A stretch of DNA of 64,000 nt from Rebecca billardiae RCC1528 (lineage: Eukaryota; Protista; Haptophyta): contig OZ251228.1 of the NCBI GenBank assembly GCA_965240325.2, positions 2,852,001-2,916,000 of the forward strand. Reading direction: 5' to 3'. The position numbers and the translations under genes were made by a program. The notes under the pieces are model-generated. The model was not told where the DNA came from and did not search any database. It worked only from the letters and a program-made list of their open reading frames with translations. Shown here piece by piece: positions 1-64,000 of the stretch. Within the stretch, counting starts at the first letter, position 1, and every line of letters starts with the position of its first letter.

Positions 1-1139
1 CGCTAGGGTACATGTCACCTGCGCCCGCCGCTGGCTCGCGCCTGCGCGCTCTCCTCCGCCGGCTGCGGCCCTTGCGAGCGCTCGCTGTGTCCCGCGCCGG
101 TTCCAAGGAGTCGCGGAAGCATGGTTGCGCGGCCAGCGAAGTGCGGCGTTTGCGGCTTCGCGCGCGCGCGCGCGACGCAGCGAATGGCTCGCGCGAGCTG
201 ACCACCCAGTACCGCTCGCCGCGTGCGACACGTTCCGACCGTCTGCCCCGCGCTCGACGACGAGGAGCGCTGCTCAGACACCGTGCTTGGTAGACGGGTC
301 GGCGCTCGGCAGCCGCGCGTCGTCGCGCAGAAGAGGCCGCGCGTGGCCGCCGCAGCTGCAGTGAAATGTGGCCTAGATCCAAATCGTGTCATGAGTTGCG
401 GAAGAACGCGTGCCTCGCCTCAGCGGTCACTGTTGCCCGTGCATGGCGCGCGGCACGCAAGTTGTCTTCAGAAAGTGTCCCGAGATCACGCGCCGCCACC
501 GATCGTAGCGGCGTGAGCCGTTGCGCGGAAGAGCTGCGCTCAAGAGCCTCGTGCATGTGTCCTCCGCGCGCTACCAGAGCCACTCCATCGAGTGCTTTAA
601 GTCGCCTACCGATGGAGTACGATTGGTTCTAAGTTCAAGGCCACTGCCAACAGCACGAGCAGATGTGTGGCCTGGAGCTCATATCGAGTCGCTCGATCTT
701 GAGTTCGGCGTGATCGCTGAGGCGAGGCACGCGTCCTTCCGCAACTCATGACACGATTTGGATCTAGGCCACATTTCACTGCAGCTGCGGCGGCCACGCG
801 CGGCCTCTTCTGCGCGACGACGCGCGGCTGCCGAGCACCGACCCGTCTACCAAGCACGGTGTCTGAGCAGCGCTCCTCGTCGTCGAGCGCGGGGCAGACG
901 GTCGGAACGTGTCGCACGCGGCGAGCGGTACTGGGTGGTCAGCTCGCGCGAGCCATTCGCTGCGTCGCGCGCGCGCGCGCGAAGCCGCAAACGCCGCACT
1001 TCGCTGGCCGCGCAACCATGCTTCCGCGACTCCTTGGAACCGGCGCGGGACACAGCGAGCGCTCGCAAGGGCCGCAACCGGCGGAGGAGAGCGCGCAGGC
1101 GCGAGCCAGCGGCGGGCGCAGGTGACATGTACCCTAGCG
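1..1139. repeat. Long inverted repeat: arms ~1-430 and ~710-1139, spacer ~280 bp; may extend beyond the window
   Basis: cgctagggtacatgtcacc at 1 is the reverse complement of ggtgacatgtaccctagcg ending at 1139. ORF pairs 12..293(+)/847..1128(-) and 15..392(-)/748..1125(+) translate identically. The few mismatches I spotted are transitions. Confidence 0.95.
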
Positions 1140-1417
1140 CCGGTGCGCACGCGCTCGCGACGACCTGTCGCGCGCGCTGCGGGCAGCGAGCGCGCGCGAG
1201 AGCGCCGGCGCGCGCTCCCGCCCGCCGCCGCCTCGAAAGCGCGATCTCGCAGTCAACTCCGTATGATCTCGCGGCGCGGCTGAGGTTTTCACTGGCGACC
1301 GGCGTAAGCCTCGCCAGGGTCCCTCAGCGAGTCAGCGGTCCTCTCCGTTATGATATCGCGGCCAAAGATCGCTCGCCGCTCGCGGTCCCTCTAGCCGAAA
1401 ACCCACGTCCGGCCTGC

Positions 1418-2191
1418 ATGGCGTCGACGGTGACCAATGCGACGGAGGCGCAGCGCAAAGCGGCGTACGAGGCGCACCGCACGCACTTGCCGCGTCTGTC
1501 GCCGTGGCCGGAATCGCGTCTTCGCGAGTCGGCGACTGAGGCGACAGCGCGGTACAACCGTTCCAAAGCGATCATCCACAGAGAGATGCAACGTCGCGCG
1601 TGCAAGATCGCCGCGCCATCCTCCACCATGGCACGGGCGCTGCGAGAGGAGGCCGACGTCGTGAAACCAGTGGCACATGCGCTGCGCTTCCAGTGCCTGC
1701 TCGAGCAGCTCGTGCCCACCCGCGATCGCGAGTGGCACACGCTCTCGCACTGCGCGCGCGCGCACCACCGAGAGCTCCTCATACCGCCAAACGTGCGAGT
1801 GCCGGACCTGTCGCGCGGAGCGGCGAGCGCCGACGAGCGCTTGGACCTGGACGCGCTGTTGCGCAGCGTGGCGGCCGTGCACGACGCCGACGCGACCTTC
1901 GCCGAGCCCATCGTGCCCGGAGCGGACATTGGCATCCTCGCGACACACGATCTCAGCTGGCAGCACGAGGAGATGCGCACAATCTCCTCTGGCGGATTCG
2001 TTGGCGGCGAGGCGCTCGACTACGTCATCGCGGTCGAGATGCGGCACATGCAGCGCGTACGCGCGCTCGCGCGGAGCAACGGGCTGCCCGCCCCGCCCCG
2101 CGTGCTGCACGTTCCCTCGTGGGTGTGGACCTTGCTGATGGGCGCAGGCGTGTACGTGTGGGAGAAGGTGGCAGACATCTTTGCGCTCTAG
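1418..2191 (+). pseudogene. Truncated Ulp1/C48 SUMO-protease-like ORF, probably transposon-borne
   Basis: The C-terminal stretch EMRTISSGGFVGGEALDYVIAVEM...PPRVLHVPSWVWTLLMGAGVYVWEKVADIF resembles the start of the Ulp1 domain (DIQTL..LNWLNDEIINFY...PSVHAFNTFF.TKL...GY..VKRW). The ORF stops before the catalytic His/Asp/Cys. Confidence 0.5.
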
Positions 2192-2288
2192 GCACATATA
2201 GCGCGTACCCGCGCTCGCGCGGAGCAACGGGCTACCCGCCCCGCCCCGCGTGCTGCACATTCTCTCGTGGGTGTGGGCCTCGCTGATG
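2043..2288 (+). repeat. Degenerate ~97-bp direct duplication (2043-2140 and 2191-2288) at the ORF truncation point
   Basis: ggcacat..gcgcgtac..gcgctcgcgcggagcaacgggct..cccgccccgccccgcgtgctgcac..ctcgtgggtgtgg..ctgatg occurs twice. Confidence 0.9.
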
Positions 2289-2844
2289 CGCATACACTAT
2301 TAATACTCTAAGAGTACAGACGACCGTGAGACGTGTGTACATCACGTCGGGGAGCCAACTTCACGTGTCACTGGTCCTTGCACTCGACTGTCCGTCACCC
2401 ACGGCCACGAGCGAATGTGGAAAGACGCGAACCCGCAAAGGATACATTGCGACAGCACTGGCACGGCCCGCCGACCCCCCCGCCCGCCAGGGCAGAGTTT
2501 ATTATTAATAATAATATTCGCAGCAGCACGCTGCCACTAGTCATACGGTGCAAGCACTAGCAGGCGCCGCAAGCCGACTCGGCGGCGCAAGTGCCGGCGG
2601 GACGTGCGCGTCATTATGCTGCATATGACAGGCGCCTTCATCAGCCTCGATGCAGTATCAGCTGCTGATGATGCGCGCGCAGTGTTCTCACACTTGCCAG
2701 GCGACTCGTCGCTGGACGGGACGACGCTGGCGGATGATGATGCTGATGATTGCTGCTGCTGGGCAAATGTCCTGACTGGCCGCACGGTCTGCGCAATCGA
2801 GTCGTCGGCTGACGCGTCTTCACAAGGGCTGGGTCAGCCGCCGA

Positions 2845-5800
2845 CTAGAAGTCCGAGGTCGTGATGCCGAAGGCCACGAGCTCGCTCTTGCGCATCTTGT
2901 GCGTGCTCTCGAAATAGCGTGTGTCGAGCGCGTTCTGGGGCGCGGGCGGCGCCGCGGTGCGGGCGGGCGGCTGAGTCGAGCGTCCGCGCGCGGCGCGGGC
3001 GCGCGCGCCGGGCGCCGGGAGCGGCGCGCGCGCACCTGCAGCTCGGGGTTCCAGGGCGGCTGGTACTGGAACTGCGTGAGCTTCTCAAAGTCGATGGGCG
3101 CGAAGAAGGGGTGCTCGTACAGCTCCTGCGCGCCGCGCACGCGGCAGCCGATCCGGTGCTCCACGCGGCGCTCGAGCAGCTGCGTGATCACGTCCTGCAG
3201 CTCAGGCGACACGCGGTACACGCCAATGTCAAAGCGCAGCCGGTAGTTGGGGTTGAGGATGTTCTGGCACACCTTGAACGGGGGCATCTCGTGGTTCATC
3301 GTGCCGTCGGGCTCGACGTTGAACGACGCGCAGCCGATCGCCATCTCGTACAGGAACACGCCGAACGCCCAGTAGTCCACCTCGAAGTTGTGCCCCTGCA
3401 CGGTGAGCATCTCGGGCGAGAGGTACGCGTTGGTGCCACACACCGTGTACGTGCGCGCGGCCGTGCGCTTGGCGAAGCCTGCGCGGCGCGGCGCGGGTGG
3501 GCGGGCGCGGGTGAGCGCGCGCGGGTCTCGCCCGCGTGCCTCGCGCCGCCGCCCCTGCCGCCGCCTCCGCCTCGCGCGCCCGCGGTGCTCCGCACCAAAG
3601 TCGACAATCTTGCAGTAGCCGTCCGCGGTGATGACGACGTTCTCGGGCTTGAGGTCGCGGTACATGTAGCCGTCGTCGTGCATGGCGTGGAGGGCGGAGA
3701 GCACGCACGCGCCGTAGAAGCGCACGCTGTCCTCGCGCAGCACCTGGTGCTCCTGCCGCAGCAGGAAGGAGAAGAGCTCGCCGCCCAGCCCCGCCTCCAT
3801 CACGAGCAGCAGGTGCGTCTTTGTCTTGTGCGTCGCGTAGAGCCGCACGATGAACGGGTTGGACGAGTCCTGCATCACGTGGCGCTCCACGTTGATCGCG
3901 TCGTCCTTCTGGTGCTTGCGCAGCCGCGCGAGCTTGATGATCTTCGCCGCGAGCGTGCGCCCCGTCGGCCGGTGCACCACCAGGTACACGGCGCCGTACG
4001 CGCCTTGCCCGATCTTTCGCTCGAACGAGAGGTCCTCGATGCGCATCACGTTGCCGTCCGAGGACGCGCGCGCGCCGAACTCGGCGGCGGCGGCGGAGAG
4101 CGGGCGCTTGCACGGGTAGGTGCGCACGAAGGAGAGCGCCTCGTGCCGCGTCGTCAGGTCGGCGTGGTCCGTGCGGTTCATCGCGAGCAGCGTGCAGTTG
4201 GTCTTGGCGACCAGCTTGTGGCTGGGCGCATCCTCCGGCACAATGGCTGCCGCGCGCGCACGGGCGGACGAGCGCGGGAGGGCGGGCGGGCGGGAGGGCG
4301 GAGGGGGAAGGGCGGTGAGCGCAGACGCGGCGGTGCGGTGCGGTGCGGTGCGGTGCGCGCGGCCCCGCTTCCTCTCCGCCTCCTCCCCCCTGCTCGCGCG
4401 CACTCGTCATGACGTCGTAGAGGCGCGCGACGATGCCCTCGTCCTTCTTGCCATCCGAGTCCTTGGGGGGCGGGTCGCTCTCGCCGCGGATGGAGACGTC
4501 GTCCGAGCGGCGCACGCCCACCTTGCCCGAGACGAGCACCATCAGCGGGTTGCCTCCGGTCTGCGCGCCACGCGGCGCGCGGCGGCGGGTGAGCGCGCGG
4601 GCGGCGGGCGCGCGCGCGCGCGCGCGCGGACCGCGCCGAGCGAGCCGCGCGCCGCGCGGCGCGCACCTTGGAGTCGCCCTTGGCCTTGGCCATCGGGATG
4701 GGCGTGCCCGCGTTGTACTTGACGGGGTGCATCACGAAGCTCGCCGCGTCGAACCCCGCCGTGCTCAGCTGCTTCGCCAGCGCGGGCGTGCACTGCAGCA
4801 GCGAGCGGATGCCCTCGAGCGAGTCAGAGAGCGGCTCGAGCAGCGCCGTGTGCGTGACCACGTCCTGCAGGTAGACGCGGTACCCCTTGCCGTCGGTGGT
4901 GGCGACGGCGTTGGCGGTGCCGGGCGCGAGCCCGCCCGCCAGCTTGAGCTTCGCCGTCGAGTGCTTCGCCACGGCGCGCGCCAGCCCCTGGTTGTGCAGC
5001 GTGACGAGCAGCGCCTCGTCGCCCGGCCGGCCGGCGGCCATCACGTCGCCCTTGGCGAGCTTGTCGGGCGAGATGAAGGCCTGCTGCAGCGACCAGCGGT
5101 ACTCGCCGCCGGCCTGCAGCCCGCCCGACGCGGCGGCGCGGTTCTGGAACTCCACCTCGCCGTGCGTGATGATCAGCAGCTCGCGCGCGCCCATCCCCGA
5201 CTCGATGAGCACCTCGCCCGCCGACCAGGACACGCCGCGCGCCTGCTGCGTGAGCGCGTTCGAGTCCTTGAGGTTGCACAGCACGGGCACGGTGGCGAAC
5301 TCGTTGGTCGCGGAGGTCTCGACGGCGTCGGCCTCGTAGCCCTCGGCGATCACGTTCTCGTACGCCAGCCGCGGCACCGCGAGCACGCGCGAGTCCCCCT
5401 CGGCGATCACCGTCGCCGTGCGCGTCGTCTTGTAGAGCAGGGCCATGTCGCCCACCCAGCCGCCCGAGAGCACGGTCGCGACGTGCACGCCGCGGTCGGC
5501 GTGGCCGGCGGCCTGCGGCTGCTGCGCGCCGGGCGGGTCGGAGGAGCGGTCGGCGCCGTTGTCCGCGCCGTCCTTCTTGTCCCCGTCCTTCTTCTTGCTG
5601 TCCAGCACGTGCACGCTCAGCGTGCCGCGGTGCAGGATGTACATGCGGCCGTCGTCCTCCGCGCCCTGCAGGATGAGCGGCTGCCCCTCCTTCAGCTCGA
5701 CCGTCTCGCAGTTCTTGGTGAGGATGGAGAACTGCGCGTCGGAGAAGTTCTCGAAGAGCCAGTGCTTGGAGAGGGTCTCCTTCAGGAACTTCGCCTCCAG

Positions 5801-6553
5801 CCGGTCGAGCCGCCGCTCCTCCGGCGGCGGCGCGATCGCCGCCTTGCCGCCGCCCTGGAAGGCGATGCGCTCGGGCTGCGACTCGATCACGTTGCGGTGC
5901 CCGCGCCGGCCCGAGTTGGCGGAGACCCACTCGGTGTGGCGCACGACGCCCTGCGCGCCGGGCGCGGTGTCGAGGGTGTGCCGCTCGAGCGCCATCTCCG
6001 CGCGCGAGCGGCCGCGCCTCCCGCCGTTCGACGGCGGCGACTCGCCGCCGCGCGTGCCGGCGCGGCCGCCGCTCGACTCCTCAAAGCCGAGCCGGTGCAC
6101 CGACGGCGACTGCATCATGCCGAGCTGGCGCGCGGCGGCGCCGGCGTCGTCCTGCGAGCGGTAGGTGAGGCGGAGCCGCTCCTCCACCGTGCCGAACGTC
6201 GCGTCGGACACCTTCCCCTTGCTCACCGGCTTGAACGTCGGCTCGGCCGCCTGCTCGGCGAATTGCTTCTCGAGCTCCTCCGACGACTTTCTCCGCCGGT
6301 CGCCCTCCTTGGCGACGGTGGCCGAGATGTCGCCGGGCTTCTTGGTCGGCGCGGAGGCGTCGGCGCGCGGCGCCGAGGCCGCCGCGTCGGGCTTCGCGCT
6401 CCCCCCGTTGCTGCGCGTGGGCGCCATCGCGCCCTTTGGCGGTTGAGTCTGGTTGGTGGTCGCGCTCGCCGAGGGTGAGGATGGGTGGCTCCCCTGGTGC
6501 CCGCTCTCGCTCCCGGAGACGGGACCTGCTGGGGTGCTAGCCGCGCAGCCCAT
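2845..6553 (-). CDS. cGMP-dependent protein kinase (PKG-like AGC kinase with cNMP-binding domains); introns ~4561-4666, 4247-4403, 3479-3595, 2935-3035
   Basis: MGCAAS acylation-type N-terminus. cNMP domain (LILQGAEDDGRMYILHRG...GDMALLYKTTRTATV). Kinase motifs IGQGAYGAV, AAKII, YRDLKPEN, DFG (split by an intron), CGTNAYLSPE, VDYWAFGV. AGC tail PPWNPELQNALDTRYF after splicing. Confidence 0.9.
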
Positions 6554-7285
6554 GCGCCCGTGCTCAGCCGTCGGGCCTTCCCCACCTCCAAGCGCTCTGG
6601 AGGGGGCAATGCTCGGCGGAAACGCAGCAAGAAGGTGGTGGGGGGGGGGCGCCACCACTACCTTGCGCTGGGCTGATGCTGTCTGTTGGCGGAGGAGCCC
6701 CTGATGCGTGGAGCGTCCCGCGCCTCGCGTGGAGGGCTCTCGCCCGAGCTTTCACGGCCTCCTATTGGCTGCTCGCGTGATCGAGCCCGTTCCAATGACG
6801 CGCGCAGGACTGTGGCTCGCGCCCACGCCCAAATGTGGGTTGGCAAGGGGCCGGCGCGCTATTGGGCCAATAATCATCCTCGCCAGGGCGCTCGGCAACG
6901 ACCTATGAAGCACGCGCCCTTTTTCGCCCAAATCGCGCCTTGCCATCCCGCGCGACGAGACGGGGTATCGAGAACGGGCCCCAGTTTTCCAACCGGAGCT
7001 CCACTTCTCGCGCAAGAAGTACTCAAATTCCTACTTATCAGAGTTATCATACTACTTATGAAGCGAACAACCCTCTGATGAATAGTTCGGTTCACGCCCT
7101 CTTGTGAAGCTCTGCCGCTGATTGGCCCCGCGCGAGTGCTGCATATCTACTTTATCATACCGTAGCGGAGAGCTTGCTGCTGGTGAGGTAGAGGAAAGTC
7201 CGGCTGCGGACGTGAGACTTGCAATCTCCTCACAGTCGAGATCGTGTAACGGATCGGTCGCTCTGGCGCACTAAAACCGCCACCC

Positions 7286-9541
7286 ATGGCGGCATCGGCC
7301 GCGGGTGCAGGCGGCGCCGCGGAGGACGACAGCTACGACGAAGACTTCGAGGGCGGGGAGGTCGACGCGGACGCGGACGAGCACGTTGATGACGATGTCG
7401 ACGAAGTGAGCGATGCCGACGGCGCCGAGGTCGAGCTCGACGACGCGGAGCCTGCGGAGCCGGACGAGGAGGACGACGCCACAGCGCGCGCGCTCGCGGC
7501 TGCGCGGCTGCAGGCGGCGACGCAGAACAAGGCCGAGGTCGAGAAGACGCGGCAGGCAATGGCGATGCTGGAAAGACAGGCGCTTGCGGAGGCGGCGGCC
7601 GCTGACGCGGCTGCCGGCGCCGGCGCGGCTGCCGGAAGCGCCGACGAGACCGACGCGGTCGCGGACGAGGTCGGCGGCGCCCTCAGCGCGGAGGAGGAGG
7701 AGGCGGAGGCGGATGAGGCGGAGGACGGTGGCGGTGCCGGCGTCGTCGGCGGCATGGACGCGGCTGCGGACGATGCCGAGCGCGCCCTCGCCGCCGCGCG
7801 GCTGCAGGCAGCCGCGCGCGGGCGCAAGGCGCGCGCCGAGTACGGACGGCGCCGCACGGGCACCGAGCGCGCTGGCGGTGGGGGCGGGGACGACGCGGTG
7901 GAGGACGAGCTCGGCGATGGCGAGGATGGCGAGGCGGACCGCGCGCTCGCCGCCGCGCGCCTCCAGGCCGCCGCTCGCGGGCGCCACGTGCGCCGATCGC
8001 AATCCCCTCGCCGCGCCAAGCCGGGCGGCGCGCGCGAGGTGGCGGCGGGCGGCGCGGCCGACGCTGACGGCATGTCCGAGGCTGCCGACATCGAGGGGTC
8101 TGCCGACATCGAGGAGCTGCTGCTCGACGGGGAGGCAGACGGCGCGGGCGGCGGGCGCGGCGGCGCCGCGGCCTTGCCCGCCGGCGCGCCGGCCGCCGCA
8201 CGCGCCGCGGCCGCCGACCGGCTGGCGGCCGAGGCGGAGGAGGCGGAGGAGGCGGAGGAGGAGGAGGGCCTCGCGCGCTCCGCCGAGCTGGCGACGGCAG
8301 ACGCAGTGCTCGCAGGGCTGCACTCGGCGGCGGCGGAAGCGGCCCCGGCCGCGCACGCCGCCGCGCCGCCGCGCACGCCGCAGGCCGATGCGGCGGTGGG
8401 GACGGACGACCTGGGCGCGGACGCCGAGCCGCTGGCTGAGATCCAGCTCGTGCCGCCCTCGCCCGCGCGCGCGCGCACGCCGCGCACGCCGGGCGGCACA
8501 CGGATCGAGCACGGCCCGTGGCGGCCGGCGGGCTCGCCGGGCTCGGCGCAGCGCGTGGGCGGCGGGCGCGAGGAGGCGGGCGGCAGCGAGGACCCCGCGG
8601 GCGGCCACCAGGCCGACGCGAGCAGCCCGCCCGGCGGCCGCGGCCGCGGCCGGCTGCGCGCGCGCGGCGCCAAGCGGCGGCCGGGCGGCGGCGCGGCCGG
8701 CTCGGCCGCGCGCCCGCCAGACTCGCGGCCGGTGCCGGGCACGCGCGCGCCGCCGGCTGTCGTGCCCCCGGCCGAGGCCAAGCGGCTCGCCGCGCGGCGC
8801 GTGCGCGAGCGGCTGCGCGCGCACGCGTCGCCGCCGCCGGCCGAGCCGCCCTCCGAGCCGCAGCCGCCGGCGGAGAGGCCCGCGCCCGCCGTCTCGCCCG
8901 ACGAAGCCAAGCGGCTGGCGGCGGCGCGCATCAAGGCCACGCGCGAGGCGCAGCGGCGCGCCGACGCGGCGCGCGCGCTCGACGCGCCGCCGCCGCCGCC
9001 GCCGCCCGACTCGGAGGCGATGGCGCGCGCGGCGAAGCAGCGCCTCGCCGCGTACCGGCGCAAGGAGGCGCGGCGCGTCAGCCAGCTCAGCGCGGAGGAG
9101 GCGCGGCGCGACGAGGCGCTGCGCGCCGAGCTCGAGGCGATGGCGGCAGAGCGCGAGCGGCGCATGGCCGAGCTGGACGCTGAGCGCGCGCGCGAGGTCG
9201 AGGGCGCGCGGCAGCGGCGCGACCGCGAGCGGCAGGCGCGGCACGAGCAGCAGGAGCGGCTGCGGCGCGAGGCGCTCGAGCGCCGCCGCGCCAAGGCGGC
9301 CGCGGCGAACGGCGGCCGCGCCAAGCCGCTGTACGTGCGCATGCAGGAGCAGTATGCGCGCAAGGAGGCGGAGGCGGAGGCGGCGCGCGCGCAGCGGCTG
9401 GACGCGCTGCGCCGCCGCGCCGCGCCGCTCGACCACGAGGAGCTCAAGCGGCGCGCGGCCGAGCACGACCGCGAGGTGGAGGCGCAGCGGGAGATACTCG
9501 CGCGCAGGCACAGGGAGGAGGTGCGTGCGTGCGTGCGTGTG

Positions 9542-9573
<32 letters not shown>

Positions 9574-10579
9574 TGTGCGCGTGCGGCGCAGCGCCTTTGC
9601 GGCACGCACCGCACACGCTGGGGCGCTGCAGCGCGGACGGAGCGCTGAGGGCGGGGAGGCGCGCGCAGCAGCGGCGGCACGCGCAGCCAGCCAGCCAGCC
9701 AGGCAGCCAGCCAGCCCGATGGGCCGGGCGTGGGGAGAGGGGGCGCCGCGGTGCCGCCGTGCGCTGCGCCGCTGCAGCCCGGAGCGGCGCGCGCCCCTCC
9801 ACACCTCCATCCCAGCCTCAGGGCCTCACAGCCGCGCCTGCTGCCCTGCTGCCCTGCTGCCCCGCTGCGGCCCCGCCCCGCCCTGCGTGCGTGCTTGGCA
9901 TGGTCAGATGGTGCACCTGCCCAGACTGCCGCAGTACTACGCGGGGCGCGCGCGCGAGCGCACCCTCGCCGAGGACGACAAGTTTGCACACCGGTGCGTG
10001 CAGTGCAGTGCACTGCAGCACGCCAGCCGTGCACGCGGTGCAAGCGTCCGAGCGCACGCGTGCGCGCGGCAGCGGGGCTGCGGCTCGGGCGGCGGCGAAG
10101 CCCGCCCGGCACCCGCGCGCGCGACGCTCACGCCACCCCGCCCACTCGCGCCCTCCGCCCCGCGCCGCCCACCGCCTCCGCGCGCGCGCAGCTACCAGCA
10201 CTCGCACTCGCACGCGGCCGAGATGGCGGGGCGCAGGCAGCGGTACGCGCAGCTCGTGGGCGAAATGTTTGGCCCGCCCGGCGGCGGCGGCGGCGGTGGT
10301 GGTGGCGAGGACGGCGGCGGGCAGCTGGGGCTGCTGCAGGCGGGCGTGGACTGGGACCGGCTGCACGCGCTCGAGGCGGAGGCGGCGCTGCGCGCGGCGA
10401 CCGTCACCGAGCTCGAGACCGACTCGGCCGCGCACGGCGCGTACGCGCAGCTGCCCGAGCTCGAGCGCACCGACAGGCAGACCGAGCTGTCGCGCGCGTA
10501 CGTGGCCGCGATCAAGGCCAAGCTCGCGCTCGCAGAGGCGATACCCGAGCTGCCCGCCGTTGCCGACGGCCTGCTGTGA
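7286..10579 (+). CDS. Acidic, IQ-motif (calmodulin-binding) coiled-coil protein; introns ~9521-9907 and 9994-10191
   Basis: ARLQAAARGRKAR and ARLQAAARGRHVR are IQ-like motifs, plus one partial copy. Long E/R/A heptad-rich region. Two GT..AG stretches with (GTGC)n/(GC)n composition interrupt the coding-like sequence in frame. Confidence 0.75.
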
Positions 10580-11017
10580 GCAGTGAGGGCCAGCGTAGAT
10601 CCGCGACTCCGCCCGCACTCGGGACTGCGAAGCGCCCGCAGGGCGTGACTCGGTGCCGACGGCGGCGCGGCCACGGTGACACGTGCTCGCGGCACTACAC
10701 TGGAGAGTGGAGCGGACTGATTGACGCTGCCACTGATACAATGATGCTGCTGACAATACGACCTTCCTCGTCTGCTGAGTGCTGATGGTGCACGTGGACT
10801 GAGTGCGCGGCGACTGATCGGCTCGCGGCCGGATCGACCGGGCGCCATGCCCATCGAATGATCGATTCGAATGCTGTGCAGTGTGTACCGTTACCACTTA
10901 TTGTAACGGCATACTAGGCGCACCTGGTAACCGTACAGTATGGTTCCGGAATCTCGCGCGGGTCCCGGACTTGGGAGAGCACACTGCGGTTCAAACGGTG
11001 GCCCGGGCCGGTTCCCG

Positions 11018-12710
11018 ATGATGGCCGTCGAGCACAGCAGCGTCGAGCGCGAGGCCGAGAGGCTGCTCGAGGAGATCACCAACCTGGAGGGCGACGGCTG
11101 GCACAGCGACGAGCAGTGGCGCGCCGCGCGCTGGGGCGCCCCGTCCGGCGGCAGCCTCGGCGCCGCGCCCGAGCTGGGGCCGCGCGCGTCCGCCGTCTCG
11201 CACAGCTCGGACGGCTCCGCGCCCGCGGGCGTGCGGCTGTACGAGCAGGCGCGCGAGAAGGCGGTGCGCAAGGTGCGTGCTGCGCCGCGGCTGCCGCGTG
11301 CGACCGCGCGCGCGCACGGCCGCGCGGCAGTGCTGCGCGCGCACGGCACCTCACGTGTGCGCGCGCGCGCGGTCGCGCTGCGCTGCGCCGCCGCGCCCAC
11401 AGGCGGCGGAGCGCGAGCGCACGGAGCAGACGGGCGCGGACGAGCTGCGGGCGAGGCCGTCGATCAACCCCATCTCGCACACCCTCGGCGCCAGCGCGCG
11501 CGGCGACGTCGGCGCGCGGCTGTACGAGGACGCGCGCGCGCTCGCGGCGAGGCGCGCGCGCGCGGCCGAGGCGCGCGCGCGCGAGGTGGAGGACAAGGAG
11601 AACGGCGGGGCGTACGCGGGCGTGCCGCTGACGAACCCGCTGCCCGCCGAGCTCGCCGCCGAGCGCGCGAGCCAGGGCGACGTAAGCGAGCGCCTCTACC
11701 GCCACGCGCACGAGCTCGAGGCGCGGCGCGAGGCGCGCGCGCGCGCGGACGCGGCCGCGAGCGCCGGCCGCGGCGCGGGCGCGCGGCCCGTCGTGAGCGC
11801 GGGGAGCGAGCGGCTGGTGCGCTCGATGGAGCGCTCGGGCCCGGCGAACGAGCGGCTGTACGACGAGAGCGCGCGCGCGCGCGAGCGCGACGCCGCGCGC
11901 GCGGCTGCGCGGCAGGCCGAGGAGGCGCGCGCGCACGCGCCCGCCATCGACGCCCACAGCGCGCGGCTCGTGCAGCGGCTCGAGCGGTCCGGCCGTTTCC
12001 TGCCGGACGTGCAGGAGCGGCTGGCGCGGCCAAAGGGCGGCGCGCGTGATGAGCCGAGCGGCGTGCACGCCGACCCGTCCGCCGCCTCCTCCGCCCACGC
12101 CGCGCCGCAGCCGCCCGAGGCGTCGCACCAGCCCGCGATCTCGGACCGATCTCGGCGGCTCGTGCAGCGCGCGCGCTCGGCCGCCGCCGCCGCCGCCGCC
12201 GAGCTGGGCGAGCGCGGGTACGGCGGCGGGGCGAGCGCGGCGGTGCTCGCGCCGACGGTCGAGGAGCGCCTCCTCGCCGCCGGCTCCGAGCGCGCCGCGC
12301 GCGAGGCCGCGCGCGCCGCCGCCGAGGCGGCGGCCGCGGCCGAGGCGGCGCGTCCGCGCGTGAACGCAAACTCGGAGCGCATCGCCGCGGCGGCGCGGCG
12401 GCAGGCCGCGGCGGAGGGCGGCGGCGCGGCGCGCGCGCGCGGGCCGAGCGCGGCGACGCGCGCGAGCCTGAGCGCCGAGCTCGACGAGCTCACGCACCGC
12501 CCCGCCCTCTCCGCCCTCTCCCGCCGGCTGGTGCTGCGCATGGGCCGCGCGGGCGCCGTCGAGGATCGGCTGATCGGCGCGGCGGCCGCGGCGAGCCGGG
12601 CGCGCGAGCGCGCGGGGCCGGTGCACGACCCGCTGGTGTTCGGGCCGCCGGGCGGGCCGGAGGCGGTGGCGAGGGCGCAGAGCGACGGCGCGGCCGCGTT
12701 CCGCGCGCTC

Positions 12711-12751
<41 letters not shown>

Positions 12752-14488
12752 CCAGCGGCGCGCCGCGAGCGGTGCCAGGCCGGCGCGCGCGCCGCACGCG
12801 CCGCCGCCGCCTCCACCGCCTCCGCCGGGCACAGCGGGCGCGGGCGCGGGCGCGAGCGGCGCGTCGGCCGCGCTGCTGCACTCACCCACCCTGCTCCACG
12901 CCGCCGGCGCGCTGGCCTCGCCCGGCGCGCACGCGCGCGCCGCGCGCGCGCCGCCGCCGCCGCCGGCCGCCTCCTCGCCCGGCGCCGCGCGCCGCGTCTC
13001 GCGCACGCCCTACCACCACCTGCGGCCGAGCCCGCCACGGCCGGGCGGTGCGGGCGCGGGCGAGGGCGCGTGGTCGGTGGGCTCGGCGCCGCCCTCGCCC
13101 GCGCGCCGCGCGTGGCACCCCGCCGCCGCCGCCGACTCCGAAGGTTCCGACGAAGGTTCCGACGAAGGTTCCGACGAAGGTTCCGACGAAGGTTCCGACG
13201 AAGGTTCCGAGACGCGCCGCGGCTCGGCGGGCACGGCTGAGACAGAGGAGGGCTCGGAGGCGGGCTCGGAGGCGGGCGGTGCAGGGCTCGGCGGGCGCGC
13301 GCGCGAGGGCGGGGCGTCGCCCTCCTCGGCGGGCCATGTGCGCGCGCGCGCGCGCGACGCCGAGGAGCGCCGATGGGCCGGCTCCGCCTCGGCGCTCAAG
13401 GCGGCGCCGGCGGCAGCGGCCGGCGCAGGCGGACGCGGCGCGCAGCAGGGCGGTGGCGGCGGCGCGGCGGCGGTGGCGCCAGCGCCCGGCGCGGGCGGCG
13501 CGGCGGGCGTGATCGCCTCGCGCATCCCCACGCGCCAAGCCGCAGCCGGCGCCACCCCAGCCTCCACCCGCCGGGCCTCGCCAGCCGCCGCGTCGTCGCT
13601 ACCGAGCTCGCCCGTGCGCGCCGGGCGCGCGCGCGGCGCGGCCGGCGGCGCGGCCGGCGCCCCCGGCGGCTCTGTGGGCGGGGGCGCGCGCTTTGTCGAC
13701 CTCAGGGCGGCCGCCGAGCAGGCTGCGCCGAGGCCAGCCGACGCCGTGCCCCGCTCGGCGCGTGCGCAGGACGACGAGCGCGATCCGTTCCCCCGCCGCC
13801 AAGCGCTCCTGTCGGCTGACGACTCGGCTGACTACGCTGGCGCGGCCGACGCGCCGCCCGGCCGCGCGGCCGCGGGCGATGAGCAGCGCCCTGAGCGCCC
13901 TGAGCGCCCTGAGCGCTGGGCGGTGCAGGAGGCGGCCGGCCAGCGCGACGGCGGGCGGGATGCGCTGGCGCCGCCGCCGGAAGCGTCACCCGCGGCGGCC
14001 GGGGAGCGGCGTGTCGCCGCCGCCGGCCGCGCGCCCCCTCCGCCCGCCTCGCCACCCGCCGGTGATGCGGGGCGCGCCCTGGGTGGCCAGATCGGCGTGG
14101 ATGCCGCTGCGGCCGCCGGGGCAGCGGCCGGCGAGGTGGCGGACGAGGCGGCGCGCCCCGGAGCTGGCCCCGCGCGCGCCGAGGGCGCCCGCTCGCCCGC
14201 CTCATGCTCGCCTCAGCCCCGGCCAGGCGCGGAGCACGCGGCTGCCGGCGAGGCTGCAGCTGCTGCCGGCGCCGGCCGCGCTGGCTCGGCGGGCGGCGGC
14301 GCCGCGGCCGCCGCCCAGCTCGCAGCCTCGGAGGACTCGGAAGGGTGTGGGGCGGCGTCGCCCGCTGCCTCCGCTGGTGGGTTCCCCGGGGTGTCGCCCT
14401 CCGCTGCATCCGACTGGCTGCTTGGCGCGCTGGAGCAGCGACTGAGCCCGCCGCCGCGTGAGCAGCAGCAGCAGCCGCAGCAGCAGCC

Positions 14489-14533
<45 letters not shown>

Positions 14534-14635
14534 GCCGCAGCAGCCGCAGCAGCCGCAGCAGCAGCAGCAGCAGCAGCAGCAGCCGCAGCAGCAGCAGCCG
14601 CAGCAGCAGCAGCCGCCGCAGCAGCCGCAGCAGCC

Positions 14636-14674
<39 letters not shown>

Positions 14675-17622
14675 GGCGGCGCGCGATGAGCGTCCGCGCG
14701 CCGACGCTGCCGAGGCACAGCGCGCGGCGGTGCCGGCCGCTCCGAGCGGCCGCGCGGAGGGCGAGGCGGAGCACGCCGCCGCGCGCGCTCCGACGAGCCG
14801 CGCCGACGCTGACGCTTCCGACGCCCCGGCCGCCGGCGCGGCCAGAGCGCGCGCCGCGCCGAGCTCGGGGTCGGCCGAGCGCGGCCCGCCCGGCAGCGGC
14901 GCCGCGCCCACGCCCCGCCGGCGCGCCAAGCTGCTGCACGCGGAGCTGGAGGAGGCGGTGGGGCTGCTCGAGGCGCAGGAGGCGGCGCTGGGGCAGACGG
15001 CGGCGCACAGGGAGCGCGCGGAGCGGGCGGCGCGGCGCGCGCGCGAGGACGCCGAGGCGGCCGAGGCGCGCGCGGCGGCGGCCGAGCGCGCGCTCGCGGC
15101 CGCGCGCTGCGAGGCGGACGCGCACGCGGCGCGCGCGGCCGAGGCGGTGGGCTCGCTCGAGCGCGCGGTGCAGAGCCGCGCGGAGGGCGCGAGCGCCGCC
15201 GCGGCGGGGCTGCGCGCGCAGCTCGAGCGAGCGCGCGCCGAGGCCGCGCAGCTGCGCGAGCGCTGCGCCGCGCTCGAGCGCACAGGCGCGCCAGACTCGA
15301 GCGCGCGCGCAGCCGCTCGCGCGCGCGGCCGCGCGCCCGGCTCGCCGCGTGCGGCCGCGGCGGACGAGGCGGCGGGCGGCGGCGGCGGGCGCGCGCCGCG
15401 GGCGGCGGAGCGCGCGGCGCAGGCGCATGGCGCGGCGCGCGAAGACGGGCCGTGGCCTCGTCGCGAGGGCGGCGGCCGGGACGGCAGCAGCGCACCGCCG
15501 CCGCCGCAGCCGCAGCCGCCGCCGCGCGAGGCGCCGAGCCGCGCCCTCGGCGGCCCGCACGCGCACGCGCACGCGCAGCCGCCGCAGCCGCAGCAGCCGC
15601 AGCCGCAGCCGCTGCATGGCGCCGCCGGGCCGTGGGCGCGAGCGCGTGCGGAGGCGGCGCGCTCGCCGCCGAGGCTGCGCGACGGCGCCGCGCGCGGAGG
15701 CGGCGCGGCGGAGCCTCGAGGCGCGCGCGAGGGGCACCCAGCCGCGCGTGCGGCCGCGGCGGCGCAAGGCTGGGGCGGCGCTTTGCCGGAGGGGGCAGCA
15801 GGATCGGACGCGGCCGCGCGCGCAGCGGCGCGTGCGGAGGCGGAGGGCGAGGTTGTGTATGCGGTGCGCGCGCACGCCGCAGCGCGGGCGCGCGCCCTCC
15901 GCGCGCGCGCGCGCTCGCTCTCGGCCGTGCGCCGCGCGCGAGGCTGCCGCGAGGCTGCCGCGCGGCGCGCTCACTCGCGCGCCCGCACTCCGCGCCCCGC
16001 GCACGGCACCGCGCCGCACCGCGCGGCGCGCACCGCGCGCGCAGGCACGCAGGGTGGCGGCGCCCCCTGCGCAGCCGGCTGCGCGCACGCCGGGGCCGGC
16101 GGACGCGGAGGCGTGGCGGCAGCGGCAGCGGCAGCACTCCGACACGCGCGCGCCCTCGGAGCAGCACGACCGCCGCCACCACCACCAACACCAACGCGCA
16201 CACGCGCCGTGGGCCGATGTGCCGCGCGGCAGCCTCGGCCCGAGCCCCGCTCGCGCGCAGCAGCAGCAGCAGCAGCAGCAGCAGCTGCACGCGGCCCCGG
16301 GCGGCGCGCACGCGCACGCGGGGCGAGGGCCGGGCGGCGGGGAGCCCGAGCGCTCCCCCGACGGGCGGCACCCGCCGCCATCCCGCGCCGACGCGGCGGA
16401 GTGGCGGCGCCACGCGCCGCAGCCGAGGCACAGCGGCCGAGACGACTCGGCCTCGCCGCAGGCCGCGCACGGCCGCGCGCCGGCCGCGCGCCGCGGCGGC
16501 GCGTGGGAGGGCGCGCGCGGCCCGGCCGCTCCGAGCAGCCCCGCGTCGAGCGACGCCTCGTGGGCCTCGGCCGAGCGGGCGCACGCCGGCGGCCGCGGCC
16601 GCGCGTGGCCGGACGGCCGCGCGTCGCACGGCCGGCCGCGGCGCAGCAGGGAGGGCGGAGGCGGCGGCACGCGGCACGCGCGCGCCGCGCGCTCGCGCTC
16701 GCCTCGGCGCGCGCTCGTGCCGTCCGAGCTGGGCGGCGCGCTCGTGCCTGCGTCCGCGCTGCTGCACTCGGAGAACGCGGCGCTGGCCGAGCGGCTGCGC
16801 GCGCTCGAGGAGGCGGAGCTGGGGCGCAGGCTGGCCCTCGCGCACGGCCTCGCGCGCGCGCGCCCACGCGCCCGGCGCGCGCGCGAGCGGCAGTGGCAGC
16901 GGCCGCCCTCCGCCTCCGCCTCAGCCTCAGCCTCAGCCTCCGCCTCCGCCTCAGAGACGGAGGCGGAGACGGAGGAGGAGGAGGAGCGCTGGGCGCACTC
17001 GCGGCCGCACCGCCACGCGCGCCGCCCGTCGGTGCCGCCGTACGAACACGCCACGCGAGCGCGCGCCTCCTCCAGCTCGCGCGCCGAGCGGCGCCCCCGC
17101 CCACACCGCCCCCACCGCCACGCCGAGCGGCCGGCCGCGCCGCACCGGCGGCCGGCGGGTGCGGAGGCGCCGTCCTCGGCCCGCGCCCAGTGGCAGCCTC
17201 GCGGCGCGCACGACCCGCGCCCTCGGCGGCGTGATGACGACACGACCGACGAGGAGGCCGAAGCCCACGACAGGCATGGCCGCCGCCGCCGCCGCCGCTC
17301 CGCCGCCGCCGCGCGGCACGATGCCGACGAGTCAGAGACAGAGTCAGAGTCAGAGTCCGGAGGCAGACGGCGCTGGGCCGAGGGTGGGCGCCACGTGCAC
17401 GCGGCCGACGCGCGCGGCTACGGCGATGGTGGCGGCGCGGCTTCATCCGGGGGTCGCCACGTCGGTCGCACCTACAGCCATCGCATCAGCGCCCGCGATG
17501 TCGATCACCGCGACGAGGACGACGACTATCGCCATGGCGTCGGTCACGTTCACGTTGATGGTGTCTCGTCGGGTGAGTTCGACGACGGACGACGACGGCC
17601 CTACGTCGACGACTACCGATGA
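11018..17622 (+). CDS. Large low-complexity protein with repeated 'RLY(E/D)' and 'P.I...S.RL' motifs, polyQ and coiled coil; introns ~11273-11402 and 15864-16044
   Basis: ORFs 10940, 11277 and 14458 join in frame at GT/AG sites. Repeated VRLYEQA, ARLYEDA, ERLYRHA, ERLYDES and RPSINPIS, PAIDAHS, PAISDRS motifs, a pattern seen in protist cytoskeletal/flagellar repeat proteins. Confidence 0.7.
13140..13210 (+). repeat. 12-bp coding minisatellite (gaaggttccgac) x~6, encoding EGSD
   Basis: Read directly from the sequence. Confidence 0.95.
14463..14675 (+). repeat. CAG/CCG trinucleotide tract encoding ~70 residues of poly-Q/P
   Basis: Read directly from the sequence; in frame with ORF 11277..17234. 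Confidence 0.95.
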
Positions 17623-18338
17623 CCACGGCAACGCCATTGAACTGTGAAGGCTCGTGCGCGTGAGAAGGCGCGCCGCAGCGGCCGCGGGGGCGCCGCAGTC
17701 GCAAGGTCGTCGGGTAGTCGGCTCGGAATCTCGGAATCTCGGATCAGGATTCAGGATGACTTAGACTATGAGTGAGGGCTCGAATTTCGACTAGATGGCT
17801 CGGATGCGGCCGCGCCATCACTTTGATTATATAGTCGCGTGTCGACGCGATGACAGACCCTCAACGATCATCGATAGATCCGCCACGATCGATACGACGC
17901 GCGATGATTCAATTGACGATGCATCAGCATCATGACTTGAATCATGTGAGCATGCCCATGCCCATCGGGCATCATGCCATGGCCGATGGCGCGCGCGGCG
18001 TCGTCGTCATCAATGACCGCGCCCATCATGATGTACGCGCCGCGGGCATCACCGCGCATCAGAGAGAGAGAGAGATACACACATCTGATGTGCAGCACCC
18101 GACGCACAAGGCACATGTGACATGACCGCAGTGGCGCAGTTGGGCGGATACCCTTTCGCGTCGCAAGGTGACGCGCGAGAGGCCGGTCGCCGCGGCCGAG
18201 CGGCGTGGCTGTGCCGCCTACATGCTGGGCGCCCATGGACTTGACTTCGCCGCGCGCGCTGAGGCTGGCGGGCGTCGCGATCGTTAACGACACAGGTACA
18301 GGGGGGTCCAGATGGTGGGCCCCACTTTGGCGGTGGCT

Positions 18339-19424
18339 GGCCAGGTAGTGCGGCACGTCCGTGCCTCTGGACGGGCATTGAGCGGTGGCGAGGTCGCCAA
18401 ATGGCGTGGCGTGGTCCCAGACAAGGTTGTTACTAGTCCTGATCAGCTCGCTAGCCATGTCGGTCGATGATCGCCTCGCCGTTGACAGGCGCGCACACGC
18501 TGCACACGTATTCGCACGGTAGCCGTGTCGGACGGCGGTCGCACGACTACCGCGCAGTCAACATTGATCGTCAGACTCGCGGTGTGTTGGGTCAGACGGA
18601 ACATTGACTGGTCTGCACCGTCGCAAGGCAGACCAAAAAGGTCGGCATGGCCGTCGGAACAGTGATCCTGGTCCCTGCTTCCCATTCTTCCCATGCGCAG
18701 CCTCACGCGCGCGCCGGTCGCACGAGGACGTGGACGTGGACGTGAGTGAGAGTGGTCGAAAAGTCGGAAAGGAAGCTGTCACTCATGCCCATGCGCTCGT
18801 ACGACCGCACCAACCTGCCTACGCCACGCCCCGGTGACCCGGCCGTGGCGCTGGGGCCTTCGAGCAGCGCACGCGCAGCAGATGGTCGCAATGCTCACAG
18901 CGGTAGCCGAGCGTCGGCGAGAGGCCGTCGGGCACGAAGTCGTCGCCGCTGAGCACGTAGCTGCCGGACTCACCGCACGCTTCGCACGTGAGGTGCTGCA
19001 CCATGTCCTCTTCCAGCATCTCCATGCTCATGAGGACATTGCCGCGCGGCCCGGCGTTGCGCTTCTCCTCAATCTCAGCAGCTGCCTTGGCCTCGTGGAC
19101 GTGGGAGTTGTGCTTGCTGGGTGGGCTGAACATGGCGTCGTAGTTGAAGCGCACCGGCGAGACATGCTCGCGATGCGGGCGCTCGATTCTGCATCGCGAG
19201 AGGAGGTTCGCCCTCCGCGTGCCGGCCGCACTTGCAGCTGCGCCAGCCGACGCCGGCGGCGGTGCCGCCGGCGGCGGCGTCGACGCTCCAGCCTCCTGCT
19301 CGCCGAGCCCACGTTCGAGCATCCGATCGATGCGCTTGCCGGGATTCGCATGCCTCTCCAGCGTCGCGACGTGTGCGACTTTGCGCCTACGTCGCGCCTC
19401 GTTGAACGCCGCGATGCTCGGCAT
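18339..19424 (-). pseudogene. Degenerate Mutator-like transposase (N-terminal zinc ribbon to first catalytic Asp region), frameshifted
   Basis: HLTCEACG...GLSPTLGYRCEHC zinc ribbon, then RLVRSYERMGMSDSFLSDFSTTL, then LTINVDCA..HGYRANT..VNGEAIID in shifting frames. Order and content match the Mutator-like transposase pattern CxxC..GL..CxxC..N.R.V....G.G...F....(I/V).VDG.W..R.GY.S..G......GK.LD. Confidence 0.6.
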
Positions 19425-19549
19425 CGCTGGCGCACGTGCTTGCGGCCGCGTTTGAACCCGGCCTCCCGCGCCCGGCCCGACTACCGAGTGATGCAGTTCG
19501 GAGCCGCTGCGCCAGCCGGACCCCGACGAATTCCCAGACGACAACCTTA

Positions 19550-21148
19550 ATGAGCCGCAAGCGTGATCACGCCGGATGCACCACGCGGCCTCACTTCGGC
19601 GTGGCAGGTGACGGGCGCGCCAGCCGGTGCGCTGCGCACAAGCTGGACGGCATGGTTGACGTGAGGAGCCCAAAGTGTGATTACGAGGGCTGCACCAAGG
19701 GGCCTTACTTCGGCATGCCAGGCGACGCGCGCGCCAGCCGGTGCGCCACGCACAAGCTGGCCGGCATGGTCGACGTGAGGAGCCTCAAGTGTGATCACAC
19801 CGGCTGCACCACGCAGCCTTCGTTCGGCATGCCGGGCGACGCGCGCGCCAGCCGGTGCGCTACGCACAAGCTAGCCGGCATGGTCGACGTGAAGAGCCGC
19901 CAGTGTGATCACGCCGGCTGCACCAAGCAGCCTGCGTTCGGCATGCCAGGTGACGCGCGCGCCAGCCGGTGTGCTGCGCACAAGCTGGCCGGCATGGTCG
20001 ACGTGAGGCACCCCAAGTGTGATCACGCTGGCTGCACCACGCAGCCTGCGTTCGGCATGCCGGGCGACGCGCGCCCCAGCCGGTGCGCTGCGCACAAGCT
20101 GGCCGGCATGGTCGACGTGAGGAGCCCAAAGTGTGATCACGCGGGCTGCACCAAGGGGCCTTCGTTCGGCATGCCGGGCGACGCGCGCGCCAGTCGGTGC
20201 GCTACGCACAAGCTGGCCGGCATGGTCGACGTGAAGCACCCCAAGTGTGATCACACAGGCTGCACCAAGGTGCCTTCGTTCGGCATGCCGGGCGACGCGC
20301 GCGCTAGCCGGTGCGCTGCGCACAAGCTGGCCGGCATGGTCGACGTGAAGAGCCGCAAGTGTGACCACACCGGCTGCACCACGGTGCCTGCGTTCGGCAT
20401 GCCGGGCGACGCGCGCGCCAGCCGGTGTGCTACGCACAAGCTGGCCGGCATGGTATGCAGTCGGCTCGCCGCCCCCAAGGGCAGGCTGGGGCATGGTGCC
20501 GGCGACCAGGGCACGCGCGCCGCGAGGCGATACAAACGCAGCAGCCGCATTGCGGCTGTCTCGGACGCTGCGCCGCGGCTGCCCGCACCCACGCCGCTGG
20601 TCGCAGTCAGCATCGTCCGCTGGCGCGCGCCAGATGGCACGATCCATTCGGTTGATGACGGGGTGGTCAATGATGGTGCCCTGGGCCTGGACCAGCGGCA
20701 TCTGTGTGGCAACGCAGGTGGCGATGCAATCCGGGCTGCCAGTGGCATCTACGAGCAGGGACTACTAGCAGGCATCAACACCACCGCTGCGCCAGGACTA
20801 CCATCATCATCGATGGCAGCGGCGGGAGCACGACGACAGCAACCACAAATCGTACCTGTGGTGATGGCGAGGAGGGCCTGGGTCGATGCTGGCGGCTGCT
20901 CAGAAGCGCGTCACAGCTCCGGAGTCTCCAGGCTCGAAAGAGGCAACGAGGCGGTGAGTTGCCGAATGCCACCACACGGCGGTGTCGGTGACGCAGACAC
21001 CGAATCTGACTACGACCGTTGGACCGTGATGTCGCATGCGATCTGCCGTCGTCGTCGTCGTCTTAGCGTAGTGGTAGTACATATATATATATATATATAT
21101 ATGCGGTATAGCAGTTATATACTCATCACTATAGCAGTTACTATATGA
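19550..21148 (+). CDS. EsV-1-7 cysteine-rich repeat protein, 8 x 38-aa repeats (array ~19556-20455); true 3' end uncertain because the ORF runs into (TA)n
   Basis: Repeat KCDHxGCTxxPxFGMPGDARASRCAxHKLAGMVDVxxx is C-x4-C-x16-C-x2-H, matching the EsV-1-7 motif; 114-bp tandem DNA unit. Confidence 0.85.
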   Translation: MSRKRDHAGCTTRPHFGVAGDGRASRCAAHKLDGMVDVRSPKCDYEGCTKGPYFGMPGDARASRCATHKLAGMVDVRSLKCDHTGCTTQPSFGMPGDARASRCATHKLAGMVDVKSRQCDHAGCTKQPAFGMPGDARASRCAAHKLAGMVDVRHPKCDHAGCTTQPAFGMPGDARPSRCAAHKLAGMVDVRSPKCDHAGCTKGPSFGMPGDARASRCATHKLAGMVDVKHPKCDHTGCTKVPSFGMPGDARASRCAAHKLAGMVDVKSRKCDHTGCTTVPAFGMPGDARASRCATHKLAGMVCSRLAAPKGRLGHGAGDQGTRAARRYKRSSRIAAVSDAAPRLPAPTPLVAVSIVRWRAPDGTIHSVDDGVVNDGALGLDQRHLCGNAGGDAIRAASGIYEQGLLAGINTTAAPGLPSSSMAAAGARRQQPQIVPVVMARRAWVDAGGCSEARHSSGVSRLERGNEAVSCRMPPHGGVGDADTESDYDRWTVMSHAICRRRRRLSVVVVHIYIYIYMRYSSYILITIAVTI

Positions 21149-21598
21149 TCATCATAATCTCAGTCTCATTCAGAGCATGCGCATGCATATATATATATGT
21201 CTAGCCACTCCGCCATGCCCGGCTCGTACAAGGCGTCGGGTACGAATGGACTCTGGAGCTGGATGGTCGCGGCGCGCGGCGTCGTGGAGTAGACAGACCA
21301 CAATGATCAATCATGGAACGATCAGGTTAGCTATGTTGGGATTTGAGCAACGAACGACAGCAGGCGCTGGCAGCGGCGTGGCGGTTGAGCTGCTGCCCGA
21401 GGTCGAGAGGGCGCCCGCGAGTCCCGTTTATAAGTTGGAGCGGGCGTCCAAGTAGTCGTTGATGAATCCCGTTTAGAAATAGAAGAGACGAGGACTGCGC
21501 GGCCGCGCGCGCACGATCGATCGCGACGCGCGGCGAGCAGACACGCGTCAGAGTGCGCCGCACCCGCGCGACGCACGGGCGCGAGGCGAGCGCGTATC

Positions 21599-22068
21599 TC
21601 AAACGATGAAGCGTGCGGGTTGACGCGACAGCGGCGAGAGCAAGAGACCATTGCATGAGGGGCGACGCGGCGAAGACAGATGATGACGTCGCGCCGCCGA
21701 ACGATCAGGCGGGGAGCCGGGCCACACAGACAGCCAGCGACCTTACCGAGCAGAGGGGCTGCGGCGACTGCGGTGCACCTCCTGCAGCGGAGCGTGCACC
21801 CGGCAGTGCCCGATGCAGGCGATTCCCTTGCCCAGCTCGGCGCCTTCGTCGTGAGCAGCCCCATGGCGCCCCCGAGAGCGAAGCCTGATCGATCCGATGT
21901 GAGCGGTAACCAACCGAGTCCTGCAGGTGCGCCGCTGTGGGCCAGATTGGCAGCGCACCAGGACTCCTGCGCGCGGCGGTGCGCACAGGACAACGCAGGA
22001 ATGCCGTGCGAGCCGGATTCTTGGCGTCGCTCATAGACACTCAGTTATAGGTTCCCTATAACGCCACA
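21599..22068 (+). mobile_element. Right-end fragment of a TA-targeting TIR element; near-identical to 39158-39630
   Basis: ORFs 21613..21888 and 39172..39447 translate identically. Both copies end cagttataggttccctataacgccaca followed by (TA)n. Confidence 0.85.
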
Positions 22069-22352
22069 TATATATATATCAAATATATATATATATATAT
22101 TATTGGTCCGCGGCGCCCGGCAGAATAAACTAATGCGCGCCAGCAGTGGCGGCCGCCGGCCGCGTCAGGCACGCTCTACGGCTCCTGCTGATCGGATGGC
22201 AAGACGACGAGACTAGAGAGTGGCACGACTACTGAGAGTGAGACGTAGTACTACGCACTACGTCACTACGTGAGTCCGTGACTACTAGTACTACGACGAG
22301 CAGCAAGCGCTTAGCACCGAGCACTGGCAGGCTGCTCGCAGCAGGCCGCTCG

Positions 22353-23832
22353 TCAGCGCTGGCAGACGACGGCGTACTCGAGCGTGGCCCCGTTGAAGAC
22401 GGGCGGCGCGTCGAACCACGCGCCGAACTCGCCCATCGCGGCGAGGCCCTCGCCCGTGTCGCCGTAGCGCGTGCCGTCGTCCGGCTCGCCGCCCTCGTCC
22501 CAGTTGGTGTATGTGAGCTCGGAGCCGTCCGCCCAGTGCCAGCCGCCGTCGGGCTCGGCGGCGCCGCGCGACTGCTCGAGCCCGATCCACACGTTCAGCC
22601 GGAACCGCTCGAGGCAGCGCACGAGGCTGTTCGCCGAGGGCACGCTCGGGCTGACCACGTGCGCGCCGTGCGCCGCGCACGCCGCCTGCGCGGCCGCGTA
22701 CGAGGCGGAGACACCGAGCGGCCGGTACGCCACGTCGTGCAGCAGCACCCAGCCGTCGCGGTCGGTGGGCAGCGCGTCCACCAGGGCGGAGCACGCGTTG
22801 CACGCGCGCTGCGCGCGCCACGAGAGCGCGGCGACCGCGAGGAAGATCAGCGCGTAGTACAGCGCGATCAGCGCGGCCATCGTGCCGACGCGCTGCAGCG
22901 TCGGCCGCAGCCCTTCCTCCTCACTCAGCGCGTACACGGGCGCGTCCGCGCCCTTGAGCCGGCGCGTGAGGAGCGCGTGCACGTGCCGGCCGCCGAAGAG
23001 GTTGAAGAGCAGCCCGCACACGTGCACCGCCGCCCAGTACACGTTGTCCGAGCCCACCTCCCCCGTGAACCCCCAGAGCGCCAGCAGGGCGTACAGAAAC
23101 ATGAGCGACAGCACCACCTGCAAGGAGAGCAGCGCGCGCCGCAGCTCGCGCGTGACCTCGGGCGCGGTGAGGTCGTCGATGCCGCACATGCCGCGCACGG
23201 CGACGACGAGCATGTACAGCGCGGAGAGGCCCACGCTCGTGATGATCACCCAGAACTGCGCGCACGCCGCGCGCGCGGCGCGCCCCCCGCGCGTCACGCG
23301 CCAAACCGCGCGCACGCGCGCGCGCGTGCGCGCGCGGTGCGCGCACGGTGGGGAACAGCGCCCAGATCACGGTGCGGCTCGCGCACGACTGGTCGATGCG
23401 CTGCGACTCGAGCCGCGAGACGATCACGTCGGGCGCGAGCAGGCCGACGGTCGTGATCGCGGCCGTGAGGTACAGGCACACGCTCAGCACAGCCAGCGCC
23501 ATGCTGTCGGTGGGCGCCGCGGCGAGCCAGAAGACGACGAAGCTGAGGAAGTACACGCCGCCGAACCCCTCGAACGAGAACGGCATCGGCGCGAAGAACG
23601 TGCCGATCAGGCCGCCGCTCATCATGAAGAAGGCGATGATGCTGAGCACGATCACGAACGGCGCCCAGGGGTCGCGCAGGTCGCACGCGTCGATGAGGCT
23701 GGGGACGCGCCGACGCGAGGGCCTCGTGCGCGAGCTCGTGCGCGCGGCGCCCGGCGAGTCCTGCTCCGCCTCGTGAGGCGGCTGGCCGCCTCCCGACCTG
23801 TCGAGCGACGGGGCGGCCTTTGGCGGCGCCAT
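22353..23832 (-). CDS. Multi-pass (~7 TM) membrane protein with C-terminal C-type lectin domain; intron ~23256-23346
   Basis: Seven hydrophobic segments followed by SYAAAQAACAAHGAHV...VWIGL...WHWADGSELTYTNWDEGGEPDD...GAWFD...AVVCQR, a canonical CTLD signature. Confidence 0.85.
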
Positions 23833-24136
23833 ATCTCCGGCCGCACGGCCACGACCACTTGGTTCACCACGCAGAGCGAGCCGGGTGAAGAAGTACTACT
23901 GTTGACGAAGGACGAACTATATGGGGGTACGGATGATTTCACGGTCATTTGGACCAGGACTTTACACCGGTACAGCAGCACAATCACTGCAATGTCACCT
24001 CCGAGCCCGCAACAGCAGCCGCGGCCGCCACGGCGACGCAGGCGGCGAGAAGGTTCTCAGGGCGCGGGCAGCATGCGCGGCGTCAACGCCGGCACGCGCG
24101 CTCCCGTCCCGCGGGCGAAGCCGCAGCCTCGACAGC

Positions 24137-24730
24137 CTACTTCTTGCCGAAGAGGAAGTCGAACGGGCCGGGCTTCTTGCCGCCCGGAGCCTGCTTCTTC
24201 TCCTCGCCCTTCGCCTTCTTGGCCGGCTTCTCCTCCACCCAGCCCATGTCCACGTACGGCAGGCGCAGGTCGAAGCGCTCGCCGTTGTCGAACTTGCCGC
24301 CCACGCCGAACTCGCCGCCCACGCCGAAGCTCGCCATCGGCAGCGGGATGCCGCCCTTCTGCTGGTCCTCGTACCCGAGCTTCTTCACCTTGCCGGTCGC
24401 GCGCCGCTTCTTGAACTCGTCGAGCTTGTTGAAGCCGGCGGAGTCCTCGCGCTTCTGCCAGGCGAGCTTGTCGATCCACTTGTCCGTCTCTTGCTCGCGC
24501 CTCTTCTCCGTGTCCTTGAAGTACTGCTCCCTCGCCCTCGGGTTGCGCCGGCGCGCGAGGATGGCCTGCTGCGCCTCGTACGCCTCGTCGATGGCGCGCT
24601 GCTGTGCAGCGCTCTTGCCGAAGATCATCACGTGCGACGCGCGCGCCACACTGGCGTCGCGCGCGAGCGCCGTGCGCATGCCGCCGGGGCAGAACGCGTG
24701 CGCCCCCACGAGCATCAACGAGAGCATCAT
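24137..24730 (-). CDS. Probable plastid-targeted algal protein of unknown function
   Basis: Signal peptide ending AHA-F, then an R/A/S-rich transit-like stretch. Strong coding bias; distinctive C-terminal motif GIPLPMASFGVGGEFGVGGKFDNGERFDLRLPYVDMGWV. Confidence 0.8.
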   Translation of the reverse strand: MMLSLMLVGAHAFCPGGMRTALARDASVARASHVMIFGKSAAQQRAIDEAYEAQQAILARRRNPRAREQYFKDTEKRREQETDKWIDKLAWQKREDSAGFNKLDEFKKRRATGKVKKLGYEDQQKGGIPLPMASFGVGGEFGVGGKFDNGERFDLRLPYVDMGWVEEKPAKKAKGEEKKQAPGGKKPGPFDFLFGKK

Positions 24731-24888
24731 GCTGACGACTTCGATGCGCGCGCTCAGGCCGCCCTGCCTGATCAAGAGCGGCTTCCGATCCCCAAGATTC
24801 CGCGCCCGTTGCCCCTTTCTGCTTCGTTTCTCACAGCGGCAGCTACAGTTTACTATGATTTAACGTGCACACTAGGTTAAGGCGTGAT

Positions 24889-27053
24889 TAGGCCCTGGCT
24901 GATTGAGACCCAGCCGTTTCATCTCCGCGACGTCGATTTTCTGGCGACGCCGCGGAGCGGCTGGCACTTTCCAGTAGCGGCGGCTCTACAGCTCAGAGGC
25001 CGCCATCGTGCCGATGGCGAAGCGGCGCACGAAGCGGAACCTCGTCGAGCGAAGCCCCTCGCACGGAGGCGCGGGGGGCGCCAATGACGGCGCGCGCGCC
25101 GCCGCCGCGAATCGGAGCGGTCCGGATGGGTCTGGGCCGGCTGTCTCGCCTGGTGCGCGCCGCGTGCGCGCCGCGCTCACCGCACGCGCGCTGCTTGTTT
25201 GCACCCGGGTGGTTTTGGGCGCGACGGGCACATGTCGGGCAACAACAGCCGTATGACACACTTGGACACACTTTGACGCGTTGGGGGGGCTGGTGGGGGT
25301 CATGCTTGACACGGCCCATGTGGCACCTTTTTGGTTCTCTTTGGTTCTCGGCCGCAATCCGTCATCGCACTCACGCTGTGCGCATCTGGCCGCTCCCGTT
25401 ACGCCCCGCCGTCCGCGCACGCCAGGCGAGCTGGTGAGTGTCCTCAGCAGTTCAACGTGCACCAGTCCCATCTACTAGAATGGGCCGGGTGGAGCCCTCA
25501 TGGCAGCCTTTTCGCCAGATGAGTAGCATGCGCGCAGCGTTCACCGCGCAAGCATTGCGTTCGTTGCCACCCGGGATGGCTTGGCGGTTGCGACGGGCAC
25601 ATCGGTCGGGCGACAACAGCCGTATGACACACTTGGACACACTTTGACGCGCTGGGAGGGCTGGTGGGGGTCATACTTGACACGGCCCATGTGAAACCGG
25701 CTTGGTTTTGTTTGGTTCTCGGCCGCAATCTGTCGTCTCACTCATGCGGTGCACATCTGGCCAGTCAAGTCGGTTGAGGTGCCCCCATCTCGGCGTGCGG
25801 AGGGCAAGTCGATGAGCAGCATTCAGCAGGTGGTGGCGCGCCTCCCCCGCACGCCGGCATAGTAACCCCAGCCGCGCTACCCGCCGTTGACAAGCACCCT
25901 CGCCACGAGGACTTAAACGACGACGGACGAGGACGATACCGATTACCGGCGCGCGCGCGAAGATGAGTTGGATGCTGTGACTGTGAGTGTGACAACAACA
26001 GAAGCTACTGTAACTTGCTCAGCTCGATGCCACCGTCCCGGGCGTCGTCACGTCGGCCTACGAAGTGACATCTCGGCCGCCGTCCCTGCGTTGGGCCTGC
26101 TGCAAGAGCCAGCGAACAGGTAGCTTATCTGCGAGTGCCGCCGCCGCGAGGCGGTGCCTTTCTTGCGCTCTCCGCGCGACAGTCGGAGACCATCAGCTTG
26201 GATGGGCCGGGCGAAGCCTCGTGCTCGGCGCTTACGCCGCTTACGCCGCATGGGTGCCATACTCACCGTGCTCACACGGCACGGCTTGGTTATGCGTCGA
26301 CACTGGTCAGTCTGAAGAGTGACGCCGGGACAGTGCCCCTATACTGCAGTGACTCGTGCAGCTGCGCGTTCTGCCGCTGCGGGTGCTACTGTCAGCTGAA
26401 CACGGCCTCGTGACACAGCAGGACGCACTCTGAGACTCTGAAGCATGGGAGTAGGCGAAGCTGCCAAAGCTCCACCTATCTGCTTCTGCCGTGAACACGA
26501 GGAGCAGCCTGTGCAGCTTGGGCTCTCTCGACGTTCGACGTGCAACATCATGAGCATCATTGCAGCAAGTGCCTCACTGGCGCGGACGGGACTCACGACG
26601 ATCGCGCGTTTGCACGGCCCTCGCATGGCAGCCTGACGCGACAACGTGCTGGCTATCTACTGAGCCTACTGGAGCCGTGATCGCTCGGCTCGCCGGCGCG
26701 CGTGTGTCCACAGGAGTGCTCAAGCCGGCGCAGCGGGCCGTGGTGCCGTGAGACTGAGCGTACATGATGCGGCGTGAGCTGGCGTGAGGCTGTCAACATG
26801 GGTGGCATCAGCACAGGTGACAGCGCAGACAGGGACGGAACGCGTTACAGTGCGGACGGCGGAGGCGTAGGCGCTCGCGGGGGCGGCGACAGCGCGAGGG
26901 CAGGAGCGGGGACGGCGCAGCAGGGCCGAGGCGCCATGCTGGCTCCGGTGCGGCGGGCTTGAAACGGCCGGCCGCTTTTACTGGAAAGCGCCCGCCGCTC
27001 CGCGCCAGCGCGGAGCTCGTCAGAAAAGGCGGGGTCTCAACCCGCCAGGATTA
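24889..27053 (+). mobile_element. Decayed TIR transposon, hAT-like
   Basis: Degenerate inverted ends: 24889-24985 (cctggctgattgagaccc...gcggagcggctggcactttccagta) versus 26965-27053 (tactggaaagcgcccgccgctccgcg...gggtctcaacccgccagga). Internal broken frames include GCHTHRAH (hAT CxxH-like) and EPTGAVIARLAGARVST. No TSD recognised. Confidence 0.5.
25176..25763 (+). repeat. Two ~220-bp diverged direct repeats (25176-25391 and 25541-25763), intron-like
   Basis: Both contain acaacagccgtatgacacacttggacacactttgacgcg and tttggttctcggccgcaatc...catctggcc. Confidence 0.9.
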
Positions 27054-28025
27054 GGCCCAGGACCTTCGACCTCGTCTCGTCAGCAACAATGGCGTCCGCG
27101 GGAACGAGAGGCACTTGGCCCGCCTGCGGCCACCCTGCGCGGCTCGGCTGACGGTCTACGCATCTCGGCGCTCCTGGCCGATGCCGGAAACACGGCTAGA
27201 GCCCGACGCGGCCAGTGTTGCCCGTACGGACTGCGGGCGCTGTCATTCCGGCTTCAAACCAACGGCTGCAATGCCGCCGCTGCCCGACCGGTGCTGCGGC
27301 CGGCCGCCTTAGGGCGTAACTTAGGCTTAGCCGCGGACGAGGCGGCCAGGCGGAGTAGGCGGACGATCACAATGGCGGCGTGGAATGACATCGGTGAGCC
27401 GCAGTCGGCAGTGGATCGTCAGTGACGACCCACAGGGCGCAAAATCGCGCGACACGCCGGCACGCCGCACGGGCCGCGCGTCTAACCGCGTGAGACCAGA
27501 CGATTAATTATTTAATAACTAATAGATTATCGAATACATGCTGACGATGATTGTTATAAACGTCGCGCTGGACGGAGCTGCTGATGCTGATCGAGCCTCG
27601 AGGCCGTCGAGGCGCGCCGAACAGGAGGCACGACGGACACGCCCGTCTGACTCCGACACACCCGCCTGCTGACACATCCACTGTGGCAGAGAGGGTCGTC
27701 GTCCAGGGCAAAGCCGGCACGGCCGGTGCGCAGCGGGACTGAGGGTGGAGCGGGCGCAGGCAGAAAGAGCGCCTGGGCTGCTCATGCTGATGCTGTGCAG
27801 AGGCAGAGGCAGACACGCGGCTCAGCGTGTCGTGAGCCTCGCCAGAGACGTGGCTGGCAGGTGGCTTTGTCGCCGTGGCGCGGACCGAGCGGCGGCGCGT
27901 GAGCCTCTGCAGGGGCCGGGGCCCTCTGCAGGGGCCGGGGGCCTCGGCTCCGCGCGGCAGCGGGGCGCAGGGCAGAGCGCCGCCCTGGCCCGGCCGCGCG
28001 CCCCGAGCTGGGGCGCAGCGCCAGC

Positions 28026-30677
28026 TCAGCGAAGCGCGGGCGCTGGGCTGGCGCTGCGGCACAGCATGGCGAGCGCGCTCGCGGCGGCGCAGTCATCCTC
28101 TGACCGGCCCGCGGCCGCCGCCATCATTGCCGCAAACTCGGCGGCCGCGTCGCCGAGTGCGGGCTGCTGCTGCTGCTCCCCCTCGTGCTGCTGCTCGGCA
28201 GAGTGCGCGCGCAGCCCGTCGTGCGCGTGCAGCACGTCCTCGCTGTGCACGCCGCTGTGCACGCCGCTGTGAGGCCCGGCGCTGTGCGCGCCGCCCTCCT
28301 CCCAGCCCCAGCTCGGCGTCCACGGCGCGTCCTGCGGCCACTCGCCGTACCCGCCGTACCCGCCGTACCCACATTCGTACTCGGGCGCGTAGCCGTCATA
28401 CTGATGGGAGGGGGTGGCGCGCCCGGCCGGGCTGCTGAGCGCGGGCGAGCAGCGCTGCGCCTTTGCGCCGCCGCGGCCCGCGCCGCCCTCGGCGGCCGCG
28501 CGCCGGTACCGCCGCCCTCCGCCGCCGCGCCCCTTCCCGTCCAGCGCGCCCGCGTCCCCCGCCAGTGCGCGCCGCTCCACCTCCTCCGCCTCGGTGGGCG
28601 CGGCCTTGCGCGAGCGCGCGCGCGGCGCGGGCGAGGGCGTGGGCGTGCCCACGATGGCGGGCGGCGGGGGCGGCGAGGCGGGCGTGCTGCGCGCGCGTGC
28701 GGTGCACGGGCTGTGCAGCTCGCCCACGCCCACGCCGCCGCCCACCGCGCCCGCCGCAGACTCCTGCCGGCCGACCGGCGGCGGCGGCACGGCGGTCGGC
28801 GCGCGGCCCGAGCCCACACGCGCGGGGCCGGGGCGGGGGGCGCTCGACCACGCCGCCTGCGCGTGAGAGGAGTGGTGCGCGCCGGCTGGCGCGGGGCGGC
28901 GCGGCGTGCGGAGGGGAGGGGCGCGACGGGCGGCCGAGCGGGCGGTGAGCGGGGCTGCGCCCGGCGCACGCTGGGCTGGGCGCAGGCGCCTGGCGCTGTG
29001 GCCCACGCTGGGCGCAGGCGCCTGGCGCTGTGGCCCACGCTGGGCGCTGGGGCCTGGCGCGCCCGCGGGCGCGCGGCGGCGCAGGCCGGCGCTCGAGCTG
29101 CTCTCGAGCCGAGCCGCGCCGCGCGGCGCGGCGCGGCGCGGGCGCGGCGGCGCGCGGCGGCGCGCGGCGGCGCGCGGCGCGGCGAGCGCACCCTCTGTCG
29201 AGCCCTTGGGCGATTCCGCCTCCGGCAGCACAGCCGCGCCCAGCACAGCCGCGCCCGCATCGCGCTGCGCTTCCGTGCTGTGCGCCGCGCCGTGCGCGCG
29301 AGGCGCGGCCGCCGCTGCCGTAGGCGCGGGCCAGCCTGCGCGCCGCAGCGCGCGTGCCGCAGCCGCGCGTGCCGCAGCGGGAGAGGCGCGGGGCGGCGGT
29401 GCGCGCTCTCAGCCGCGCGCGCGCCGGCGTGCGCGGTGCGTACTGTGCGTGGGCGTGCGCGCACGCGCCTCGCGCGCCGGCCCAGCCCGCCGCTCGCGCG
29501 CCCGGCCGGGCTGCTTGCACCGTCCGCACGCCCCACTCCCCCACGGCCCTCCGCAGTGCTGCGAGGGCCGCGCCGCGCAGGCAGCCTGGCCGGGGCAGGC
29601 CGCTCACCGCCCGCGGCTGCCCGCGCGCCGCGAGAGGCCACATGCGGCCTCCCCCCCCCTCCCTGGCGGCCATGAAAGAACCTGGCCGCGGGGGCGCGCC
29701 GCGTGCGCCCCCCCGCCCTCCCGGCTGGACGGCAGCGCCGGTGTGACGTCCGCAGATGCGGCGCCGGCAGCCATGGCTCTCGGCTGCCGGCGGACCGCCC
29801 GCGTGCGCGCCGAGGCGCGCCGCGGGGTGCGAACGGCCGCGCGGCCGCGCGCGTGCCCGCGCGCGCCCGCGCGCGCCCCTGCTGTGGGGTGCCCAACAGC
29901 TGTCAGCGCACACACGGCTCAGCGTGCTCAGCCCTGGTGAGCCACCCGGCGGGGGTGGGGCGCGAAGGTGCAGGGGTGCAGAGGAGGGCACGCGCAGAGC
30001 TCCCGCACGCCGCGCCCACGCCGTGCGCGCACCTGCGCCGTCGTCGGCGCCACCGTCTGCGCGCGGCGCAGCGCTCGGGTGGGTGCCAGCGCGCTGCGCC
30101 GCCGAATCGAGCGCTGCGCCCGCGCGGCGTGAGGCCCTCGTGGCGTTGGGCGTGGGCGTGGGCGCGCATGCGCCGGCGGCCTCGTGCCCGGCACCCTCCG
30201 ACGGGTGCGAGCTCGCGTCGTCCACCGCCGCGCCGCGCGCGCCCACCCCGCCCGTCGGCACGGCGCCGAGCGCGCGCGGCGCCGAGCCCGGCGGCCGAGG
30301 CGGGCGGATGATGACGAGGGGCCTGCGCGCTGGCTCTCGCAGCTGGGCGATGGGCGCCCAGCCGGGCGAGTCGAGCATGGCGAGGCCGTCGCGCACGCGC
30401 TTGCGCGCGCCGTCGCCCGCGGAGGCCGACGGGGCGCGGAGGATCGGCGGCAGGCCGGGCGGCAGCTGAGGCGCGCCCGCCGAGTGCCCGGCGCACGCAG
30501 CCGCGCTGCACGGCGTGGCCGCGACGGACGGCGCGCGGCTGGACGAGTCGAGCCGAGCCGCGAAGCGCTTAATTAGGTCGATCGGCCGCGGGCTGCTCTC
30601 CGCCGCCGACTGCCCGGCGGCCTCCAGCCCCGCGCTGTCGCGAGAGCCGGGCGCACGCGGGCTGCCGCCGGCCGGGA

Positions 30678-30713
<36 letters not shown>

Positions 30714-30810
30714 ACTCGGTGCCGGGCCCGTCGGCGGGCGTGTGGACGCCGGGCGGGCGAAAGACCACGCCTATGGGCGGGGTGACGATCTGTCCCGTGT
30801 CCGCGCTCAT
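28026..30810 (-). CDS. Hypothetical low-complexity protein, probably spliced; exon structure unresolved
   Basis: Coding-like start MSADTGQIVTPPIGVVFRPP and coding-like 3' part (..YDGYAPEYECGYGGYGGYGEW..EFAAMMAAAAG..). No domain recognised. Confidence 0.35.
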
Positions 30811-31213
30811 GGCTCCGCCTCCAGACCTGCGCGCACGCGGCGCACGCGCGAGCGCGGCGCGCCGGGCACGCATCAGCCGCGCGTGCGCAGAGTGATGCGC
30901 GCAGCGGCGAGCGGACGTCGCCGCGCGTTTGGGAGGGGTGCAGCGCCGCGTGCGCGCACCCCCGGTACTCGCCGCCACTCCCAGCTCCCCGGCGCGGGCG
31001 GCCTGCGCCCGGGGAGCTGGCGCTGCGGTGCGCACGAGCCCCGAGTGGGGATTCGTATCGCGCAATTCGAAGAACTCGAGTTGCTGCCGTCGCCGGGCCA
31101 GCCGATCTGAACAGCAGGGCGCCGGCCGTGAGAATCGTCAAAAACCACGCCACGTCCGGCCGCGGCCGGACAGCCTCGTGATGCCCAAATTGATTGCTCC
31201 GACGGCCGACAGC

Positions 31214-32230
31214 ATGGCACCCGCCCTTCGGGCGCTCGCGCTACTGGCGGCGGCTTCAGCGTCGTCAGCGGGCGCGAGGACGCCTCACGCCGTGGGGCGG
31301 ATCGGGCTTGCGCGCGCGTGTGGGCTCCACGCTCCTGCGCGCCGGCGATGTGCCGTCGCCATGCCCGCCGACCCCGCGGATGACGGCGACGTGCGCTGGC
31401 GGCTCGCCAAGGTGCGCGCCAGGCGCTCCGAGGACGGCCGCGTGGAGGAGCGGCTTGAGCTTGGCGCCTCGAGCAGCGACTACGAGGTGGCTGAGCTGAG
31501 CGTGACGCTCCCCACGCAGCCCCGACTCGGCATCGAGCTGGTCGAGCTCGAGGGGACGGCGATCGTGGAGGCCGAAGGCAAGCCCTCAACCCAAGCCCTC
31601 ACGGTGGTGCGCTCGCTCGTCGAGGGCGGGAACGCGTGGAGGCGCGCCGCGGACGAGGCGGCGGCCAGCGAGCTCGGCGCGATCGCGCCCGGCGACGTGA
31701 TCGTCGCCGTCGGCAGCGGCGACGGCGACGTGCTGGGCACCGAGCTGCTCGGGTACGACGCGCTCTCCGACGCGATCGCGAGCGTCGCCGCGGGCGCGGC
31801 TGAGCTCGTGCTCGTGGTCAAGCGGCTCGTGCGGCGGAAGCGGGCGCTCGTGACGGCGGTGCTCCCCTCGGGCGAGGAGCGGAACCTCACCTTCTACGAC
31901 GGCGAGAATCTGCGCCTCGCGCTCATCCGCCGCGGGCTCACCGAGAGCGTGAACGACAAGACGGCCGAGCGGTACGACAACAAGCCCGCTGGCTCTGGCA
32001 ACTGCGGCGGCCAGGGCATCTGCGCGACGTGCGTGGTGGGCGTGCTTGCGGGCGCAGAGCACCTGACGCCGCGCACGCCGACCGAGAACCAGCTCCTGCG
32101 CAACGTGGCACGCTGGCGCATGAGCTGTCGCGCGCGCATCGCGCTCCCAGCGGACGCGACCGACGTGGACATGCGCATCGAGCTTGCGCCGCGTGCTGCG
32201 AAAAGATCGTCGACGGACAGTACCCGGTAG
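31214..32230 (+). CDS. PDZ domain plus 2Fe-2S ferredoxin fusion, likely plastid-targeted
   Basis: Signal-like MAPALRALALLAAASA. PDZ motifs LGIELVE..VRSLVEGGNA..IAPGDVIVAV..LVVKR. Ferredoxin motifs GENLR..NCGGQGICATCVV..WRMSC. Confidence 0.85.
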   Translation: MAPALRALALLAAASASSAGARTPHAVGRIGLARACGLHAPARRRCAVAMPADPADDGDVRWRLAKVRARRSEDGRVEERLELGASSSDYEVAELSVTLPTQPRLGIELVELEGTAIVEAEGKPSTQALTVVRSLVEGGNAWRRAADEAAASELGAIAPGDVIVAVGSGDGDVLGTELLGYDALSDAIASVAAGAAELVLVVKRLVRRKRALVTAVLPSGEERNLTFYDGENLRLALIRRGLTESVNDKTAERYDNKPAGSGNCGGQGICATCVVGVLAGAEHLTPRTPTENQLLRNVARWRMSCRARIALPADATDVDMRIELAPRAAKRSSTDSTR

Positions 32231-32302
32231 CCTACGTATACTACTACACATTATCAGCAGACATCATCATCATCGTCAAATCGCGCGTCGTCGTCAATTA
32301 TT

Positions 32303-35269
32303 TTAATAATGGTCAGATATGTCATTGTCGTACTCGGTGTCGTCTGCTTCGGCGTGGACGAGCAGCACGCCACTCTGCGACGTCCTTGTTGACGATGTGC
32401 GGCCGACAGCACGCATGCTGCCCCTGCTCGTCATGGTCACTCCCAGCGCGGACGGCGATAATGATGATGCCGCGATGGTGGGGGGCAGGGCGGTCGCCAC
32501 CTCCTCCGCGCCGCCCTCTGGGATGGCGTGCTCGCCACCTTCGTCCAGCACGCTCATCGTCGACCGCCTCTGCTTACGACGCCTGCGTGAGGGCGTCGTG
32601 CCGCCGGGCGAGAGTGGGATCACTGCCGCGCCGGCCGCCGGTGCGATGTCTGGACCGCCGGCGTCAGGGCGCGGCGCGGCTGTCGAATCGAGTGCGCCTC
32701 GCTCATCTTGCTCTGCGGAAGGATTGTCGCCATCGCTGATGGAGATTGCTGGGTGTCGCGTCGGCGGTTGGGAGATTTGTGGCAGTGCGGGCTGACTGCG
32801 CTGCGCCTGCTCGTGCCGCGGAGCGCGCTGTGGGGCTGCGTTCTCGGCACGCTGCTGAGCACCGGCACGCACTGGGTGCGGGCGGATGGCTGGCAGTAAG
32901 GACGCGAGCGGCCGCATCGGTGTCTGCGCTGGCCGCTGCAGCTCCAAATTGCCCTTGCGCTCACGCCGTCGCTCAGCTTCGGCCGCGACAAAGTTGAAGG
33001 TGCCGTTGTCACCGACATTCGCAGAGCGCTTGATCGCCACGTTCATCCGCGCGCCCTGCCGCTTGGCGATCGTCTCGTTGAGCCGCTCTTGCATCACCTC
33101 GCCGGCCGTGTCGATCTTGAGCAGCTTCTTGTTCCCAATCCCTTTGACGAGCGACGAGATCCAATCCTCGTCGTAGGTCTTCAGCTTGTTGATCTTGGCG
33201 AGTGCCGCGTTCGACTCGTCGAACCGGCTGCGCAAGTCGGGGATGATGACGAGCAGCCGATCGAAACTCATCGACTTGAGCGAGAGGGCGATGGTCGTCT
33301 CCTTGGCGACAATCGACGCGCCGCGGGGCTTGTTGTCAAAGATGGCCATCTCGCCAAAGTACGATGCCTGCGACCCCGCGACGATCGTGCCCACCTCGAC
33401 GAACTTGCTCATCTCCTCGGAATCCGACCCCCGACGGCCGCCGCGCGAGGTGCGGCGCGAGCGCGCACGCTGGGCAGGCGACTTGAACGCCGCCGCGCCG
33501 CCGGTCATCGTCTCGATCACGGCGGCCACCTTGCCCTTGAGCAGCAGGTAGAAGGCGTCCCCGGGCGCGCCCTGCTCGATGATCACGGTCTCGGGCGGGT
33601 ACATCTCGAGCGTGAGGATCGGCGCCATCTGCCAGAGCATCGATCGTGGGAGCTCGCCGAAGAAGCGCATCGTGCCGAGCAGCCACACGTGCAGGACGCG
33701 CTTCATCTCAGTGGCCGTGGCCTCCGGCAGCGCGTCGACGTGTATGCTCAGCAGCAGCACGGGCTCGATCACCTTCACGGTCGCGAGGCGCGTCGGTGCA
33801 TCCGCGCACGCATCCTGCCAGGCCGCGGCGAGGGGGTGAGGGAGGAGCGCGTGTTACGATGATGACGGTGTCGCGGTGTGGTGGCGGGTATGTTCTCTCT
33901 CGCTCTCGCGCGCGCGAGTGGGCGCGCACACCAGCCCGATCAGGACGGGCCCTGCCCCGCCATCTTCGGCATAGTTCGGCCGCGAGAGCTCCTTGCCCAT
34001 GCCGTCAAAGTAGGTGACGTGCGCGATACCGTCCAGCACCAAGTGCACGTGCTGCGCCACGCTGCCTTGCCGGTAGATCGTGGTGTACCGCGCGTGGCGC
34101 TCGATCGTGCCCTGATGCAGCACGCGCAGCACGTCCTGCTGCTGAAGCATCTGGAACGCGTGCTCGCGCTCGTGCAACTGCTCCGCGACAGCCTCGAGCG
34201 TCATTCGGTGCACCTCCGGGAACCCGCCCAAGTGCTGCACCGCCTGGCCACGGACTCGGTGCTGCGAGCTGGTGCCGCCCTCCGGCGCGGGCGCGAGCTT
34301 GTATGCCTCGAAGCTGCCGGTCGCCGCCTGCGCTTGCAGCTTCGAGACAGTCGAAAGGAGCTCCTCCATGGCGCCGTCCCACTGCATGCCCCTCGCCGAG
34401 TACTCGTCCTCAAGTCGCTGCAGCCGCTGTGACATCTGCGCGCCGTACAGCGCAGTGAACTGCGCGACGTACGAATGGAGGCTCAGGTGCTGCGTCCGAA
34501 GTTCAGCATCGGCGCCCTGCTCCTCGTCTGGGTCATTGGTGTCCGTGTACTCCATCGCCGGCGGCGCGAGGGCGCCCTCCGCTTTCGCGCCAGCAGTTGC
34601 GCCGCCGACAGGCTCTGCCGCGCCAGCTTTCGGCCCCACCTGCCCACCATCCGACACAGGGTGCCCCTTGGCCGGCAGCACCACCTCGCCCGCGCGCTGG
34701 TGAGAAGCCCCCTCAGTCGAGGCCTCGCCCTCGCGCTCGTGCTCAGAGTCCTCCGGACCACGCCGCCGGCGCGCCGCGGCTACCTCCTTCTGCCTTCTCG
34801 TTGCCTGCTCGGCCGCTTCTGCCTCGGCGACTTCGGCCGCTGCCTTCGTGATCGCCTCCTGATTCGACCTGAAGCGCCGAAGCATGTTGTGCTGGTCTTC
34901 GAAGCCGCTGAGCAGGTGCGAGGCTTTGGCTGCCGCAAGGTGCTGCCCGGCCATGTGGCCAGCCGGCGGCGCCATCGACGGCGGCTCGTAGCCGGGGATG
35001 TCACTGGGCTCGAATCCGCGCACCAGCTCGTACCGGTGCGCAGGGTTCGCCTCCTGGTTCATCTCGTCCTCTGCCGGGTTGGTGCTGCTGCGCGTGTGCA
35101 GGAACTCTGCGGCCGTCAGCCGCCCGCCGCGCGCTCTGACGACCGGCCGGCCCGCCAGATGGGCTTGGCGCCGCGGCGAAAGCACGGGCTCCCTCGGGAT
35201 CGTGAATGCCCCCGGGCTGCCGCGCTGCGCGTGGCTGGCCGTCGGATGCGACATCCGCACGGCGCTCAT
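32303..35269 (-). CDS. Protein with two cyclic-nucleotide-binding domains; intron ~33815-33931
   Basis: IYRQGSVAQHVHLVLDG...(splice)DAPTRLATVKV and IIEQGAPGDAFYLLLKGKV...YFGEMAIFDNKPRGASIVAK. Confidence 0.85.
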
Positions 35270-35446
35270 TGCACCGCAGCTCCTGGCGGCCCCTCGCGCC
35301 CGCAGAAACCCCTCGGTAGATCCGAGTGCAGAAGCATAAACGGAACCAGTCTGATTGGAGCGAGGAAACGGTATCATCACCTGATTATTTCCCCACCCCC
35401 GCCATTTGTAACCGCCTCTCATCACTCTCAGCCGATGGGAGTCACG

Positions 35447-35773
35447 ATGGCGACGCCTTCCGCGATCACGGTGAAGCTCGCCTCTGACGTAGCTGGATCG
35501 GCTAAAGTATCGCTGTACCTGTGCGACAATGCGCTCGCAGACGCGTCGGCGGCGCAGGCCGCGTCCGGTCAGGCGCAGCTGACCGGCAGCGGGCCAGCGA
35601 CCGTCGAGCTCATCCCGGATCCAGATACCAAGCAGCACGGCAAGAGCTACTCGGAGATGATCGAGCCCAGCTACTACGTGTCGATCGGAGACGGCGATCT
35701 CTTCGCGCCACCGATCTTCGACGTCAAGCCTGGCGAGACGGTGGAGATGTCGCTCAAAAAGCGCTCGGCCTGA
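35447..35773 (+). CDS. Small hypothetical protein (~108 aa), divergent from the cNMP gene
   Basis: MATPSAITVKLASD...FDVKPGETVEMSLKKRSA has globular-type composition and GC3 bias; an alternative ATG lies at 35435. Confidence 0.6.
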   Translation: MATPSAITVKLASDVAGSAKVSLYLCDNALADASAAQAASGQAQLTGSGPATVELIPDPDTKQHGKSYSEMIEPSYYVSIGDGDLFAPPIFDVKPGETVEMSLKKRSA

Positions 35774-36043
35774 ATCCGAAGCAGGCATGCAGCCGACCGG
35801 CTGCTGCCACTACGTTCCGTAATCGCAGGCCCCGGGTTTGCCGCGGGCCGCACGGTGTCCGTCGGCCTGACGCCTTCATGGACCGCGTACGCAGGTACAC
35901 GTGTCACATATATTTGTACTGCGATGTAGCCGGCGCCCGGCCTTCGGCGGATCGTCACTATGATGCGCGCTATGTAGTTAGTATCTAAGTCACAGTCGTC
36001 ATACTATTACTAACTGTGCCAGCGATCCGGACCGGTAATTACT

Positions 36044-36047
<4 letters not shown>

Positions 36048-36111
<64 letters not shown>
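36048..36111. repeat. (TA)n microsatellite
   Basis: Read directly from the sequence. Confidence 0.97.
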
Positions 36112-36113
<2 letters not shown>

Positions 36114-36316
36114 GATTATATCGCGGGCAATAACGGGCTCGGCCACTCGGTTGCCAGTTATTGGTTATGCTGCCGCGGAGCGAGGCCGCACAGCGAGCGA
36201 GCGGGGCCCAGCAACCTCGTCCGTGTCACTCATCGGCTCACTGAGAGTTGACGGCCGCTCACCGTAGTCACCGTCCTTGCTCATCGCTATGGACGGTGCT
36301 GCTCGGGCTCGTACCG

Positions 36317-37405
36317 TCACCCCGTAGGCCGTACCCGCCTGGCCATCACCACGGGTCGTGCACGCGACGGCGTCGTTACGACGCTGGCTGTGACCAGCGG
36401 CGGCAGCTGCGACGGCCGCCGCGCTGCCACAACGTCCGAGGCAGTGGCTGTGCTGCTGGTGCGCTTCCGCTGTCGCTTGGCGGCGCTCACTTCTTTGGTG
36501 CTCACGACTTGCTCCAGCCCGCGCTTGTGCGCACAACTCCGACGGCGCTTCATACCGGCCAGCTTGTGCGTAGCGCACCGGCTGGCACGCGCATCGTCGG
36601 GCATGCCGAACGCAGGCCGCGTGGTGCAGCCGGTGTGATCGCACTTGGGGTTCCTCACGTCGACCATGCCGGCCAGCTTGTGCGGAGCGCACCGGCTGGC
36701 GCGCGCGTCGCCCGGCATGCCGAACGAAGGCAGGGTGGTGCAGCCGGTGTGATCACACTTGCGGCTCACCACATCGACCATGCCGGCCAGCTTGTGCGTA
36801 GCGCACCGGCTGGCGCGCGCGTCGCCCGGCATGCCGAAGTAAGGCACCTTGGTGCAGCCTGCGTGATCACACTTTGGGCTCCTCACGTCGACCATGCCAG
36901 CCAGCTTGTGCGTGGCGCACCGGCTGGCGCGTGCGTCACCCGGCATGCCGAACGAAGGCCCCTTGGTGCAGCCGGTGTGATCACACTTGGGGCTCCTCAC
37001 GTCGACCATGCCGGCCAGCTTGTGCGTAGCGCACCGGCTGGCGCGCGCGTCGCCCGGCATGCCGAACGAAGGCCGCGTGGTGCAGCCGGTGTGATCACAC
37101 TTGGGGTGCCTCGCGTCGACCATGCCGGCCAGCTTGTGCTCAGCACACCGGCTGGCGCGCGAGTCACCCGGCATGCCGAACGCAGGCACCTTGGTGCAGC
37201 CGGTGTGATCACACTTGCGGCTCTTCACGTCGACCATGCCGTCCAGCTTGTGCGCAGCGCACCGGCTGGCGCGCGAGTCGCCCGGCATGCCGAAGTGAGG
37301 CCGCGTGGTGCAGCCGGTGTGATCACACTTGCGGCTCTTCCGGTTGACCATGCCGGCCAGCTCGTTGCGCAGCCTCTTGGCGTGCTCTTGGTTGCCCTGC
37401 GCGTG
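36317..37405 (-). CDS. Second EsV-1-7 repeat protein, 7 x 38-aa repeats (array ~36551-37345); 5' end apparently interrupted at 37406
   Basis: Same C-x4-C-x16-C-x2-H repeat as the 19550 copy. Basic tail KRRRS..KRQRKR; shares PLV...S(I/V)V and PVVMARR with copy 1. Confidence 0.8.
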   Translation of the reverse strand, partial: HAQGNQEHAKRLRNELAGMVNRKSRKCDHTGCTTRPHFGMPGDSRASRCAAHKLDGMVDVKSRKCDHTGCTKVPAFGMPGDSRASRCAEHKLAGMVDARHPKCDHTGCTTRPSFGMPGDARASRCATHKLAGMVDVRSPKCDHTGCTKGPSFGMPGDARASRCATHKLAGMVDVRSPKCDHAGCTKVPYFGMPGDARASRCATHKLAGMVDVVSRKCDHTGCTTLPSFGMPGDARASRCAPHKLAGMVDVRNPKCDHTGCTTRPAFGMPDDARASRCATHKLAGMKRRRSCAHKRGLEQVVSTKEVSAAKRQRKRTSSTATASDVVAARRPSQLPPLVTASVVTTPSRARPVVMARRVRPTG

Positions 37406-37603
37406 CAGTTTACTATGATTTAACGTGCACACTTGGTTAAGGCGTGATTATCGATTTAACGCCAACCATTAGTAGTACGGTCGTGTCCGGTGGGGACTTC
37501 GGAAAGGAAGCCATGGCGGGCGGATGCCCGTCCCACCGCGATCCAAGGCGCGTGTGGCACGTCTCGGACCCGGGGGCATGCCACACGCCGGTCGGCGTCG
37601 CCA

Positions 37604-38075
37604 TACGAGCATGTGGGCATGAGCGACAGCTTCCTTTCCGACTTTTCGACCACTCTCACGTCCACGTCCACGTCCTCGTGCGACCGGCGCGCGCGTGAGG
37701 CTGCGCATGGGAAGAATGGGAAGCAGGGACCAGGATCACTGTTCCAACGGCCATGCCGACCTTTTTGGTCTGCCTTGCGACGATGCAGGCCAGTCAATGT
37801 TCCGTCTGACCCAACACACCGCGAGTCTGACGATCAATGTTGACTGCGCGGTAGTCGTGCGACCGCCGTCCCACACTGTTGCCGGCCGCGTGCGAATACT
37901 CAGTGTGCAGCGTGTGCGCGCCTGTCAACAGCGAGGCGATCATCGACCGACATGGCTAGCGAGCTGATCAGGACTAGTAACAACCTTGCCTGGGACCACG
38001 CCACGCCATTTGGCGACCTCTCCACCGCGCTCAATGCCCGTCCAGAGGCACGGACGTGCCGCACTACTCCTGGCC
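37604..38075 (+). pseudogene. Second fragment of the Mutator-like transposase relic, an inverted homolog of 18339-18802
   Basis: ORFs 37695..37967(+) and 18443..18706(-) are near-identical; DNA identity is visible throughout. Confidence 0.75.
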
Positions 38076-38298
38076 CTGGGCACCTGGCCCGACTAACTAA
38101 TTATCGCTATGATTTAAAGACACAGGCTGCACGAGGGCGCAGCTCTCCTGATTCGTCTGTCGAAGTAGTGCTACTGTGCTAGTTGATGATTAATTCGAAC
38201 GGACGACCGTAATCAGTCACTTTAATTTAATCAGCCTATCAGTCGGCCAGTCGGGCGGACCGCGTGACTCGGAGCCCGAGCATTACAATTCAGCTATA

Positions 38299-39769
<1,471 letters not shown>

Positions 39770-39986
39770 TAGGCAGTGCGCCACCCGCTGCCCTGCCCCG
39801 TGGGGCTGGGAGTGGGACGGAGCACCGCCTCGGCCTGGGGCACGCGGCGGCGACGGCAGACAGATGCCGCCGCGGCCGCGAGCGCCTTCCGGATATATAT
39901 ATAATAGCGTATATACTAATTATTATCAGGCTCAGCAGCAGCTGGTATAGATGTCAGATGATCACTATACATGCTGATGATGATTT

Positions 39987-42900
39987 TCACATGTCCTCGA
40001 GGCTCAGCCTGGGCACGATGTTCATCGACTGCAGCTCCTGCAGCAGGAGCTTGCACGCGTACGGTAAGCGCATCGGCTGCGTGTGCACGGACGTGCGGCA
40101 GTTGCGGCAGCCCAGGTGGTGGCACAGCAGCCCGCACTTCTTGCACACGTGCGCGGTGAAGCCGTCGGACGAGTGCACGAGCCGCTCGTTCAGCAGCATC
40201 GACGCGCCGTACCCGATGAGGCAGTCGCGCTCCATCTCGCCCAGCCGCAGCCCGCCGTCGCGCGAGCGGCCCTCGGTCGGCTGGCGCGTGAGCACGGCGC
40301 GCGGCCCCCTCGCGCGCGCGTGCATCTTGTCCATCACCATGTGCTTGAGCTTCTGGTAGTAGATCGGCCCGAAGAAGATGTACGCGGCGAGCGGCTCGCC
40401 CGTGATGCCGGACGTGACGTAGTCCTTGCCCGAGTAGGAGAAGCCGTGCGAGACGAGCACGCGCGCGCACTCGTCGACCTTGTCGCCGCCGAACGCCGTG
40501 CCGTACCGCAGCTGCCCGTCGCACACCGCCGCCTTCCCCGCGACCAGCTCCATCATCTTGCCCACGGTCATGCGCGAGGGGAAGCCGTGCGGGTTCATCA
40601 CGACGTCGGGCGCCATGCCCAGGTCGTTGAACGGCAGGTCCTCCTGCGAGACGATCAGGCCGCACACGCCCTTCTGCCCGTGGCGCGAGGAGAACTTGTC
40701 GCCCAGCTCGGGCGAGCGCGTCGAGCGCACGCGGATCTTGAGCACGTAGTGGTCGTTCTCGTTGGAGGAGATCATGACGCGGTCGACGTACGTGTCGTGG
40801 TGCGGGGGGCCCTTGTACGTGACGGGCGCGGGCCTGTACGCGTCCACGCCCGTGCCGTGCAGCACCTCGGTGTTGGTGATCGTGTCGGAGGTGTTGAGCG
40901 GCACCTGCTTGTTCACGAAGATGTCGCCCGACTGCAGCCGCTCGCCCGGCGCGCAGATCCCGTCCGCGTCCAGCGTGCGGTACCGCTGCTGCTGCACCGA
41001 CTTGGTGCCCGCCGGCGGCTGCGGCGGCCCGACGATCCTGTCTGCGGTCTGGTTGGCGTACTTCTTCAGGTTGGCGGAGTACTTGCGCATCACGATGCAG
41101 CGGCCGAAGCCGCGGTCGAGCGAGGCGCGGTTCAGGATGAGCGCGTCCTCGATGTCGTACCCGGAGTACGACATCACCGCCACGATCGCGTTGTGGCCTG
41201 CGAGGGCGCCGCGCGCGCGCGCGCGCGGTGCGTGAGCGGGCGGCACGCGCCGCGCGCGCGCGCGCGCGCGCGCGCCGCACCCGCGGGCAGCTTTGCAAAG
41301 TCGATCATGTCGATGGTGCGGCTCTTGACGAGCGGCTGGTGCGGGTACACGAGCAGGTAGAGGATCGTGTCGATGCGCTCGCCCTGGTTGCACGCGATCG
41401 CGCCCATCGCCTGCTTGCCCATCGCGCACTGGTACGTGTTGCGCGGCGACTGGTTGTGGTGCGGGTACGGGATCAGGCCCGCGCACACGCCCAGGATGGT
41501 GAGCGGGTCGATCTCGAGGTGCGTCGTGCGCGCGCAGATGTCGCGCTCGTACAGCGCGATCTCCGCCGAGTTCTCCTCGTTCACGTCGAGGTACTCCACC
41601 AGCCCCTCGCGGATGAAGTCCTGCCAGTCGCGCACGCCCTCGCTCAGCTCCGCGAGGTGCTCGGGCTGCACGCCGAGCGCGCCGCGCTCGACGACGATGA
41701 GCGGGCGGCACACGCGCCCCGCGTCCGCCGCGATGTGCACCGCGCGCTGCGTGGCGTGCAGCTGCACGCTCACGAACTCGCCCAGCCGGCCCGAGCGCCT
41801 GAGCATCCGCAGCGCGCGCACGAGCCTCTCAGGCTCGCGGTGCACGCCCAGCAGCATCCCGTTGATGAAGACGAGCGCGCACGGGCTGTCGACGCGGCCG
41901 AAGTCGAGGCCGGGCAGGAGGTGCACGTCCTCCACGCCCAGGTTGATCGCGAGCCGCGCGATCGGCGCCTCGTCGTCGTCCGTCGTCACGTGCGTCGTGA
42001 GCGCCAGGTTCTTGACGAGGCCGCACGCCTCGCCCTCGGGCGTGTCTGACGGGCAGAGCATGCCCCACTGCGACGGCTGCAGCGAGCGCGGGCCCGAGAC
42101 CTTGCGCGTCTTCTCGAACTGCGACATGATGCGCGTCATCATGCCCAGCGCCTGCCACGCGCGCGCCGCGCGGGCGGTGCGTGAACGGGCGGTGCGTGAA
42201 CGGGCGGTGCGTGAACGGGCGGTGCGTGAACGGGCGGTGCGTGCGTGGACGCGCGCGCGCGCGCAACCCACCGCGGCGCTCGCGCGTCGTGCGCGCGGCG
42301 GCGCGCGCGCGTGCGCACCGAGATGAAGGAGAGGCGCGAGAGCACCTGCGTCACGCCGGAGCGCTCCATCTTGAAGCGCTTGACCGACCAGTTGCCCGTG
42401 GAGATGGCGTGCGTGAAGCCCAGGCTGATCGTGTCCTGCCGGATGCACTTGGCAATGTCGAACTGCGCCGCGCGCGTCGGCTTGCTGAGCACGCTGTCCG
42501 CCTGCCGCTTGAGCTCGGCGCACAGCTTCTTGAAGAGGTCCTCGAAGAGGAGGGAGAGCAGCTGGCCCGCCAGCTCGAGCCGCTTGTTGCCGTAGTAGTC
42601 CATGTCGTCCGTGAGCGACGGCTCGTGCTGCGCCGCGATCATGCGCCGCAGCATCTGGCACACGTACACCACCTGTGACGCGGGGGCAGGCGGAGGGAGG
42701 GAGGGGCGGGCGCGGCGCGAGGCTCAGGCGGCGCGGCGCGGCGCACGCGGCTGGCGCGCCCCCGCCCGCGCGCCGCGCCGCGCGGCGCCGCGCTCCACCT
42801 TGGGCCAGAAGTTGTACTGCACGACCGGCACGTGCGCGAGCACCACGTTGGCGAGGATGTCGCGCGCCTCGTCCACGCGCGTCTGGCGCGCGGAGCCGCC

Positions 42901-44025
42901 CCACGGCCGGCCGTACACGCGGATCTTGTGCGAGATGAACTCGAGCGCCTTGGCCTGCGTGGTGATGCCGAGGTTGACCGCGTCGCGCATCGACGTCGCC
43001 ATCCCCTCCACGTACTCGCGCTCCATCCCGATCAGCTGCAGGATCTCCTGGTCGCACTCGACGCCCATGCCGCGCAGCACGACCACGATCGGCACGTCCT
43101 CCGTCATCGTGTTGTGCCGCAGCAGGATCGCGCCGTTGTGCGTGATCAGGTTCGTCTTGGACTTGCGCTCGTGCGTGGAGGAGGTGACCGACGCCATCAC
43201 CTTGCCCTTCGCGTCCCTGCCCACGATGATCCTGTTCTTGCTCAGCTGCTCCTGGATGAGCACCACCTGCACGCACGGCACAGGGGGGCGGGGCGGGCGG
43301 GCGGGCGGGCGGGCATCGGGGAACGGCACGCGCGGTATGCGCTGCGCACTGTGCTCGGTGCGCGCTGTGCGCTGCGCGCTGTGCCGTGTGCGCGCTGTGC
43401 TGTGCGCTGTGCTGTGCGCTGTGCGCACCTTCTCGACGCCGCGCACGATAAAGTAGCCGCCCGGGTCTAACGGGCACTCGCCCGCGCGCGCGAGCTCCTC
43501 GGCCGACTTGCCGTGGAGGACGCACTTGGACGAGCGCAGCATGATCGGCATGCGGCCGATCTTCACGCCGCGCTTGCGCACGAGCTCCTTCGGCCCGCGC
43601 GTGTACTCGAGCGAGACGACGATGGGCGCGGAGTAGGTGATGTCGCGCAGCCGGCACTCCTGCGGCTTGATCTCGGACACGATCATCTCCTCCTCGACGG
43701 AGGGCTTGCCCACGCTGACGTCGGTGAAGCGCAGGCTCCAGTTCTGGTCCGCGTCGCACGTCACCTTCTCGTTCGCCTTGACGATGTGCTTGATGTCCAC
43801 GTTCACAAAGTGGTTGAACGAGTCGATGTGCTGCTTCACGAGCCCGCGCACCTTGAGGAACGCGGGCAGCAGGCGCCACTTCTCCTCGACGGTCTTGATC
43901 GGGCGCTCGAGCGGCGCGTCGCCGTCGTACAGGCACTTGAGCTCCTCCTCCTCGTCGCCGAGCAGCGCGCGCACCTCCTCTCTCCTCCCCAGGGGAGGCT
44001 TGCCCTCCTCGTCGCCGGCCGCCAT
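39987..44025 (-). CDS. POLR3B: DNA-directed RNA polymerase III second-largest subunit; introns ~43267-43428, 42673-42798, 42152-42318, 41198-41280
   Basis: [24 protein letters not shown] (RPC2-specific), [93 protein letters not shown]. Confidence 0.97.
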
Positions 44026-44289
44026 CGTGGGACTGGCGAGCGGTCCAGCCAGCGCCGCCCGGGCCGGCCCCGGACTTTCGGCTGCGCCGGAACGCAGCTG
44101 GGCAGGCACGGAGGCGTGCGAAGAGGTCGGCACACCTCGTCGGCTCGCCCCTGGCGGGACGGACGGCGCGGCGAGGAGCGCGCGCGCCGGGCGCCGTTCG
44201 TCCGCGTTGCGCACCGCATCGGCCCCGCCGCCCATCCGGCCCCGGCCCGCGGGCCGTGTCTCGGGCACCGCGCGCAGCGGCGCGGTGCC
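44026..44289. promoter_or_regulatory. Probable bidirectional promoter between RPC2 and CNOT11 (264 bp between ATGs)
   Basis: Two conserved genes have head-to-head start codons separated by a very short interval. Confidence 0.6.
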
Positions 44290-45948
44290 ATGCTCGCCGA
44301 GCCCAAGGAGCTGTCCGCGCTGCTCGAGCTGCTCAAGGAGGAGGAGAAGCCGCTCGAGGCGGTCTCGCAGGCGTTCCACCGCGCGTTCGGCCGCGCCGAC
44401 CACTTCCGCGTCGCGTGCGCCCTCTGCGCCATGCTCACCGACGGGCTCATCGCCTCGGCGGCGCAGCGGCTGGTCGGTCTCTTCCTGCTGCACGACGTGT
44501 ACCGGGGCGAGCCGCCGGCGACGCACCCGTTCCTCGAGTTCCTCGCGGAGCAGCTGGCGCGCGCGCAGGGCGGGGCGGGGGGCCGCGTGGAGCACAACCT
44601 GCTGTGCCTCCTCCTCGCCGACCCGCCCAACAAGGACCTGAGCAAGCGCTCGGCGCTCGAGATCCGAGCGTCGCTCGGCGCGGGCGAGCCGCTGCCGCTG
44701 CCCGACCTGGGCGAGCTGCAGCGCGCGGCGGCGGAGCGCGAGCGGCACATGCCCGTGCTCAGGCGACGGGGCGTGCACCCCACCATCCCGATCGCCGCCG
44801 GCGCGCCAGACGCGCAGCTGCGCGGCGCGGGCGAGGGCGGCGCGCTGCCTCTGTCGCTCGCCGCGCGCGCGGCCGCGGAGGCGGGACCCTCGGCGGGCCC
44901 GGCGGCGGCGGCGGTGGCGGCGGGGCTCAGCGAGCTGTCGCTCGCGGCACACGAGCCCGCCTTCGTGCGCCCGCCGCCGCCCTTACTCGCGCCCACGCAG
45001 GAGGAGGTGCTCTGGCTCAGCCCGTGCGTCGAGGGCGCGGAGCTGCTGTGGGACAACTCGATGTGCTCGGACAACGCCAAGGGCACAGAGGTGCGCGAGC
45101 TGATGAGCAAGGCGTTCAAGGTGCGCGCGCGGGGCGCGCGGGGCGCGCGGGGCAGGGAGGCGGGGGCGGGGAAGGGCGGGGCGGGGCGAGGCGAGGCGAG
45201 GGCGCACGCCGCCGCTCTGCGCGCGGCGCGCGTGCGCTGCGCACGCTCGCCGCGCGCGCGTGCGCGCGACGCGCGCCGACACCGCCGCACGCCCGGCGCC
45301 GCGCGCGCCGCGCTCGGCGTGGTCGCGCGCGCAGGGCCCGCTCGTGCCGCAGCAGCAGCAGCAGGTCCTCTCCGAGCTCGAGACGGACGCGAAGCTGGTG
45401 TACCACTGCGGCCTCACGCCCAAGCGGCTGCCCGAGCTCGTCGAGAACAACCCGGTGATCGCGATCGAGGTGCTGCTCAAGCTGATGGCCTCCTCGCAGA
45501 TCACCGACTACTTCTCGGTGCTGGTCAACATGGACATCTCGCTGCACTCGATGGAGGTGAAAGGCGGGGGCGGGGCGGGGGCGGTGCGGCCGCGGGGGTG
45601 CGCGTGCGGGGCGCGCCGCGCGCCCACGCGCGCGCTGAGCGCGCGGCTGCCGCGCGGCGGGCGCGCGGCGGCGCGCAGGTGGTGAACCGGCTGACGACGG
45701 CGGTCGACCTGCCCACCGAGTTTGTGCACCTGTACATCTCCAACTGCATCTCGAGCTGCGAGAACATCAAGGACAAGTACATGCAGAACCGCCTGGTGCG
45801 CCTCGTGTGCGTGTTCCTGCAGTCGCTGATCCGCAACAAGATCATCAACGTGCACGACCTGCTCGTGGAGGTGCAGGCCTTCTGCATCGAGTTCAGCCAC
45901 ATTCGCGAGGCGGCCGGCCTCTTCCGGCTGCTCAAGACGCTCGAGTGA
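44290..45948 (+). CDS. CNOT11: CCR4-NOT complex subunit 11; introns ~45121-45334 and 45557-45678
   Basis: [113 protein letters not shown]. Confidence 0.96.
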
Positions 45949-47149
45949 GCCAGGCGGGCGAGGGGGAGGGGCGGGGCCGCCGCCGGCGCGCGCGCGCTCA
46001 GGCGACTATCGCGCCATGTCGCTCCGCCGCCACCGCCTCGGCGGCAGGAGCGTGAACGGGCCGCATGCACTCCGCTTGGCCGGCTGTAAGTGTACGCCGC
46101 GCGTACGGCCTGCGCCAGCCGCGCTCGGTCCGTCAGAGTCGGGGAAGCATTGGGCCGCACCGTCGTGGACCCAGGGTGGTGACACCGGCACGGGCAGCAC
46201 TGCTGCGCCTCAGACCGACTAGCAGCGCTCAGTCAGCAGTAATCGAGTCGAGCAGCGCGCGCAGGCGCGCGCAGCCGCCGCCTCGCTTTGGCCGGCGGCG
46301 GCGGCGCGTCGGTTGGGCACGCATGTCGCCCGAACCTGTAGCAACTAGCAAGGCTTGCAGTCAGTTGATCCTCACGCACGTCGGCACGAAGTGCACGCTC
46401 GCCGAAGCTGCAGGCCACGACGAGCCTCGCGCACAAGCGCCCGCCCCGTCGCCGTCGACGACTGCCGCCATCAGCTCCTGAGCGAACGCACGACCACGCT
46501 CGCCCGGTCTGCGGCCGCCTCTGACTCCGGTCGTCGTGCCCGGCGCCGCCCGGGCGGCCGCGGCGCACCGACCGGCGCCTCAGCTCAGGCTACCGCACGC
46601 TCGCGATCGACGCCGCCTACTATATGATCGTAGCAGCATCTATAGACCGTAATCTGCCCACCTCGACGCGCCGACGTGACCGTAAGTGGGCGCGCACGCA
46701 ACCCTACGCGGATGGCAGCTGTCGACGGCTGAGTTGCGACACTGCACGACCCTCAGTAGATCGCCCAGCGCCGGCGACTCGCCGCGCGCACAGGCGAGCG
46801 CGCTTGCAGCAGTTGCCCATGTATATGCCCCGACGTGCCAAGCTCGAGAGCGCCTCGAAACTCGCCCTGGATAGGCCACGCGCGCAGCCTCAAGGGCGCG
46901 CGGCCGCAGCCCGGGCCGGGCCCGGCGGAATGCAACAGGTCCTGCGCGGTGGAGAGAGGCGAGAGTGCGGGGCGAGAAGGGACGGGGATGATCCTCCATG
47001 TCTCCCGGTGCCATCCGCCCAGCGCGCGCGAGCGTGCGCGCCGCGAGGGCCGCGCATCAGCCTGCGCAGCGCGCGTGGTGCGTGCCAGATTGGTCGCCAT
47101 CGCCCGATCCTGAGGGTTTGCTCCCCAAGCTTCAGGGTTTGCCGTCGTC

Positions 47150-48709
47150 ATGCCCGCCGACTGGGCGGTGCCACGCAAGCCGAGCTTCGTCGACGGGTTC
47201 GTCACGGACGGCGTTGTGAGCGCCATCGCGGCCGGTGCGGATGGCCGCTATGTTCACGCGGCGGAGGTCAAGTTCGGCGACTTCTCGTCGATGTATGCCG
47301 CGGGCTGGTACCGCCTCGGTGCGCCTGGCCAGGTCGACTGGGACCCCCGGGCGTACTCGTTGCAGATCGCCGAGCACGCGCATGACGAGAATCCTTCGCA
47401 CAAGGTGTGCATCGCCGTGGCAGCGGCGGGGAATGGCGGCGTGCTCTTCGCCGCGCACGGCATCGGCACGCAGGTCTGGGACGACCCCGCGCCTACGAAT
47501 GATCCGTGCACGAGCGCGCTGTGGGGGCTGGGCTTGGACGACGGCCGTGACCCAACATGCATGGCGCCCGTGGGCGACGGCACCGTCGTTGCAGTTGGCC
47601 TCACTGACGGCCGCGTCGAGCTGTGCGAGGGCCTCTTCGCCCAAGCCGAGGGCGAGCTTCCTGACGTGGTGGTTCTGCGCGAGGGCGGCGCGCCGGGCGG
47701 CCACGACAACGCTGTGACGCGCGTGACCACGTGCGCGTGGGTGCAAAAGGGCCCGGTGCTCGCGCTCGCAGCCGCGCCTGGCGGGTGCATTGTGCACGCC
47801 GGGCCCGGCCGCGCGGATGGCGGCGGCGACGGCGGCGGGAGCACGGTGGTGTGCAGCGACACACGCGGGCGCACGCTGCGCGCGAGCGTGCATGGCGCGT
47901 CGGGCAAGCTCGTCGCCCTCGCGGTCGCGCGCGGGCACGTGCTCGCCGCGTACGAAGACACGACGGTCTGGGCGGAGCCGCTGCCGCGCGCGGAGGCGGG
48001 CGCGGCCGAGCACGACGGCTCGCGCAGCGGCGCGGCGCCCGCGCCCGTCCCCGAGGGCGGTGCGCCCCTGGCGCGCAAGGTGTTTGAGCTGCCCCCGCGG
48101 CTCCGCTCGATCAACCAGCTGCAGGCCATAGCGTGGTCGGAGGCGCACGGCATGCTGTGCGTGGGCACGCGGAACGGCAACGTGCTCCTGGTGCCCGCGC
48201 TGCCCAGCACCGCGGCGGACGGCGAGGACGGCGGCCTGGCGCTGGGGCTCGAGAGCATCGTGTGCGTGCAGCCCGAGGGCTTGCCAGTCGGCGCCAAGTG
48301 CGACGTGGAGGCGATGGCGCTGCTGCCGGGCGGCGCGCAGCTCGCCGTCGCCTTCGAGCGCGACAACTACCGCCAGAACTCGGCGATCATCGTGCTCTCG
48401 CTCGGCACGCCGCCGTGGTCGCGCGCCACGCACGCGCTCTACCCGCGGCCGTTCCGGCTCGCCGTGTGGACTCTCGTGCTCGCGCTGCGGCGCGAGACGC
48501 TCCGCGCGGCGAGCGCGCAGGCCGGCGGCGTGCTCCGCCTCGGCCTCGTGGACCCAGTCACCCAGGCGGCGCTCCTCGACCTCATCTGCGCCCACCTTGC
48601 GGCGTCGCTGGTTGACGACGTCGACGACCGTGATCACGGTCATGACGGCTTGGGCATCAAATGTAGCCCTTGTCGCCTGCCACCGCCGGCGGCAGCTACT
48701 TCCGCGTAG
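47150..48709 (+). CDS. Hypothetical protein, WD40/beta-propeller-like
   Basis: Strong coding bias. Blade-like motifs VVAVGLTDGRVELC, VLAAYEDTTVW, MLCVGTRNGNVLL, VEAMALLPGGAQLAVA. Confidence 0.65.
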   Translation: MPADWAVPRKPSFVDGFVTDGVVSAIAAGADGRYVHAAEVKFGDFSSMYAAGWYRLGAPGQVDWDPRAYSLQIAEHAHDENPSHKVCIAVAAAGNGGVLFAAHGIGTQVWDDPAPTNDPCTSALWGLGLDDGRDPTCMAPVGDGTVVAVGLTDGRVELCEGLFAQAEGELPDVVVLREGGAPGGHDNAVTRVTTCAWVQKGPVLALAAAPGGCIVHAGPGRADGGGDGGGSTVVCSDTRGRTLRASVHGASGKLVALAVARGHVLAAYEDTTVWAEPLPRAEAGAAEHDGSRSGAAPAPVPEGGAPLARKVFELPPRLRSINQLQAIAWSEAHGMLCVGTRNGNVLLVPALPSTAADGEDGGLALGLESIVCVQPEGLPVGAKCDVEAMALLPGGAQLAVAFERDNYRQNSAIIVLSLGTPPWSRATHALYPRPFRLAVWTLVLALRRETLRAASAQAGGVLRLGLVDPVTQAALLDLICAHLAASLVDDVDDRDHGHDGLGIKCSPCRLPPPAAATSA

Positions 48710-48752
48710 CAGCCGATTAGTAGCGGTTATGGAATATGGTACTATTGGTAGG

Positions 48753-49236
48753 TGGCTCTGGCTCCGGTTGACCCCTGCCAGTCCGGTCATAGAAACCGGG
48801 CGTACCGAAAATGATCTTCGCATTCCTGCGGCCGAATGAACGCCCGAAGTGTCCCACAGGGCTCCAAGTAGGGTCGTGTTACTATCAACTGTATGGATGG
48901 CCAATATTAATAAGTGCCCAGGGTGTGAAACTCAGTTTGTGACTACTTCAGACTCGTCTATTTTTTATAGCTATTTACCCAGTCCGGTGACACATTTCCA
49001 ATAGCTACGGGTGCATCCGGATCGCTCCCGGACCGTGTTCTGACCAGAGTCTGAAATGGGTAAATACATAGTAAAAATAGAGTCTGAACTATAGAGGAAG
49101 TGCTTGTTGGCCCAATATCGCTCTGAAGTCATCATCTAGGCATCCATTGAGGTCCTCCTGTGCAGTTTTCACGAGTGACTTCATGAAGGAGCTCACAGTG
49201 CCCGTCTCTGGCAGGGGTCAACCGAAGCCAGAGCCA
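48753..49236. mobile_element. AT-rich segment bounded by 29-bp inverted repeats, with a nested ~140-bp MITE-like element at ~48947-49089
   Basis: tggctctggctccggttgacccctgccag (48753-48781) matches the reverse complement of 49208-49236 at 28/29 positions. Inner ends are ttcagactc..tattttt..tatttaccca and tgggtaaata..aaaaatagagtctgaa. Confidence 0.6.
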
Positions 49237-49584
49237 GGTGCGACGATAGATAGACGACGTCTTGGCTCTCCAGAAGGAGAAGCGCGCCCACACACTACAC
49301 AGACACAGTGCGAGCAGCGCGGGGCTGAGCCTGAGGGATTCGAGCGCGGCGGCAGCCCTATATATATATATACACGCAGCAGCCAGACAGGTCCGGCACT
49401 CTTAAGCCGGCCGTATAATATATATTCCGCCGCGCCTCCGATGATCAATAATATATTAATATACTATTATATTTATTATTACGTATATATATATATATAT
49501 ATTCAATATTGGCCTGCACCGGGCAGCGCCGGCCGCCGCGAGCAGTCGGCAGTGCAGCGCAGGCCAAGCTGATCAGCAGGCTGA

Positions 49585-50922
49585 TCACTCAGCCTGCTGC
49601 TCTGCGGGCTGCCGTGTCGCGGCCCGCAGCAGTGGCCCCGGCCCGTCGGCCTCGTCCTGCAGCAGGCCGATCGGCGCCGCGCGCCCGCCGTCGCGCAGCA
49701 CGTACCGCCCCCACTCGAGCAGCTCGCGGCCGCGCAGCCCGTGCGGCGGCGGCAGCCTCGCCTTGGCCTCGAGCTCGTCGAGGCTGAGCCACGCCGCGCC
49801 CTCCGACTCTGCGTCCGGCACGCTCTTGGGCGGGGCGTCGGGGTGGGCGGGCGTCGCGAGGAAGACGACGCGCATGCGCGCCTCCTCGTCCGAGCTGAGC
49901 GTGTGCTCCACCGCGAGCACGCCGCTCAGCCGCACGGCCAGCCCCGCCTCCTCCTGCGCCTCGCGCGTTGCCGCCTCCACAAACGTCTGGCCGCGGTCCA
50001 CGTGCCCGGCGGGCAGCCACCAGCCGCGGCCGGCCGACTCGTTTACCGCGAGCAGCCGGCGCGTGCGCGGGTGCACGCACACGACGAGCGCGAAGCCGTG
50101 CGTGCGGAAGGCGATGCGCTCGCCCTCATCGGCCGCCGCCGGCGGCGGCGGCGCGCGCGCGCGCGGGCCGGCATCACGCGCGCCGGCGGCGCGCAGTCGG
50201 TGCAGAAGGGAGCGCCCCACCTCCACGCGCGCCGGCGCGCGTGGCGGCGGCGGCGCGCTCGGATCGGGCGCGCGCTCGGCCGCCGCGTGCATGCGCGCGA
50301 GCAGCTCGGCGCCCCCCTCGCCGCCTGGCGGAGCGTCGTGCGGGCCGTCAGCAGCGGCCGCGCCCGCCGCGGCGCACGCGAGCGCACTCAGCCACGCCGG
50401 GTAGCCCGCGCACTGGAGGGCGCGGCCGGCGGCCTGCGCGCGGCAGGCGTCGAGCAGCGCGGCGCGGAGCGGCGCGCAGTGCTCGCGCTCGCCCTCGAGG
50501 CACACCGTCCGCCAGCGCTGCTCCTCGCCGCCCGGCAGCCGCACCGCCAAGTCTGCCTGCTCCACCCACGCGCCCGCGCACGCGGCCGCGCGCCGCCTCG
50601 CCTTGCCGACCGCGAGCTCGACGTCGGCCACGCGCACGGCGGCGTGCGAGCGGGCGAGCGCGTCGATCTCGCCGCCGAGGGCCACGGGATCGACCGCCCG
50701 CTTCGTCCACCGCTCGAAGCCGTCGCCGTCGCGCGCCGCGCGCGCCTTGGCTGACGCGCTCAGCGCGCGGCCGGGCCGGGTGCGCAGCTTGAGGCCGGCA
50801 GCCTCGCCGAGCGGCACGTACACGTCGACGAGGCGCTCGACGGGCGCGTCCGCCAGGCACGCGTGCACGAGGGCGTCGGCGTCGCGCGCGCGGAAGAAGA
50901 TGCGCAGCTCCCACGACGCCAT
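49585..50922 (-). CDS. CYTH-like domain plus Nudix hydrolase fusion
   Basis: N-terminal SWELRIFF..ERLVDVYV..GLKLR..ERWTK..VGKAR..VEQADL..WRTVCLEG is CYTH-like. Nudix box WWLPAGHVDRGQTFVEAATREAQEEAGL. Confidence 0.85.
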   Translation of the reverse strand: MASWELRIFFRARDADALVHACLADAPVERLVDVYVPLGEAAGLKLRTRPGRALSASAKARAARDGDGFERWTKRAVDPVALGGEIDALARSHAAVRVADVELAVGKARRRAAACAGAWVEQADLAVRLPGGEEQRWRTVCLEGEREHCAPLRAALLDACRAQAAGRALQCAGYPAWLSALACAAAGAAAADGPHDAPPGGEGGAELLARMHAAAERAPDPSAPPPPRAPARVEVGRSLLHRLRAAGARDAGPRARAPPPPAAADEGERIAFRTHGFALVVCVHPRTRRLLAVNESAGRGWWLPAGHVDRGQTFVEAATREAQEEAGLAVRLSGVLAVEHTLSSDEEARMRVVFLATPAHPDAPPKSVPDAESEGAAWLSLDELEAKARLPPPHGLRGRELLEWGRYVLRDGGRAAPIGLLQDEADGPGPLLRAATRQPAEQQAE

Positions 50923-50970
50923 CGCCCTCCCGGCGGCGTCAACCTCAAGCCGGCCCGGCGGCTTGGCGCC

Positions 50971-53468
50971 CGGCAGCGCTAAATCAGCCCGGGCCGATTT
51001 AAGCTTATCTCAGCCCGGGCCGATTTAAGCGCTTAAATCGGCCCGGGCTGAGATAAGCTCCGCGCGAGCTTATCTCAGCCCGGGCTGAGATAAGCGCTTA
51101 TCTCAGCCCAGCCGGAGCGGCTCGCGACTCGGCCGCCGTGGACTCGGAGCGCACGTCGCGCGGTGCGGCCCGCCCGCTCCATGGCTGCACGCGCTGCTGT
51201 GTCTTCGGTGGCCACAGGGTGAAGTGTGCTGAGTCTAGTGGCGGGCGCCCAGCTCCACCCACCCCCTTCTCCCTGGCCCGCCCCGCCTGCCCTCGCCCGC
51301 ATCGGATGCCTTCCTCGCGCATGCAACTCCACGGCGGCAACTCGGCTTGTGGACTTGCTGCCCGCATGAGAAGCATGCAGCCAACACCATGGACGCACCA
51401 TCGACGTTCGCCAGTTGACCATGTCCGCGCGTAGTCGCACGCGGGTGAACACGGCCCGTGCGCTACAGTCGGTTGTGTGCTGTTGCCATTGCACGTTGTT
51501 CAAAATGTGCTGAACGTTCACTCGTAACGTTGCCACCGCGGCCGCCGCGCGCGGGCGTACCGGTGCCAGCGGCACAGGCATGGGCACCGGCGCAGCTCCA
51601 TGGACGATCATGGCGCTGCGGCTAGTGGGCGCGCCGACGCCGGCACGCCCGCAGCTGTCGGCGCGCACGGCGAGCACGCCAAGCTCGCAGCGCGTGCCGC
51701 GGCTCAGGGGCTGGTGCGCACGGACAGCAAGCTAAGGTTGCGGTGTGCGCCGCGGTCCGCACGCACGCAGCGGCCGCCGCATGCGCCACGCGCGCGGTGG
51801 CCGCCGCGCGCGCCGCGGTTGCCGCGCGCGCCGTGGCTGCCGCGCGCGCCGCGGCGGACCAGCGCGCCGCGGCCGTGCGCGACGACCGAAGGCTAGTCTG
51901 TGGCGGATAGCGAGCGAGCGCGCCGCCGCGGCCAGTGAGCGCGCAGCGGCCGGCGAGCACGCTCAGCCTCATCGCGCAACTGTCACGTGTTGGCGCCAGG
52001 CTTGATGGGCACCTGCGGCGTTGGGCCAATGGGCATCTGTGGCCCGTGCGGTGCGCGCTCGCCGGTTGCGGTGGCGCGCTCGCCAATACCTACGCATGCT
52101 GGCGCGGCCTGCTCACCGGTCGCGGTGGCGCAAGCCCCGGCTGCACCATCCATCCGCGCCGGTTGCGGCGCGCTCACTAGCCGCAGCGGCAAGCTCGCTA
52201 TCCGCCACAGACTCGCCTTCGGTCGCCGTGCGCGGGGCGGTCGCGGCGCGTTGGTCGGCCTCGGCGCGCTCGCCGGCCGCGGCGCGCGCGGCAGCCGCGG
52301 CGCGCGCAGCAGCCACGGCGCGCTCGCCGGCCGGGCGCGACGGCCGAGTTACGCTGTCTGCCGCCGTGGCGCGCTTACCGGCCGCAGCGCGCGTGGCAGC
52401 CGCGGCGCAATCGCCAGCCGCGCGGCGCGCGGCAGCCGCGGCGCGCTCACCGGCCGGGCGCGCGCAGCAGCCGCGGCGCACTCGCCGGCCGCGGCGCGCT
52501 CGCCGGCCGGGCGCGCTCAGCAGCCGCGGCGCGCTCGCCGGCCGCGGCGCGCTCGCCGGCTGCGGCGCGCAAGACGGCTGCGGCGCGCGCGGCGGCCGTT
52601 GTGTGCACGCGGACCACGGTGCGCGCGGCGACCTGGGCGTGCTCGCCAAGCGCGCCGAAAGCTGCGAGCGCGACGGCGCCGGTGAGCCCACCAGCTGCGG
52701 CGCCACGACCGTCGACAGTGTATTACTCTGCCGAAGCGCCTGCCACACTTGAGACGCAGCGAGCCGCACACCACAGCTGTCAGCCGATGGTCCAAGCTCG
52801 GTCGTGAACCGGCAGCCGCCGCGCAGAGTAGTGCGCCGCGCGAAGGGACCGTTTCGATCTGACGGGATCGCGATGATTGGCTGATCCAGCGTCGAGCGTG
52901 ACCGGCAAGTATGCCAAGCTGGGCAAGCACATGCCGCAACGCGCGAACGGTACAAGGGCAACGTGGTACAAGGGCAACGGCACACGGCAGACAGGTGCAC
53001 GTGGGCCGTGGCCACATGCGTGCGATTACACATGACACACATGTACAGCACACGACGTACAAGTACCCGCGACCGTCGATGGTGGAATCGATGGTGGAAC
53101 AATGGCGTTGGCTGAGGCCGTTGCATGCGCGAGGAAGGCATCCGATGCGGGCGAGGGCAGGCGGGGCGGGCCAGGGAGAAGGGGGTGGGTGGAGCTGGGC
53201 CCGCCACTAGACTCAGCACACTTCACCCTGTGGCCACCGAAGACACAGCAGCGCGTGCAGCCATGGAGCGGGCGGGCCGCACCGCGCGACGTGCGCTCCG
53301 AGTCCACGGCGGCCGAGTCGCGAGCCGCTGGGCTGAGATAAGCGCTTATCTCAGCCCGGGCTGAGATAAGCTCGCGCGGAGCTTATCTCAGCCCGGGCCG
53401 ATTTAAGCGCTTAAATCGGCCCGGGCTGAGATAAGCTTAAATCGGCCCGGGCTGATTTAGCGCTGCCG
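50971..53468. mobile_element. Non-autonomous Foldback/Mutator-like element with ~350-bp modular TIRs and 9-bp TSD cttggcgcc
   Basis: TIRs at 50971-51327 and 53120-53468; TSD at 50962-50970 and 53469-53477. Termini are built from palindromic modules. Confidence 0.92.
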
Positions 53469-53616
53469 CTTGGCGCCGGGGGCCAGTCCACGGGCCACGG
53501 CCAAGTCGGTCCAGGGAGCCAGCCCTTGCCAACGGGTGCGGCGGACGTGCGCCGCGCACGGGCGCAACGGCCTTGATGAAAGTCAAATTCTGGAACGGCG
53601 CCGTGTCGTCGGCACG

Positions 53617-54315
53617 ATGGCAGCCGTGCGAGACCTGCAGGCGGAGCTCGCTGCCCTCCGCTCCCAGGTGCGCACCGCTCGCGACTTAGCGGGGAGAGGA
53701 CAGCTTCCGCTCGAGCTCGAGCCAGCGGCGGCTCAGCCCGCTGCACGATCCAAGCTCGCCCTCGAGCGCGAGTGCGCCGCGCTCGTCAGCGAGATTGGCT
53801 CGGCCCTTCGGATCGACCGCTCGCCGCAGCCCGGGTTTGCGCGCGACGCGTACGAGCGATGGGGGCCCGATCCGCACGCGCTGCTTGGCGAGCTCACGGC
53901 TGACTCTGCTCGGCGTTCCGCGCGGGAGGACGAGCTCCTGCGCGCGCTCGACGCACACGCGCGCACGCAGCGCGAGGCGGTCCTCTCAGAGCGCGCCACA
54001 CGCGAGGAGGGGGAGCGCCGTCTGCTCAGGATCGCCGCGGACGTGGCAAGCGCGCTGCGCACCGAGCTGGAGGCCGAAAACGAGGCGCGGCGGGCGCTGG
54101 AAGGTGTCGTGATCAGTGCGCTCGAGCGCGCTGCGGACGGCGCAGCGCCCAGCCGCAGCAGCGCCGTGCGGCGTGGCGCGCGCACTACGCCAAGGCCCGG
54201 GCCACGCCTGTCCGAAGCGCTGCGTGCCGACCCGCCCGGCAGCGGTGGCGAGGCCGATGGCGGTGGCTCGTCTCCAGCAGTATCCTCGCGAAGCGATGCA
54301 TCCGCCTCGTCCTGA
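53617..54315 (+). CDS. Hypothetical coiled-coil protein
   Basis: MAAVRDLQAELAALRSQV..ERATREEGERRLL..ELEAENEARRALE shows a heptad pattern and coding bias. Confidence 0.65.
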   Translation: MAAVRDLQAELAALRSQVRTARDLAGRGQLPLELEPAAAQPAARSKLALERECAALVSEIGSALRIDRSPQPGFARDAYERWGPDPHALLGELTADSARRSAREDELLRALDAHARTQREAVLSERATREEGERRLLRIAADVASALRTELEAENEARRALEGVVISALERAADGAAPSRSSAVRRGARTTPRPGPRLSEALRADPPGSGGEADGGGSSPAVSSRSDASASS

Positions 54316-54474
54316 CGGGCGCATTCTGTGGCGTAATGCTGCTCAATGCGCGCATCATTGCACTTTGCAGCCGACCGTGTCACTGTGTCTGTCACTGGTC
54401 CGAGTGTCAGTGACAGACAGTGTCACGACTGTTGTCTGTTTCAGTTTGTAGCGTTCTCTGATCTAACGTCTTAA

Positions 54475-55826
54475 CCCCTATTGTGGAACGATTTTCGGGT
54501 TTTCCGCCCCTAGGGCGAGGTAGTGCGGCTCGGCGAGCGATCTTAAGGTGTCAGGTACTGGCCATGGGTCCTACCGAAGGGACCATACACCTCTGAGGGT
54601 GCGGAGCTCGGAACTCGCCCGCGCGCGCGCGCGCGCGCGCGCGCGCCCGCGGGGTGCGTCGACGGGTCGACTGACCCCTATTGTGGAACGATTTTGGTTC
54701 CTCGCTCAGGACGGTGCCACTGCTGGCTCCTGAGCGTTCGCAGTCGGCCCACTGGCACTCGCCGGCGCGCTGGTGGTGTGGGCACCCGCCATCGACCCCG
54801 CAGCCGCCGGGGGGCACGTCTTGCCCGCGCGAACCCTCTCCACAATGAGTGATGCGGTCGACGAGCGTGTCCGTCATCGACGCTCGCTCGCCTTCGCGTG
54901 GCGCCTGAGCTGCCGCCGACACCACCGCTTCCAGGGCATGCTGGAGAGCGTCGAGAAGGGCGCGCCGCTACGCAGGAAGAGAAGCGCCGCATCGATGCAG
55001 ACCTGCCGCGTGGTCGGCGCGAAGCCGAGTAGCGCTATCTCCGCGACCCAGTTGGTGTGCATCTGCTCGACCGTCACAGCCGCTCAGCCGCGGCTTCAGC
55101 CCCAGCGGCCTCGACGGGCTGGTCGGGTCCTTCACCATCCGACAGAGCGTGGCCCGTTGTCACGGCGTATGAGCCGAAGTCGGCGACAGCTGTGCCCTCA
55201 CGCAGCTCCCCACTCTACACACAGTCCCTGATGGCTGCATCCGGCGGGTCGTAGTCCACTCGCGCCCAGCCGCTTCGTGCGGCGCGGCTCTCGCGCGGTC
55301 GGCAGGCGATGAAGCTGCTTTGCGGGGTTGGGCGTCGCCTGACGGTCCGGCACCTTCGGCTACGCGTTCGTCATCGCCACCAGTCAGCTCGCGCCGCCGC
55401 ACCGCCCCCCGCCGCGGCGGGGCGTCCTCGACCCTGCAAACCAGGAATCAGCCATGCTGACCTGACCCAATTCGTGTCACTCGCGCTCCATCCACGAGTG
55501 CGGCAGCGGCAAGCCGGCTTGATTCCCTGCCCGGGCTGCTTTCGGGGAGCTCCCAAAAATACCGTGCGCGCCCTCCCGGCCGAAGCTTCGGCCTACAGAA
55601 GCCGAAAACCATTTTTTCACACCAGATTCTCAGCTCTGACTCCAGCAAACGATCGGCTGCGGACGGCGCTGGGGCGGGGCTATGACGACGTTCTTGGGCT
55701 CATTGGACGCGCCTTGGCCAGGCGCACACGGCGGTAGCCGCCGATCTCATCGCCTCCGCGACATCCAAGCTCTACATAGGAAAAACTGGCGCCGTTCCAC
55801 AATAGGGGTCCGTTCCACAATAGGGG
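54475..55826. mobile_element. Non-autonomous piggyBac-type element with TTAA TSD
   Basis: TTAA|cccctattgtggaacg ... cgttccacaatagggg|TTAA (16-bp TIR). Additional subterminal copies of the TIR at ~54673 and ~55793, as is typical of piggyBac ends. Confidence 0.9.
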
Positions 55827-56341
55827 TTAAGACGCTACTCTCAATTAATTTCATGCATCGATCGTCATATCCTCGACATATCATCGATCGTCAACTTCAT
55901 ATCGCCTCTCGACGAGACGCGGCGGCGCGTCGGCGCGATCGTCATCATCGTCGCGTCATCATCGTGATCGTCGATCGACTCGTAGTTATGGCCCGCGGTG
56001 CAGGGCGGAGCGCGTAGCGTGGAGCCCCGCCGGGGGCCCTCACTACGTTGTCAAAAAGATCTTTTGATCAAAGAAAAGGGGACGGGGGACGATTTTGAGG
56101 GGTGTTGGAGGGTGAGTTTTCGCTTTTTCGAGGGGTACGTTGGCCCATAGTGCTCTGCATTAGCAACTACGCGCTTGACGAAATAAGCGCGCCCACGCCA
56201 TTCCGCATAAGTCGATGGACGGACGTGGGATCAGATACCCCGGGGGTGAAACAAGTGAGTATTTTTGTCCTTCTTGTATGCTGGAGTACGAGTTTGCCGA
56301 GCGACGTTTGATTGTTTTGGGTCGAAAACAGCTATGAGGCC

Positions 56342-56616
56342 AGATTCTTTTGAATAGCGCTTGCGAAAAGAAGTTACCCGCCTGTCTCGATGGATGAACC
56401 GCCTCATGGTATTGAAAGAGATTCTTTTGCATAGCGCTTTTAAACCAAGTTACCCACCTGTCTCGTTGGATGAACCTCCTCATCATATTGAAGAGATTCT
56501 TTTGAATGGCGCTATTTAAAGCCAGTTACCCGCTTGCCTCGATGGATGAACCGCCTTGATAATATTGAAAGATATTCTTTTGAATAGCGCTTGTCACAAC
56601 CAAGTTACCCGCCTGT
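56342..56616. repeat. AT-rich ~77-bp degenerate tandem repeat, ~3.6 copies
   Basis: a(g/t)attcttttg(a/c)at(a/g)gcgct...agttaccc.c.tg.ctcg.tggatgaacc starts at 56342, 56419, 56494 and 56572. Confidence 0.9.
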
Positions 56617-58479
56617 CAGCTGTCTCGTGCTCGCGAGCGGCGCGACGACATCGGCCCCGGAGCGAGGATGCCGCCTTCAAAGGCGCGCACCGAGTGCGTG
56701 CGCGACGGGTGCCGGCCGGCCGCTGGTCTCGACCTATCGCCCTCGGCCCTCCCCGAGCGCGCCTGCAGGTACCTCCGGACGCGCATTCGGCTTGCTCACT
56801 CGATCAGCTCACTCACAGCTGCCGGTCACGCAGCCGCGCGGCGGCCCCGCGACCAGGTCCGCGGCCCAAAGTGTGTGTGCGCGCCGCGCCGGTGCCCTCG
56901 CGCCGGTGGCGTGGGCTGGCTGGCCGCTGGTCTCGCCCACGCGCCCCACTCGCCCCAAGCGCGCAACGCCTGCGGGAAGCGCCGGCACCTGCGCGTCGAC
57001 GCCCGTCCCGCCGCGGCCCGCGCCATCGTCGATCGGACCGCGTGCGTGCGACTCCGTCCGCGCCCGCGCGCAGGGTGGGAGGGGCTGATGCAGGAGCAGA
57101 TGCAGGACTACCTCGAAATTGCACGCGACGAGGAGGTGCCCAGCGCGCACTTTACGCTGCGCGCATCATCGAGTGGTCGCCCAGCGAGCGCGGCAGCTGG
57201 CCACCGGGCCGGCTGACGGCGGGCGCAGCTGCCAGCTGCGGACGCGCAGCGGGCGCGGAGTGGAAGCCGGCGCAGCGGCCGGGCAGCGGCGGCCGGCGCG
57301 GCAGCACGCTCGTATACATCGCGGCAGCTACCGCCGTCGTGCGGGGAAAGCACACGCTCTCGGCGGCTTCCAAGATGCCGACGGGCCACGGCGTGCACTC
57401 CGTGCAGGCTGCGTGCGCACTGCAGTGGCTGTGTCGAGCTGCTGCGGCGTGTGCTCGAGGCGCGGCGCTCGCACGGGCTACGCGGGCGCAGCGGGTGCGT
57501 GCAGCTGGCGCACGCAGTGCCACGTCCTGCGGCGCCAGTTTGGCGGCCGTCCGCCCCCCCGAGCTCGAGTTCTGCGCGCTTTGCGACGGCGCGGCCGGCA
57601 GCGCCCATCTGCCTGCTTGCTTGGGCACGCCAGCATGTCCGCCGCCGGGCCTGCTGCGCGCGCCGAAGCTGGAGGGCGGAGGAGGGCGCTGGGCTGCTCC
57701 TACGGCGTGCTGCAGCCCGGGCAGGCTCTACCGCGGCGCGGCGAGGCCGTCGCGCCTGCTCGCCGCCGTCGAGTCGCCCGTGCTGCGTGACCCTCGGCCG
57801 CACGTGCTCGCTCGGCGGCACCGCAGCACTAGCAGGCGTCCCATACCAGTATACTCGAGCCGCTGTGCGCACCCAAGGCGCGAGCTGCTCGAGCGGGCCA
57901 GGTGGGCCCAGGGGGTGCGTGCAGCTGGCACACGCAGCCCCGGCCCGTGTCATGGGGTGTCGGTTTGACGGTCGCCAGCCCCTGTGGGCTCGAGCGCTGT
58001 GCGCTTCACCACGGAGGTGCTGGCAGCGCCCCGCGGCGCGCAACGGCGGGGCAGCATGGCCGCCGCCGGCGCCGCCGCACATGCCGCCGCTTACGGGCAG
58101 TCGAGAGCTTGGGGCAGCACCTACGGCGCATGCTGCAGCTCGGGGCGGGCTCTGCCAGCCTGCTGTGGCGTGATCGCGCATTTTCCAGACCGTCGACTCG
58201 CCCGCGCTGCATAATATTCCATTATTCGTTTGCCGCGCGTGCTCGACGGCGCTCCGCGCTGCTGCTGCCGCTACGGCCGCGCGTTGGACGGACAGCATAT
58301 GCCGACGGAGGGTGCACCGCGGGCCCCTAACTACGTTGGTTCTACGGAAGGACCGCGGAACGCGGTCATATCGGATGGCATTCGAGTCGGAATCGTCGGG
58401 CCCAGAACTTAGGGCCCGAAACAATCGCGCCGAAACTTATATTCGGGCTGTCCGTCGCTATGACTGCTCGTCTGTGCTG

Positions 58480-59100
58480 CTGATGCTCTGCTGAGTGGGC
58501 AGCGCCAGATCCGTGGGTTGGAGATCATCGTCAGTGCTGTTCGGCGCACTCTCCCTGCCCCAGCTCGGCCCGCGCCGCTCTGCACGCCGCACACTATCGC
58601 TACTCCTCACGCCGGCGCACCCGCAGGCCTGAAGTTTCGGGCCCGAAACTGTGGGCCCGGAACTTCGGGCCGTCCGCTGTGACTGGCCTCGATGCTGCTG
58701 CTGCTCGGCTGAGTCGGGGCAGCCGCCAGATCCGTGGGTTGGAGGTCATCGTCAGTGCTGCTCGGCACACGTTGCCTGCCCCAGCTCGCCCCGCGCCGCT
58801 CTGCACGCCGCACACTATCGCTACTCCTCACGCCGGCGCACCAGCAGGCCCGAAGTTTCGGGCCCGAAACTTCGGGCCGTCCGCTGTGTGATTGGTCTCC
58901 CTGCTGCTGCTGCTCGGCTGAGTAGGCAGCGCCAGATCCCTGGGTTGAAGGTCGTCGCCGGTGCTACTCGGCACACTCTCCCTGCCCGTGCTCGCCCCGC
59001 GCCGCTCTGCACGCCGGACAATATCGTCGCTACTCCTCACGCCGGCGCACCCGCAGGCCTGAAGTTTGGGCACGAAGCTTCGGGCCCGAAACTTCGCGGG
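58480..59100. repeat. ~220-bp tandem repeat, ~3 copies, each with a gaagtttcgggcccgaaacttc-type palindrome; diverged inverted homolog of the 60-64 kb satellite
   Basis: gctgctgctgctcggctgagt...ccgctctgcacgccg..cgctactcctcacgccggcgcacccgcaggcctg aligns with the reverse complement of the downstream satellite unit. Confidence 0.88.
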
Positions 59101-59384
59101 CGAGCATGCAGAGCAGTTTGGCAGCCTGCAAGCAAGGCATGAGCGCACGACGACGTTCGACAGCAACGCAGCCATTCGGCATACGCGACAAGTCTCCGCC
59201 TGCATCTTCGGTGGCACGAAGGGGAGCGCTTTGACTGCCACCTGCTTCAAGAGCGTGTGCACGCATGTTGTCGGTGGCTGCGCCATGGCGGTGGGAGCGT
59301 AACGGTGGCCGTTGTTCGGATAGCTCTGGACCAAGGCGTCAACTGCTAAGAAACATGCACAGAGAGACGTTGCGGGTGACTGCT

Positions 59385-60010
59385 ACCTGCACCGATGCTG
59401 CGCTTCATCGAGTCCTCCTCCGTGTGCTGCCGACCAACCGCGAGCGCAGACGCACCTGCCATTGTCAAGCTGACACGTACGTCCAGCTCGGAGGATTGTG
59501 ACTCCATGCGAGCACAGTAGAGGGACATGCCAGCGCGTCGGCGCTCTTCGTTTGCCATCTGATTCCCGAGCAAGAGCGGGTCGTGCGTGCCGCCCTTGGG
59601 ACGGCGCCATCCAGCTCTGGCATGCCCTGGCGCGCCCGAGGCCTGGCATGTGTGCACTCATCCGGCAGGGAGCTCATGGAGCACGCAGATCGAGACGAAC
59701 GGCAACAGTGCGTGGCGCGTGAAGTGGTATGGACGTCGACACGCGTCACTGTCGCCAATAGAGACTGCGAGCCAGGCGTGTGCGCGTGGAGTACACTCCC
59801 TCCAAGAGCGTTCGGGCCAGACCAATGGAGGGGGCGAACGAGGTCGGAATGGTGGGTTGGCCGTGCCTTCCTGGCTTCCTCCGACGATTTTGGCTGGGGC
59901 GGCTACAATATTGTACCGGATAAGACGTCGAGCCTGTCTCTTCTAATTCCTTCGATGGTTCGAGCACTGGTTTCGTCGCCTGGATCAGAGGTCATCACTC
60001 AGTGAGAGGA
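59385..60010 (+). pseudogene. Decayed Enhancer-of-zeste-like (SANT2-CXC-SET N-terminus) fragment
   Basis: Colinear motifs TDAALHRVLLRVLPTN, VTPCEHSRGTC, VANRDCEPGVC and AFLASSDDFGWG resemble E(z) ADQALYRVLHKVYLKN, YQPCDHP, AANRECDPDVC and LLLAPSDVAGWG. Frameshifts and lost cysteines indicate decay. Confidence 0.6.
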
Positions 60011-60074
60011 ACCACGATGGCCGCCAACCACAAGGGCAGGGTCTATGCCCACTTGGGTTTCGTGCCGGGCCTCT

Positions 60075-63000
60075 GCAAGAATGCGCAGAGTAGCACCTCC
60101 GCCTCCCTCCCACCCGCGAGCCTCGCGCCGCACGACTGAGCCGAGAAGCAGCAGCAGCCTGCTCCGCCACCGCAGGCCTGCGGCCTCAGGGCTGCGGCTC
60201 GGGCGCGAAGCGGCAGCCCTGCGGGCGCGCGGGCGTGAGGAGTGGCGGCGGCGCGGCCTGCAGCGCGGCTCCGAGCGAGCATGTGCGGCAAGGATGCGCC
60301 TTTCAGCATCGCCGCCACCCGCCCACCCGCTCGCCTCGCGCCGCGCGACTGAGCCGAGCAGCAGCAGTCCGCAGGCCTGCGGCCGCAGGGCTGCGGCTCG
60401 GGCGCGGAGCCGCAGCCCTGCGGGCGCGCGGCCGTGAGGAGTGGCGGCGGCGCGGCATGCAGCGCGGCTCGAGACGAGCATGGGCGTCGAGGACGCGCCA
60501 ATCAGCACCGCCGCCACCCTCCCACCCGCGAGCCTCGCGCCGCACGACTGAGCCGAGCAGCAGCAGCAGCCTGCTCAGCCACCGCAGGCCTGCGGCCGCA
60601 GGGCTGCGGCTTGGGCGCGGAGCCGCAGCCCTGCGGGCGCGCGGCCGTGAGGAGTGGCGGCGGCGCGGCATGCAGCGCGGCTCGGAGCGAGCATGGGCGT
60701 CGAGGACGCGACAATCAGCACCGACGCCACCCGCCCGCCCGCTCGCCTCGCGCCGCGCGACTGAGCCGAGCAGCAGCAGCAGCCTGCTGGGCCGCCGCAG
60801 GCCTGCGGCCGCAGGGCTGCGGCCGCAGGGCTGCGGCTCGGGCACGGAGCCGCAGCCCTGCGGGCGCGCGGGCGTGAGGAGTGGCGGCGGCGCGGCATGC
60901 AGCGCGGCTCGGAGCGAGCATGGGCGTCGAGGACGCGCCAATCAGCACCGACGCCACCCACCCGCCTGCTCGCCTCGCGCCGCGCGACTGAGCCGAGCAG
61001 CAGCAGCAGCCTGCTGGGCCACCGCAGGCCTGCGGCCGCAGGGCTGCGGCTCGGGCGCGGAGCCGCAGTCCTGCGGGCGCGCGGCCGTGAGGAGTGGCGG
61101 CGGCACGGCATACAGCACGGCTCGAAGCGAGCATGGGCGCCGATGACGCGTCAAGAAGCACCGCTGTCACCCGCCCGCCCGCTCGCCTCGCGCCGCGCGA
61201 CTGAGCCGAGCAGCAGCAGCCTGCTGGGCCACCGCAGGCCTGCGGCCGCAGGGCTGCGGCTCGGGCGCGGAGCCGCAGCCCTGCGGGCGCGCGGGCGTGA
61301 GGAGTGGCGGCGGCGCGGCATGCAGCGCGGCTCGGAGCGAGCATGGGCGTCGAGGACGCGACAATCAGCACCGACGCCACCCACCCGCCCGCTCGTCTCG
61401 CGCCGCGCGACTGAGCCGAGCAGCAGCAGCAGCCTGCTGGGCCACCGCAGGCCTGCGGCCGCAGGGCTGCGGCCGCAGGGCTGCGGCTCGGGCGCGGAGC
61501 CGCAGCCCTGCGGGCGCGCGGCCGTGAGGAGTGTTGGCGGCGCGGCATGCAGCGCGGCTCGGAGCGAGCATGGGCGGCGAGGACGCGCCACTCAGCACCG
61601 CCGCCACCCTCCCGCCCGCTCGTCTCGCGCCGCGCGACTGAGCCGAGCAGCAGCAGCAGCCTGCTGGGCCACCGCAGGCCTGCGGCCGCAGGGCTGCGGC
61701 TCGGGCGCGGAGCCGCAGCCCTGCGGGCGCGCGGGCGTGAGGAGTGGCGGCGGCGCGGCATGCAGCGCGGCTCGGAGCGAGCATGGACGGCGAGGACGCG
61801 TCATTCAGCACCGCCGCCACCCGCCTGCCCGCTCGCCTCGCGCCGCGCGACTGAGCCGAGCAGCAGCAGCAGCCTGCTGGGCCACCGCAGGCCTGCGGCC
61901 GCAGGGCTGCGGCTCGGGCGCGGAGCCGCAGCCCTGCGGGCGCGCGGCCGTGAGGAGTGTTGGCGGCGCGGCATGCAGCGCGGCTCGGAGCGAGCATGGG
62001 CGGCGATGACGCGCCAATCAGCACCGCCGCCACCCGCCCGCCCGCTCGCCTCGCGCCGCGTTACTGAGCCGAGCAGCAGCAGCAGCCTGCTGGGCCACCG
62101 CAGGCCTGCGGCCGCAGGGCTGCGGCCGCAGGGCTGCGGCTCGGGCGCGGAGCCGCAGCCCTGCGGGCGCGCGGGCGTGAGGAGTGGCGGCCGCGCGGCA
62201 TGCAACGCGGCTCGGAGCGAGCATGGGCGTCGAGGACGCGCCAATCAGCACCGCCGCAACCCGTTCTCCCGCTCGTCTCGCGGCGCGCGACTGAGCCGAG
62301 CAGCAGCAGCAGCCTGCTGGGCCACCGCAGGCCTGCGGCCGCAGGGCTGCGGCCGCAGGGCTGCGGCTCGGGCGCGGAGCCGCAGCCCTGCGGGCGCGCG
62401 GGCGTGAGGAGTGGCGGCGGCGCGGCATGCAGCGCGGCTCGGAGCGAGCATGGACGGCGAGGACGCGTCGTTCAGCACCGCCGCCACCCGCCCGCCCGCT
62501 CGTCTCGCGGCGCGCGACTAAGCCGAGCAGCAGCAGCAGCCTGCTGGGCCACCGCAGGCCTGCGGCCGCAGGGCTGCGGCCGCAGGGCTGCGGCTCGGGC
62601 GCGGAGCCGCAGCCCTGCGGGCGCGCGGGCGTGAGGAGTGGCGGCGGCGCGGCATGCAGCGCGGCTCGGAGCGAGCATGGACGGCGAGGACGCGTCATTC
62701 AGCACCGCCGCCACCCGCCTGCCCGCTCGCCTCGCGCCGCGCGACTGAGCCGAGCAGCAGCAGCAGCCTGCTGGGCCACCGCAGGCCTGCGGCCGCAGGG
62801 CTGCGGCTCGGGCGCGGAGCCGCAGCCCTGCGGGCGCGCGGCCGTGAGGAGTGTTGGCGGCGCGGCATGCAGCGCGGCTCGGAGCGAGCATGGGCGGCGA
62901 TGACGCGCCAATCAGCACCGCCGCAACCCGCCCGCCCGCTCGCCTCGCGCCGCGTTACTGAGCCGAGCAGCAGCAGCAGCCTGCTGGGCCACCGCAGGCC

Positions 63001-64000
63001 TGCGGCCGCAGGGCTGCGGCTCGGGCGCGGAGCCGCAGCCCTGCGGGCGCGCGGGCGTGAGGAGTGGCGGCGGCGCGGCATGCAGCGCGGCTCGGAGCGA
63101 GCATGGACGGCGAGGACGCGTCGTTCAGCACCGCCGCCACCCGCCCGCCCGCTCGTCTCGCGGCGCGCGACTAAGCCGAGCAGCAGCAGCAGCCTGCTGG
63201 GCCACCGCAGGCCTGCGGCCGCAGGGCTGCGGCCGCAGGGCTGCGGCTCGGGCGCGGAGCCGCAGCCCTGCGGGCGCGCGGGCGTGAGGAGTGGCGGCGG
63301 CGCGGCATGCAGCGCGGCTCGGAGCGAGCATGGACGGCGAGGACGCGTCATTCAGCACCGCCGCCACCCGCCTGCCCGCTCGCCTCGCGCCGCGCGACTG
63401 AGCCGAGCAGCAGCAGCAGCCTGCTGGGCCACCGCAGGCCTGCGGCCGCAGGGCTGCGGCTCGGGCGCGGAGCCGCAGCCCTGCGGGCGCGCGGCCGTGA
63501 GGAGTGTTGGCGGCGCGGCATGCAGCGCGGCTCGGAGCGAGCATGGGCGGCGATGACGCGCCAATCAGCACCGCCGCAACCCGCCCGCCCGCTCCCCTCG
63601 CGCCGCGTTACTGAGCCGAGCAGCAGCAGCAGCCTGCTGGGCCACCGCAGGCCTGCGGCCGCAGGGCTGCGGCTCGGGCGCGGAGCCGCAGCCCTGCGGG
63701 CGCGTGGCCGTGAGGAGTGGCGGCGGCGCGGCATACAGCGCGGCTCGGAGCGAGCATGGCCGTCAAGGACGCGCCAATCAGCACCGCCGTCACCCGCTTT
63801 GCCGCTCGCCTCGCGCCGCGCGACTGATCCGAGCAGCAGCAGCAGCCTGCTGGGCCACCGCAGGCCTGCGGCCGCAGGGCTGCGGCCGCAGGGCTGCAGC
63901 TCGGGCGCGGAGCCGCAGCCCTGCGGGCGCGCGGCCGTGAGGAGTGGCGACGGTGCGGCATGCAGCGCGGCTCGGAGCGAGCATGGGCGTCGAGGACGCG
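60075..64000. repeat. GC-rich satellite, 213/227-bp units, ~18 copies, running off the window end
   Basis: Recurrent 70-aa (213-nt) ORFs. The 227-bp variant has an extra 14-mer (gcggccgcagggct). Identical ORFs at 62472 and 63125 show a 653-bp higher-order unit. Confidence 0.97.

What the first reader, a model, noticed from the sequence alone, without database searches (positions are those of the whole stretch)
18339..20455. Mutator-like transposase paired head-to-head with a hypervariable zinc-finger repeat array: a candidate TALE/PRDM9-like reprogrammable binder on a transposon
Seen: the transposase relic ATG (19424, minus) and the EsV-1-7 gene ATG (19550, plus) are 125 bp apart, and the same divergent pairing recurs at 36317-38075. 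The 38-aa repeats vary little except at a triad after the second Cys (T-R-P-H, K-G-P-Y, T-Q-P-S, K-Q-P-A, T-Q-P-A, K-G-P-S, K-V-P-S, T-V-P-A) and at the 3-residue linker (RSP, RSL, KSR, RHP, KHP). The tail is basic and NLS-like. Established: EsV-1-7 repeats occur in algal giant viruses and in the brown-algal IMMEDIATE UPRIGHT family, with no molecular function known to me. Plant VANDAL Mutator elements carry sequence-specific anti-silencing proteins (VANC). Inference: this is a transposon-encoded modular nucleic-acid-binding array in which a few residues per finger set specificity, used for anti-silencing, targeting or self-recognition.
Basis: partly seen in the sequence, partly recalled or inferred. 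Interest (0 to 1): 0.9.

Follow-up and report, generated by a model that had tools for sequence, protein, structure and literature searches.

The report
EsV-1-7 zinc-repeat genes, no transposon
Two inverted paralogous genes encode arrays of 38-residue EsV-1-7 cysteine-rich repeats whose differences fall at a few fixed positions, as in the rest of the family, but the neighbouring ORF is an orphan zinc-ribbon ORF rather than a Mutator transposase, and nothing marks the locus as a transposon.

Summary
The repeat arrays are real. Copy 1 (19550-20458, +) has 8 repeats and copy 2 (37351-36545, -) has 7, and both match Pfam PF19114 very strongly. The 201-aa minus-strand ORF does start 125 bp from the copy-1 ATG.

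The ORF is not a transposase by any test run. It has no Pfam hit, and an exhaustive HMMER search of 1.84 billion proteins gave one spurious hit. It has no second copy in the window. No terminal inverted repeats were found, and none of the 20 best-coding other ORFs in the window has a transposase domain.

What recurs at copy 2 is a 460-bp non-coding segment (S) plus the array, which is an inverted segmental duplication among ordinary genes.

The variable-position claim holds and extends. Variation sits at positions 2-4, 9, 13, 14, 16 and 30. The same hot spots (16, 3, 14, 2, 29, 30) top the within-array variability of 32 independent homologues. At those pre-defined sites dN is 2-3 times dS, against about 0.3 elsewhere.

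A three-repeat AlphaFold model is confident (pLDDT 91) but matches no solved fold. The modular-binder idea stays plausible and untested.

The scan has noted such arrays about 47 times in this genome.

The parts
18339..18801 (.). S segment, copy 1: a 460-bp non-coding element shared with copy 2
   Evidence: 93.7% identical to the reverse complement of 37604-38075. The two copies differ by indels of 2, 3, 6 and 4 nt. Codon log-odds are negative in all six frames. No Pfam hit for any ORF in it. Further variants appear in run X1 contigs.
18819..19424 (-). ORF201: orphan ORF with a C-terminal CxxC...CxxC zinc-ribbon-like motif, present only beside copy 1
   Evidence: No Pfam family. No true homologue among 1.84e9 representatives. 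No second copy in the window. Its codon signature is coding-like: GC1/2/3 of 0.69/0.54/0.82 and +0.29 bits per codon, the only positive frame. The protein atlas gives only generic zinc-ribbon look-alikes. The single-sequence AF2 model has pLDDT 51.
19425..19549 (.). 125-bp spacer between the divergent ATGs
   Evidence: Read directly from the sequence.
19550..20458 (+). EsV-1-7 array, copy 1: 8 repeats of 38 aa, the first lacking Cys1
   Evidence: PF19114, 8 stretches, 367 bits. Repeat table. R for C at repeat 1 and AAG>ATG at the start. GC3 of 0.84 and +0.28 bits per codon.
20459..21148 (+). Open tail after array 1: basic at its start, without a coding signature
   Evidence: GC3 of 0.60 and negative codon log-odds. 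12 K/R in the first 60 residues. Only weak similarity to the copy-2 tail (73% over about 100 nt).
36545..37351 (-). EsV-1-7 array, copy 2: 7 intact repeats, probable start at the Met of MVNRKSRKC
   Evidence: PF19114, 7 stretches, 318 bits. Repeat table. 88-92% nt identity to copy 1 in several registers.
37352..37396 (-). Degenerate half repeat upstream of copy 2
   Evidence: tblastn with a repeat pair: 62% identity over residues 21-76.
36317..36544 (-). Tail of copy 2 with KRRR and KRQRKR clusters
   Evidence: Translation. Basic-residue count. Negative codon score.
37604..38075 (.). S segment, copy 2, inverted relative to copy 1

Best explanation
[quoted passage not shown] They lie in inverted orientation about 16 kb apart in an ordinary gene-dense chromosomal region of an unnamed high-GC eukaryote. 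The scan's notes call it an alga.

**The repeat.** Each 38-residue repeat carries the invariant ligand set C-x4-C-x16-C-x2-H. It is most likely a single zinc-binding module of a fold not represented among solved structures.

**How the arrays evolve (shown).**
- The arrays evolve in concert. Repeats are 80-95% identical at the DNA level within and between copies, and best matches between the copies are not collinear.
- Thirty of the 38 codons are under purifying selection (omega about 0.2-0.3).
- Amino-acid differences pile up at a few codons next to the metal ligands: positions 2-3, 9, 13/14/16 and 29/30.
- The same codons are the most variable within arrays across the whole family.

**Function (inferred, about 45%).** These positions form the ligand-contacting surface of each module, and the array reads an extended target modularly. 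Whether that target is DNA, RNA or protein is unknown.

**The neighbouring ORF.** The 201-aa divergent ORF beside copy 1 is not a transposase. It is most likely a lineage-specific small zinc-ribbon gene, or a recently acquired gene fragment, that sits where copy 2 has 257 bp of unrelated DNA. The shared 460-bp S segment is non-coding upstream DNA duplicated together with the array.

**Confidence.** The stated confidence of 0.7 applies to the anatomy and evolutionary pattern and to the locus not being a transposon. The binding mechanism itself is about 0.45.
For: **Family membership.** Pfam scores are 367 and 318 bits against a cut-off of 25. A homologue search found 506 proteins, including giant-virus-like contigs, Coccomyxa, Effrenium and Chrysoparadoxa. 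The only invariant columns in 108 three-repeat pieces are the C, C, C, H of each repeat.

**Concerted evolution.** 114-nt period with 84-92% identity in all registers. Nearest partners are non-collinear.

**Selection.** Omega is 0.2 at 30 sites. At hot-spot sets defined a priori from 32 independent homologues, dN/dS(global) is 2.0-3.2. Only 1-10 of 20000 random site sets reach the same pN. Window and family within-array variability profiles correlate (Spearman rho 0.60, p=8e-5).

**Fold.** The three-repeat AF2 model has pLDDT 91.

**Ordinary context.** Neighbouring ORFs carry C-type lectin, DUF6823, cNMP-binding, Pol III RPC2, NUDIX, CNOT11 and kinase domains. No transposase domain appears in the 20 best-coding other ORFs.

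**ORF201.** Coding-like codon usage but no homologue.

**S segment.** Non-coding.
Against: - No RNA run could be listed, so no gene model, start, intron or expression is verified.
- Omega>1 rests on non-independent pairwise counts over 8 or fewer codons. dS may be depressed by codon bias or GC-biased conversion (GC3 is 0.84).
- By the count of distinct amino-acid states alone the clustering would not be remarkable.
- No structural or sequence link to any protein of known binding function. The best Foldseek E against PDB is 2.8, the best VIA Z is 2.1, and the best Swiss-Prot model hit is E 0.15.
- Model coordinates could not be inspected, so the claim that hot spots share a surface is inferred only from their closeness in sequence to the ligands.
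- The rest of the genome could not be searched for further copies of ORF201 or S.
Confidence: 0.7

Rival explanations
1. The cassette is a Mutator-like transposon or its relic, whose transposase gene is paired head-to-head with an EsV-1-7 array. The array serves the element for anti-silencing, targeting or self-recognition.
For: - The head-to-head arrangement with a 125-bp spacer is real.
- A segment upstream (S) is repeated with the array and exists in further variants in run X1.
- There is a precedent for EsV-1-7 domains in mobile elements: the Ectocarpus TcMar-2_Ec32 transposase has an N-terminal EsV-1-7 domain (PMC12477816).
Against: - ORF201 has no transposase domain and no homologue at all.
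- It is absent from copy 2 and from the rest of the window.
- No TIRs were found around the unit.
- The flanks of the two S copies share no target-site duplication (read).
- No transposase domain in the 20 best-coding other ORFs of the window.
- Three homologues elsewhere sit beside viral or ordinary genes or other EsV genes.
- As an unchecked lead only: none of the 47 notes on EsV arrays indexed for this genome at the time mentions a transposase.
Confidence: 0.04
2. The variable positions are simply the least constrained surface residues of a structural zinc module. They carry no recognition code. The arrays act as scaffolds, as protein-protein interaction repeats of fixed function, or as dispensable virus-derived genes.
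For: - All local hot spots are high-entropy positions family-wide (2.2-3.2 bits).
- No similarity to any known nucleic-acid-binding fold.
- dS may be underestimated in a genome with GC3 of 0.84.
- The basic tail is not a family feature.
Against: - About 13 other positions are just as free family-wide (5, 7, 8, 12, 19, 20, 22-24, 26, 29, 33, 34) yet are frozen among the 15 local repeats.
- In 32 independent proteins the within-array diversity peaks at the same few codons.
- dN there exceeds dS 2-3 fold at sites chosen a priori.
- Homogenised arrays keep these differences.
Confidence: 0.35
3. ORF201 is not a gene. It is a chance open frame in GC-rich DNA, or the decayed remnant of something unrecognisable.
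For: - Long stop-free frames are common here, and the opposite strand is also open over the same 606 nt.
- There is no homologue anywhere and the protein is not in the public protein collections searched.
- AF2 gives pLDDT 51 with residues 56-139 disordered.
- X1 contigs give zero depth over it, though a hole in coverage proves nothing.
Against: - Only the ORF201 frame has a positive codon log-odds (+0.29 bits per codon, +0.45 in the C-terminal half). That equals the EsV array and is close to a held-out lectin gene.
- The GC1/2/3 pattern matches real genes.
- The four-Cys ribbon motif is intact.
Confidence: 0.25
4. The two inverted S copies are the long terminal inverted repeats of a giant (about 19.7 kb) element spanning 18339-38075.
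For: The S copies are inverted, 93.7% identical and sharply bounded at their outer ends.
Against: - The outer flanks share no target-site duplication.
- The interval carries ordinary cellular genes (lectin, DUF6823, cNMP-binding) and no transposase domain.
- The inverted homology also includes the arrays, as expected of an inverted segmental duplication.
Confidence: 0.03

Closest known systems
EsV-1-7 cysteine-rich repeat proteins (Pfam PF19114 / IPR043822), including Ectocarpus IMMEDIATE UPRIGHT and the EsV-1 gene 7 product
   Same: - Same repeat with the C-x4-C-x16-C-x2-H ligands, in tandem arrays of 5-10 units.
- Multigene families that tend to lie in clusters.
- Presence in algae and giant viruses (bioRxiv 10.1101/2024.02.19.579948).
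- No other Pfam domain in the protein, as reported for Ectocarpus (bioRxiv 10.64898/2026.04.27.720984).
   Different: - The host is an unnamed high-GC eukaryote rather than a brown alga. Its best RPC2 relatives are unnamed metagenomic proteins at 81-89% identity, and named taxa reach about 65%.
- The repeats are unusually homogenised: mean DNA identity is 88%, and amino-acid identity is above the 35-79% range of the homologues.
- There is no IMM-type N-terminal domain.
Ectocarpus TcMar-2_Ec32 transposon (Tc1/Mariner transposase with an N-terminal EsV-1-7 domain)
   Same: It shows that EsV-1-7 modules can be recruited by mobile elements, presumably as a binding domain (PMC12477816).
   Different: There the domain is fused to a recognisable DDE transposase inside an element with defined ends and MITE derivatives. 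Here there is no transposase, no fusion and no element ends.
PRDM9 / KRAB C2H2 zinc-finger arrays and TAL effector repeats (functional analogues only)
   Same: Tandem near-identical modules homogenised by concerted evolution, with differences focused on a few residues per module and dN>dS there.
   Different: - No sequence or fold relationship.
- No evidence of nucleic-acid binding.
- Hot spots flank the metal ligands rather than lying on a recognition helix (C2H2) or at a repeat-variable di-residue (TALE).
- No KRAB, SET or secretion/activation domains.
Mutator-like elements (MULE / VANDAL with VANC)
   Same: Only the superficial layout of two divergently oriented ORFs.
   Different: No MULE DDE domain, no SWIM or FAR1/WRKY-type zinc finger, no long TIRs and no TSD. 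The ORF occurs once in the window.

Membership tests
EsV-1-7 cysteine-rich repeat family (PF19114) | Match to the Pfam model above its gathering score | tested here: met
   367.3 and 317.6 bits against a cut-off of 25, in 8 and 7 stretches.
EsV-1-7 cysteine-rich repeat family (PF19114) | C-x4-C-x16-C-x2-H ligand pattern in each repeat | tested here: met
   Present in 14 of 15 repeats; repeat 1 of copy 1 has R for Cys1. These four columns are the only invariant ones in 108 aligned pieces.
EsV-1-7 cysteine-rich repeat family (PF19114) | Zinc binding by the repeat | not testable with these tools
   Inferred from the ligand pattern and a confident AF2 model (pLDDT 91). [quoted passage not shown]
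Mutator-like (MULE) transposon | MULE / Transposase_mut DDE transposase domain | tested here: not met
   No Pfam hit at E<=1 for ORF201 or for any ORF of the flanks. Exhaustive phmmer gave one spurious hit. The 20 best-coding other ORFs of the window have no transposase domain.
Mutator-like (MULE) transposon | Long terminal inverted repeats bounding the element | tested here: not met
   No inverted repeat of 20 nt or more within 17600-19560 or 20440-22400, the two stretches either side of the array, apart from (TA)n runs. The scan took each stretch separately, so an arm on one side pairing with an arm on the other was not sought. The only long inverted pair is S plus the array, which encloses cellular genes.
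Mutator-like (MULE) transposon | 8-11 bp target-site duplication | tested here: not met
   The outer flanks of the two S copies share no direct repeat (alignment). No other candidate ends exist.
Mutator-like (MULE) transposon | Multiple genomic copies of the transposase-bearing unit | tested here: inconclusive
   ORF201 occurs once in the 64-kb window. The rest of the genome could not be searched, and the sequence look-up in scan notes was blank, which means nothing.
VANDAL-type anti-silencing (VANC-like) | Homology to VANC or demonstrated sequence-specific demethylation of the element | not tested
   No VANC reference sequence was available from the tools. The EsV-1-7 array has no Pfam family other than PF19114.
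Programmable repeat binders (PRDM9-type ZF arrays, TALEs) - works-like, not membership | Near-identical tandem modules with variation focused at a few positions | tested here: met
   Entropy peaks at positions 14 (2.2 bits) and 16 (1.8), then 2 and 30 (1.5), 4, 9, 3 and 13. Twenty-three of 38 positions have at most 0.35 bits. The same hot spots appear in 32 homologues.
Programmable repeat binders (PRDM9-type ZF arrays, TALEs) - works-like, not membership | Positive or diversifying selection at those positions | tested here: inconclusive
   dN/dS is 2.0-3.2 at a-priori sites against about 0.3 elsewhere. Random site sets reach this in at most 10 of 20000 trials. The counts are pairwise, the sites are few and dS may be biased.
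Programmable repeat binders (PRDM9-type ZF arrays, TALEs) - works-like, not membership | Sequence-specific nucleic-acid binding with one module per target unit | not testable with these tools
   No fold match to a DNA- or RNA-binding domain. Needs experiments.

The most novel reading that the evidence does not exclude
EsV-1-7 arrays, here and throughout the family in algae and giant viruses, are a previously unrecognised class of modular zinc-module reader. A small set of residues beside the metal ligands (X14-Pro-X16, positions 2/3 and 29/30) would encode target specificity. Concerted evolution plus diversifying selection would then retune the arrays, as in PRDM9 or KRAB zinc-finger proteins.
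Probability: 0.25. Interest if true: 0.75.

Novelty: new member of a known kind. Interest (0 to 1): 0.35.

Why it matters
The molecular function of the EsV-1-7 domain is unknown. Yet the family is among the largest expansions in brown algae, includes the developmental regulator IMM, and is shared with giant viruses.

This analysis shows that within-array diversity is focused on the same few ligand-adjacent residues in 32 independent proteins as well as here. That gives a concrete, testable handle: which residues to swap, and what to expect.

The transposon link that made this particular locus look special does not hold. The locus is therefore one ordinary example of a family the scan has flagged many times in this genome.

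Tried and rejected
- **Mutator/MULE identity of ORF201.** Rejected by Pfam at E<=1, exhaustive phmmer and two protein-atlas look-ups. The single-sequence AF2 model was too poor (pLDDT 51) to use for a fold search.
- **Recurrence of the ORF at copy 2.** Rejected by tblastn and blastn with word size 7.
- **S as coding sequence.** Rejected by frame-breaking indels, absence of Pfam hits and negative codon scores.
- **S copies as TIRs of a giant element.** Rejected because there is no TSD and the content is cellular genes.
- **RNA evidence.** Two run searches listed no RNA run. The one run laid (X1, contigs only) covers S variants and arrays but not ORF201, which proves nothing.
- **Fold assignment.** Foldseek against PDB, VIA-align wide and Swiss-Prot AlphaFold models gave only weak generic zinc-module matches.
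- **Naming the organism.** The Pol III RPC2 gene has only unnamed metagenomic relatives at 81-89% identity, and named taxa reach about 65%.
- **RNA genes.** Rfam and tRNA scans of the window found nothing.
- **NLS-like tail as a family trait.** Rejected: 7 of 117 homologues have it, fewer than in shuffled controls.
- **Literature.** Macaisne et al. 2017 could not be read because it is not held.
Full report
**1. What is in the sequence**

The window is GC-rich (63-84% in 2-kb bins, apart from one microsatellite-rich bin at 50%) and eukaryotic in character. It contains split genes, microsatellites and ordinary cellular domains.

At 19550-20458 (+) an open frame encodes eight 38-residue repeats. 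At 37351-36545 (-) a second frame encodes seven. [quoted passage not shown]

The DNA period is 114 nt. Repeats are 84-92% identical in every register, within and between the two copies, with a mean pairwise identity of 88.5%.

A minus-strand ORF of 201 codons runs from 19424 to 18819. Its ATG lies 125 bp from the plus-strand ATG at 19550.

**2. The 'transposase relic'**

- ORF201 has no Pfam family at E<=1 other than sub-threshold zinc-ribbon noise.
- An exhaustive phmmer search of 1.84 billion cluster representatives returned one protein. It is a 1163-aa low-complexity repeat protein matched in ten short stretches, which is spurious.
- Language-model look-alikes are small bacterial zinc-ribbon proteins of no defined family.
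- A single-sequence AF2 model is poor (pLDDT 51). It shows two N-terminal helices, a disordered middle and short hairpins at the CxxC...CxxC end.

Nothing links this ORF to Mutator or any other transposase.

The ORF does look like coding sequence. Its GC1/2/3 values are 0.69/0.54/0.82, against 0.72/0.52/0.84 for the Pol III RPC2 gene. With a codon log-odds model trained on four window genes, it is the only one of six frames with a positive score. That score is +0.29 bits per codon, equal to the EsV array, compared with +0.47 for a held-out lectin ORF.

My reading is an orphan small zinc-ribbon gene or a recently captured gene fragment (about 60%), a chance ORF (about 25%), or a relic of something else (about 15%).

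**3. What recurs at the second locus**

Self-comparison shows that three things are repeated.

- **S.** A 460-bp segment at 18339-18801 matches 38075-37604 at 93.7%.
- **The arrays.** These are the two EsV-1-7 arrays described above.
- **R.** An unrelated direct repeat at 21595-22103 matches 39154-39666 at 98%.

ORF201 has no second copy in the window by tblastn.

Between S and the array, copy 1 has 740 bp, essentially ORF201. Copy 2 has 257 unrelated bp that include a degenerate half repeat.

S differs between the copies by indels of 2, 3, 6 and 4 nt. It has no Pfam-matching ORF and has negative codon scores in all frames, so it is non-coding.

Contigs of the one public run that holds this DNA (X1) include an exact 861-nt contig at 21199-21300. 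They show S in several further indel variants, so S is probably multi-copy in the species. They show no depth over ORF201, but a hole there proves nothing.

The 'same divergent pairing' is therefore not repeated. The picture is an inverted segmental duplication of upstream DNA plus array.

**4. Is it a transposon?**

- No inverted repeats of 20 nt or more lie within either stretch beside the copy-1 array, apart from (TA)n runs.
- The outer flanks of the two S copies share no target-site duplication.
- The 14 kb between the arrays and the rest of the window carry ordinary genes. These include C-type lectin, DUF6823, two cNMP-binding proteins, a kinase, Pol III RPC2 in several exons, NUDIX, CNOT11 and a WD40 protein.
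- No transposase domain appears in the 20 best-coding ORFs other than the EsV genes and ORF201.
- Three homologues whose contigs I fetched sit in other contexts. One is in a giant-virus-like contig next to ribonucleotide reductase, one is among ordinary Coccomyxa genes, and one is in a tandem cluster of six EsV genes in Effrenium. None has a transposase neighbour.
- When looked up, the scan's notes held 47 EsV-array notes for this genome, none mentioning a transposase. This is an unchecked lead, not evidence.

A real precedent for a transposon link exists, but in a different form. The Ectocarpus TcMar-2_Ec32 transposase carries an N-terminal EsV-1-7 domain fused to a recognisable transposase (PMC12477816).

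**5. The variable positions**

Numbering starts three residues before the lysine that precedes Cys1, which puts the ligands at C6, C11, C28 and H31.

Among the 15 repeats, entropy peaks at position 14 (R/V/G/Q/L, 2.2 bits) and position 16 (S/A/H/Y, 1.8 bits). Next come positions 2 and 30 (1.5), 4, 9, 3, 1 and 13. Twenty-three positions have 0.35 bits or less. Positions 9 and 30 were missed.

Family-wide, only the four ligands are invariant and Met36 is nearly so. About thirteen other positions are as free as the local hot spots across the family yet are frozen locally. The local pattern is therefore not just 'all unconstrained sites vary'.

The most informative test used 32 independent homologues with six or more canonical repeats. 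I computed within-protein, between-repeat entropy for each. The top ranks are positions 16, 3, 14, 2, 29, 30, 24 and 9. The profile correlates with the window's (rho 0.60, p=8e-5), and the homogenised arrays (>60% inter-repeat identity) show the same order.

I then used these a-priori site sets on the window's codons.

| Site set | dN / global dS |
|---|---|
| top 8 hot spots | 2.05 |
| top 6 hot spots | 2.4 |
| top 4 hot spots | 3.2 |
| remaining sites | about 0.3 |

Random site sets reach the observed pN in 1-10 of 20000 draws. Post-hoc sites give omega 2.0-2.1 against 0.2 elsewhere.

Several caveats apply. Pairwise counts are not independent. Few codons are involved. dS may be lowered by codon bias or GC-biased conversion in a genome with GC3 of 0.84.

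Nearest partners between the copies are not collinear, for example c1r2 with c2r5 and c1r4 with c2r2. They differ at codon 14 in four of the five closest pairs. That fits unequal exchange or conversion with retention of differences at the hot spots.

All hot spots lie within five residues of a metal ligand.

**6. Structure**

A three-repeat AF2 model built on 108 aligned pieces is confident (pLDDT 91, pTM 0.62). It consists of short strands and loops.

| Search | Best result |
|---|---|
| Foldseek against PDB | E 2.8 |
| VIA-align against 48,161 chains | Z 2.1 |
| Swiss-Prot AlphaFold models | E 0.15 (N-terminal stretch of Arabidopsis WRKY19), then RecO, LIM, AN1 and GATA zinc modules |

The module is a zinc-knuckle-type unit with no solved relative. 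No binding function can be read from the fold.

**7. Gene details**

- Copy 1 starts at an ATG created by AAG>ATG at linker position 2 of its first repeat. That repeat has lost Cys1 (TGT>CGT). Copy 1 therefore has seven intact modules plus a crippled one.
- Copy 2 most likely starts at the Met of the preceding degenerate repeat (MVNRKSRKC). That matches the usual family layout, with the first Cys within about ten residues of the start.
- Both tails begin with basic clusters. They lack a coding signature, share only weak similarity, and such clusters are rare in the family (7 of 117).
- Without RNA data the true C-termini are unknown.

**8. Comparison with what is known, and verdict**

This is a clear member of the EsV-1-7 family. 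The literature read here describes that family as follows:

- greatly expanded and tandemly clustered in brown algae;
- shared with giant viruses;
- possibly a new zinc-finger class;
- without a known molecular function.

The locus works like, but is unrelated to, PRDM9-type zinc-finger arrays or TALEs in its evolutionary pattern. It fails every tested defining feature of a Mutator-like element.

The organism could not be named. Its best RPC2 relatives are unnamed metagenomic proteins at 81-89% identity, and named taxa reach only about 65%.

The transposon claim should be dropped. The hypervariable-module observation is sound, applies across the family, and has already been noted many times in this genome by the scan. 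The recognition-code idea is worth testing but is not specific to this locus.

Noticed in passing
window 21595-22103 and 39154-39666: A 510-bp direct repeat (R, 98% identical), bordered on both sides by (TA)n and, in the second copy, (GA)n microsatellite runs that form 97% complementary inverted arms (39026-39158 and 39635-39767). It lies downstream of EsV copy 1 but upstream of copy 2 and in the opposite relative orientation, so it is independent of the EsV duplication. It may be a small dispersed element. It has no Rfam or tRNA match.
   Followed up: partly
window 18339-18801, via run X1: Contigs of the only public run holding this DNA show the S segment in several additional indel variants: 7- and 10-nt insertions and 41- and 129-nt skips. 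S is therefore probably a multi-copy upstream or dispersed sequence in this species.
   Followed up: partly
window 19547-19570: The copy-1 start codon is an AAG-to-ATG change at a linker position of the first repeat. That repeat has also lost its first cysteine (CGT for TGT), which looks like a truncated array given a new start.
   Followed up: yes
window 39987-44982 (-): An RNA polymerase III second-largest subunit (RPC2) gene is split over several ORFs. Domains 6-7 lie at 39987-41711 and domains 1-2 at 42142-44982. Its closest public relatives are unnamed metagenomic proteins (81-89% identity) and named taxa are about 65% identical, so the lineage is poorly sampled.
   Followed up: partly
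window 11277-17650: An 84%-GC stretch carries overlapping open frames of 1000-2000 codons on both strands, with long poly-Q/poly-P (CAG-type) and Ala/Arg/Gly-rich runs. Most of these frames must be artefacts of composition.
   Followed up: no
AF2 model of window 19661-20002: The best match among Swiss-Prot AlphaFold models is residues 88-162 of Arabidopsis WRKY19 (27% identity over 107 aligned residues, E 0.15, TM 0.22). It is too weak to call, but it is a lead for a related Cys-rich repeat in a plant immune-receptor fusion protein.
   Followed up: no
L003 (Effrenium voratum contig CAUJNA010003279.1, 181795-203988): Six consecutive same-strand EsV-1-7 genes form a tandem cluster in a dinoflagellate. 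This is outside the brown-algal and viral range usually discussed.
   Followed up: no
window 24140-24859 (-): An ORF with a strong DUF6823 match (E 2.7e-34) has the highest codon score per codon in the window. Its function is unknown.
   Followed up: no

Follow-up and report, generated by a model that had tools for sequence, protein, structure and literature searches.

Neighbouring EsV-1-7 repeat genes in a haptophyte share a collinear block of units in shifted register

Introduction

Two genes composed largely of 114-bp tandem repeats lie 17 kb apart and in inverted orientation within a 64,000-nucleotide stretch of the genome of the haptophyte Rebecca billardiae RCC1528 (the window). One array (copy 1) has eight units, A1-A8, and the other (copy 2) seven, B1-B7, which raises the question of how they came to differ. 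A preliminary description of the sequence had proposed that recombination shuffles the units and that the arrays outlived a linked transposase. Here we ask what the arrays are, whether their units have changed places, and what lies beside them.

The repeats prove to be of the EsV-1-7 type. The EsV-1-7 family ranks with the largest of brown algae, and its member IMMEDIATE UPRIGHT (IMM) controls early development in Ectocarpus; orthologues of IMM are marked by an IMM-specific N-terminal domain that precedes five repeats. We know of no biochemical function for any EsV-1-7 protein. A preprint that cites Macaisne et al. 2017 counts 95-101 EsV-1-7 genes for Ectocarpus, as many as 335 for Ascophyllum and 31-54 for sister taxa (bioRxiv 10.1101/2024.02.19.579948).

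Results

Translation of copy 2 placed its units at an exact 38-aa spacing (Table 1). Positions 8-11 of B1 to B7 read TRPH, KVPA, TRPS, KGPS, KVPY, TLPS and TRPA, and the linkers, in order, KSR, RHP, RSP, RSP, VSR and RNP. These seven words and six linkers, and the count of seven units against eight, reproduce exactly what the preliminary description had read from the sequence, as does the opening of both arrays with a TRPH/LDG unit (TTRPH and KLDG in both first units). TRF returned a period of 114 for 36551-37362, with 7.1 copies, 89 % matches and no indels, and 7.9 copies for the array of copy 1. The ligand residues C1, C6, C23 and H26 are kept in 7/7 copy 2 units, and the spacing C-x4-C-x16-C-x2-H is complete in 14 of the 15 units of both arrays; the exception is the degenerate A1, in which R replaces the first Cys.

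Both genes scored far above the gathering score of 25 bits for Pfam family PF19114 (copy 2: E value 6.2e-97, 317.6 bits, 7 stretches; copy 1: E value 3.5e-112, 366.4 bits, 8 stretches). No other Pfam domain was recognised in copy 2, where the only further row, zf-MIZ, was sub-threshold, and a search of PDB sequences with copy 2 returned nothing at E <= 1. Copy 2 is a further member of the known EsV-1-7 (PF19114) family. The first in-frame ATG lies at 19550 in copy 1 and at 37351 in copy 2, whose leader of ~30 residues is common to local paralogs only. Many paralogs begin their array mid-unit, which suggests that these may have an upstream exon. At least 40 other family genes (e.g. C11:2403085 and C7:3906392) have tails that match the copy 2 tail at 88-93 % DNA identity, and we infer that the basic AAKRQRKRT motif of the copy 2 tail is NLS-like.

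Table 1. Positions of the two array genes, their parts and the adjoining repeat element within the window.
Feature	Position	Strand	Description
Copy 1 open frame	19436..21148	+	570 codons; 8 units, A1-A8, at 19562..20473; long 'RLA'-type tail
Copy 2 open frame	36317..37432	-	371 codons; leader, 7 EsV-1-7 units, conserved basic tail
Copy 2 array B1-B7	36530..37327	-	Seven 114-bp / 38-aa tandem units, B1 to B7 running from 37327 to 36530
Copy 2 tail	36317..36529	-	'RSG/RSC' subfamily; motifs KRGLE, AAKRQRKRT, RPVVMARRV
Copy 2 leader and upstream spacer	37328..37495	-	Degenerate partial unit (…RLRNELAGMVNRKSRK) in common with paralogs L053 and L054
MITE-like fragment by copy 2	37496..38075	+	Truncated at both ends; ~635-bp dispersed repeat
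MITE-like copy upstream of copy 1	18297..18863	-	Distal terminal inverted repeat at 18297-18309; gene-proximal end absent

A first-look search of the 72-Mb genome (~70 % GC) returned at least 2267 candidate PF19114 units, 150 of which were scored, all 150 exceeding the Pfam cut-off. An RPC2 exon of the genome, searched as a marker of lineage, matched other sequences at no more than 72 % identity. Copies 1 and 2 are two among a few hundred paralogs and do not form a closed pair. The small vocabulary once taken to be a property of the two arrays is a pattern of the whole family: across 337 sampled units, positions 8/9/11 show 69 different words and the linkers 85. Units are structured only weakly by array, the backbone distance of 6.2 % within arrays rising only to 6.8 % when arrays of one tail class are compared. 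Among the sampled arrays, L020 (7 units) and L021 (9 units) have a collinear core in common, while L044 and L063 contain internal duplications of 3 and 8 units, respectively.

After a register shift of two units, A3-A8 pair one to one with B1-B6 at ~7 % nucleotide divergence, and the best BLASTn register aligned 19749-20454 with 37369-36663 at 92.2 % identity. Copies 1 and 2 were reciprocal best collinear partners among the ~40 sampled arrays (0.072 vs at least 0.087). Unit-level alignment compared with shuffled orders gave P 0.002, or P 0.007 with the end units fixed; the positive control for this unit-order permutation, L020 against L021, gave P 0.0006, and for ten other arrays set against copy 2 P was always > 0.1. 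In an exact test, the pairing of A3-A7 with B1-B5 was the best among all 120 pairings (P 0.008), whereas in-register and end-anchored pairings gave P 0.35 and P 0.67; the two-unit shift was picked post hoc, a choice for which the alignment-based tests alone allow. The T/K pattern at position 8 agrees in 6/6 partner units, three linkers are identical, and A4 and B2 have backbone variants in common.

The collinearity signal rests mainly on the linkers and on about ten hypervariable codons at fixed positions (4, 8, 9, 11, 25 and 34-38). Scaffold sites taken alone gave an exact P of 0.2, being nearly uninformative since A3, A5, A6 and A7 have one common backbone. For 6/7 copy 2 units, a closer unit was found in another sampled array (3-7 differences, vs 5-11 to the best copy 1 unit), B2 being the sole copy 2 unit with its best match in copy 1 among the sampled arrays. 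The order of units is kept, and neither array is a reshuffled form of the other, contrary to the shuffling first proposed. Collinear units separated by point mutations only had been named as the pattern that would speak against shuffling; that pattern is seen in part, as the collinearity is there in shifted register and the partner units differ by codon substitutions at the fixed hypervariable positions.

Outside the block, the histories of the two genes part. By its leader and tail, copy 2 falls into another subfamily than copy 1, and a DNA comparison of the two tails detected no match. The tails had been described as diverged, which holds in so far as they do not match each other, but decay of the tails is not supported, since each has counterparts at 85-93 % identity in other family members (for copy 1, at 85-87 % in L013 and L005). 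B1 and A1 share the rare combination of H11 and D29 up to nt 86 (D29 occurs in 8 of the ~337 sampled units), while the B1 linker is that of A3, so that B1 looks like an A1/A3 hybrid. Since copy 2 combines a leader and tail of one subfamily with an internal block like that of its neighbour, recombination among family members appears to be the best account of its mosaic structure. Unequal crossing-over, by losing and gaining units, would yield mosaic genes of this kind, and a two-unit deletion would leave just such a hybrid as B1. In addition, ~0.7 kb of array was probably swapped between the inverted neighbour paralogs, whether through gene conversion or through ectopic exchange, with selection-driven substitution at the hypervariable codons superimposed on the exchange of units. 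Of the recombination or gene conversion model put forward earlier, the difference in unit number, the mosaic structure and the hybrid-like B1 agree with it; the unshuffled order does not. The direction of conversion was sought by painting units according to tail subfamily, and the differences amounted to 1-3 nt, too few to decide it.

The alternative that fares best is that the two genes are independent paralogs without exchange between them, their shifted collinearity having arisen by chance or by selection favouring recognition words in a similar sequence along the array. Such a history would fit the lack of significant collinearity at backbone sites, the closer relatives of most copy 2 units in other arrays and the leaders and tails that are unrelated at the DNA level, as well as the result of a DNA search with the whole copy 2 ORF, in which 39 other places at 85-91 % identity, drawn from 250 first-look candidates, did not include copy 1. 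Against it stand the reciprocal best partnership of the two arrays in the sample, permutation values that ten other arrays did not approach, the agreement at position 8 and in three linkers, the variants common to A4 and B2 and the rare H11 and D29 in both first units; we regard it as unlikely.

The sequence flanking copy 2 had been read as frameshifted fragments of a transposase. It is instead a truncated, non-coding MITE-like repeat, ~620-635 bp long where complete, of which a first look found at least 592 candidate copies; 39 other places matched at 82-92 %. The element in L035 has a 12-nt inverted repeat at each end, 611 nt apart, and TA at both outer edges, although the TA may belong to the repeat itself. 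No Pfam family was found in five flanking ORFs at E <= 0.01, an Rfam scan of the element returned nothing, and no autonomous partner of the element was found. A Mutator-like or other transposase in the flank was considered and set aside, as the five ORFs contain no domain and the repeat is so short. Because the flank is a MITE-like repeat without a Pfam domain, the idea that the array was kept after its transposase died loses its basis: there is no transposase at the flank to outlive.

The two window elements are similar in inverted orientation (18339-18801 vs 38075-37604, 93.7 % over 476 bp) and share 6 derived sites, 3 of them unseen in 10 other copies (0.14 expected); yet the copy 1 element is closer to the L035 copy on another contig (98.4 %) than to the copy 2 element (95.1 %). 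Either co-duplication or independent insertion may have placed the two elements. These observations bear on the model of the preliminary description as a whole, in which recombination between units reshuffles their order and the array is a domesticated transposon remnant serving as an immune-like repertoire. The differing unit numbers, the missing in-register correspondence (exact P 0.35) and the units that are sometimes closer across genes and contigs than to their array neighbours could all be cited for it, as could the element fragments: each of the two arrays has one upstream, with the same orientation relative to the array, and others precede the arrays in L036, L039 and L053. We nonetheless consider this model improbable: unit order is conserved in shifted register, a ~635-bp terminal-inverted-repeat element whose ORFs lack Pfam matches is too short for a transposase, and the nearest relative of the copy 1 element is elsewhere. 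Moreover, most candidate copies of the element have no adjoining array, and most sampled arrays have no element in the stretches of flank analysed, the sample being small and partly biased.

Comparison of partner units gave a dN/dS of 0.10 for scaffold codons and 1.42 for hypervariable codons, and the replacement-to-silent ratio differed between the two classes (Fisher P 0.001); 25/55 hypervariable codons differ between partners, compared with 15/166 in the scaffold. The same codons are hypervariable across the family, piN/piS reaching 9.8 at position 9 and 5.8 at position 25 and ranging over 1.6-4.2 at positions 34-37. The scaffold of both arrays is under purifying selection, and both are therefore retained genes. 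Fixed hypervariable positions, an excess of replacement and a conserved scaffold, i.e. PRDM9/KZFP/TALE-like behaviour, are seen in copies 1 and 2 alike. Templated micro-conversion was explored as a source of the multi-nucleotide codon changes at hypervariable sites, but their counts agree with independent hits occurring at an elevated rate, and point mutation remains compatible with them. That the arrays are non-functional satellite-like DNA or pseudogenes homogenised by concerted evolution alone is very improbable, for although A1 lacks its first Cys and AF2 did not model the algal array with confidence, the frames stay open for 371 and 570 codons, the genome being ~70 % GC, the scaffold is constrained, C6, C23 and H26 are kept in 337/337 sampled units and C1 in 336/337 while third positions vary, and the tail motifs are conserved in dozens of paralogs.

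Clues to function came from 47 metagenomic relatives, some of them on giant-virus-like contigs, the majority of which have a conserved C-terminal domain with the near-invariant residues RPD…E-x-D-E-x-x-H…R-x-NPD. In the AF2 model of relative P0092 (pLDDT 85.6), residues 261-405 matched the homing endonuclease I-Bth0305I (Z 8.6, rmsd 3.1, 95/97 residues), with further fold matches to Vsr (Z 8.0), McrC, Hjc and R2 RLE; a Z of ~8 is borderline by the fold-comparison tool's own grading. Among relatives with a full array, P0007 is the closest (58 % identity); it also carries the nuclease-fold domain, on a 15-kb gene-dense contig where it adjoins a ribonucleotide reductase small subunit. The domain is absent from the tails of copies 1 and 2 (hhalign probability 0.1 %), and a whole-genome search for it gave a single weak match. 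An AF2 model of seven algal units, built on a 114-row alignment with rows from this genome only, was unusable (pLDDT 35), and PF10967 (DUF2769) was rejected as a separate domain of the relatives, its precomputed label being sub-threshold and overlapping the repeats.

As arrays of this type are fused to Vsr/homing-endonuclease-like domains in giant-virus-like relatives, the likeliest function of the array would be DNA reading. Each unit would form a small zinc module, the array would read nucleic acid, most likely DNA, through its hypervariable residues, and the basic tail would take the protein to the nucleus.

Discussion

Copy 2 is an EsV-1-7 array gene with a constrained scaffold and a block of units collinear with that of its neighbour. 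Taken together, the data make it probable that the gene was rendered mosaic by unit gain and loss and by exchange between paralogs, and it may serve to read nucleic acid. The locus offers a clean pairwise case: a constrained scaffold, about ten changing codons, a change of unit number at the array ends and an array history that does not match the history of leader and tail. Together with the virus-like nuclease fusions, it replaces the question of whether this is a novel zinc finger by a proposal open to test, namely that DNA is read through named residues. A false lead is also removed, in that these arrays are not the cargo of a dead transposon.

More tentatively, EsV-1-7 arrays may constitute an undescribed modular DNA-recognition device in which every 38-residue zinc unit reads a portion of the target through residues 8, 9, 11 and 25 and the linker, with giant-virus arrays aiming a Vsr/EDxHD-type nuclease and the alga having multiplied arrays that lack a nuclease into a few hundred rapidly evolving genes with a KRAB/PRDM9-like role. 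We hold this with less than even confidence. If true, unit gain and loss, paralog exchange and positive selection would diversify the algal genes, which could act as regulators or as a repertoire against mobile or viral DNA.

The flanking repeat is reminiscent of Stowaway / Tc1-mariner-like MITEs in its ~635-bp length, its 12-nt terminal inverted repeat with outer TA, its hundreds of copies at 82-98 % identity and its lack of coding capacity; unlike them, both window copies are truncated. The arrays themselves are closest to EsV-1-7 proteins, Ectocarpus IMM included, with which they share the C-x4-C-x16-C-x2-H repeat (with HMM scores far over the cut-off), a protein that is nearly all tandem repeat without another Pfam domain, large clustered families and giant-virus relatives. 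In contrast to those of brown algae, however, the present genes occur in a host that is no brown alga and has a GC-rich genome of 72 Mb, their unit candidates are very numerous for that genome size, and the units are far more uniform, with ~90 % DNA identity across contigs. The EsV-1-7 papers examined describe neither position-specific diversifying selection nor nuclease fusion.

The C-terminal domain of the array relatives resembles Vsr-like / EDxHD homing endonucleases such as I-Bth0305I, and other PD-(D/E)XK nucleases linked to modular DNA-binding domains, in its fold (Z 8.0-8.6) and its acidic/His motif, whereas the window genes have no predicted nuclease domain. Finally, the KRAB-ZFPs and PRDM9, which are fast-evolving tandem C2H2 proteins, differ from these genes in fold and ligands (here CCCH in 38 residues), and the algal genes carry no KRAB or SET effector. 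The likeness is one of evolutionary behaviour only: in both, tandem zinc modules form large clustered families that gain and lose units through unequal crossing-over and, on a conserved scaffold, show an excess of replacement at a few fixed positions.

Two arrays of a very large gene family

The window is eukaryotic DNA with a GC content of ~63–84 %; its short tandem repeats are GC-rich, and short introns interrupt its genes. Translation of the copy 2 ORF revealed a 35-residue leader, seven units spaced at exactly 38 residues (B1–B7, numbered along the protein) and a tail of 70-odd residues; its repeat number, variable residues and linkers were identical to those listed in the preliminary description, and TRF returned a period of 114 with 7.1 copies, 89 % matches and 0 indels. 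The EsV-1-7 family (PF19114) matches copy 2 in seven stretches (E value 6.2e-97) and the neighbouring copy 1 ORF in eight (A1–A8, E value 3.5e-112). A1 has Arg instead of the first Cys; all other units of both arrays carry the C-x4-C-x16-C-x2-H signature. Coordinates are collected in the table below.

Features of the window and of related loci
Feature	Location	Strand	Remarks
Copy 1 array ORF	19436-21148	+	
Copy 2 array ORF	36317-37432	-	
Element upstream of copy 1	18297-18863		Distal repeat kept at 18297-18309; gene-facing end missing
Element fragment upstream of copy 2	37496-38075		Both ends missing; sharp borders common to many loci
Full element, locus L035	1472-2106		~635 bp
284-codon ORF	18819-19673	-	In copy 1 spacer, antisense to copy 1 start
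Other copy of copy 1 spacer	C11:1745616-1746145		80 % identity
Young repeat	21595-22103		
Young repeat	39154-39666		
RPC2 gene	39987-44952	-	
Tandem-repeat intron of RPC2	42171-42243		15-bp unit x 4.9
Satellite	60092-64000		Continues past window end
Array locus L044	C11:2401585-2404916		
Array locus L063	C14:2460290-2464338		
Nuclease-domain match	G000:C17:87448-87831	-	E value 8.7e-6, 29 % identity

Copy 2 is thus a new member of the known EsV-1-7 family, and the pair belongs to a family of great size: at least 2267 first-look candidates were returned for the 72-Mb assembly, and all 150 of those that we scored, spread over many contigs, exceeded the Pfam cut-off. At the DNA level, the whole copy 2 ORF has 39 other genomic places at 85–91 % identity (from 250 first-look candidates), and copy 1 is not among the matches listed. 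For comparison of units, we assembled 44 arrays of 3–19 units each (about 380 units) from 64 fetched loci. In many paralogs (L007, L008, L011–L016 and L050), the frame joins the array partway through a unit, at a conserved …GDARASRCAAHKLAGM…; the translation ahead of this point is unrelated and often Pro-rich. This entry point looks like an intron acceptor; hence, these paralogs may possess an upstream exon missed by ORF lists.

Unit order is conserved in a shifted block

The preliminary description had attributed the differing unit orders of the two copies to repeat shuffling, a reading that was not borne out. Pairing the units in register (A1–A7 with B1–B7) or anchoring them at their ends gave no correspondence (exact P 0.35 and 0.67, respectively). 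The top BLASTn alignment between the arrays (19749-20454 vs 37369-36663, 92.2 % identity) instead represents a two-unit shift, and A3–A8 paired with B1–B6 show 7.2 % divergence, the lowest collinear distance for either array when compared with about 40 arrays. Unit-level Needleman–Wunsch alignment of copy 1 and copy 2 returned P 0.002 against 5000 order shuffles and P 0.007 when the end units were kept in position. As a control, the tandem duplicates L020/L021 returned P 0.0006; ten other arrays tested against copy 2 all returned P > 0.1. Of the 120 ways in which A3–A7 could be paired with B1–B5, the observed one is also the best. The T/K pattern at position 8 matches in 6/6 pairs, and linkers KSR, RHP and RSP occur in matching order. 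This signal derives from the variable codons and the linkers; taken by itself, the scaffold is nearly uninformative because one backbone is common to A3, A5, A6 and A7. Order is therefore conserved across a block of five to six units, so that colinear alignment, named in the preliminary description as evidence against shuffling, was found in part.

Selection on scaffold and variable codons

Between partner units, 15/166 scaffold codons differ, all by a single nucleotide and about 11 silently (dN/dS 0.10), compared with 25/55 hypervariable codons, 7 of them at two or three nucleotides (dN/dS 1.42). The two classes differ in their ratio of replacement to silent changes (Fisher P 0.001). Selection therefore maintains both arrays while they diversify at fixed sites, in line with the earlier proposal that the arrays are retained. 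The alternative codons at differing sites are mostly common family states, and the multi-hit counts are consistent with independent substitution at a raised rate; templated micro-conversion at hypervariable codons may have contributed but is not needed.

Per-position variation was computed on 337 non-terminal units of the family. Among the zinc ligands, C1 is present in 336/337 units and C6, C23 and H26 are invariant, while H3, P10, G13, G16, K27, L28, G30 and M31 are 96–99 % conserved. Variation concentrates at position 9 (14 different residues, piN/piS 9.8), position 25 (piN/piS 5.8) and positions 34–37 (piN/piS 1.6–4.2), with high diversity also at positions 4, 8 and 11. Residues 8 and 9 covary (TR vs KQ, KG, KV or KW). 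The small shared vocabulary noted earlier is a family-wide pattern (69 different words at positions 8/9/11, 85 in the linkers) rather than one specific to this pair. Backbones are barely closer within arrays (6.2 %) than between arrays sharing a tail class (6.8 %), and for 6/7 copy 2 units the nearest sampled unit sits in a gene other than copy 1.

Probable recombination and mosaic structure

Unit B1 shares the rare H11 and D29, as well as R9 and A25, with A1 up to nt 86, while its linker (nt 96–111) is that of A3. Exactly this kind of hybrid would be expected if unequal crossing-over had joined unit 1 to unit 3 with the loss of two units, the private changes of A1 then representing subsequent decay; against this origin, TTRPH-type units of L063 are even closer to B1 (4 differences).

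The flanks of the arrays tell of different relatives. The copy 2 tail is 88–93 % identical to C11:2403085, C7:3906392 and at least 35 more places, and its leader (…RLRNELAGMVN…) is common to L053 and L054; the copy 1 tail matches L013 and L005 at 85–87 %. The two tails have diverged, as the preliminary description noted, and neither matches the other at the DNA level; both keep three protein motifs (KRxLE, AAKRQxKRT and PVVMARR) and are subfamilies of one conserved tail rather than sequence in decay. Copy 2 has an internal block resembling an inverted neighbour 17 kb away, within flanks from another subfamily, a pattern that a conversion tract or ectopic exchange between inverted paralogs would leave. 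Painting units by tail subfamily did not resolve the direction of exchange.

Other family members also show changes in unit number. A collinear core is common to L020 (7 units) and L021 (9 units), and internal duplications of three units in L044 and of eight units in L063 read as clear traces of multi-unit unequal crossing-over. Recombination, as previously proposed, is supported by the putative hybrid B1, the mismatch of leader and tail with array, and unit gain or loss in L020/L021, L044 and L063, but without shuffling of order. The reading that takes the place of shuffling combines a collinear block offset by two units, probable loss or gain of units with exchange between paralogs, and selection at fixed codons.

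Flanking repeats

The supposed linked transposase fragments proved to be truncated copies of a MITE-like repeat whose full length is about 620–635 bp. In the full-length copy of L035, a 12-nt terminal inverted repeat (TACAGGGGGTCC) is bordered on both outer sides by TA. The genome has at least 592 first-look candidates, with 39 other places scored at 82–92 % identity. No ORF across the element matched a Pfam family, and an Rfam scan of it found nothing. No transposase, functional or defunct, lies beside the arrays, and their domestication from a transposon is rejected. Five of the sampled arrays (copy 1, copy 2, L036, L039 and L053) have the element upstream in one and the same orientation. 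Its distance is 162 bp in L053 vs 169 bp in copy 2, and these two share the same leader; this suggests that an old insertion may have been copied along with part of the array family. Copy 1's element is closer to that of L035, on another contig (98.4 %), than to copy 2's (95.1 %). The genome contains just one further copy of the 700-bp copy 1 spacer, whose 284-codon ORF has CxxC…CxxC pairs and no Pfam match.

Further repeats occur in the window. The young, high-copy repeat, whose two window copies are 98 % identical, has at least 193 genome candidates (41 other places scored at 97–100 %), often paired about 870 bp apart, with long (AT)n and (AG)n microsatellites on either side; it is unrelated to the array duplication. 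The RPC2 gene (RNA polymerase III second-largest subunit), only about 55–71 % identical to its best named relatives, is split by short GC-rich introns, some of which are tandem repeats. The satellite has periods of 213 bp (16 copies) and 440 bp (9 copies), with about 90 % matches.

Relatives with a nuclease-like domain and comparison with known EsV-1-7 genes

Public protein databases contained no close relative of the arrays; the best matches are 46–65 % identical and mostly metagenomic, with named sources including 'uncultured virus', Coccomyxa, Effrenium and Ectocarpus. Solved structures gave no sequence match to copy 2, and AF2 returned no usable model of the algal array. However, the majority of 47 relatives (377–495 residues) possess a conserved C-terminal domain with near-invariant RPD…E-x-D-E-x-x-H…R-x-NPD residues. 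For the metagenomic relative P0092, the AF2 model was confident (pLDDT 85.6), and PD-(D/E)XK nucleases run all through the structural match list of residues 261–405: Foldseek returned McrC, Hjc and R2 RLE (E values 1e-3 to 1e-1, probability up to 0.99), and VIA-align returned homing endonuclease I-Bth0305I (Z 8.6, rmsd 3.1 Å, 95/97 residues) and Vsr (Z 8.0), Z around 8 being borderline by the tool's own note. Because the match list is uniform and the acidic/His motif conserved, a PD-(D/E)XK assignment appears reasonable for the modelled domain.

The closest full-array relative, P0007, has this Vsr-like domain and lies on a gene-dense, giant-virus-like contig of 15 kb, adjoining a ribonucleotide reductase small subunit. 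The domain is absent from the tails of copy 1 and copy 2, and its single weak match in the genome, within an 813-codon open frame on contig C17, may represent either a host nuclease or inserted viral sequence. Most simply, the array in the fusion would be the DNA-targeting module of the nuclease, and the algal arrays, with their conserved basic tail, putative nuclease-free DNA binders. In one account of brown algae, the EsV-1-7 family is regarded as virus-linked and of largely unknown function, with gene counts of 95–101 in Ectocarpus, up to 335 in Ascophyllum and 31–54 in sister taxa (bioRxiv 10.1101/2024.02.19.579948).
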